DNA of 63,227 nt, counting the filler, from Collodictyon triciliatum (lineage: Eukaryota), in NCBI GenBank assembly GCA_043381765.1. It is 4 parts of 4 records of this genome, joined end to end, with 100 filler letters (N's around TTAATTAATTAA, not from the genome) between each part and the next. Parts side by side here need not be neighbours in the genome. Positions count along the whole stretch, not along the records: positions 19,690 to 39,266 come from JBHJMP010001289.1; 3 more parts are not named here. One strand, given 5' to 3'. Positions within the stretch are counted from its first letter, which is position 1; every line of letters starts with the position of its first letter. A program made the translations under genes and the position numbers. Under the pieces are notes generated by a model. That model had not been told where the DNA came from. It did no database searches and worked only from the letters and a program-made list of their open reading frames with translations. This document shows positions 1 to 63,227 of the stretch, piece by piece.

Positions 1-82
1 GTTTTTTTTTTTTTTGTTTTGTTTTGTTTTTTTTGTTTTTGTTTTGTTTTTTTTTGTTTTGTTTTGTTTTGTTTTGTTTTGT
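1..82. repeat. (GTTTT)n simple repeat at the scaffold end
   Basis: Seen directly. Confidence 0.9.
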
Positions 83-1008
83 TCTGATAGCACTGTGGAG
101 GGTTGTGTGATTTGGTGGCGGTGTTGGATAGTCGCGTGAGTTTATTCCTTTCTCTTTTTCTTTTTCCTTTTTTTGGGGGGGGGGGGAAGTCCCGCGCTTC
201 CCAGTCTGTCCTCCTTTACGTGTCCCGCGGCCTTCCTAGCAGGCTGGTTTCTGCTCCTGTTTGATTGATCGGCCGCAGCGCCGAAAGGAGGATCTTATCA
301 AAGGGGCGTTGGGAATCTGATTTAATCCTCTTTCTAGTAATGGATGTGTTCTGGAATAAGTTGATTGCGCAACAATATGAGAGCACTGGCCCCGTTTAGC
401 CGAAATTAGATGCTTTAGTCAAGATAGTATGAATCAGCTAAGAGGTGAAGCACCTTGGTCAATTCAAAAAGGATGCAGCCACCACAATGAGGTCGTAAGT
501 GGCATACATATTAATAAAAATATATATATTGGGTGTACAATTTTATTATTAATGTGAATTTTATCCGCTAACAACTGTGATAATATCTATAATATTTAAT
601 TTCCAGAAATATCAAAGCATTTGCATTCTGCGCACCACACTTTTTCGGACGACCACTATGATTAATCTGCACCCTGCCGCGAGAGTCCACAAACCAAACT
701 GTCACGCTGCGGGAAGTTGAAGGTCCTTAAGGAAAGATCGTTCTAGAGGGCAACGCCTTCAATGAGAGCCTGCTCTACGCCATCCTCTCCTTTCTTAACC
801 ATCCTAATACACAAAAGAGATAAGAAAAAAAACCAGAAAGAACCTAAAAAAAAACTACCCTATTTCTTCCTTTCTCAGCCTTCTCCCTTGCGCGCTACAC
901 TCCTCCTTTGGCAGCCAGTCACCTTAACAAGGGCCGACTGAAGAACAAAGAACTAAAAACTTAACACAAAAAAAAACAAAAGAAGAAGAAAAGGCGTCAA
1001 TTAGATAG

Positions 1009-2512
<1,504 letters not shown>

Positions 2513-3181
2513 NNNNNNNNNNNNNNNNNNNNNNNNNNNNNNNNNNNNNNNNNNNNNNNNNNNNNNNNNNNNNNNNNNNNNNNNNNNNNNNNNNNNNNNN
2601 NNNNNNNNNNNNNNNNNNNNNNNNNNNNNNNNNNNNNNNNNNNNNNNNNNNNNNNNNNNNNNNNNNNNNNNNNNNNNNNNNNNNNNNNNNNNNNNNNNNN
2701 NNNNNNNNNNNNNNNNNNNNNNNNNNNNNNNNNNNNNNNNNNNNNNNNNNNNNNNNNNNNNNNNNNNNNNNNNNNNNNNNNNNNNNNNNNNNNNNNNNNN
2801 NNNNNNNNNNNNNNNNNNNNNNNNNNNNNNNNNNNNNNNNNNNNNNNNNNNNNNNNNNNNNNNNNNNNNNNNNNNNNNNNNNNNNNNNNNNNNNNNNNNN
2901 NNNNNNNNNNNNNNNNNNNNNNNNNNNNNNNNNNNNNNNNNNNNNNNNNNNNNNNNNNNNNNNNNNNNNNNNNNNNNNNNNNNNNNNNNNNNNNNNNNNN
3001 NNNNNNNNNNNNNNNNNNNNNNNNNNNNNNNNNNNNNNNNNNNNNNNNNNNNNNNNNNNNNNNNNNNNNNNNNNNNNNNNNNNNNNNNNNNNNNNNNNNN
3101 NNNNNNNNNNNNNNNNNNNNNNNNNNNNNNNNNNNNNNNNNNNNNNNNNNNNNNNNNNNNNNNNNNNNNNNNNNNNNNNNN

Positions 3182-4017
3182 CCTCCCCTTATACTTGGGA
3201 ATGTGCCTTGAGCCAGCGTGGAAATAACGCAAAGACGTGGGAGGGACTGATTTCTTCCAAGAGACTTCCGTTCATCGCTATGATGTGAGTTATTCTCACA
3301 CATATAGTCATTTTACAATAACTATCAGCTTTTATAAAGGTAACACTCGTAAAATGAAATTCAAAAGTGTTTTATTTTATTTTATATTTATAAATAGCCA
3401 TACTCTAATCACCCTCTTTCATATGAATAGGAGAAACTTACGTAGTATCATCAAGGTTGGAATCTCAGAAGAATACCACCAGGTGCAAATATTTTACTTT
3501 GGCCTCGTAAAGAGCTACCGAACCAAATCAACAACTCATAAATGACACCGAGTTGAAAATATGTCTTTCGATTTATAGTCATATTCAGCGTACATGAATA
3601 ATTTTCTGATATACAATCAACCATGATAGATTGTTTTAGCTCAAATTATCGACCCCAAATTCATTGAGAGAAGTGGAATGGCTCCGATGAGGTTCCTTGC
3701 CGCAGAAAAGGTTTCTATTCACATGCTTTGTGTCAATACAACAAATTAAAGCCTTTTACATGCAATAAAATCGTAAGAAGGAAAAAAAAAAAAAGGTAAG
3801 TTGAAATGCTTCCCTGGTCAATCTATCACCCACCCCAATTTTTTAAAGTCTCGATGAACCCAATTCAGGCCATTATTGATTTTGGAAAGAAGCTTTTGGA
3901 TGCACAGGCAGCATCCGCTCGCAAGAAAAGGGCAGAGATAGTAGCAGTCAGTATTTTGTTCATCACAAATCAACCTTAATCATCTTTGACTCAAGAGATA
4001 GCTGCTAATAATGCTAA

Positions 4018-4070
<53 letters not shown>

Positions 4071-6453
4071 GAAATGACTTGCACATGGTTTTAACAAATT
4101 GTTGATCAAATATATCGTCTTATGCTATTATCCATTTCATGACTCAGAGTGGAGCAAAGGGAAACAAACAAACTGTTTCATCCATATTGAAATCTGTCCC
4201 GTCGATGAGGGGCGGTAAAGCAAACTCTACCCAAAAAAATGCATCAAGCTCATCGTCTAAGTCTCAAAGTTCAAAATCCAAAGGAGCCCCGTCACCAAAA
4301 TCAAACACTGACACCATGGGAAAGCCCAGAAAGAAATATGTCGATGTGGTATACATGCCCTTTTTTTTTGAAGTTAAATAATCATGATAACATGTAATAC
4401 CATATATGCCTTTACTCGTGTTCCCTTGGTTCTCTTCAACTTTGGCCAGCCTTCTTTATCTTTTATTTTGAATGACTTATGATCGCACTAGAAAAAGTAC
4501 AACGAACAAGTTAAACGATACTCTACTGCCATCAATCGAGCTGTTGAGATCTCCATCACCCAAAACATCAAACCGATCAAAGGTTAACACCTGACTCTTT
4601 TCCTTAAGGGATACGTTCATCTAAGCAAAACAACCACGTCTCCATTCTCCCTGTTTTTTTGTTTTTTTTTGTTTTTTTTTGTTTTTTTTTTTGTTACATA
4701 TATATTCAAGTCCTATCATCTTTATTATTCATACCATACTACTTTCGAACCCAAAGGTCGAACCATCATTCTGTGTGACCTTGGAAAAGACATGGGTGCT
4801 CAGATCAAAAGAAAGGGGTCTACCCTCGCAGATGTAAATGACGATTTCAAATGCCTTGTCTTCGCATCATATACACCATTTTATTTTTACGTGAAAATCA
4901 GTCAAATTCACTTATTATTAACGACACTCATCAAAACCTTGAAGCTGCGTTCCCTTGCTATGATGCTCTCACTCATCACGCACCGTCGTGCGGTGTCGAC
5001 GTGCATTTTGCGTGGGTTTTGTGGACGACCTGAAAATGGAGACGATGCCATCATCCAGCAGGTGACAATTGCTTTTCTATACCTAATGACCCCTTCCATC
5101 AGAGACTCTGTTGATCCTAACTTTTTTTTAAAAGAAAAAATCAAGCAAAATTGACGTTTTATATGTAATTTCATTTCATTTCATTTCATTTCACGTCACT
5201 GTGTGTTTCGTTCGGATGTAAATAGCCTCCTTGTGACTTCCGTACCATAATGCCTTGATATATGTTGCCTAATCTAGTTGAATGTTCCAAAAAACATGGG
5301 TCTTCTGGGGTCGCTGGAGGACATCTTGAAGAAAATTCAAACCCAACCGACTCCGAGCGAATTCCCTCTTTCCTACATATCAGAATTGATTGACCATAAG
5401 GTTTGTCTAGACTTATAATTACAGCTGCAAAAAAAAATAAAAAAAAATAATAATCCATCGACCAAATACCAGGGCTCTAAATATTTTTAAATTGAACAAA
5501 ATATTCACACACACATCACACGTCACACAGGTCGTCGTCGATAACATCATTGTATTTACTGCATCTCCTGGATATCCGAATGCGACTCCCCAACAAATTC
5601 ACGATTCCATCACAAGATATAGACGAGTGGTCAGCCCGAATATGCGCTTCTTTGTCGTTGATTTGTCAGGAAAAGGATACCAGGTGAGCTGATAAACCTG
5701 TCTGAGTATGTTTAGCCATCAATACAAACAGCTGCGCAGTTCCTCCCCGATATCTATTTACATCTAATAAAGATGTATTTTGTGTATATTTCAATAGATT
5801 CTTGATCTGCAGTCGGGAAATATCACACCCAATGATGTTCTGATTTCTGGTTTCTCAGAGAGCGTATTGTCGCTCATCAGTGAAAGAGAAAGCTCTCAAG
5901 TTGAGAAAGTCCAAAATATTGACATTGAACTTGGACTTGCGGTTGGCAATACCCCATATATAAAAGAAACAAAGGAAATATCAACTCTTCGCCTAACTAG
6001 TTCATATTTTGATCATGGGGATATATTGATACTTATCTTCGGTTGTATTGTTAATGATTCTTTTATTTGCAGACACCGATCGCTCTGGAGGACACACGCG
6101 TCCCATATGAAGACATCCCGAAGAACTTTATCTGCCCCATCACTAGAGAAGTCATGGAGAGCCCTGTATATTCCTTTCATATTTCTACTCATAGAATATA
6201 TTTATACAAATGTATATCGAATTTGCAATGGAGCACTTTTTTTTGAAAATTTTTTTTTCCCCCTTTTCTCCCATTCTTTAATCTCCATTTTACTTATTTT
6301 TATATTTATTATCTCATTTTAATATCGCCATTAAAGGTTTTGGCCTCTGATGGACACTCTTATGAAGAATCTGCCATCAAGCACTGGTTCAGTAAGTCAA
6401 GAATCAGTCCGCTCACCGGTCTGCAATTGGTCTCCCTAGAGATCACTCCCAAT
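3182..6453 (+). CDS. TEP1/p80-like TROVE + vWA protein with a downstream U-box (partial; both ends in gaps)
   Basis: Spliced exons read YTWECALSQRGNNAKTWEGLISSKRLPFIAMMRNLRSIIKVG, PMRFLAA, RYSTAINRAVEISITQNIKPIKGRTIILCD, FPLSYISELIDHKVVVDNIIVFT, RYRRVVSPNMRFFVVDLSG and NDVLISGFSESVLSLI. They continue into the U-box [35 protein letters not shown]...SPLTG (exons 6073-6165, 6337-6453). Confidence 0.85.
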
Positions 6454-8199
6454 NNNNNNNNNNNNNNNNNNNNNNNNNNNNNNNNNNNNNNNNNNNNNNN
6501 NNNNNNNNNNNNNNNNNNNNNNNNNNNNNNNNNNNNNNNNNNNNNNNNNNNNNNNNNNNNNNNNNNNNNNNNNNNNNNNNNNNNNNNNNNNNNNNNNNNN
6601 NNNNNNNNNNNNNNNNNNNNNNNNNNNNNNNNNNNNNNNNNNNNNNNNNNNNNNNNNNNNNNNNNNNNNNNNNNNNNNNNNNNNNNNNNNNNNNNNNNNN
6701 NNNNNNNNNNNNNNNNNNNNNNNNNNNNNNNNNNNNNNNNNNNNNNNNNNNNNNNNNNNNNNNNNNNNNNNNNNNNNNNNNNNNNNNNNNNNNNNNNNNN
6801 NNNNNNNNNNNNNNNNNNNNNNNNNNNNNNNNNNNNNNNNNNNNNNNNNNNNNNNNNNNNNNNNNNNNNNNNNNNNNNNNNNNNNNNNNNNNNNNNNNNN
6901 NNNNNNNNNNNNNNNNNNNNNNNNNNNNNNNNNNNNNNNNNNNNNNNNNNNNNNNNNNNNNNNNNNNNNNNNNNNNNATCCACGAGACCGTCCAAATCCA
7001 GAGCGAACAGGTTTCTTTCTCGCGAATCACTCTTTCCTTTATACTCTGCTAAACTTTGGTATGACAGCGAGCCAAATCAATAATTGTAAATTAGAGATAT
7101 GCTCAATTTCTCTGGACTAAGATACACATGCCGCACTGTGTTTATCCCCATGATGAATATTAAATATACTTTTATATTTCAATCTCTAGGGNNNNNNNNN
7201 NNNNNNNNNNNNNNNNNNNNNNNNNNNNNNNNNNNNNNNNNNNNNNNNNNNNNNNNNNNNNNNNNNNNNNNNNNNNNNNNNNNNNNNNNNNNNNNNNNNN
7301 NNNNNNNNNNNNNNNNNNNNNNNNNNNNNNNNNNNNNNNNNNNNNNNNNNNNNNNNNNNNNNNNNNNNNNNNNNNNNNNNNNNNNNNNNNNNNNNNNNNN
7401 NNNNNNNNNNNNNNNNNNNNNNNNNNNNNNNNNNNNNNNNNNNNNNNNNNNNNNNNNNNNNNNNNNNNNNNNNNNNNNNNNNNNNNNNNNNNNNNNNNNN
7501 NNNNNNNNNNNNNNNNNNNNNNNNNNNNNNNNNNNNNNNNNNNNNNNNNNNNNNNNNNNNNNNNNNNNNNNNNNNNNNNNNNNNNNNNNNNNNNNNNNNN
7601 NNNNNNNNNNNNNNNNNNNNNNNNNNNNNNNNNNNNNNNNNNNNNNNNNNNNNNNNNNNNNNNNNNNNNNNNNNNNNNNNNNNNNNNNNNNNNNNNNNNN
7701 NNNNNNNNNNNNNNNNNNNNNNNNNNNNNNNNNNNNNNNNNNNNNNNNNNNNNNNNNNNNNNNNNNNNNNNNNNNNNNNNNNNNNNNNNNNNNNNNNNNN
7801 NNNNNNNNNNNNNNNNNNNNNNNNNNNNNNNNNNNNNNNNNNNNNNNNNNNNNNNNNNNNNNNNNNNNNNNNNNNNNNNNNNNNNNNNNNNNNNNNNNNN
7901 NNNNNNNNNNNNNNNNNNNNNNNNNNNNNNNNNNNNNNNNNNNNNNNNNNNNNNNNNNNNNNNNNNNNNNNNNNNNNNNNNNNNNNNNNNNNNNNNNNNN
8001 NNNNNNNNNNNNNNNNNNNNNNNNNNNNNNNNNNNNNNNNNNNNNNNNNNNNNNCTGCAATTCTTTAGAGAAGAAAGAAATATGCATCCTTATTTTTGTG
8101 CTTCACCTGCCTAAATAATTATCTCTCCCTGTTTATTTACTTTTTTTTCGTTGTAATTTCTTACATCCCAATAATTTGCATTTTCACGCTTGAAAAATA

Positions 8200-9047
8200 T
8201 AAATAGAATCCAAAGAGTCTCTATGTCAAGTTTTACAATCCAGTCTCGCGATGAGGTCATCGCTTCCCCGCTATCTCGCACTGCCCACCACACACTGCAT
8301 CTGCCCATAGTCTCGTTTATCTCTCGTCAGTCCCAAAATCAGTGCGTTGTGACATGCGAACTGAATATGGAGGTTTGTTTTCATGAGCACCACCAGAGTA
8401 AATCCGATAAAAACATAAATCATGATAATAACAATGCCTGAGTTTATGACCACTTCTTTGCCTGCCAGGAAACACAAATCGAGGCTCTCAGAGTAATCAC
8501 CCCCCGAAATCAATATGTATCTGGTAATAACAAAAATGAACTCCACGGTTTAGGCATATCTTGAAATGAGTGATTTTTTTTTTTCGTGCAGGCACTGTTT
8601 TTCGCACTTTCATCGACTCTCTTTGATTAATTCATAAACTCCACTGACGCACAAAATTCTTGCAATATAGGAATACTTGAGTTGTACGTCATGGTCGAGG
8701 GTTTGAGCGTTCCTGTGAAACTCCAAAACGAGGTTATGTTCCGCATCTTCAAGGAGACAGGTATCTTATCACCTTTTTACTAATTGTCACATGCATGCGT
8801 AAACATATACACTTTTACTGGCAGACTTTTATCACATCGTTTCTGTTGTGTTATGGTTTGACATTAAATATATGTGGAAGCCTTTCAAGTACGCCTAACA
8901 AATCACATATGTGAATGCAAATCAGAAACCTTCTACATCGCAAATGCGGCGCGCGGCCTCAAGAGTAAGTGGGATGATTTACCAGACTGGGCGAAAACGG
9001 CCCTGAAAGCAACTGTCAAACTGGCCATCAAAGCAGCTTTGGCTTGA
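8200..9047 (+). CDS. 3' exons of a protein of unknown function; may be the C-terminus of the TROVE/U-box gene
   Basis: Phase-consistent GT-AG exons ..8372, 8469-8523, 8671-8760 and 8926-9047 read ...CELNME/ETQIEALRVITPRNQYVSG/ILELYVMVEGLSVPVKLQNEVMFRIFKETE/TFYIANAARGLKSKWDDLPDWAKTALKATVKLAIKAALA*. The 5' boundary is approximate. Confidence 0.6.
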
Positions 9048-9190
9048 AGTGGCAGCGGAAGATACCAAGGAACCAGATCGCAAAAAAAAAAAAAAAGGTT
9101 CAACACAGAATAAATTCTTGCGCGCCAACCAAACAACAGATGCATATATCGACTGGTTTGTGATTGGTGTTTTATTTGAAGAATCGTGGT

Positions 9191-10500
9191 TTAATTGGGT
9201 AGCTTCTTTTCGATGGGTGCGTGTGTGTAGCTTCGCTTTCCTTCACCGTAGTTTGCAACGCAGTGGCCATCACCGTACAATCTGTGTGCAGTTCGTGACA
9301 AAATGGTAATACCGTCATGGAAGTCAACGTTTCTTTCTTTCTTTTCTTTTGCAAGAAAGCAGTATGTGTGCGTATATCATGATGCGTCAACGTACCTGTA
9401 CTTATAAATCACCATCCCGTCCAAACCAACCGGGCCACGCGCGTGGGTCTTGTGTGTGCTGACACCAACCTGAGAGAGGAAAGAAGTCAGATCAAAATAT
9501 ATTGTAAACAGAATAAAATAAGCGCCTGGGACTGGCATACCTCAGCTCCAAAGCCATATCTGAAGCCATCAGCAAATCGTGTGGATGCGTTGTGGTAGAC
9601 ATTAGCAGAATCCACATTCCTTTCAACATTCGTTAAGCAACAATAATCAGTTGAAAAGCATTGGGCGTAGCTTTGAAGGAGTTGAGGAAAATAAAATGGA
9701 AAAAAAAATGAAAAGATATGTAAAAGCAAATTACAAAATGAAAGAGAGAATAAGCAGGAAAGAAATATTAATGGAAATAAAAGTACGGAGAACAAAGTTG
9801 TTTTTTTTTTTTTTAAAAAAAAAAAAAGTCAAACCGCATGAACATTTCAGCATTCTGCCTATTTTCTGTAACAATTGCATCAGTGTGGTGGCTTCCGTGT
9901 GAATTTATGTGTTCGATAGCCTCCTTGAGAGAACCGACTGTCTTCACGGCCATAACCTACATAAGAATGCATATAAAACTGATAGTTAGCTCAAGTACAA
10001 CAACTCTCTCAATTGAATTATTATCATATAATGTATAGTTAGTTTGGAAAGCTGAATAATGAATAAAGTAACAAAAGAAGCTTAATGAGGAAAAGTGTAC
10101 CAACTCAAGAAACTCAGTATGATAATCTTCATCCGAAGACAACGCTAGTTTTGTTGTGACACCTTGTAAAATATCAAAGGCCTCCTTATCAGCTCGAAGT
10201 TCAACACCTTTGGAAGACAAGGCAGCTCCAATCTTGGGAAGGAGAGTAGGTGCTGCATTTCGGTGCACAAGAAGCGTTTCGCCTGCATTGCAAACAGAGG
10301 GATATTGAGTTTTGCTGTCAACTGGAATGTCCACGGCTTTTTGAACGTCGGCGTGTTCGTCAATGAAAACAGAGCAAATCCCATCCGCGTGGCCCATGAC
10401 AGGAATACGGGTTGAGTTTTGAATGAACTTGACGAGCGCATTTGAGCCACGGGGGATTACAAGGTCGATATAAGAATCCAATTCCAAGAGAGTCCTATTT

Positions 10501-10544
<44 letters not shown>

Positions 10545-11892
10545 AAAGAAAGAAAGAAGAGGTGTTCATGTGAATGAAAGAGTGAAAACGTAATAATGGT
10601 ATATCATTTCAACTTTCAAACGGTATGGCTGTAAGGAAGACTGGGTATGAGCGCTTGCTTCAAAGCAGATGAGAGAAGAAAAAAGCCTGGTAATTCAAAG
10701 CATAGAGGGAAAATGATAATATTGATGAAAACTATTGGTTTATTTCTGATATACTTTATTTCTTCGCGTGTGTTTACAAGTTGAACAGCGTCCACAGGAA
10801 AATCTGGGATTCTATGAAAACAAAAAGCGATTTAGACGATAAAAAATGCAAAGGATACGGTAGAATTAATTGCACGGAGGAAATAAAACCAAAATTCTCT
10901 CGAATAAAACACAAACGCCTGTAATGCCTCACGGAATGTGGATATCAGCGCATCGTTGGACTTTTCAGCCTCTTTGCCTCCCTTAAGAATGACAGCGTTT
11001 GCAGACTTTAAGCATAGGGAAGCTATTTGGATGGCAGCTTCTGGTCTGTTGATGAGAAGATTAGAATAAAATAAAATAAAATAAAATAAAATAAAATAAA
11101 ATAAGAAACGAGGCCAAGAAAAAATGCTTCATACACCCGAAGTTAGCCAAAAGAAATGTAATTGGTATATGGTGTGAAAATCAATTGCGGCTCGTGGGAA
11201 TGCACCTTGCTTCGAAAATAACGCAGACAACACCGATGGGACAGGTGACACGGTACAGGTTGAGGCCCTGGTCCATCTCTGTGGCCAATGTAACTTGACC
11301 GACAGGGTCCTCCAAACGGGCAACATCCAAAAGGCCATGAAGGAGAGCATCGAATTTGGATCCGCGCAGATCCAATCTGCGCAAAAGACTGGCGGACAGC
11401 TTGCCTTCCTCAACAGCCTACGGAGAGATTCAACATTGTACGCTGATTGATTCGCATGGTATGAATGGCGGCTTGGTTGTTGAAATAAAATATTGCCTTC
11501 TTAGCCGCGGTAATGTCCGCATCGTTGGCCTCTTCGATTGCAGCCCTAAATCATTCTCTATTAGTGATTAGATATCTTACTCTGCAGACGCCAAATCATA
11601 GATGGATAAATGAATAAAATTAAAAATTAAATGAATGAATGAATGATAGAAAATCTAGGATAGAAGGCAAATTGATAAAGATACACGCAGCTTCTATATA
11701 AAAAGAAATAAAGAAACAACAGATACGCGAAAGATCCGCGTGCTTTGCGAATTACAACAAGACAAACCTCCTTTCAGTCAGGAGTTTATGGACACGAACG
11801 AGAGCATCGTTTTTTTCCTCCGTAGAATATGCAGCCAGCCTCAGGGCAGCTGCTCTCGCCTGCTTGGCCACTTGCACAATGTCGGAAGCCAT
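9191..11892 (-). CDS. proA: Gamma-glutamyl phosphate reductase (glutamate-5-semialdehyde dehydrogenase), stand-alone ProA/PRO2 type, multi-exon
   Basis: Starts [15 protein letters not shown] at 11892. Motifs [65 protein letters not shown] and [10 protein letters not shown]. Ends ...EKKLPN* at 9191. Confidence 0.95.
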
Positions 11893-11934
11893 CCCTGCCA
11901 GTTGCAAGCGTTTTATGGATTCCTACTAATTATC

Positions 11935-12034
<100 letters not shown>

Positions 12035-12820
12035 TTGCAAGGTGCAGGTATGCTTCTTGCAATTATATTTAAACCACGCTCACATAGAGCGCTACTTGCG
12101 ACTGGCTGAGTGCTGTATGAGGAACCAACTAACAAAAAGAAAAAAAGAGAAAGAAGAAAGAAAAGAGAAAAGAGAAAGAGAAAAAAATAGTGGCGGGCAA
12201 GGAAAAAAATGGAGCCAGCTACTGTTGTTGTGTTGCGATTACGACTTTCGTAAGGCTAACAGAAGTGGGAAATCATACCATATGTGGAATGGCAGCACCC
12301 TTTGTCAGAGGTCACATCTGCTTTGATGCTTTGACACACACTTACGGCCGAGGTGNNNNNNNNNNNNNNNNNNNNNNNNNNNNNNNNNNNNNNNNNNNNN
12401 NNNNNNNNNNNNNNNNNNNNNNNNNNNNNNNNNNNNNNNNNNNNNNNNNNNNNNNNNNNNNNNNNNNNNNNNNNNNNNNNNNNNNNNNNNNNNNNNNNNN
12501 NNNNNNNNNNNNNNNNNNNNNNNNNNNNNNNNNNNNNNNNNNNNNNNNNNNNNNNNNNNNNNNNNNNNNNNNNNNNNNNNNNNNNNNNNNNNNNNNNNNN
12601 NNNNNNNNNNNNNNNNNNNNNNNNNNNNNNNNNNNNNNNNNNNNNNNNNNNNNNNNNNNNNNNNNNNNNNNNNNNNNNNNNNNNNNNNNNNNNNNNNNNN
12701 NNNNNNNNNNNNNNNNNNNNNNNNNNNNNNNNNNNNNNNNNNNNNNNNNNNNNNNNNNNNNNNNNNNNNNNNNNNNNNNNNNNNNNNNNNNNNNNNNNNN
12801 NNNNNNNNNNNNNNNNNTTT

Positions 12821-15800
12821 TCATCCAAGATAAGGGTCAGGTATGTTCCTGTTCCTCAGCTCCAATACTTTTGCCCTGATTGCAGGGCCCCTCTTAAATG
12901 CGGGGATGATAAAAGCTACGGTTGACACGCTTGAAAGCCAGATACAGTTAACCAAAATCAAGAGAACTGGTATCCATGTCTGTGAGCTCAAGAAACTGGA
13001 CAGTAGGGCAAGGAAGAACGATAAAAATATCACATATAGACTCGATAGCTCCATGGTGTTTTCAAACTTTGAATTGTACGGACAATACTGCCTCTGTAGC
13101 CATATGGAGCCCTTTGGAAATGTAATGGACATGAGCCTTAGACATCCTAAAAACAAACCATGATAATTTTTTTCTAGCCAATACCTGAATCACCATCACG
13201 AGAAGCATAAAATATGCAGAACGCTGAGTGTATGGAATAACACTGGTGATGAAGGAGAATGCAACACGACGCGCGATAATGACGAATTCCCAATTTATGA
13301 GGCTCTGTATGGCATTGAATAATGACTTTTACGTTTACAAGTTCTGGATGGTATGCAAGTTAAAGAAATATTACTTCTTTATAGGGTAAAAATAGAAATC
13401 CATAGCGCGCCTTCGGGTCGTATCCAGGTTGAAGCACGGCATTTTTGACCTTGAACCATAACAGCACAGGAAGACCTATGATAAAAACTACACAGGCAGG
13501 TATCGATAGAGCTAGCACTTGCAGATATTCTGGCGATGCTGGGCTGCATTCAATCCACGGTGCGTAGTTAAGATACAATTTCCCCTCGCCGTTGTCATTA
13601 ACAGTGCAGCCGAATGTGCCAAATACCTCCCTTGCGATGGAGTAGTATACGAAGAAAAGCAGGTTCAGGGTGATGAATACAACCTAGTAAAGTTGCAATT
13701 TTACAATTGTTTAAAAGTCAAAAATATGAGATTTATCAATAAAGCATAAATTTATCTTCGTCTTCTTTAAATTGGATAAAAGAAAAGCATATGCACCTTG
13801 TTTTGCATTTGTTTAGGTCCAAGAAAGAACCCAGCTAGACCCGATAATACAAAAATAGGTATTCTAGAATAACTGAATATGATTGAATTCACAAGATTCG
13901 TTGATCCCAAAACACATGAAAGATTGGGAAGCTGAACTGAACCGAGGGAAAAGGATATATGGATAAAGTTATTTGTATCCTCAGATTTCACAAAACCAGA
14001 CGATATGATCGAAAGAGTTTGCATATGAAACAAGATAATACGGACGCTGGCTACAGTATATTTAAGTTTCGATTAAGATATGAAAATCTTATTATTCATG
14101 CACAAACGAACAGCACTGTGAAACTAGTATTTCTATATAAAAAAATAGGATAAAGGGAAAGGGAAAGGGAAAGGGAAATGGAAAGGGAAAGGGAAAGGGA
14201 AAGGGAAAGAATAACCTGAGGAGGACGATTCGGAAAAATACAAGTACGTAATGAGCAACAAAAAAAGCGCACTCCCAAACACAATCGTTGTGATTACAAT
14301 CATATCATCACATTTGAAGCATGAAATCCCTTGGCTCCCATACCCGTCTTGACATTTCGAGCATAAGTGACCTTCATACCCATCCTGACATACCTGAGTC
14401 ATTTGAGGAATATCGCGGGAATGGCCAGATTCTTTTGGAATGATTGAATTGCATGAATCAGGTCGAGGGCAAGGGACAATGCTGGCAAGTTGGGTTATAT
14501 TTGGAGATGCATAGCATTTCTTTAAAGTTATTCCATCAAGGCAATCACATTCTCTTGGACATTGTATGCAGTTATCCCCAAAGCCAAAGTAATTCGGGAG
14601 GCATTTACATAATGTATAGTTATAGTAAGTTGGATCCATATCCACAGTCATAGTTATCAGTCCAGATTTTGAGATGATTGCTGGGCAGATGTAAAGTTTT
14701 TTGCTATCTTCCAAGTTATATGGATCAGCATATTGCATGAAAGAGGGTATTAATCCAGATGTCTGATGATTCAAGTTGGTATTCTTAAGACCTAAATACT
14801 CGAGTTTATTGAACCTAAAGTATGATTCTGGTATAGTTCCTTGTACAGGATTTCCGGAAATATCAAGCTTTATCCACTTTGATAAATCTACCAGATCACT
14901 AATCGTAGTTATTCTGTTATTTCTTAGACTTAACGACTTCAGATTGGGCAAATAATCAAAAAGCCTTCTATTGATGGTTCCATAAAGATGATTATCATCC
15001 AAGAGCAGAGTCTCGTAGGTGTAGTTATAGTTGTTATCTACCCGAGATGGCATTATGAAGGTTGTAGCATCTAGCACGAATGAGTTGTTTCTTAAGTCTA
15101 TTGTCACTAGGGATGCGAGATTCCAGAAAAATATTGGAACAGTTCCATAAAAACTATTATGAGCCACAGAAAAGGACCTTATCTGATAGAATTTTTCAAT
15201 TGACGTTGATAGCGAACTGCCGAAACGATTACTTGACAGGTCAAGATATTGTATTGAAGGTATAGACCAAGGTGAAGGTAGGGAGCCAACTAAAAGATTT
15301 TCACTCAAATCCAATTGCCTTAACTTGGGCAATTTCATGTCTGTTAATGACGAGTTTAGCTGATTTCTGAAAAGATTTATTTCATCAAGTATTCTGCAAT
15401 TTTCAAATGTTGGAATGCTTCCATGCAATCGATTGTCGAACGCTAGAAATTTTTTTAAATTGACAAAATCCAAAAATCCTGGTATTGTACCTAGCAACGC
15501 AATGAACTTTGTAAGAATGTACAGTTGGGCACGTATTTTTGGAAATGATTTTAGCATACCATCTAGCCGGTTTTTTGAAACATTAATTATTGAAAGTGAA
15601 CTCATATCCTTGAAATAAGGTATGCCTCCTGGTCATTTACATTATTAATGTCATATGAATTATCGAAAAGGCTTAAAGAAATAAAATTGAATACCTCGCA
15701 ATTGATTTCCGGATAGATTTAAAGTCGATAAAATTGGTAGATTTTGAAAGATTGGTATTGTTCCTTTTGTGAAAATAATAGTTGTAATGTAATGCACAAG

Positions 15801-18061
15801 TCGTGAGCTTCATCTGATTATTTACAATTAAATCAAATTCTAAATATGCATTTTCTATACCATTGAGTCGGTTTCCCGAGAGTAATAACGAAGTCACAAG
15901 AGGAATTGAAGAAAAAAGTGGAATGACTCCTGCAGTATCGAATTATTTTGTTAACTTTCATTTCGCTTTGTGTAAGATAGGAGCATAATGGAATTAGCTG
16001 AATTTTATCAACTTTTTGTCAACATTTCTTCCGTTCTGTAAAAAATTACCCTCAAGCTGATTATCCGAGAGAGAAACTGTCTTAACTTTTTTTATTTCTC
16101 TAAAATTTGGAATATAACCTGAAATAAATTATAAGTTTATCATTACAAAAGGTTCGAAAATGATTATGGAGTGAAATCCTCTTTTAATCAATTAAATTGA
16201 ACCCGTAAGTTTATTGGCCGATAGATTTAGTGTTGTGATAGACGGTAAACCAGAAAAATTAGGAATATTCCCTTGAAAAAAAAAGTATGTTTTAGCATGT
16301 AAGTCAGCCATAGGACACATAAAGATTATTCTGAAAACCTTGTAACAAGTTGCTTTGTAATCGTAAATCCGAAATCAAAGGCATTTTTTGAAAATCGGGA
16401 ATAGAGCCTAATGAGGTGAGATTGCATGCATATGTTTTATTTTATTGGAAATAAAAATTATGAGTCGATTGATAAATTAAGGACCTTCTATTTTATTGTC
16501 AGATACTTGAAGGTATATAATGCATGGTAGGCTGTCTAGATCTGGAAGAGGCCCTATGATGTATGTATCAATATTGGATTTGGATTTGATTATAAGATTT
16601 ATAATATTTTTACGCAACATATTGGCGTATCCATACCACCCAAAACATTTGCACTGAAACGAAGAAGGACAACTCCCGGAATTTTATTAAAATTTGGCAA
16701 ATGTCCTACATCAAAGATCGTAAGTGGTTTGTGTATTCACTGCTTTACAAAATTGATACAAGGGAACTATAAGAATGTAGTTGAGCCAAGATAATATACC
16801 TTGTATTTTTGTCGAATAAATACCCAGAGAGGTAATATAAGGCATAAATTGAAAATTTGGTAGCGTTCCTATGAATAATTCCTTGCTTTATTATGGATGA
16901 CCATATGTCTGATTGAAATTCATAATTTATGTATGAACCTGTCAACTTTTCTGATGCTCCAATCCACAATTCAGTAATATAATTCAAACCAGAGAAATTT
17001 GGTATTGTTCCTTCAATCATATTCCCATCCAATTCGAGTTTCTCTATTACAGGCAAGCCAGAAAAATCGGGTAAACTTCCAGTTATTTGGTTTGTATAAA
17101 GATTGAGTTTTTTGGCCAGTGGAAGATAGAAATCAGGCATGTCTCCATACAATGTCCCAAAGGAAAAGACAACCGTGTCAAGAAAATGAAACTGTTCCAA
17201 TACTGACGCCATTTCTTGGATGTCACCGTGTAGATTATTCTCACTCAAAGAAAGTCCGGTAACCGAGCATCCATTCTCCTGGAATATTTGGTTAATTCAG
17301 TTATCATGATTATGAAGTCATGCACACTATATTGATGTACTATAAATCATAAAAGATCACATTCCTTTAGACGCAGTGAGACAAAATTAATGGCTGTTCA
17401 TTACCTTAATTTCTTCTCCTGTGCATTTACTACTGCATATCACCCCGTGCCATTGACAAATAGGTATTGATTGATTTTTCCAGCCGCTTTTTTTGAACCA
17501 TTCATCACCGTTCGCAAAATCATAAAAATCTACCAATAGAGAGTATTCACTGTAACCACTGAAAACATCAGGCATCGCTCCTGGGGTATCACAAACCCGG
17601 CTTTTATCGAGCATTGCAAGGTTTTTAATACCATATGAATGATCGGTCTCATCTTTTTTAGAAGAATCAGACATTTTCAAAGTCAACTCTATTTTGCTGT
17701 ATTTCATTCCGATATCACTCCAAGTTTTACTCAGCTCGTTTCGATTTTCTTGATAAAAATTCTCATCCACAGCACACATCGATTCTTGTATTTCATGAAG
17801 AATTTTTAATGCTTCATTTCGGTTCAGAGAGTAAAGCTCATCTTTAGTAAAATAGCACAAATCGCTGGCCTCGAATCTATGCAAAAGTTTTTTTTCCTTT
17901 ATTCGATTCAAAGTAATCTATGCAAAAGTTCAAAAAATGAAAATGAAAAAGAGCGATATCATAATTTTTTATTAACAAGCAAACCTGGAAAATGATAGGG
18001 AACAAGACACCAAAAGAATCAATACAGAAAGCATCGATACGAAACTCCTTGATGGAATCAT
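12821..18061 (-). CDS. Receptor-like membrane protein: signal peptide, LRR N-cap, many LRRs, Cys-rich repeats, multi-pass (about 7) TM domain
   Basis: Signal MIPSRSFVSMLSVLILLVSCSLSFS; cap LVDFYDFANGDEWFKKSGW...ICQWHGVIC; repeats of type LxxNxLxGxIPxF; Cys-rich CKCLPNYFG..CIQCPRECDC and CQDGYEGHLCSKCQDGY. Hydrophobic helices include RYGFLFLPYK and CPYNSKFENTMELSSL. Stop at 12821. Confidence 0.85.
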
Positions 18062-19480
18062 TCTAACAATATTAGAAATGGTTTTTTGATTTATATGAAT
18101 TAAGTTATTAGATTGATCCATATTATTTTGCTCACAGAATCACATAATTAAGGGAATTTAACTATTAAAATTTTCACTTTGATATACTGTTAAAGTAGAA
18201 TAAATTCTTAATCTATTGAAAACCCAACCGATTCAGACTCAAATATCTATGCACTTGGAAATAGAGCAAAGACGAACGCTAATAATTTACATATTTTTTT
18301 TAATTTTTTTCGAGTATTTGGCTTTAAGTTTCTTTCTTCAAAATTTTCTTTTACGTACTATTATAATATCCCAAGTTCCAAATTCAACTTTGCTATCATA
18401 ATATTCAAAAGACTGAATGTTTCGACTATTTAATTTCACACAGCTACATCTTGAGTTTGACCGTTTTGAATCATCTGATTTCTAAGGAAAATATTAGAAT
18501 TTCTATTTTAAAAGGGAGGATTACAAACTTCTTGCTTTGTATAAATATATAAATTCTACAAACCAGTAAAAAGTCACCATCAGGATAAAAAGAAGCTTCG
18601 TTTCTGTGGAATCGTAATTTTAATATTTTTGTTATTCTTATTTATGAATTTAAATTATCATTTTAATACGGTATTCCTCCATTGATGTGAGAGATATTGC
18701 GATTATTAATGGCGGGTCCTCCTGAGATGTCTAACTCAAATATTTTAACACTTGAATTGAGGGTTATGAGCAATATGATTATACTATTGAAAATAGGGAG
18801 AACATGGTGCTGCTTCAACTAGCCGAGTTTATTCATAAAATCACCTGGCTTGTTATGTGGCCTGCAACAGCGCAGAAATGAGATAATAAAATTTAATTTC
18901 AAATGAAAGGCTATAAAATCAAAAACTACTCTCATAGGATTTTTTGTTAAAGAAAAGTGGTGCAAAGAATGTTCTTCCTGTTTCGTACTAACTGAATAGC
19001 GTGTTTAGGATTGAAACTGATATTAAATACAATCGGAGAGCGTTGAATTTCATTTTCAAACAAATATTACCTTAGAATTTGATGATTATTATGACGCATA
19101 CTGCGCTTCCAAAAAATCTAGGTAAAGTAAATGAAAATTCGTGCAAGCAGGTTGTTTGGTATCGACTAATTCTAGGTGTAATATTCACAAACTCACTTGG
19201 AAGGGTTTTGACACAAAAACGTTTCGTGTTTTTGATACACCCTTATAAAAAGCTAGTTAAATAGTATGTGGGTGTAAGTCAGTTGAAATTTTTCTGTAAT
19301 TTTTTGTGTTATCATTTTTCATATCTCAATATTTCATGGATTAAGTCAATTTTCAGTGCGACTCTAACATATATTCTTAACTAATTTTCTGTGGGTATTT
19401 TAATGAATATTTTTGGTTTATTTTTTGGACGTTTTTGTATATTTATGTGAATTGTATTTTTATTTATTTTGTACGTTTTT

Positions 19481-19589
19481 GTATGTATGTATGTATGTAT
19501 GTATGTATGTATGTATGTATGTATGTATGTATGTATGTATGTATGTATGTATGTATGTATGTATGTATGTATGTATGTATGTATGTATG
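19481..19589. repeat. (GTAT)n microsatellite at the scaffold end
   Basis: Seen directly. Confidence 0.95.
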
Positions 19590-19689
19590 NNNNNNNNNNN
19601 NNNNNNNNNNNNNNNNNNNNNNNNNNNNNNNNNTTAATTAATTAANNNNNNNNNNNNNNNNNNNNNNNNNNNNNNNNNNNNNNNNNNNN
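19590..19689. other. Artificial scaffold spacer N44-TTAATTAATTAA-N44
   Basis: Exactly 100 nt with a six-frame stop linker at 19634-19645. Confidence 0.97.
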
Positions 19690-19690
19690 T

Positions 19691-19780
<90 letters not shown>
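19690..19780. repeat. (TTTC)n microsatellite upstream of HIS3
   Basis: Seen directly. Confidence 0.95.
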
Positions 19781-19783
<3 letters not shown>

Positions 19784-19908
19784 TTCTTCTGTCTCCCGTG
19801 TCTACAAATACGCAAAGTTTCCCTCGAGGGCGCACACTGGTTTCCATGGAGGAACTCATTTGCAAGAAATATGCATGCAGGACACCAAAATAACAACCTT
19901 CTACTAAA

Positions 19909-21241
19909 ATGGCTGAGGAAGTACCTGCCCGAGTGGCAACCATCGCCCGCAGGACAAAGGAGACCGACATCAATCTGACTCTGAACATCGACGGCACAGG
20001 AGTGGCCAACGTGAACACGGGAATTGGTGGGTTTCTGCCTGTGTTTGAAACTGTGGCCTCTGCGCTAGATAACCAAAAAAAAGAAGGAAAATATCATTAG
20101 ATTATATGTCATTATTCTTCCCCCTCATCAACAACAATTCATCTGTTTCTATGCTGGTTCTCCACACGCGCGCTTTTTGCGATAGTATATTCTTAACCCC
20201 ACTGTTATCGCAGGCTTTTACGACCACATGCTCACGGCCCTGGCCAAACACAGCAGAATGGACATCACACTCACATGCGTCGTATGCCTCCTTTTCTTTG
20301 TATCCTCATATACTCGTCTCCTTTTTTGTGTTTGTTTGTATGTTTGTTTGGTTTTCTGTTTGGTTTTCTGTTTGTTTGCTTACTAATGTTCAACTTCCTC
20401 TGCACTTCTCAAGGGTGACCTCCACGTCTGTGACCACCATACAGCCGAAGATTGCGCCATCGCCCTTGGAAACGCATTCGACACTGCATTGAGGGATAAG
20501 AAAGGAATTAATCGATTTGGATATGCGTATGCCCCTCTTGGTTTGTGCAACGCCCCTATTTTACACTGAGTTTAATATTATTTTAGTTATTCTCTTTATC
20601 CATATCGCGATTATTTTATCACATACCTGTGGCATTGCGCATAGTAACCTGGAAACTTTGAAAGCACTCTGTCTGCAGCTGTGTGTCACATGTAGTATAA
20701 TCAAGCATCTCCACAAACCTCTCACACGGCCATGAATTTCCTCAGACGAAGCGCTTTCCCGGGCCGTCATTGACATCTCCGGCAGACCGCACGCATCCAT
20801 AGACCTTGGCCTCAAGCGAGAAAAGATTGGCGAGCTGTCGTGCGAAATGATACCACACATCTTTGAGAGCTTCGCTGCCGCTGCCCGACTGACCCTTCAT
20901 GTGGATTGTCTGAAGGTTTGCGTTCTCTGCTTGTAATCTATCTCATCTTCGCTGTTTCCATTTATCCATACGAAATTATTCAGTAAATCCCGATAGTAAT
21001 TCTATCGTTACGATGAGTTTGTTGCCGAGCAGTTAATCGTGCCCTGGAATTCTCACCAAGAGAGACATATGTATATTTTCAAAACATGTCTGTTTTGTTC
21101 TCAACTTGTTGTGACTCGATGCAGGGCTTCAACGACCACCACCGATCCGAATCAGCCTTCAAGGCTTTAGCCATCGCCATCCGCCAAGCCGTGAAGACAG
21201 ACGGCTCCAGTGATATTCCAAGCACCAAAGGAGTCTTATAG
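19909..21241 (+). CDS. HIS3: Imidazoleglycerol-phosphate dehydratase (5 exons)
   Basis: [84 protein letters not shown] and the terminal PSTKGVL* (TAG 21239-21241). Confidence 0.97.
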
Positions 21242-21303
21242 TTCGCCAACAGACCCGTCACACACCCCAGCGGAGAGACACATAAGGGACACAGACAAGA
21301 ACA

Positions 21304-23767
21304 ATGATTATCCCGACCATCTATCTGCAAAACGGAAAGCTAGTAGAGGCCAAGGTGACGGCTGGAGGCCTAGAAGTAGAGAAGGTTTGGGTTGGTCACA
21401 TGACATAATGGGATATTATCATTTATATTTTCTTTTCTTTTCTTTTCTTTTCTTTTCTTTTCTTTTCTTTTCTTTTCTTTTCTTTTCTTTTCTTTTCTTT
21501 TCTTTTCTTTTCTTTTCTTTTCTTGTGCATCGGCCTCGTATGTGGCAGGAAAATAATATTCTCGACACTATACAGTTCCTTGAGAGTGACCTGGAGGACG
21601 TTTATCGCCAGTTCCGATACGCGGTGCAGATATGCGTGTATGACCTTGACACTAATTTCTCTGCAACAAGGTGAGATATGACCATAGCTCCCAATATCGA
21701 ATTTAACTCTAACTCATTGTAGCAAAATTTCTCCTTGCTCGAACTTGCGATAGGAAGAAGAAATTAGAAATTACTCCCATTGTATAAATCATACTGAATC
21801 TTCGTGTAGTGAAACCCAAAAAGTCGTGAAGAGATTCATCCGCGAAGGCTCGACCCGTGTTGCCTTACCAAATTCAACAGTATACAATCTACCATGATAT
21901 TAATAATAACATCAAATAATTGATGTGACCAGCGATTCAAAATCTGGTGCGGTTTAAATATGCTAAACATTGTTGTTTTACGCAGGACATCGAGGCTATG
22001 TATCAGCTCCTCGACACGGGGGCACTTGCTGTCCAAGTCCCCTTGCAAAGTCTAGAACTTGCAGCCGAGCTCCCAAAAGACCGGTTCCTGGTCGAAGTAT
22101 TTGCCCCCGATGTCTCGTGTGTCTCCCTTGAGTGGGCACATGCACGCCTTGGGCTGCCAGAAACTGTTTCGTCTACACTCAAGTCGAGCTCTGGGCTGGT
22201 GATTCACACTCAATCTGCAACTTCTTCTAGGTTGATTACGATTCAGCCATTTTGTTTCTACCATTTGCCATCATTTTCTGTCATACAGAGCGGCACTGTC
22301 ACTTTAGCAAAATAATCATTATACAATGAATGCCCTAAATGTTTTAACTTAACTTACTCGCTGAAATCCCAGCATCGAATGGATTCAGGCGCTCCAGTCA
22401 ACATTGAAGCAAGAGTACGAATTCGGTGGCCGTAGAGTGGTTGTGTCTGCTGACATGCAAGCTTTAGATGATGTCGCACAAATCCAGTCTTGTGACACTG
22501 ATATTCAACTGAGTGCAGCGCTTCTTGCTGTGGGCGAGACTGTTCCGCGAATTCTTCTGGCCGATGCTCTGACCTGTTCCCTGACCACCGATCGGTTTGT
22601 GTCTTTTGGCTTCAATCATCTTACTATCATTTTTTTTCCCTCCCCTTTGTTTTTCACAGTGTGATACATCCGAACAGTTCGCGTCGACCTGCATTTCTAA
22701 TCTGATAATGTGCACTTTACTCTTTTCGTTTGTTTGCATTTCGGCACCAAATAGACCTGATGGATTATTCACCACCCTCGTCGTCGACCAGCAAGGCGTT
22801 GCACTCGGCGTCGTATACTCATCGCGCGAGAGTATCCGCAAGTCTGTCGAAGTTGGGCGTGGAGTTTATCAGGTTCGAAGCCTAAGTTATTGGGAAAATC
22901 GCGAAGCATTAAGGCAAGCGAAATGACAGCCGAACCAATTTTTAATCGACCTGAACTGAGTTATAAATTCATTACAATACTCTTTTTCAGTCGAGGAAAA
23001 GAGGGCTTTGGTTCAAAGGAGAGACATCCGGCGCTGTTCAGCATCTAGTCCATATAGACCACGACTGCGATGCCGACTGCTTGAGATTTGTTGTGAAGCA
23101 AGTTGGAGTTGGATTCTGCCACTTAAATCGCCGCACATGTTTTGGTGAGAAAACCGAGTGTGAAAGAGATTTAAAGTATGAACCACCCTTGTGGCCGCCG
23201 TGCACTCGGGAATTGTGAAGCATGCAGACTATTCTATCATCCTTTCTCTTATCCTGTGGATTTCAACATAGGAGGTGACGACGGAATACCTGGACTGGTC
23301 CGGACGCTGCTGGAACGCCGAGTCAATGCACCTGCTGGCTCCTACACAAAGCGTCTTTTTGACGATGCCAAGTTGCTCAAGGTAGTCAACTTGTTACATC
23401 AGCAGCAATAAGAAAAAATAAGTTTAGAATGAAACCCTAAACGGCAAAACCATCACATCGGTGTGATTGTATTTTGCGGGCTGAACTCCACGCAAAACTC
23501 ATGTTGTATTGCCCACAGGCGAAGCTTCACGAAGAGGCAGACGAACTGCTGGAAGCGGTGGAGCCGGACCACGTGGCGGCAGAAGCGGCCGATGTCATCT
23601 ACTTTGCCATGGTCGCGGCTGCGCGGTCGGGTGTGGAGTTGGCTGACATCGAGCGGCACTTGGACAGACGCTCACTGCGGGTTCGTCGGCGTGCGGGGAA
23701 TGCAAAGCCTGCATATCTCGCGCCTCCAACCCCGGCAGAGCAGCAGTCCCAGCCTCCACCGTCATAA
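21304..23767 (+). CDS. hisIE: Histidine biosynthesis protein: degenerate HisA-like N-terminus + PR-AMP cyclohydrolase (HisI) + PR-ATP pyrophosphatase (HisE); no HisD domain
   Basis: Exon 1 (21304-21354) reads MIIPTIYLQNGKLVEAK. Later exons read DRPDGLFTTLVVDQQGVALGVVYSS, YQSRKRGLWFKGETSG, DHDCDADCLRF, GFCHLNRRTCFG, APAGSYTKRLFDD, AKLHEEADEL, EAADVIYFAMV and LDRRSLRVRRRAGNAKP. TAA at 23765-23767. Confidence 0.92.
21427..21523. repeat. (TTTTC)n microsatellite in intron 1 of the hisIE gene
   Basis: Seen directly. Confidence 0.95.
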
Positions 23768-23962
23768 AAGAAAAGAAGAAGAATCAAGGCATGGACATAC
23801 CTCGTAGCTGGCCATCTCCGCGTGTGAATATGTCCCAGTGAAGGCCCCCGACCTCGAGCAACTGTGGAACGCCTTTCTGTAGTCTCTTTTCAGCATCCAA
23901 CATTTATTAGTGGCGTTTGGTTTTATTTCCACGAATGTAGGGTGCGATTTTAAACACAGCCG

Positions 23963-26070
23963 TCATTTTCGGGGTTGCTTGGTAACAGGGCTGCTCTTTT
24001 CAGCGTTTGAACCAGAGTATATCTGGCTATTCGGCCTCTTGTCTCTTGTATGCATTCCTTTACATCAAGAAAACATTTCTCAGAAAAAAAATAACTGAAC
24101 ATGGGCGCACGATGCCTCCCACAAAAGCTGCACTCACGCTCGATGGCGGACTCTAGTTCCCTGACTCGTCCCTCCAAAGCCCTGACTTGTTCGGCTGATT
24201 CTTGCTTTGCATGGAGCGTCGTTGAGATTGGGCGGGATGTGTCTGGGGCATAATGGGGCCAGCAGAAGCAAAATAAAATAGACTGCATCGCACTGTGTTT
24301 TCCTTGAAGAGAACTTACTTTAACTGATTGAAGCTTTTTTCTATACAACTCGCTCGTCGAAGAGCCTTCGTTCTTTTGGGTTTCAATCCTCATCAATGCC
24401 TCGTCATACTTTGTGTCCAAAAGAAAAGGCGCACCATCAGGAACATGCATCCGCGATTGTTCCAAGCCTTTGCAGCCTGGAAAATAGGTGCCAGATACAC
24501 CCCGGCTTGATGTAACATGTTACTGACCTTGAGCTTCAGCTTGAGCAATTGCTGCTCTTTCATCGCTGCCTCATGGCTATGTTGCGACTTAAGCATCGAT
24601 ATTTCTTTCGTCAGCTCCTGATTTTGCTTATCCAAACGATTGATGTTGTTCTCAACTACAATTTCGGGAGGCAGGGCGGCTAGTCAGTTCCGGTAGTGGA
24701 ACCTCAAAAAAAACATACTTCTTGCTGATTATCAACACTTTTTGTTTCAACGGAAGTACGGGACCGCATAACTCAATTTCGAATGGGTGATTCTAAGATA
24801 AAAAGGTTACGTTCGTTTTTTAAGGAGCACGTTTTTGTGATGTGTGAATCAAGTGACGCTTTCAATCTCAAACATTCAGACTCTGTCTCGACGAGTTTCT
24901 GCGGACGATAGAGATGACTGTCAGGGTGATGGTGTGATGTTGTGTTTCGTTCAGAGTGGTTTCACGTGTTACATTTTTGATTAACTTGGCCTCCTTAAAA
25001 ATTTCCAGATTATCATAGTCGGTTTTCACGCTGGACTCTATAGAACTCTATAAGATATATATATAATGAAAAACTGGTTGCCAATCCACACCTCACTAAA
25101 ATTATCACGATTTATGTAGAATTTAATCCAGTAGATGCCTGTTTTATTGGTGCTTTTACAGCGAGTTTTTCCCTTAGCAACCATAACCAAGAATTGGTCT
25201 TTCCATGGTTTGATAGAAAATGAAGGGGAGCGGACAAAATGAATATTCATGCAGGACATTCAAACCTGAATAATTTCCAGACTTTGGCGCCGCTCTTGCT
25301 GCAGTCCCTCTAGTGTCTTCATTGAGACATTCATATGAGCCCACCATTCATAATCGGATAGTCTTTCTTATCTCACAGACTTGTACTGTACATTACCTTT
25401 GTCATTTCGCACCACTTCGCCGCCATCTGCGCTTGGATTGTCTGGGCAATGCTCAACTTTTCCTTCACATCTGCTAATTCTGAAAGAAAAGAAAATTATA
25501 TTTCAAATATTGCAGATTATTTTGAAGCATGAACTTTTGATGTCTGTGAACCTTTTTTGAGCTTCTGGATAATGGCATCTTTATCAGCCTCTGAGATTGT
25601 GAGCTTTTCGATGACACTTTTGCATTCCTCTAGCTCTCTCAAATCCTTTGAAAGTTTGTATTTTAGTAAAGTATACACTTGACCGATACATCCTCGTTTG
25701 CCATGGCATTCATTTGGCGTTTTCTTTCGTGGAACCTTGTCGATTTCGTCCAGGCATTCAAGGACAGACTCCATCAGATTTTGCGGCGCTCCAACCTGTG
25801 TTGGCCAGCAAGCGAGGGAAATAAATAGAAGGAAAAAAAAAAATAAAGGAATAATTAGAGGCTCTCTCGGCATCGTCATATCATTTTGTGCAAGTGGGCG
25901 CCTCTGCGTGCAAATCTATCTTTTATCATCCGATGTTTGGTTTTGTGTTGTTCGGAACAGTGCGCGCTTGCCTGTGTCCTCTGCAGACTTGTCCCCTTCT
26001 TTTCTCCAACACGGTTTTAAAGTATCGTTCCGCGATTGGACTTGCCAAAACAGAATCCCGCGTCCCAACA
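23963..26070 (-). CDS. Multi-exon coiled-coil protein of unknown function; start codon not resolved
   Basis: Exons with heptad/charged character: DLRELEECKSVIEKLTISEADKDAIIQKLKK, LDKQNQELTKEISMLKSQHSHEAAMKEQQLLKLKLK, QESAEQVRALEGRVRELESAIE. Both ends are approximate. Confidence 0.55.
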
Positions 26071-26474
26071 ACGACTTTTCCGTCTTCAGCGAAGAATAGT
26101 CAAGCCGGTTAGGCTTGGAATGAAGGTATCTGTATATCGTTTTGTATTATATTATATTGATTCGCCATTTACATATTATTATGACATAGTGGCTTTTTAA
26201 TAATCCTAAAAGGTATTATCAATATATATCCCACAAATATTATTCAAATTAAGAAGTAGATTGCAATCAATCAGTATCATATGTGCCAAACGGGGACGGG
26301 AGATCCACAAACAAGCAGCAGACGAATCAAATCACCTGATCGCTCGACAAACACCCGCAGAATCCGCTGCTCCTTCTTCGACAACCGGCCCCGTCAGAAA
26401 ACGAGTTCATCGTCATAAACACGGGTTCGCTCTCGAGTTACTGGGATTCTGAGACACATCTGCTTTCTTTGTAG

Positions 26475-27824
26475 AGCTGGCTCGCGTTCAACCTGGCAAG
26501 TCCTCGGCCGTTCTCGCGGATGGGCCGTTGGAGGACATAAACGAGTACGATTCGCAGATCCACCTTCTCAGGCGAAAGACTGAAGATGCAATCAAGGCGG
26601 TCGCAGGCTACTCGGGTGCCCAGCGGAAAGACGTAAGGATTTATATTTGATTAGCAGGCAGCCCGTTTCTGTGGTGGCTCGATCTGGTGGCGAATGATCT
26701 ATACTGGCCTTGACTGTGGAATCCTCGTATTTCCACCCTTTTCTGTAATAGAAACTTTCAGAAATCTCGACGCTGATCGAGCAGTGCAACTTGCAATACC
26801 GGAGCTTTAAGTTGGAGTTGAATGAGTTGCCTCGTGACGAGCGACGGATTTACGAAGCGGTTCGTATTATGTACACTTCGAGATTTTGAAGCTCTAACCT
26901 TTTGCTTGTGCTTCGGCTAGACTGTAATTATTTTCTCATCTATATTCGTAATGAAATATTTTGTGAAAAATCTGACACTTCTGCCGCTTTCCGAGAAGAA
27001 ATTGAAGGAGCATCGCGAGAGAATCGATGAGTTGGCCAATGAGCTGAAATGGGCACAGGCAACATCACAAGACGGACGCAGTATGTTAGACCACTCACTC
27101 TTTTCTTATTCATATTTTTAATTTTAGTATTAGTATCAGTATTAGTATCAATATTACTATCAGTATCAGTTTTAGTATTACTATTTTAGTATTAGAACTT
27201 CCCAGATACCTACACCCAATAATCAGTACCTTACATAAGCTCAAAATGAATTTAATTCCAATCGTCTCATCAATAAAGACAATACTGCATGCAATTTCAT
27301 TTCTTCTGTCTCAAAAAAATCGCAGCTCAGGATGTGGAGCTGATGACAAGCAAGGAAAAACTGAATGCCGCATCTTCCATTCAAGACCAATCCATTTTGT
27401 CACTCGACCGAAGCAAAAAACTGATTAACAGTGCCACTGAAATCGGTGTCAATACCGCAGCCAGTCTCAAAGAGCAAACGGAGAGGCTCAATCTAATTAA
27501 CCAGGACATAGATTTAGTACGAACTCATTTTTCTTAAATGCGCACATATTCAAGTTTGAAACACCGATTTGTTCCTTCCACTTCCACACGCTTCTATAGA
27601 TGCTGATTGGTAATGATATCTTTCATCTGCCTCTGGATGCAATTTAACAGGTCGAAAGCAACCTCCATCAAGCCGAGAAGCAAATGCGAGCGTTTGCTCG
27701 TCGCGTTATGACAGACAAGATTGTACTCTGTCTGTTATGCTTCATCTTCATTGGTGTCATTTTCATCATCGCGTACTCTATCGCTAATCCTGATGCAGAC
27801 ACAAACATGCCGGATTCCATTTGA
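26475..27824 (+). CDS. Qb-SNARE, NPSN (novel plant SNARE)/Vti1-like; first exon and ATG uncertain
   Basis: Habc-like exons (YRSFKLELNELPRDERRIYEAKLKEHRERIDEL), SNARE motif SLDRSKKLINSATEIGVNTAASLKEQTERL, RAFARRVMTDK, C-terminal TM helix IVLCLLCFIFIGVIFIIAYSI, TGA at 27822-27824. Confidence 0.85.
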
Positions 27825-28257
27825 CCGAAAGCAAAAATGATTTTCCCAACCCGTACAAGAATATCTCGCCTCTACGACACTTTGGAGATAAAAATTCAAA
27901 GTCTGTCTTCCCCAACCTTGCCTGTCACAAAAACGCGGACCAGGGTTATTCCAGCTTACCCTACTTGCTGCTTTCTCCAGGAAAAACATATCTCAGTCCA
28001 ATAAAAACCTTTAGCAAAACCCCCTCTGATCCGTTTCCCATGACGCGCGCACAAAAGGACGTGAAAGGGTTGAGAAACCAGCAGCCTGAATGAAAACGCC
28101 CGAAGATACAACAGCGACCAGACACTGCACCCTTTTCAAAATTGGAATTTGCGGCGGTCGACACATTTTCATTCCGTTGGATGTTCGGGCGATATATACT
28201 TATTTACCACAATTCATTGAATATGGTTTGAATTTGCGAAACAGTAAAAAAAACACC

Positions 28258-28512
28258 AAAACACATACATAAAACACAGACATAAAACACAGACATAAAA
28301 CACATACATAAAACACAGACATAAAACACATACATAAAACACATACATAAAACACATACATAAAACACAGACATAAAAAAACACCGAAACACAGACATAA
28401 TACATACACACAAAACACGCACAAAACACATACATAAGACACAGACATAAAAAAACACAGACATAAGACACAGACATAATACATACACACAAAACACGCA
28501 CAAAACACACAT
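28258..28512. repeat. 13-bp minisatellite AAAACACA(T/G)ACAT with variant units
   Basis: About 20 units; the first nine are regular and the later ones degenerate. Confidence 0.9.
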
Positions 28513-28887
28513 GAGAATGAGATAAACCCGAACTGCTGTGACAGAAAACAAGCACCGATCCAATAGCCGTCTATATTTGCAGCCTCCTTCCCGACCAGTC
28601 GGATCGTCAACTGCAACAAACAAGCATCTAAAGGTAAGTACTCCACAACCCTCTCAAACATTTTGCTCCAAGAGTGTGAAGAAACTTCCAGCGAGGCCAT
28701 ACGACTTCTCTGTCTCTCCAACCAAATGTTAGTTTGTAAAAAGCACAACACCTGTGCTTTTTGACCCAGCACTCAACCAATCGATTAGACCTCACCATAG
28801 CCTTCAAAGGAACCGAGAAAAAAGAAGAAGAGCCACAAACTCTTTAAAGGAAAGCAAGAGCGATAAGCGAAACGTATTCCAAAACCC

Positions 28888-31800
28888 ATGGAGCGCCTCT
28901 CGAAAGACACCCTGGACTGTCTCGAGTGGATCGAAGCCTGCATCCACGCCGTGCTGAAGCCAAAGGCAGACAAAGTGCGCAAGATGTACACCGAAGAGGA
29001 TTCACGGTTGCTTTTTCAAGTTCCCTGACTTTCGCTACCATCTTTTACCCGGCCGAGCCTTATTTTATTCTTGTTCCTAGAATTCAAAACATATGACTTT
29101 TCTCACGAAGGATATTATGATTAACTCCTATTCCATCCACGCTTTCTTTTCCTATTTGTCCGTTCTCGCCACCGCCTGACTCAGTCGTTCCATCACTGAC
29201 TTTCTGGAGAATTCTGATACTCGAATGGTGTTGATTTTTTACGTAAACAAAGATGAGCTTTGCGCCACTCAAACTGTGCCAACTTCTTTCAAGAGGAAAA
29301 GCATGTACCTTATCAAGAACAGTCGCACCCCAGTCAACCGATCCAATATCGAGAACGTTTGCCATGATTCTAATCTTTCAATTTTTTTTGTTCACTTATA
29401 AATGACTTCTTGTTGTGATTTGTCTTAAATTATCACACTATCTATGTTATCCCTTATAACGTCCTTCCCAAAGACGCTCATATTCTTGGATAACCTATTT
29501 GGATGTTAAACGTCCTCGTGCCTACTCTGACCGAACACATTCCACTCAAACTCACCACGAATTTACCATAGGAGGTCAGGGTTGGTGACTTCTCGACAAA
29601 ACCAATTGAGACACTGTCATTGACCCTGCAAGAAGTTTATCTGCCTCTCCTATCAAATCCAGCTAATCAGGTATGTTTTAGTTATAGAATTTCTTTGTTT
29701 ATAAACAGTAATGTCTCGCGATTTCATATCAATAGTGTAAGTGCAATGGTGCACACATACATATTTTTACACAAATATTCATACCACAAACCATCCTCAA
29801 AGCAACGCTGGCCTGAGGTTGTTGGCAAAGAAGTCGTTGACAACCTACAGAAATTCATCGCCGATATTTGCGTCACCATTGGACAGACTAAAGTAATGCC
29901 AGTAGTATAATTCTGCGTGACTTACAAAGAACAAGAAATGTCTCCAGATGGACGGGCACATGACAGTCTCATGCTTATACTAGAGCAGAATAGCTGCACT
30001 TGGTATTGATCTCTTTATTTGACCTGGAAATCATTTCATTGTAGGGAAAAACTCTTCTGCCGCTCCCACCATCGGAAGTCTCTGGAGACAAAGCCACGCG
30101 TGACAAGGACCGTGTGCATTTGTTGGAGGGTGCAATTGTTACCTGGACGAAGCAAATTCGAGTGAGTCCCGTCTATAGGGATCAACATGGGCTTGTTTAG
30201 AATAGAGCGTGTAAAATTATAGCATAATGGATTAGCTGTTCATCTCCAATTTTCACTTTTATTTTGGGCGGCTCTATAGAACGTTCTGAAGATGGACCCT
30301 GAGGCTGTCCTTAAGGGAGGGGGGAACCCAGGACCCTTAACAGAAGTTGACTTTTGGGCCGCGAAGGTTAACCACTTATCTACAGCATTAATAATGGAAT
30401 TCTCTGTGATAATACTCAAATATACCTGTCCACGTAGACTTTTTCTCTCTTTGTTTGCTTTCTCTTACGAACTGATATTGAGCTCCTAACTGATGTTTTT
30501 TTTCTTTTCATACTGACATGCCACGCTATTTGAAATGATTAGTCTGCCAACCTCAATTCAATCCAAGAACAATTAGCGAGCGAAAAAGTCAAAAAGATTC
30601 TCAGAGTTCTTGACCTGACAAAAAGCACATACTATGCCCCTTTTGGAAGACTCTGCAAGGTTTTAAATTCATTTTTTGTCTGATATGAAGAGAGACCGAT
30701 TGTACTTGGTCAAATCAATATGCATACCTTGCGCTCTTTTATCGTACCTAAATTCCCCTCTCTCAACAGGAAGTAGGCAAGGCACAAGAGGAAGCCAATA
30801 GCAACTCCACCCACCTGGAACCTTTACGAAAGTGGTTCATGAGATTGAACGAAGCCACAAACTTCACGTCAATTACAGAGACATATCAGCCTATTCTCCA
30901 CATTATCTTGTTGATTTGGAAGCATAGCAAGTAAAATAAAAATCAATCTATTTAAAATTTCATGGATTAATCCCTTTTTTTTATTTTTTACAAAAGCAAG
31001 AGACAAACTGCTAATATTTCACGTCAACGCTACTTGTGCGATTTTTTTTTTATCATTAATTCAAAGTCATCTACCCTTGTCATACGAAACAGATACTACA
31101 ACACACCTGGTCGCCTTTTTGTTCTAATCGTCGAAATATGCAATCTCATTATTGACAAAGTAATTACATTCATATATCGCCAGTCAAAAAGGACTTAAAT
31201 CACTCCATTTCAAATATGCATGAATGTTTGCTAAATGAATATATGAATCAGGCGATGCATTTCATCAACGACAAAGAGCTATTCAAGCTCGACCCTCAGG
31301 ACGCTGTTGACCGCCTTAAAATTGCTCTTCGGGTGTGCGGGCAATTCAAGGTATTTTGTCACAACATTTTTTTTTATACATTTCCTACTTCTTCCGTTGA
31401 TTTCTTAGCAATATTTAACTCGAATTATTCTACTAGAGCACCTACTTCGACTATAAAACAATTGCAAATAATGAGTGTCCTCAAAATCCATGGCGCTTCC
31501 AAAACAATGCCATTTTCAACAGACTTGATGGGTTTTTGGAGCGTTGTCACGATGTTTTGGATTTGATGCAAACCACCGTTCAGTTCTCAAAGCTTGAACG
31601 TATTGAAATCGGCGGATCTAAGGTTTACAAATTTTGCATTTCGTAATATTTCCCGATTTATGTTTTTATTATTAAACCAAAAAAAATAATACAAAAGCAA
31701 AAACAACAGCAAGATTTATCCATAAATAGTAATTATATATCATCTAAATCATTCCCAACACATTTTTGAAACAATATCTGCATAAACTTACTATCATATG

Positions 31801-34800
31801 TCATTGTCGATGGGGTTCTATCTGAAAATAACCATGATAGGGTAAGAGCCTTACCAACAATTCACGTCAGATTCACACGGACTTTCAACAGGCTGTTCAA
31901 ATATTTCAAGTTTGTAATACACTTTTGCCGTAATTTGTTTCATATTCGTCTTGCATACCTGGACATATTTCAACTAGTCTTGATACCGGACCAATACAAT
32001 TTCTCACTCTTAGAACATACCGTATGACATAATGAATGTCGAAGAAAAGAAATTTGATGATGACTTTTACGAATACCGAACCCGTATCAAAGAGTTGGAG
32101 AAGAGACTAAGGTTTTTATGAACTGTTTATATTGAATGACTCAAATATCTATAAAATTGCTATGTATTGATTAACAATTTTTCTTTTTGTACAACGCAGT
32201 AATATTATCAGCCAAGGGTTTGATGACTGCACTACGCTGCATAGCGCGTTCGGGCTCATCGAAAGTTTTGAAAACATCTCTGGAAGAGAGGGAATCCAGG
32301 CTGACCTGGAAAGAAAATATAGCGACCTATTGAAGCTTTATATTCAAGATATCAGAGTATGTTATTTGGTTATGGTTTTGTATTATTTACATTGTGCCTT
32401 CTCATTCACCCATGTTTCTCTTTTTTTCATTCGCACTGCATACCGCCATTCTAAATTGTACAATAGGGAGTACACGAACTGTTTCAGTCACGAAAAGATG
32501 CACCCAATATTTCACCAAATTGGCCACCAACTGCAGGTTCAATTAATTGGGTCAGAGGTTTAATTGAAAGATGTGAGGGTCCGATGGCTAAATTCAAAGA
32601 GGTGTGTTGCATTTTTTCTGTACTAATACACGCTAAGTCGAAATATCGTATTTCATCAATGACGCCATTGCTTATGTCACATAATTCAACCGAAGCTTGA
32701 CCGCGGTCTCTTTGAAAATGAGGATGGGAAAGAAGCAATTCGCATGCTGCAGGTGCTTTACCCAATAATATCTACATAAATAGTAAAATCCAATAAATTC
32801 GAACGATAAAACCCTTGAATAAATCCTAACAATGAGCGTAGTCTGCAGTACTGGAGTTCAAAGAATACGAAACGCAGCTTTTCGAAACTTGGGTGTCTGA
32901 AGTGGAAACAACATCGCAAGTATGAATTTACAAATACTACCTTATAACATATTGATCGACTGTTACATTCATTCATTTCTTGAAAAAAAAAAACTATTCA
33001 TACCTCTTTCTTGTCTGGAATGACTTTTTTTTTTATATTCGTTTGTTCTGGTATAGCATATGTTCGCAGGAGTTTGCACCAGAACTTAATTCCGTTTAAC
33101 CTACATCAAGACCAAATTAAAACAATCCTTGCTGCGAAGAGAACCAGCCAATCGCTTCCTGGTGGTCAATATCGACCCTGACCTTCTTCGTCTGCTGCGC
33201 GAAGTAAAATACCTTGCCCAGCTCGGGTTTTCCATACCGGAAGGCGCGATGAGTATATTCAAAAAGGTCATTGAACTTTTCTTTTATATTTATATGCACT
33301 TAACGACACGATGTCTATTTTTCCATCAGCCGGCTCGCCAATCATGTCTTGTTTAGAACCTTTATGTAATAGCTCTTGATACTTTTGACGCTTTTGGTTT
33401 ATTCTCACTTTAGTGCTTCTCAATATATACGACAAACTTTTACAGGCCGAAATTTTCCGCACCACGTCTGGTAATCTGGACCTGATTGTCAATCGCTATA
33501 ACAATATTCTCAGCTCGTTGATGGATATCGAGCGCCCGTTATTCCAACAAAAAATCGACGAAATCGATAGTTCATTGGAAAAGGTAAAGCATTTCACTCT
33601 TGGGGATTGCATAACTCCCATTCTGGTTCCTGTTCTTTTTTTCCTCCTTTCCCCTCTCTTGCGCTCCAGTAACTTTTTTTCTTAGAAAATACTGGCCAAC
33701 TATTTTTTTTTTTACCTCCAGGGACTGCAGCATTTGAATTGGAAGAGCCACGGTATTCAGGAGTTTATTACAACGGGAATGTCTAAAGTTTGTTTAACAC
33801 AATGAAGAAATAAAAATTTTATTTATTTATTTATTGAAAATGAATACTTTTGTATTGTTGAATTTATTTGATAGATGGATCCACGGTAACTGACAAATCC
33901 TTACATTTACAGGTGAAAGAGGCAGCTTCTATCCTTGCTTCATTCAAGGCCAATTTCAAAAACATTGAAAAAATTCTGCTGGGTTGGACTAATAGTCTTT
34001 TATTCGAGAGAAAGCAAGGCAAGACATATACACCAGAAGATTTCATGGAGACCGTCTATAAGGTATTCTGAAGATGAATTCATTTTGCATAAATTCAAGA
34101 CCACTGATTATATTTTATTTTTCTGTTTATTTGTATGTGTTGCTTTTTTTCCCTCTGAATATTTGCAAGGTCCTTCTGGTAACCCGAAAATGCGAGTTTG
34201 AAGAGGGTGGCAAAACTATTCATTCACTGTTACTTGAAAGGTATCATTCGGAATGTTCATTAGATCTGCCATTTACTTAACGAACCATCTTGTCTATGAT
34301 TCTATACTATTCATTACACCAAAGACATTTCTTTTTAACTACCAACAATCCATTTTCATACAAATCTGTCCCTAAATCATATGTTTTTCCTCGAGTTTCC
34401 CAATCACTTAGCTAGATAGCATTACAAAAATGCATAAAAATGATGTAGATCATTCCTCTTACATTCGACTTTTCTCATCAGCAATAAGATTCTCAAGATA
34501 AGCAAAGGTGCTCAATCGTGGAGAAACTATCTGGAGTGGGTGAACTCCATTATCATATCACATTTCCAAAGGACGATACTCAACAGCTTGTTGTATCTGA
34601 AGGAGCAAATTGTTGTATGGTTATTTTCATTATTCTTCACTCTCATCCATCATTCATAAGGACTCTTTTCATCACGATTTTCTGTATACTCACTTTGCGT
34701 CCTATCCACACATTTCAATGCCACAATTGCCTGGTTTAGGCGGTAACCGTCAACGAAAAGCAAACAGACCAAGGCCCGCTTTTGGAGGTGAAGGCAGAGC

Positions 34801-37800
34801 TTGTCGCCCCCGATATTCAGTTCAACCCTGACCTTGGTGAAGTTGGACAAATGGGAATTCGAAACCTCATCAACGTAAATCTCTAATATAATTATTCCAA
34901 TGACATCTGCTTTTGGCAACAACGCCTGCTTTAACTCACCAGAATCAAATATTCTCCACGTAATGAAGCAATGGATATCAGACTTTTGTGGAATTGCTGG
35001 GTGCATGAAAAAACTCGATATCGGAGACAGTGATTACTTGAACGATGTCCAAGGCTCGGAAGAAATCACTACACTCATTGAAACCATATATCAAGCAGTC
35101 CTTTCAAATGAAGATGAATGTCGCAATTATCGAGATACTTTCATGTCCTTCTCACATCTGTGGACTGTAATGGCTTCAAATACGATTTTATCATAAGACT
35201 AGTCAAAATATCATATCCGCAAAAAATAAAATAAAATAAAACAAAATAAAACAAAATAAAACAAAATAAAACAAAATATAATAAAATAATTCATACGAGT
35301 CAGTTTTTTTCTTTTGATGCAAAGTCAACTAAACACCTCTATAGAATGACCCAGCCAAATGGTTTGCAAAGTTTATGGATGAAGAGAGCTCTGCAGCAAC
35401 ACCCACCAATCAAACCCGCCAGAAAAACCGAAATGGAACATCTAATGTAATCATGCATGACCATGACGAACATACCGAAACGGGTGTAAAATGCTCATTC
35501 TAATCCCAATTTTGTTCTGGAAACATCCTAGCAAATTATCGAAAGCGACAGTGAACTAGAACAAGAGGTCCTTCATTTGCTTTTAGCAAAAGTGTCTGAT
35601 GCTAGGTATTTTCCCTTCAACTTCAGTTGTTTACATTCTTTTCATTCCCTTTTGTTTGTTTGTTTGTTTGTTTGTTTGTTTGTTTGTTTGTTTGTTTGTT
35701 TGTTTGTTTGTTTGTTTGTTTGTTTGTTTGTTTGTTTGTTTGTTTGTTTGTTTGTTTGTTGTGAAGCCTTGTCGATTCTTTTATTTATCATTAACAGCAA
35801 GAATTCGACTCGCTGACATGTCATTCCTTGCCGAATGAATTATACTTCTTGCTTTTTCTTTTCTATAATCTCATCTCGAATTTCAACGCAGACGAGAGCC
35901 TGACTTGGAAAAGTTTGACGAAAAGATTGGGTACTATAAGTCTATTCAAGACCAAATTGCACAACTTCCGAACAATACGCCTGTAGGATGGCTCAGATTA
36001 GACACAAGGCCATTGAAGCAGGTCAACTTTAGGAGTCAACTTTTTTTCTTTAAATTCAGCGACAAACTCCACGAGACAAAGGAAACACCACACTCACAAA
36101 ATTCATACACTTTTTTCATGCAGGCTTTGAGCACATGGGCAACAAAGTGGATATTCGTCTTTACTCATCATTTGGTCGGTAGCGTGAATGATGTTTTACT
36201 GGACATTCACGAATTTGTAACGAAAACAGAGGCTGGGTTGGAGCGCTTCCCTAATCCGGGTGATGTTGACGGATTGATGAAGATTTTAGGACATTTACGG
36301 TACCATTTGATCGCTTTTCTCCCGTTATCTGCTACTTGATTTAAACAATAAATATATCATCCATAAAGCAGGAACTCTAAACATTTGAAAAGATGATGGG
36401 TCACTGTGATTCCAATTTTTTTGAATAGAAAAAATGCTTTCAGTGCGTGCTTATATACCCTTATTATTTATTCAGAGATGTCCGAGTTAGAATGTCTGAA
36501 ATTGACCAAGCCTTCGGACCAATTCGATCAAAGTGAGCATCACGATATTTTTAATCTGTAAATCACATAGAAAAGTTATTACTTCATCAGAATTGTGTAT
36601 GAATAGTCAATAGCCAAATAAGCCTCATTGACCGACTTTTGCAGGGTTGTTCTTCTTCGGAAGTATGGTATTCCTATTCCCGAGCAAGCTCTTCAATCCC
36701 TGGAAGATTGCCCTTCGCGCTGGGCCAATCTGAAGCGGAAGGCAAACACTATACGGTGAGTTTATGTTGTGTGTGATTGTATATTACAATCTCCATCATA
36801 TGTAGCTGAGCTTTCATTACATTCCATGGCTATCGCACCTTTGTAAAGTTAAAACTACTATGCTCAATCTAGCGACCGCGTATCGTCACTGCAACACTCT
36901 GAAATCGACCGCGTCCGCATTCGTGTATGTTAATGAGTTGAAATATTGGAAGATAGCGGCGATTTGCCAACACTACTAGAAAATAGAGCTCATACTGGGG
37001 GCATTGCATACATCTCTGCCACCTATCCGACTATTAAATCATTTGTAATCTGTCACACCGTAGGGCTCTGCATTCGAGAGTAAACTAAACGATTTTCTGG
37101 AACGCTTCAAAACGCTGGCTCCATTTGCATACGACTTTGGAATTTCAGGAGCGTACAACAGAATAGATGAATACGTGAAGTTGGTTCAAGGAGTCGAGAA
37201 AGAGGTTTTTATTATGCGTCTCACTATATTGACGAATTTTGATATCAGCCTTTACGCTTCGCCATGAGTGATTCTTCTTGTTGAGACTGCATATGTCTAT
37301 TTATTTGTGCAGGCAAACGACACAAATTATCTCCGAGAGCTATTCGAAATTCCCTCAGTCGAATATCCCCAAATCACTGAGGTGAAGAAGAACCTTATTT
37401 TGCTAAAGCACTGTTGGGATATGGTGCAAATCGTAACACTGCAGCTTGCCGAATGGAAGTCGACAATTTGGCAGGTCCGCAATCCCTCTTTGTTGATTAA
37501 TCATATCATATACAAAATATAACATGCGTTTGCTGCTGAATTCAAACGGCTTTTAAGCACATGTAAATGGCTGATCACTTCCTCATTACAGACGATGAAC
37601 ACAGAGGCTCTCATCGATAAAGCCCATCTCCTCCTGGATGATGTGCATATCCTGCCCAAGTCGATTCGATCATGGGATGTTTACACTGGACTAGAGAATG
37701 AAATCAAGAACACAATATCAGCTCTTCCGGTTGTTCATCAACTTCACAGCGGTGCAATTCGTGAAAGACATTGGAAACAGGTTTTTTTTTTTTAAAAAAA

Positions 37801-39249
37801 AATAATAAAATAAAAATAAGAAGCATTCCATCACTTCCCATCCCAATATTATTTTCAATTGATTTTTAGGACTAGCAAAGAAACATATACCTGACCATTC
37901 TCTGTGATATCCTTAAACCAGGTCATGCGTGCAACTGGAGTTCATTTTAACATATCCGCAAATGTGAGCCTTGGAGAACTTTTGGCTCTTCGCCTACATA
38001 ACTACGTAGACGAGATTCTTGGTATTGTGGACAGAGCAAACAAGGAACAAGTGAGAGAACCGCCTTTTTATTCAAATCATATAACCTTCTAGTCCATGCG
38101 TCTAAAAAAAACTAAAGTCCCGTAAACTTCATACATTCTAAACCGGTATCGTCAAAATTATTAATCTTAATTCTGGTATAGCTGATGGAGAAAAACCTCC
38201 AATCAATCGAGGACACCTGGGAAAGCATCGAAGTTTCATACACTGCATACAAAGGAACATATCTCCTTGTAGTCCCTCAAGCACTTTTGCTGACTCTTGA
38301 GGAGAATTTGGTACGCTTGGGCAATTCTAGCTGTTTCGTTTTCTTATCCAATATCCGCCTGCATCATGAATCAATATCATCCAAGGTGCTAATTTTTTTT
38401 TTTTTTTGGTAGGTGACACTCCAAAACATCCGAGCAAACAAATATGTCGCCCATTTCCAGGATGAAGTGAACAAGTGGCAAAAAAAATTGGCCACAGTGG
38501 AATCGGTTCTGAGTATCTGGCGTGACGTTCAAAACCAGTGGTCAGGATTGGAGTCACTGTACCAGGTATTTTTGTCTCTAGAATAATATCGATGAACCTT
38601 TGTATTCTGATTTAATGTCAAAATATATATGTCAACCTACTGGGCTGCCTTGCTTGTGTAGGAATCTGAAGACGTGAAGACACAACTGCCAGAAGATTGG
38701 AAACGATTTAGTCTTGTGTGTAATCTCTTACTGAACTATGGAACATATATAACGAATTATGCAAATACGTTGAATTACAATTATGATATTTTAATATGAT
38801 TTTTTTTTTAAAAAAAAAGGATAGATGGAATGATACTCCAATGACGATAAATAATTCACATTCTTATAGGCCGATTTGGATTGGAGGGAGTTAATGCGTG
38901 AAGCACACGGTACTTTCAATACCATTGAAACATGCACAAAGGAAGGAAGACTTGAATTATTGGAGCGTCTTAGTGCCTCCTTCGAGAAGTGCCAGCTTGC
39001 CCTGACAGGTTTGTATATATTTATACATCCTTGTTATTCTACCAACGGCCAAACTATGGAAATATCTGTGAATTGTCCGTCTAATGTTCGTTCCCTACTT
39101 CTTTTTTTTTTTTTTTTTTGTCTTCCTTTCTTTCTCCATTCTTCAAAATCCTAGAGTACCTGAAGTCCAAACGCTCAAACTTTCCTCGCTTCTACTTTGT
39201 ATCGGATGCTGATGTGATTGACATGATGAGCAAAGGGTCTATTCCAAAG
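28888..39249 (+). CDS. Axonemal outer-arm dynein heavy chain (beta/DNAH9-11-17-like), N-terminal tail through linker; truncated by the scaffold end
   Basis: Dozens of GT-AG exons: [140 protein letters not shown]. Confidence 0.95.
35651..35761. repeat. (TTTG)n microsatellite in a dynein intron
   Basis: Seen directly. Confidence 0.95.
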
Positions 39250-39266
39250 GTGACAAAGGGTCAAAA

Positions 39267-39366
39267 NNNNNNNNNNNNNNNNNNNNNNNNNNNNNNNNNN
39301 NNNNNNNNNNTTAATTAATTAANNNNNNNNNNNNNNNNNNNNNNNNNNNNNNNNNNNNNNNNNNNN
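39267..39366. other. Artificial scaffold spacer N44-TTAATTAATTAA-N44
   Basis: Linker at 39311-39322; the dynein gene stops abruptly here. Confidence 0.97.
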
Positions 39367-39684
39367 GGTTTCTCAATGTTGCAGGTTCTATCTGGGTCTC
39401 GACCTGAAGAGAGCATGTTGGCTGTGTACTATCTTGTGTGCATGGGCGCCTACATGTCGTAGAGTTGCAAAGCGCGGATATGTTTGAAATGGCTATATCT
39501 GCATTTTTCTGGAGAGGAAGTGTTTACATGCCACACGAAGCCATCCTTATGGTTTTTCTGCAAGTGCGTTTCATCCAGAGCTTCAGATTTCTTAGTGCTT
39601 GAATATGTGTTGGATGTTTCTCCGTCTGCACGCATCATTGTAAGCCTCCCTTTATTCCAACATTAATATAAAAATAAAATAGGA

Positions 39685-40530
39685 AACCAACATCTCCACC
39701 ACCCTGCACAAAATTGAAAGGAAGAAAAAAATCATCCGTCCGAATCCCTACAAACCGGAGAAGATGAGTCTTTGGACCGAAACTATAGGCATTACAGACC
39801 CGCCGACAGTCAAAAGCAGGAAGCAAGCCCGTATACCTCAGTTACTTCCGAAACACCGCGCCCTACTTCTCAATATCTCCAACAGAGAGCTGTGGATAGG
39901 CGCGCGCGTAGTCCATTCAGCAACGACCTCTCCAGAATGCACCATGTGCCTTAGTGGAGATGACTCTATCGAACACACATTTGTGAAGTGCTCCCTTGCT
40001 CAAAAAATGACAGAATCTACCCACAAGATGCTCTCTGAGCTTGATTATGCTCCCAACCGACTCAGCGCGTCTGACATCCTGTTTGGCCCACAGTACCAAA
40101 TGACCCACGACTCTAGAATACTCTGGACAGTCACAAGGGACATATGCTGTGGTTCTTATGAAGTGTGCATGCATTCTCTCGCTCTAATGAGTCACCCGAA
40201 CGAGAAATCAATGTAGCCAGGCTTGAGAGCCTCGTGCAATACAGCTTCCTGAACAGCCTGCTGAAACACGCTCGCATTCTTCACTACTCTGACTGCAAGC
40301 GAAGAGAGATGTGGGAATGTGTCGTGCGATATCTCCCACAGCATATCCAACCCCTGCTACCCACGCAACCAATCAACTAGGTGGGTCGCCCACCTGACCA
40401 ACTCGCTATCACTGATTTCTTTCCAGTGCTACCCTCTACAGTAGTGTCTTCTACTCGCGTTTGCTCTCTCCCATGCGCACCTATTTCGCTCCTTGTATGG
40501 CATAACCTCGCTACACTTTGAATCGAATAA
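39685..40530 (+). mobile_element. 5'-truncated non-LTR (L1/TRE-like) retrotransposon 3' fragment, degenerate
   Basis: Intronless ORF with zf-RVT-like CTMC...DSIEHTFVKC, followed by a frameshifted continuation (40165-40380) and AATAAA near 40525. Boundaries are approximate. Confidence 0.65.
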
Positions 40531-43269
40531 AGGAAAAAGACCAAGATGCGGTTAAGATTGAATCTTTTGCTTAATGTGTGTATGTCGACCTTATAAACCA
40601 AATTCTTAGTACTTCGAGTAGAAAGAGTATAGAACAAAAGAGCAAGAAATTTAAGGGTGCAGTTTGCATAAGGGACATACCTGTTGGTGCGGTTTCCCAC
40701 AATAGGCACTACTGTCATGAGCCGAGCTGAAGCCACAAGGCTGCTCCCCACTGAGTCGGGATACGGCACCGCGTATAACCGTTGGAAGATAGCCTCGCCA
40801 GTTTGCACAGTGACTCCCTTTAGTGGTTCAGTTCTCAGCGAGGACGGATTCCAACTGCGGAGCACTATAAGCTCCAGCAATCCCAAGACGACAAAGACAT
40901 TCTCTACGAAGAGCACTAGAGTTATCCTATGGACGCAATAGCGCTGCTCTCAACGCCCGCCTACCTTCCTTAACCAGTCAAAGATAGCCTGCATGAATGA
41001 ATCGACGATGAGAGGATGTTCTATTTGACTTGTTGGCTTCTTTGGAGGATTTGTGAAGCACAAGAATTTGATTCAATAGATACAGATGGTATATCTTTTT
41101 TTTAAAATTGATTACTTACATAGGGTCTGTGCTCTGTCCGCAAGTTGCATGCGCATTATATTGTAATTTATTCGTCAGTTGTGTCAGCAAGGTTGGAGTG
41201 ATTATAATAATCACCAAATTCCTCTGCAGGCATGCACGAAGGAGTCGAAGACTGATGATGAATAACAATCTCTATACATGTTAAGAGATAAGGTAACGGG
41301 AATAAGGTCGCAATTTAAACCTCTGAATGAGAATATCATACCTTAGCTAAGGAGAATTTTAACAGAATCCATCTTCTGTTAATCGTGGGAATAATCAACA
41401 AATTGGACTGTCCAGTTACGAAAAGAAAAGAGTCGACGTCAATCAAAAAGCAAAAGCGAGAGCGAAGACGAAACGCAGCAGAATGTTAAAGGTTTTTTTT
41501 AATATGCGTGGACTTTGTGCGAAAAATAATGAAGTAGAAATGACATGGTCCAGAGGCTGGTACAGAAAGAAAAAAAGAAAAATTCACAAAACACACATCG
41601 GAGGCTACACTGCTCAGACTATTGGTAGCTCAAACAATCATAAAGTCACAAAGCAATTACATATATCATTTACATATTTTTGATGCAAATACCCCTCGGG
41701 TCTGCGATGTAGACATCATCAACCCTAACCGCTCTGATCGACTCCGTTTGGGTGGCAAAGAAAAAAATCATTCAAACACCATCTGTTACTCATTTCATGT
41801 TTATTTTCTAAACTGTCACTTTCTTTTTCTTTTTTTTTCGACATTATGTGAACGGAGAATTGGATTTTACATATGAAAAATCAAAGAATCGAATGCAAGG
41901 ATGACTCGGCAGTTATTCTTTTTAGGCTACGACAGAACATAAAGGTTTGTCATATTGACGGCATATGTTTTCTTTAATGAGAAAAGGTGATTGATGAAAA
42001 TAGTTGGTGCATGCGACTATGAAATTGAAAAAAAAAAATTGAATTTGTGATATACTCTATCAAATCGGCTTATGCAGGTTTTAAAATAAAAGTCAGTTCT
42101 CTAAATACAATGGATAAAATTACCTGCTGCGCCATTTTACGACATATAAGAAGTGGTTGTCTTTCGTACCTGTTTTCGCAAGGTGCATGAATTTGAATCC
42201 GTGTTGGTTCACACTTTTTCTTCAATTTTTATCTTGAACCTTTTTTTGTATGTGTAATAGCTTCGTGTGCCGATATGAATGTCTTTTTAAAAATAATTTT
42301 ATCCCTTTGTTGATGATGGCAATCTTGGACTCCATCACGTTTAACAACGCTAAAATCTATATGACTCTCCCAAAGACAGAAGGTATCTATTGTTATTTAT
42401 TGTTATTTAATAATAGTGATATTGACATCTCCTAGATTATCGCATGAGAAGACCCAAAAGGAACAAAACAAAGAATCTGGCATAGGCTCAAGTGCTGATG
42501 TTAAAGAGGGAATCATAGTTGGTAAGGATGGAGCAATTAAAAGAAGTACTCGGGTGATATCTGCGAAACAAAGAAAATTCTAACAGGAAACAAGACAGCG
42601 GACAAGAGAAAAGATAAAAAAAAACACGAAGCAAATCATTCGAGATAGCTTATTTAAGGCTTAGATATTTAACACTAAAACACCCAAACGCTTGCAATAA
42701 TCGACATAGCTTGTTTACGAGCAGAAGCCGAAGCTCCAAATATATCTTCTATCTGTGAATTCAATCATTATAGTTACTTAGGAAATAGAGCACCAAATCA
42801 TTTGATTTTATCAGATGAATAGTTTTCGCTGGGTCTATTTGCAATAGACCTTATATCAAAGTCTGGTGGCATGTTTAACAAGACCATCAATTATTGAGGA
42901 AATCCTTTGTGAAATCACACTTTTTCTGTCATTAAGCTATTTTTCTAGCTGGTCTGTCCAGTACAGGAAAGAATACTTAAATCTGCATTCCATATACTCG
43001 TGTATTGCAAGATTTGAATGGGTTGATTAGCATTGAGAAATGCAGTTCTACGCTACTTGCAACTACGCATCTATAAACAAATCGACAGATTGAAAAATGT
43101 GTGTCAATCGAAGACATGAATAAAGGACTACGAGAATGCTTCCGAGATTTTATACACTTTCTATTCAATTGAAAAGAGAAAATGCAACAAACATTGTATG
43201 AATCTATTCTTCGGTTTATAATGCAACTAGCCGATGAAAGAAACAAGAAAATCAACTATCACAGTAAGT

Positions 43270-44960
43270 TATTTAAATTGGTTTCGTGAAAGGTTTTAAC
43301 TAAATGGGAACGCTACCTGTGAGCGAAGAGAAGAATGGCCACCGGATACCTTTTTCGTGGAATTTTTTTGTTGAGAGCATAGGAGGTGATGTTAGTCTAT
43401 CTTGTAAATTATATATAAGATATTGTCGTGAGAATGCCATTTCAGAAATATTGTAATTATACTGGACTATGACGTTATTCTGTTTTTAAGATATTAGGGT
43501 TTTGCATTCGATATAATCCCCACATGTCAAATGAAACCGAAAATCTATTTGATATGGGAACTATGTCTCATGTTTGTTTTTGTTGCGAGAATAGGTTATT
43601 TAAAGCGAATCTGGTTGTGTTGTCCAAATCAAAATATTCGCCAACCATTTATTGAACCAAAACTCCTATCAGACTTATTGACGTATAGTCCGATTCTTTT
43701 CGGTAATGTCTAAAAGTTACTAGAGCTTGTAAAATGCATTTCTTATCATTTCATTTGGAGAATCGAAGGAAATATTTGCATCAGGGTTTGTCTCTACCTG
43801 TATAAAAGGCTCTAGAAGTGTCGAATATCAATAAATAATTAAAATAAGCGCTAACAGCTGACAAAACTTCAGAGGGTGAATAAAATACAATATCTATCGC
43901 CCCATCTGTTCACGAAGTAGATATTGTAATGATAAAGGAGCCCTCTATACCAAGGGATATGATTATGAAGTCGAAAAAACGGCAGACTAAAGAGGTTAAT
44001 ATTTACACATAGATGTTACGATGCTCTGCAATATCCCATCATATTTTGGAAAGGTCAAGACGGCTATCAGGTCAATAATTACAAATTCCACTCCAAGAAA
44101 ACAGAAGGTAGTGGATAAAAATTGTAAAATAATAATAAAAAAAATCTTATGGCTATATGATTATGGTTAGATAAACTGAATAAAAATACATTTCTGAGAA
44201 CTACGAATTTATTTCATCAGTTCTTGATAGACATGCATGCAAAGGAAGAGTCAGATAGACCTCTACATTTTAAAAAAATACTCTGAAAAAAATTAAGAGC
44301 AGAGAGTTATGTCCATCTATTAGATTCTCTTTCTTCTGACAGAAACATCAGAAAAGATAATGTAGTGGTTATTTTACCTTCTGGGTTTGTTGGTGGGCAC
44401 CGGTACATGTACGAGAAAACTCAAGACGGCCTCTTACGTAAGGATATTATGGAACCACAGAGTTTGTCCTACAGTTTTCATGCAATCATTAATTTGAAGA
44501 AATAACTTTAATCTTTTAGAAGGACAGTGTTACACTCACAGACATGATATAATAGCGAGGGTGTTTTACCTAAAATAGTTTAAAAAATAATCCGACTGAT
44601 TGTAAAATAAAATGTGTTTGCCTCACTAAAGGCTCATCTCTATAGTATATGATGGTAAAAGAGGGCTGCCCGCGCACATATTTTATTTTGCATTAAAAAT
44701 CATGTACACACAGACAGAACCGATGGCATTACACCAGCAGAACCCCCAGCCCAGGACAATGACCCGATTCTTCATGAAAATGCGAAACGGAATATGGCGC
44801 GCCGGTGGTGCCTTGGTTATAATAAAATAGCTTCATGCCTAAAAAATGGAGCATGTGCTAAAAACATAAAAGAAATTTTGTTTCTGAAACTCAAATGGGG
44901 GAGTTTTTTTTTTTTGTGAAATCTTTGTATGATAACAACGGATAATGGATTTGCAACGAG
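43270..44960 (+). mobile_element. Fossil Helitron Rep coding remnant with many stops and frameshifts
   Basis: Read across frames: APSVHEV..RD..THRCYDALQYPIIFWKGQDGY (about 43900-44070), VILPSGFVGGHRYMYEKTQDG (44368-44430), FSCN..FEEI, RHDIIARVF, YSI*W*KR..AHILF (degenerate EWQKRGLPHAH) and DPILHE...CLKNGAC. The order is colinear with Helitron Rep. Confidence 0.85.
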
Positions 44961-46025
44961 TCTCCATCGAACTACGTTGATTCTGATTGTGCGCTGAAGT
45001 TGATGTAATTATTTTAATTATGAGTGATTGGACCAAATAATCTCTATGTCAATTCTTCTGTTCAAAAGGCAAGTTTGAATAAAAAAAATTTTTTTTCTAT
45101 TTTATTGGATTTCTTAAATGTTTTATTTTTATTCTGTTCACCAGGCACCGCGCAAGGCTGGTGTTAAAAACGCTAGTTTTTTTTTAATGTACGCCTCTCT
45201 GAACCCCACACGACGATTGTTGCCTTTTCACCCTTGGTCTTTTTCTGCCACAGGCTTTGAGGGTGACATACTGTCTGTTGGTATCAAATATCGCTTCGAT
45301 TGATAGATTNNNNNNNNNNNNNNNNNNNNNNNNNNNNNNNNNNNNNNNNNNNNNNNNNNNNNNNNNNNNNNNNNNNNNNNNNNNNNNNNNNNNNNNNNNN
45401 NNNNNNNNNNNNNNNNNNNNNNNNNNNNNNNNNNNNNNNNNNNNNNNNNNNNNNNNNNNNNNNNNNNNNNNNNNNNNNNNNNNNNNNNNNNNNNNNNNNN
45501 NNNNNNNNNNNNNNNNNNNNNNNNNNNNNNNNNNNNNNNNNNNNNNNNNNNNNNNNNNNNNNNNNNNNNNNNNNNNNNNNNNNNNNNNNNNNNNNNNNNN
45601 NNNNNNNNNNNNNNNNNNNNNNNNNNNNNNNNNNNNNNNNNNNNNNNNNNNNNNNNNNNNNNNNNNNNNNNNNNNNNNNNNNNNNNNNNNNNNNNNNNNN
45701 NNNNNNNNNNNNNNNNNNNNNNNNNNNNNNNNNNNNNNNNNNNNNNNNNNNNNNNNNNNNNNNNNNNNNNNNNNNNNNNNNNNNNNNNNNNNNNNNNNNN
45801 NNNNNNNNNNNNNNNNNNNNNNNGGTTAAAAATAAGGAAGGAAAATTAGAATTCAGAACCTGCTCGTTTACCAAAGACAGAGCCTTCGGATGAAGGTTTT
45901 TCCAATTTCCCTTCGTTTTCTAAGTTCGCCAAAAAAAAAAAAAAACGAAAAGGGAAGAGAAGAGAAAAAATTTTTTTAAGTGTATTATTCGTGGCTTCTC
46001 GAGCATTCCTTTCCTCCTTATCTTA

Positions 46026-48429
46026 TCAACATAGATCTATCCCACACATGATTCTTGTAAAGCAGTATGAAACTATTGTGGATGCAAATTTACACATATG
46101 AATATTATATAGAAGCAAACCAATTATGTAGGTGAATATAAGTGGGTCTGAGTAATTGCGACCGTCGTTTGTGATTTGGACAAACGCTTCGATTTGATGG
46201 CAGCAAAGAGGCCGATCTCCAGGGCACGGTGGCAGAGTGAAAAATGCCACACAATCATTGAAGACCTCCGAAACTGGGACTTTGATCTATTTCATGACCA
46301 TGGTAAGATGCTTCAACAAAAAAGTCTCTCAAAAATGATTGTATCGAGAGAGAAGACCATGTACAAGAAAAAAAATAATCGACCTTTCCATGAACTGTTG
46401 TAAAGAGGATGGAGATAGACGGACTGAAGACAAATGGAGCTCCAACCACGTGCATAGGAACTCCACCACATGACGGTCCATAGCTGTAGCTGAGAGTTCT
46501 AAGCTTAACATTTCCTGGATATTAAAAAAAAATAATTTTTTTTAGCATATTGCCGACGCATCTCAGGTAAAGCTATCAAGCTCAATGTTTGTAGTCAAAC
46601 ACAGTTGGATTGAGCATGGTCTTACTTCTTCTCTGGAGAACAGCAGAGTGAGAAAACGTGTAGAACGCATTTGTGAATTGTGTTGCATGCACGACATTTT
46701 TGTCAGAGCTCACTAAGGAGAGCATCAGTACGAATTCCCTGTGCATGTGTTTTGCTGAGGTTTCGTTGATACTAAGATTGAACTTGACACTCCCTATTGA
46801 CGATGAATATTTCAACATGATTTCTGAAACAAAAACAAGAAGCAATAGAGAAGAATATAAAGACAAAAAAAACAAAAAAAACAAAAAAAAAAAAAAAAAG
46901 ATAGTTACAAATACAAAAATATAGAGAAACCAGGAAGAGTGAATATCGAAATTAACCATTTGGAGGAACTAGCACGATTGTGTCGCCCTGCAAAAGCCTG
47001 TCTGCATGCAGCACTGGGTGCGGATGTCCGTCATCGCCCACGGGGGAATACATCAACTCACATTTCATGCACATGTTGGTTTCTTTTGCATCACCATTGG
47101 GATACACGACGGATGCAATAACCGTAAACAGCCTACATTATACTTTTTTTTTAACAAACGACACTTGATTAAATATTTTATTAATAAAAAAAAAGGAGAA
47201 ATAACAAAGAAAAAAAGAGAAGAAAACAAGAAAAATTTAAATGATATGCAAGTTCCATAAAGCATTAATGCACAGAAGCTAAAATCATTCGATCGGTACT
47301 TTGTTGTTGTCCGAATCTCATCAGGAGGCTGCTGACTAATGACAATGTGGTAGCCTTTCGAGCTTTGCGACTTCTCCGCACTGGAAACACCCACAGCAGC
47401 AACTGGCGGGTGGCTGCACGCATGCGAATGCCGGGCGCGTTTGCGGGTGGCCTTTGCCAATGGTGACGGCAGCATCAGCGAAATGCTGTTCGGCATTTGA
47501 CCCACCATTTCTGAATGCTGATTCATCTGTATCTGTGACTGCATCTGTGACTGTGACAGCGATTGCGGTTGTGATTGTGTTTGTGTTTTCAATTGTTGTA
47601 TTGGTGCGCCTATTTCTAAATCGTGAGGGGCATCTATAAAAGCCTGGTTTCTGGGCGCACCAAACAAAGGACTGATGACGAGGCTGTGTGTGGGTGTGTG
47701 TGCGTGGGAATGGGAATGATTGTGACTGTGATTGTGACTGTGATTGTGACTGTGATTGTGACTGTGATTCTGGAAGTGGGGATGTGTGATTGTGTGCATC
47801 TGCGAAGAAAGCGGGTTGAAGTAGTCATCCTCGGCAAGAAGGGAGGGCAGATGCAGGTGTGATTGTGATTGCGATTGCGACTGCGACTGCGGATGAGCTG
47901 GATGCGTGAATGTAGAGTAAGGCGGGATTCCACGCAAGTCATTCAGGGTGGCGGCCTGCGATTCGGTTGCGTGGCTGTGCACTCGGCTTGACGAGGCAGA
48001 CATGTATGTGGCATTCGGAGAAGCATCGTTTTCGTCTTCGCCCTCGTCATCCTCGTCGTCCTCGTCGGTTGCGTGGACTGCGGACTTGTTTGTGTGCGGG
48101 TCGTTTGTGGATTGCGAGGCAACGGGCGAGTTTTGGGAGGAGGCGGTTGTGGCCTTGTGGGGCTGCGTGCGCTTTGTGGCAGGACGCGATTGTGGCTGTG
48201 GCTGTGGCTGTGGCTGTGGCAGAAGCTGTGGCAGAAGCTGTGACTGCTGACTGGCGAGGAGCTGCACAAAGTCGGAGGCGTTACTTTGGCCCGGGTTTGA
48301 AAGGAGCGGCACGAGATACGAGAGCAACTGGGAAAGGACGGCGGCTGGGTTTTGGGCAGTTTGCGGCTGTCCATTGGGCTGTCCATTGGGCTGTCCATTT
48401 GGTGGATTCGGTCGGGGCGTTCTGTCCAT
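46026..48429 (-). CDS. CudA-like transcription factor: long Q/H/P low-complexity N-terminus, core DNA-binding domain and TIG-like C-terminus
   Basis: IVISQQPPDEIRT, GSVKFNLSINETS, FTNAFYTFSHSAVLQRRRNVKLRTLS, GGVPMHVVGAPF, FFTLPPCP and QITNDGRNYSDPLIFTY resemble the CudA core as I remember it. The last exon is uncertain. Confidence 0.7.
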
Positions 48430-48855
48430 GGTGCGTCCAAGGAGCGGGCCTTCCTGTGGGCTTTGCGAGGCGGTTGTATAGCGAGCTCTTTATCGCTTTC
48501 ATTATAATTATTATTGTGCTCTACTCATTTCATTCATTCATCTTTTTTTCTTTGTTTGTTTGTTTGTTTGTTTGTTTGTTTGTTTGCTCTTTCGCCGAAA
48601 TTGATCAGAGGCTGCTTCGCTGTGTGTGCTTTATTCTATCCAGCGCGGAGCTGTGTGGTTCCTGGGCTTCTGGAAGTCACGGGTTCAGTGAATCGCAGGT
48701 GGGCTCTTTTTCATTGCATGGTGGGAAATTGCTCCCTCTGGAACTGCCACGTTCCTTCCGCAGTGCTGGATTTCAGTTGTATCAATTATTGTATTTTCCA
48801 TTTGTGCATATAGTCGGTGGTACAGGGTTGAGTGCGTTTTCCCAGGGCGTTCGCT

Positions 48856-49876
48856 TTAATGTGAAGTTTGCTCGGCCGCTTTTTGCTGTCCGCTGCTGGC
48901 GCTTTGCTGGGTTTCCAGATATTCCACACAGAGCTTGCGAAGCTTCAGAGCAGTTTCCTGGTATGTGTTGATGTCGCTGTCGCGGGCCATTGCCTGTGAT
49001 GTGAGATGTCAATGTCAGTGATTGTCTTCCGCTGGAGGGCCATGTGGCGGGTTAGCAAACTATCTATGAGAAAAGAAAAGAAAAGACAAGACAAGACAAG
49101 ACATCTATGATGAAGACGTCGCAGACATATTATTCCCAAAACTGTGAGAGCAGTGACAAACCTCATAGTTATCTTTGTGTTTTTTAATCAGTCTTTTTGC
49201 TAAAAGAATTTGCCCTTCGCTCAACTTTTTCTCATTCGGCTTCCCTCTGGGCTTAACCTTAAGCTTCTCACCTTTTGCAATTTAGGAGTGTATAAAAAAA
49301 AAACTATCAAAGAGTGTTGGTGGCTTATTAGGCATGAATGTCTTGTCTGTTTTTCTGATTTTTTTTTTCATATACAATTCATTTTTCTAAAACTTGAAAC
49401 ACTTTCATAGGGTGTCAGATACGAAACTGAAGAAAAAATACGATGAAGTAAAATCAGTAGATAAATAAAGTGTCGCCTTTAACCGGCGGCATTTCCAAGA
49501 GTCTAAAGGCATCCACACCTGGTGCCAGGATGGACTTTTTCCCTTTCCGTGACTTTCCGATGGCTTGGCGTCTGGGCAAATTCTCGTCCTTGGTCTGGAG
49601 CTTCTGGAGATCAGCCAAGGAAACTTCCTGCACAATGACAGCTGACGAGCCCATGGGCGTGATGACGGGAGGAGCAAGTGTCTCTTCAGTCGGTGTCTGC
49701 TCTGACGCCCACTGATTTATGTGCGTCACCATCTGCAGATTCTCATAGTTCTGCTTCAGCGTCAAAGTGGAGTCGAAGTGGTTGGCCAACTCGCACCCGC
49801 GCACTTTGGATTTGCGAAGCCCAACGTGCTTCTTGGATCGGCTGTTCAACGTGGCTCTTCTCCTCTTCTTAACCAT
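48856..49876 (-). CDS. NOP16: Nucleolar protein 16 (60S biogenesis), 3 exons
   Basis: Basic N-terminus, FDSTLTLKQNYENL, then LSEGQILLAKRLIKKHKDNYE/AMARDSDINTYQETALKLRK. TAA at 48856. Confidence 0.88.
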
Positions 49877-50230
49877 TCTGCTTTCTCGTTGCCTCCTTCT
49901 TCTTGCGTTGGTGAGTTCTGTCGGTCTCTTCTCTGCTTCGTGCTTAACTGGGCGCCTTGCTTGTGGCGTGGATCTGTGTTGAGCTGTGAATCTTTGATCA
50001 AAGAGAACATTGTGGCTGGTACCGTAATAAGTATGTCATATATTACATCGGATACATATCGGCTGCAAAAATGAGCAGGTTTTTTCTTTCCTTTCCTTTC
50101 CTTTCCTTTCCTTTCCTTTCCTTTCCTTTCCTTTCCTTTCCTTTCCTTTTTGTGTGTGCGGCGATTTGGTTCATTCTTTATTGTCATGGATTTGGATCAG
50201 AACATGGTTTTGGTACGACATTTAGTCCCA

Positions 50231-51044
50231 TCAGCATAATGTTTCTGATAAATCTTCGATTTCTTTTAGATTCTTCATTTGCATACAGTTGCGTATCGCG
50301 CCCAAAAATGTTGCGTATGCTGAATCAGAAAAAACGTATTGAATCAACCAATCATCTACGTCATTCCCATGTACATCACAGATACCACACATATATTTCG
50401 AAATCAAGCATAATGAATAAACATCACTCCTTCGTTCATTTTCTATCATTTCACTTTCGCTCGTGTGTTTACTATCCTTATAACGGGAAACAAGGGGATT
50501 GAGCCCTCCGACGCCGTACCCAGGCGAGGCGAAATTAGTTTTCCTTTGGCCGCTAAATCGTTTAATTTTAACACCTCCTGGGTAATATATAACATTGAAT
50601 GGACTGATTCTCCCGTGAAACTTTGTGGGTGAGTACTTGTGTAAGAAAAAGAGACCCCGGAAAAGCATTCTTGTAAATAATACCACAGTGCGGACAGGAA
50701 GCCTTTCAATTGATGATAGGAGTATATCCAATGTTGTGTGGCCGAGCTCCGAAATGACATAATCATCAGAATCCATCAAGGCTATACCATAAACATCTTG
50801 CACGCTGGGGTGTCTGTAATTTTTGCATAAAGCTACTTCATTATAATGACTCTGGCCTCCTCGACTTCCATATTTATCTGCAAAACATGGAATGTAATCG
50901 CCACCGAGCTTAAATACCGACAGATATTGGTACGTGTCATCGGCGCACGCGTTTTCAAGAGAAATTTGTAATATTGGTACAGTATTGTTGAAGCTTGTGC
51001 GATGTGGTGGCCTTTGTCGCAGAAGTGCGCTTGTCATTTGGCGT
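50231..51044 (-). CDS. Protein-kinase-fold domain, probably a pseudokinase; likely the terminal exon of the upstream CC-LRR gene
   Basis: NEVALCKNYRHPSVQDVYG, YVISEL, LFRGLFFLH, HGRISPFNV (in place of HRDxxxxN), VKIKRFS (in place of DFG), RSDVYSL. An AG acceptor sits at 51045-51046. Confidence 0.75.
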
Positions 51045-51138
51045 CTATATTACATTATTATAATTATTATAATAAGGAGTATGTGCGAAATACATCACCA
51101 TGTTTCGTATTCGTAGGTCTCATAGAAATAGAGTTTAC

Positions 51139-57620
<6,482 letters not shown>

Positions 57621-58937
57621 TCAGCTTGAAAGGCCTGCTGAGATGAATTGGGATATGATCATGAGAAAAAAAAATGCGACTGGTGAAATATAGTAGAGAT
57701 TGCTTTCAAATGCTATCGTTTATAAGGAGGAATTCTGTATATGTAATTGAGTATATATATATGTATCACAAGATGCAGCAGGAGAGGAATGGATAAAACA
57801 ACAGGANNNNNNNNNNNNNNNNNNNNNNNNNNNNNNNNNNNNNNNNNNNNNNNNNNNNNNNNNNNNNNNNNNNNNNNNNNNNNNNNNNNNNNNNNNNNNN
57901 NNNNNNNNNNNNNNNNNNNNNNNNNNNNNNNNNNNNNNNNNNNNNNNNNNNNNNNNNNNNNNNNNNNNNNNNNNNNNNNNNNNNNNNNNNNNNNNNNNNN
58001 NNNNNNNNNNNNNNNNNNNNNNNNNNNNNNNNNNNNNNNNNNNNNNNNNNNNNNNNNNNNNNNNNNNNNNNNNNNNNNNNNNNNNNNNNNNNNNNNNNNN
58101 NNNNNNNNNNNNNNNNNNNNNNNNNNNNNNNNNNNNNNNNNNNNNNNNNNNNNNNNNNNNNNNNNNNNNNNNNNNNNNNNNNNNNNNNNNNNNNNNNNNN
58201 NNNNNNNNNNNNNNNNNNNNNNNNNNNNNNNNNNNNNNNNNNNNNNNNNNNNNNNNNNNNNNNNNNNNNNNNNNNNNNNNNNNNNNNNNNNNNNNNNNNN
58301 NNNNNNNNNNNNNNNNNNNNNNNNNNNNNNNNNNNNNNNNNNNNNNNNNNNNNNNNNNNNNNNNNNNNNNNNNNNNTTTCTTTCCATTTGATATGTGTTA
58401 AAACGAGACAACCCGATATGAATCCTCGAACAAGTCCGACGTTCGTGCGAGAAAGCTAATGGCTGACTATTTTAAATATCTTTCTTTCGTTTAGTGTTTG
58501 GTTGAGCGCAGCTTCATCGAAAACCCCAACGACGAGAGCGCGCTCCTGGAGCCGAGTTTGTCCGAGATTCACTGCTGAGTTTGCGATTCCCATAAAAATG
58601 CATATAACGTTTATCGAGGTTTTGCAATGAACGTGGCTTCGTCGGCTTTTTTTATTCCCCACTTCCGTGGAAACCGGGAATGCCAACCTCCGAACCTCCG
58701 AACACAGGGAATCTGTGGCTTTCTCGCGCACGCAGTTTTTTTCTCCATAGGCGTCGACATGCGCGAAACACCCATAATTGTACCCCTCGTGCAGATTGAC
58801 CAAATTAAGATATTTTCACTTAAATTTCATGTAAAAATTCCAGTTCTGGGATAAATGTGTCGCTTCGGCATCATATAAATTTAAAAAAAACAAAAAACAA
58901 AAAAACAAAAAAACAAAAAAAAACAAAAAAACAAAAA

Positions 58938-59037
58938 NNNNNNNNNNNNNNNNNNNNNNNNNNNNNNNNNNNNNNNNNNNNTTAATTAATTAANNNNNNN
59001 NNNNNNNNNNNNNNNNNNNNNNNNNNNNNNNNNNNNN
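58938..59037. other. Artificial scaffold spacer N44-TTAATTAATTAA-N44
   Basis: Linker at 58982-58993. Confidence 0.97.
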
Positions 59038-59230
59038 GGTTGGTGGTCCTCCTTTTTCGCCCTTGCTCCCCCGCCCCCCCCCGACGACATGGTTTGGTTG
59101 TTTTTTTTTTTTTTGTTGCGTTATTGCCCAACACAATCAAGAGACCATCAAAGCAAATAGCTCATAACGCCGCGAGTATGTCTCTCATACTAAAACGCCA
59201 CTTTTCTCGCTTTTATCATTTCTGCGTAGG

Positions 59231-61832
<2,602 letters not shown>

Positions 61833-62633
61833 GCAAGGGGATAAACGAGACAATCGCCACAAACGCATAGAAATGAAGCAAAAGCGAGGATTGTTGGACA
61901 GATACGGCACAGATACGGAGTCGCCTCAGCCCTCGAACAGAAACCTGTTGTCCATTTGTGGATTTTATAGCGAATAAATCACTGAATTCCGTTGAGAACC
62001 CCACAAAAGCGTCGAGTCAGGCGATAAATCAATCTCGCTGCGACACGAAAGCAGCAAAACAGAGGCAGGTTTGGTGTCGGGGTTTTTCTCTTGGTTTTTT
62101 TCTTCTTCCGTCATTCACTTTTTCCAAGAGAATGGGATGAAGCGCAGCAGTGGCAGCTTGTACGATCAGACAACGAGTGCTGCTGCAAACGATCCTTTTT
62201 CTTTTTCCTTTTCTTTTTATTTTATTTTATTTTTCCTTTTTTTATTTTATTTTATTTTTCCTTTTTTTATTTTATTTTATTTTTCCTTTTTTATTTTATT
62301 TTTATTTTTATTTTTATTTTTATTTTTATTTTTATTTTTATTTTTATTTTTATTTTTATTTTTATTTTTATTTTTATTTTTATATTTTTTATCATAATTT
62401 GTGTATTTCTTTTTCTTTTCCTTTTTATATTTATTTTATATTTATTTTTCTTTTTGGTTCAAAAATTTTTCAGGTGAAGAGCGGTATCGTTCCCTCAAAC
62501 TCACTGGAATCCTTGTCTCTAGTCTCTCGACAGAGGGAAAGTAAAAAGCAGCAGAGGCCTTGCAGCAGACAGAAGATCGAGTGAAAACCTCGATCCATCT
62601 ATTGGGAACCGCGGTACAGCCTCGCCTTGAGGA

Positions 62634-62756
62634 ATGCGGGTTCTCATTGTGCATGCTTATTCAAAAAGCGGCTCAGAAGCAAAGAAGAAGGACCGGTTTG
62701 TTCACTTTGTCCAAGAGACTGTGCGCCATCGAAGCAGCAACGAGGCGCAATTTGAG
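62634..62756 (+). CDS. Probable first coding exon of an unidentified gene
   Basis: MRVLIVHAYSKSGSEAKKKDRFVHFVQETVRHRSSNEAQFE followed by a GT donor and an AT-rich intron. The beta-strand start is suggestive of flavodoxin/GATase-like folds, but it is too short to assign. Confidence 0.35.
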
Positions 62757-63121
62757 GTGGGCATCTTTGGTTCGTCATCGAGTATATTTGCTCCCGTACT
62801 TTGCCTTCACCTTGAGTTATAACTATGCTGTAATAAAAAAAAATGTATAAAAAAATGAAGGAGCATTATATCCACTTATCGTCATATAGATGTTAGACTT
62901 TTCCGTCCTTTTTGTTTTTGTTGTTGTTAAAAACAAGAATTTTTATCTGTTGATATCATGCGATACTTCGAATCTCTCTTTAACATTCTCAAAATTACAT
63001 GGAATAATAATTTAATTGTATTTACTCACAAACTCTAACCATCAACTTTTTTTATGTAAAATAAAAACATATTATTCACCTTGTTTGTGTTGACACACAA
63101 TTCCATGTCCCAAATCTTATC

Positions 63122-63158
<37 letters not shown>

Positions 63159-63159
63159 A

Positions 63160-63227
<68 letters not shown>

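Follow-up and report, generated by a model that had tools for sequence, protein, structure and literature searches.

Because spliced HIS3 RNA runs through the HIS3 stop codon and a short spacer into the first exon of hisIE, the transcription units of these two histidine-synthesis genes overlap in the window (the whole stretch of DNA that was analysed, 63,227 nt). The data support overlapping transcription or co-transcription of HIS3 and hisIE. The reading that we favour, with a probability of about 0.45, is a histidine cluster of two genes whose transcripts overlap and in which hisIE has an mRNA of its own. The cluster would be arranged head to tail, in the nuclear genome of an intron-rich freshwater flagellate.

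In histidine synthesis, imidazoleglycerol-phosphate dehydratase (IGPD) catalyzes step 6, and PRA-PH and PRA-CH catalyze steps 2 and 3. Histidine genes form a textbook bacterial operon, HIS3 and HIS4 are unlinked in budding yeast, and to our knowledge the histidine genes of eukaryotes studied so far are either fused (HIS4, HIS7) or unlinked. HIS3 and hisIE are adjacent, non-homologous, on one strand and in one pathway, as the genes of a eukaryotic metabolic cluster are. By our own estimate, which is not a computed value, the next gene after HIS3 would be another histidine-pathway gene by chance in less than 1 in 1000 cases.

The scaffold carrying the pair starts at 19690, and the whole window consists of several scaffolds with linkers of the form N44-TTAATTAATTAA-N44. 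Rfam and tRNA scans of the window gave 0 matches each. The first-pass annotation had HIS3 ending in PSTKGVL and TAG (21239-21241) and hisIE beginning with the ATG at 21304-21306 on the same strand, in agreement with the sequence and with the spliced models, and its spacer of 62 nt (21242-21303) between this stop and this start was confirmed. The two frames differ, as it had said, and a TAA at 21283-21285 lies in the frame of the ATG, 21 nt upstream. With this distance, the differing frames and the in-frame TAA, the ORFs are not joined by read-through. NOP16, around which the first-pass annotation had taken spacers for comparison, is at 49457-50035 on the minus strand of a different scaffold, and the comparison runs across scaffolds. 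The RNA evidence comprises Logan contigs of four runs (X1 to X4), and such contigs do not display transcript starts or ends.

HIS3 encodes an imidazoleglycerol-phosphate dehydratase of 199 aa in 5 exons with 4 introns:

19909-20026, + strand: HIS3 exon 1, ATG at 19909 (model; joint 20026/20214 in an RNA contig)
20214-20281, + strand: HIS3 exon 2 (model; PF00475; RNA contig joints)
20414-20540, + strand: HIS3 exon 3 (model; PF00475, E 1.8e-15; joints in X1 and X2)
20746-20915, + strand: HIS3 exon 4 (model; PF00475, E 1.1e-14; joints in X1, X2 and X4)
21125-21241, + strand: HIS3 exon 5, ending ...PSTKGVL, TAG 21239-21241 (model; PF00475; RNA contigs; conserved C-terminus)

The Pfam IGPD profile PF00475 matches four of the five exons; exons 2-5 span profile positions 5-144 of 144, and exons 3 and 4 each exceed the gathering score alone. 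IGPD is marked by two D-x-H-H-x-x-E metal-binding motifs, and both are present, as CDHHTAED (exon 3) and NDHHRSES (exon 5). The protein is 72% identical over its full length to a chytrid IGPD, and its nearest counterparts are chytrid and other fungal IGPDs. Its C-terminus is conserved, since 88 of 90 IGPD homologs (at least 185 aa long and aligned to its last residues) end 0-2 residues beyond it.

The hisIE gene encodes 447 aa in 9 exons with 8 introns, with an N-domain followed by PRA-CH and PRA-PH, the latter two carried in this order in one ORF according to Pfam and alignment. Introns 2-8 are predictions.

21304-21384, + strand: hisIE exon 1, starting MIIPTIYL... (model; N-terminus aligns with those of homologs; X1 joint)
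21576-21670, + strand: hisIE exon 2 (acceptor set by an RNA contig, X1 record 3, which joins 21384 to 21576)
21810-21879, + strand: hisIE exon 3, predicted (borders from frame and homology only)
21986-22230, + strand: hisIE exon 4, N-domain, predicted (model, homolog alignment)
22373-22594, + strand: hisIE exon 5, N-domain, predicted (model, homolog alignment)
22755-22872, + strand: hisIE exon 6, start of the PRA-CH region, ...DRPDGLFTTLVVDQ..., predicted (model, homolog alignment)
22991-23144, + strand: hisIE exon 7, PRA-CH (PF01502 at 22991-23143, E 2.2e-18)
23272-23381, + strand: hisIE exon 8, start of PRA-PH (model, Pfam, homolog alignment)
23519-23767, + strand: hisIE exon 9, PRA-PH, TAA 23765-23767 (PF01503 at 23519-23764, E 2.4e-11)

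An acceptor for exon 2 at 21549, used in the initial model, was ruled out by the RNA joint 21384/21576. The predicted N-terminal peptide is MIIPTIYLQNGK, and all 19 homologs whose alignment reaches residues 1-3 begin there at their own residue 1. Residues 1-240 align with homologs, and the N-domain of about 200 residues begins at the protein's own N-terminus. Exon 7 reaches 78% identity to HIS4-type proteins. Exon 4 of the N-domain was used as a probe: a word-based search of longer proteins gave 0 matches, and a metagenome scan matched 594 patterns, of which 0 were confirmed. HMMER with the same exon against 1.84 billion representatives returned one match, in 7 stretches of a 1222-aa protein, which we took as spurious. 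Judged from sequence comparison, the N-domain is highly divergent, with one exon lacking a credible homolog in two protein libraries.

The 62-nt gap is a true inter-ORF spacer because the HIS3 stop and the hisIE start both sit at the termini conserved in their families. HIS3 and the stand-alone hisIE would be translated as two separate proteins from these conserved starts and stops. Two features concern the gap itself:

21242-21303, + strand: inter-ORF spacer, A 39%, C 34%, G 21%, T 6%, not spliced out (composition; X1 record 1, X2 record 5)
21233-21294, + strand: candidate GT-AG intron of the first-pass annotation, rejected (RNA joint absent; length and composition unlike local introns)

The spacer (A+C 73%, T 6%) resembles the HIS3 leader (A+C 79%) and is unlike the introns (T 25-57%). 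It is probably the leader of hisIE, and its A/C-rich, T-poor character would fit a 5' leader, not an intron. The first-pass annotation had pointed out that it contains no AATAAA and no AT-rich tract; AWTAAA is indeed absent and 4 of the 62 nt are T, but the argument is weak because AWTAAA is absent from the whole + strand between 19469 and 24271, a stretch that takes in the 183 nt following hisIE. A Gcn4-type TGACTC at 21112, in HIS3 intron 4, was considered as a promoter hint for hisIE and set aside, as the motif occurs at chance frequency (28 found in the window, 25 expected); TGASTCA was likewise dropped (7 found, 8.9 expected). No promoter element of hisIE was identified.

An optional intron at 21233-21294 had also been proposed, whose removal would delete the HIS3 stop and yield an IGPD-TRT-HisIE fusion enzyme. 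The GT at 21233 and the AG at 21293-21294 do exist, and excision joins ...STKG to TRT-MIIP in frame. We nevertheless consider such an enzyme highly improbable. The joint 21232/21295, suggested as a check, is absent from the two contigs crossing the site, both of them unspliced there; contigs drop rare isoforms, and a minor spliced form could escape them. At 62 nt and 13% T, the candidate differs from the 12 introns modelled here (106-209 nt, 25-57% T), and removing it would dispense with ORF ends that are conserved family termini. Moreover, the fused architecture is absent from the closest homologs: among the 120 best for each gene, no hisIE homolog has an IGPD domain and no IGPD homolog has PRA-CH or PRA-PH. 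Among non-bacterial relatives, fused or linked HIS3 and hisIE were not found.

In the RNA contigs, a joint or a loose end marks each of the four HIS3 introns and also hisIE intron 1, and the HIS3 intron borders are exactly those modelled. X1 record 1 is a spliced HIS3 contig that is unspliced over 21123-21314, through the stop and the spacer into hisIE exon 1, and X2 record 5 is a spliced HIS3 contig that is unspliced over 21123-21381, across the whole spacer and likewise into this exon. The two records come from two studies and take the same unspliced path. The X1 assembly breaks at the hisIE start, where record 1 ends at 21314 and record 3 starts at 21305 with an overlap of 10 nt; we infer that this break fits two RNA populations meeting there. 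In X1, the k-mer depth is 7.0 for the HIS3 contig and 5.5 for the hisIE contig, depth being a poor measure here. X3 record 8 comes from a 90-95% similar organism and diverges from the window after 21234, with 115 loose letters.

The overlap would not be real if the bridging contigs were assembly products, in which k-mers of residual genomic DNA or unprocessed RNA join separate, abutting mRNAs. We regard this as improbable. It gains from the nature of the evidence, which is Logan contigs of low depth (about 5-7), those of X1 being incompletely joined and X1 itself merely guessed to be RNA. However, the bridging contigs are themselves spliced at the HIS3 introns, and none of the four runs has a contig over the HIS3 introns or over 19800-19879; taken simply as missing cover, this gives no sign of carried-over genomic DNA. 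The unspliced spacer path is, in addition, shared by two independent studies.

The contigs further revealed that HIS3 transcription reaches beyond the scaffold, which is a new finding. Two features of the leader are as follows:

19879-19880, + strand: AG splice acceptor of a HIS3 5'-leader intron (X1, X2 and X3 contigs all start fitting at 19880)
19881-19908, + strand: HIS3 leader segment from acceptor to ATG, A/C-rich with A 50% and C 29% (sequence, composition)

At 19880, splicing connects the HIS3 mRNA to 635 nt or more of upstream RNA, whose donor exon is off the scaffold. The loose end of 30 nt before 19880 is identical in the X1, X2 and X3 contigs, which carry a further 635, 115 and 321 letters upstream of it, respectively; the 30 nt and two parts of it gave 0 matches in the window. 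The leader segment contains an in-frame TAA at 19891-19893. The spliced upstream leader means that the locus is larger than the present scaffold, and the presence of at least 635 nt of spliced RNA before HIS3 is a hint that this organism may regularly make long RNAs with several ORFs.

The bicistronic mRNA put forward in the first-pass annotation holds in part at the RNA level, as spliced contigs of two studies bridge the spacer, whereas the translation routes fit it poorly. The AUG of HIS3 (ACTAAAATGG, A at -3 and G at +4) is in a context that is strong by the generic rule, which may not be the organism's own consensus. Eight AUGs precede that of hisIE, namely the HIS3 AUG and seven internal ones. 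Four of these seven are out of frame, against 4.9 +/- 1.8 expected from 5000 codon-order shuffles, and depletion of AUGs before the hisIE AUG was not found, 43% of the shuffles having as few or fewer. Leaky scanning is unlikely as the route to hisIE because eight AUGs precede its AUG without depletion. Reinitiation after an ORF of 199 codons is generally inefficient, and folding of the spacer, in which IRES-like structure was looked for, gave no significant structure (21225-21330, z -0.59). Given the AUG context, the eight AUGs, the 199-codon upstream ORF and the spacer without significant structure, a bicistronic RNA would seem a poor template for making hisIE protein.

It is conceivable, but we think it unlikely, that the pair is expressed obligately or predominantly from one bicistronic, possibly tricistronic, capped and polyadenylated mRNA, with hisIE translated by reinitiation, shunting or internal entry. 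The bridging contigs and the similar depths of the HIS3 and hisIE contigs are compatible with it, the genes share a pathway, the HIS3 AUG itself lies behind at least 660 nt of RNA, and 62 nt between the ORFs is too little for a separate terminator plus promoter. Against these points stand the inefficient routes described above and the break of the X1 assembly at the hisIE start, and a contig spanning two genes is no proof of a single RNA molecule.

As far as the relevant portions of the sources describe them, green-algal nuclear bicistrons (Gallaher et al. 2021, PMC7896298; preprint PMC11291117) have an upstream ORF of median 600 nt and many inter-ORF distances below 100 nt. HIS3-hisIE is like them in strand, differing frames, tiny inter-ORF gap, upstream ORF of about 600 nt and RNA over both ORFs, and this geometry speaks for the bicistronic mRNA. 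In the same portions, green-algal leaky scanning comes with a weak start context at ORF1 and with AUGs depleted ahead of ORF2 (preprint PMC11291117), which speaks against it, since the context of the HIS3 AUG is not weak by the generic rule and the AUGs before hisIE are not depleted. The green-algal ORFs, as presented there, are unrelated, whereas the products of HIS3 and hisIE share a pathway; a green-algal bicistron is a transcript capped once and with one poly(A) site, while HIS3-hisIE RNA is known from bridging contigs; and the window organism is, by gene affinities, not a green alga, its IGPD being nearest to chytrid and other fungal ones. Another comparison is offered by Agaricomycetes, in which single-molecule long reads revealed polycistronic read-through transcripts, as reported in the part of the paper concerned (Gordon et al. 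2015, PMC4503453). These resemble HIS3-hisIE in having adjacent co-directional genes on spliced RNA, and differ from it in resting on long reads, not short-read contigs, in lineage, and in that HIS3-hisIE has long introns. The discussion of that paper mentions a possible role in balancing pathway enzymes and treats translation as an open question (PMC4503453).

Turning back to the favoured reading, that of overlapping transcripts with a separate hisIE mRNA, hisIE protein would come mainly from its own shorter mRNA, which may start in the spacer or further up, within the final exon or intron of HIS3, while the HIS3 mRNA may end inside hisIE exon 1 or intron 1. RNA over both ORFs would be a co-product, and the close placement of the two genes probably serves joint regulation of the pathway. 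Several observations weigh against a separate hisIE mRNA: the spacer-crossing contig of X2 is equally expected from a bicistronic mRNA, the X1 depths (7.0 and 5.5) are similar, as one RNA would give, HIS3 itself has long spliced RNA in front of it, and no promoter element for hisIE came to light. A more far-reaching proposal is that HIS3, hisIE and possibly a third, upstream ORF are cistrons of one spliced, polyadenylated nuclear mRNA, a eukaryotic "his operon" translated without leaky scanning. We hold this to be doubtful, a step less probable than the bicistronic mRNA in general. If true, a single mRNA would encode several enzymes of one pathway, with the downstream ORFs translated through efficient reinitiation or internal entry. 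We know of no description of polycistrony in the protist lineage of the window organism.

Operons resolved by spliced leaders, as in nematodes, kinetoplastids and euglenids, also have close co-directional genes that are transcribed together. Unlike these, HIS3-hisIE displays no leader-like loose end at an AG in 21242-21303 in the 2 crossing contigs (minor forms being dropped), and the one loose end ahead of HIS3 extends over as many as 635 nt, too long for such a leader. Rfam detected no SL RNA in the window.

In bacterial his operons (hisB ... hisI/hisIE), IGPD and hisIE likewise lie on one strand in one transcription unit. In one environmental locus of this kind, L042, the IGPD is 62% identical to that of the window, with an N-I-E gene 1.46 kb downstream. 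However, bacterial-type loci are intronless with other his genes in between, whereas HIS3 and hisIE of the window, interrupted by 4 and 8 introns, follow each other directly. Among environmental IGPD loci, hisIE was near IGPD in 6 of 80 (L042 among them), all intronless and operon-like, and 30 of the 36 with at least 2.5 kb downstream lack hisIE; the best-scoring aligned segments of these loci are 35-75% identical to the window IGPD, and no close relatives are among them.

In the portion of Fani et al. (2007, PMC1963479) on this architecture, fungal and holozoan HIS4 is arranged as N-domain-HisI-HisE-HisD, and hisIE of fission yeast is split off. The window hisIE has the same order of N-domain, PRA-CH and PRA-PH, its N-terminus is of the MIIPxI type, and it is 37-58% identical to these proteins over the aligned parts. 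Unlike trifunctional HIS4, it carries no HisD domain and stops at 23765-23767, its N-domain is strongly divergent, and its gene adjoins HIS3. HisD (PF00815) had no match after hisIE among 99 ORFs scanned from 23598 to 39151. A FastTree tree was built from 52 rows taken from 120 matches (every third trifunctional protein, the full set of 19 N-I-E proteins between 400 and 480 aa, and the protein of the window), with the remaining shorter matches left out. In this tree the window hisIE forms a long branch whose neighbours are an ichthyosporean sequence and the bacterial N-I-E clade; it falls neither among the fungal sequences nor within the bacterial group. For a recent transfer of a piece of a bacterial operon as the origin of hisIE, this tree is a weak test, which neither demonstrates such a transfer nor refutes it.

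Two intron-rich nuclear his genes 62 nt apart offer a clean natural case for co-expression of a pathway without fusion. If the single mRNA is true, this would be a same-pathway polycistron beyond the leaky-scanning rules of green algae; if there are two overlapping mRNAs, the locus would be a compact pair of genes of an ordinary kind, forming a small metabolic cluster. The next long ORF after hisIE is on the opposite strand, and only 183 nt lie between the hisIE stop and the end of this convergent minus-strand ORF, a second place on the scaffold where intergenic space is tight.

The close spacing of HIS3 (imidazoleglycerol-phosphate dehydratase, IGPD) and hisIE was confirmed. The HIS3 stop TAG at 21239–21241, the hisIE ATG at 21304 and the 62-nt spacer between them, which had been reported in the first-pass annotation, are all present in the sequence, as are the TAA at 21283–21285 in the hisIE frame, the GT at 21233 and the AG at 21293–21294. 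The window consists of several scaffolds chained by N44-TTAATTAATTAA-N44 linkers (six-frame stop spacers) at 19590–19689, 39267–39366 and 58938–59037; genes flanking a linker need not be neighbours. The gene pair is located on the scaffold at 19690–39266, and GC content is 0.34 to the left of the first linker versus 0.41 to its right.

Features of the pair and its surroundings
14136–17917, minus strand, other scaffold: large protein with leucine-rich repeats, a plant-type LRRNT_2 cap and a cysteine-rich portion
19478–19589: long microsatellite (TGTA)n at the right-hand edge of the preceding scaffold
19690–19790: long microsatellite (CTTT)n at the scaffold start, within the HIS3 leader intron
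19909–20026, 20214–20281, 20414–20540, 20746–20915 and 21125–21241, plus strand: HIS3 exons, 199 aa, from sequence and splicing model
21304 to 23767, plus strand: hisIE, nine exons, 447 aa, modelled by splicing, exon 2 acceptor set by an RNA contig, borders of the later exons predicted
21426–21525: long microsatellite (CTTTT)n, occupying half of hisIE intron 1
about 29500–39266, plus strand: dynein heavy chain, many exons (DHC_N1 and DHC_N2 matches), reaching the scaffold end
39683–40213, plus strand: probable retroelement remnant, an ORF that carries the zf-RVT (reverse-transcriptase zinc-binding) domain

The dynein heavy-chain exons on the scaffold of the pair indicate a flagellate. Four of the five HIS3 exons matched PF00475 (IGPD) in Pfam, and hisIE matched PRA-CH (PF01502) at 22991–23143 and PRA-PH (PF01503) at 23519–23764; its first ~240 residues had no match in the Pfam search.

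The facing ends of the two reading frames agree with those of their homologs. Of the best 120 IGPD homologs, 91 have 185 aa or more, and all but one of them (90) can be aligned to the last residues of the window protein; 88 of the 90 stop 0–2 residues past its C-terminus. For hisIE, the 19 homologs (best 120) that align to window residues 1–3 all start at their own residue 1, and its N-terminus MIIPTIYL aligns with MIIPSIDL of bacterial proteins of the same N-domain, PRA-CH and PRA-PH order (N-I-E) and with MIVPCITI or MIIPYLTA of ichthyosporean HIS4. The HIS3 stop and the hisIE start thus delimit two complete, separate proteins, and the 62 nt between them are a true inter-ORF spacer. It is A/C-rich and T-poor (4 T in 62 nt), similar in composition to the HIS3 leader at 19881–19908, as would be expected of a hisIE 5′ leader. 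TGACTC, a Gcn4-type core, occurs at 21112–21117, inside the last HIS3 intron and 192 nt 5′ of the hisIE ATG; the hexamer is not enriched in the window, its frequency being that of chance.

A search of public sequencing runs returned 17 rows, from 12 studies, that contain part of the stretch; 15 are recorded as RNA. X1 is one coded organism (share 0.32), and the rest are metatranscriptomes from freshwater or lakes. Four runs (X1–X4) were compared over 19800–21415 at 90% likeness, all as Logan contigs, which reveal joins but neither starts, ends nor abundance. All four HIS3 introns were seen as GT..AG joints with borders identical to the model (four in X1, two in X2, one in X4). X1 record 1 (1337 nt) carries spliced HIS3 and then runs unspliced over 21123–21314, via the stop and the spacer, 11 nt into hisIE. 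In a different study, X2 record 5 (525 nt) has HIS3 introns 3 and 4 spliced and is unspliced over 21123–21381, almost the whole of hisIE exon 1. X1 record 3 covers 21305–21384 and continues with letters matching 21576–21605 with one mismatch, which places the hisIE exon 2 acceptor at 21576 rather than 21549. Co-transcription or overlap of HIS3 and hisIE is supported at contig level. The HIS3 and hisIE contigs of X1 share only 10 nt (21305–21314) and the assembler left them unjoined; an assembly artefact, with no real overlap, is improbable. An X3 contig is 90–95% alike over the last HIS3 codons (21199–21234) and diverges completely after 21234; it is from a related organism with a different HIS3 3′ end.

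The same contigs bear on the proposal that an optional intron at 21233–21294 removes the HIS3 stop and yields a fusion enzyme. The candidate is 62 nt long with 13% T, while the 12 modelled introns of the two genes, five of them RNA-supported, measure 106–209 nt with 25–57% T. The 21232/21295 junction was not seen among the joints of the X1–X4 contigs, both crossing contigs (2/2) retained the candidate, and no fused IGPD and hisIE architecture occurs among the best 120 homologs of either gene. On size, T content, contig retention and the lack of fused homologs we rejected the fusion as the major product; that a fusion enzyme is made through this intron is very unlikely despite its GT and AG borders. 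In contig data such as these a rare fused isoform could go unseen.

A bicistronic mRNA is a weaker candidate than separate messages, though RNA contigs of two studies cross the spacer. Its geometry is like that of green-algal bicistronic loci, where the median upstream ORF measures 600 or 444 nt and the median inter-ORF distance 260 or 212 nt (PMC7896298). In those loci, according to PMC11291117, ORF1 contexts are weak, AUGs are depleted and mutational tests favour leaky scanning; HIS3-hisIE, in contrast, does not seem to share these scanning-permissive features. Eight AUGs precede the hisIE AUG in the spliced RNA (the HIS3 AUG, in the context ACTAAAATGG, three in frame and four out of frame), and there is no depletion, the four out-of-frame AUGs comparing with 4.9 ± 1.8 in HIS3 codon-order shuffles. 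The RNA at 21225–21330 shows no more structure than its shuffles (z −0.59). The spacer does lack AATAAA, as had been remarked, but AWTAAA is absent from the plus strand throughout 19469–24271, including all sequence past the hisIE stop, so its absence there is no evidence against a separate 3′ end for HIS3. On the minus strand, AATAAA is found twice at 23903–23927, just beyond the end (23953) of a long convergent minus-strand ORF (23953–24519), and the hisIE stop is only 183 nt from that end; 3′ UTRs here are thus short or overlapping.

We favour, at a probability of roughly 45%, a two-gene his cluster whose transcription units would overlap, with hisIE translated from its own mRNA and the 62-nt spacer serving as leader; in this arrangement, both the hisIE start site and the HIS3 poly(A) site are placed by inference. 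Such a pair falls within known kinds, namely closely spaced co-transcribed eukaryotic genes and small metabolic clusters, and its novelty is modest; one mRNA for both enzymes, if true, would make the case more interesting.

The window IGPD is nearest to proteins of chytrids and other early-diverging fungi, with a top full-length identity of 72% among the best 120 homologs. Where they align, hisIE shares about 37–58% identity with N-I-E proteins of fungi, holozoans and bacteria. A quick FastTree tree of 52 rows (every third trifunctional match, all 19 N-I-E matches of 400–480 aa and the window protein) puts it on a long branch, with an ichthyosporean sequence and the N-I-E clade of bacteria beside it; it falls within neither the fungal nor the bacterial clade. 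HIS4 and HIS7 are the eukaryotic his fusions, and the fungal HIS4 N-domain is of unknown function, according to Fani et al. 2007 (PMC1963479). Starting at residue 1, the N-domain of hisIE (exons 1–5, 21304–22594) can be aligned to N-I-E proteins of bacteria, in which the N-part carries the HisA/HisF barrel family PF00977 (precomputed Pfam); the window domain retains the MIIPxI start and a DLD motif and may be a degenerate HisA-like barrel. One N-domain exon has no credible homolog in two large protein libraries or metagenome contigs, so the host lineage is unsampled. Unlike the trifunctional HIS4 of fungi and ichthyosporeans, its best matches, hisIE has no histidinol dehydrogenase domain, and none was seen downstream of its stop (23765–23767) among 99 ORFs scanned at 23598–39151; hisD must be a separate gene, located elsewhere.

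Searching metagenomes with HIS3 exon 4 gave 80 IGPD loci, six of which contain hisIE (L042, L072, L074, L075, L076 and L079), always as a single intronless match with operon-like spacing; 36 of the loci extend 2.5 kb or more downstream, and 30 of those have no hisIE. On L042, a high-GC bacterial contig (8200–11440), the IGPD is 62% identical to that of the window and an N-domain-HisI-HisE gene with the same orientation follows 1.46 kb downstream. The linkage in related organisms that the first-pass annotation proposed to look for was not seen in the non-bacterial relatives at hand, all distant. Long reads have established polycistronic transcripts in Agaricomycetes (PMC4503453); such transcripts are also documented in green algae (PMC7896298 and PMC11291117), and a Cryptosporidium preprint came up in the literature listings. 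The titles and abstract openings of the matches listed on eukaryotic polycistrons and histidine biosynthesis name no eukaryotic his gene pair. Any reason for the linkage is likewise one we infer.

Upstream of HIS3, the contigs of X1, X2 and X3 all begin to fit at 19880, immediately 3′ of a CAG, and 19800–19879 is covered by no X1–X4 contig. Before 19880 the three share an identical 30-nt loose end, with 635, 115 and 321 further upstream letters, respectively. Since this 30-mer is absent from the window and the scaffold starts only 190 nt 5′ of the 19880 acceptor, the HIS3 leader has an intron, with its first exon or exons off-scaffold. A TAA at 19891–19893 in the HIS3 frame precludes upstream extension of the ORF, and one leader reading frame closes at TAA 19905–19907, 1 nt 5′ of the HIS3 ATG. 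The 635-nt upstream RNA may form an extended leader or hold a further ORF.
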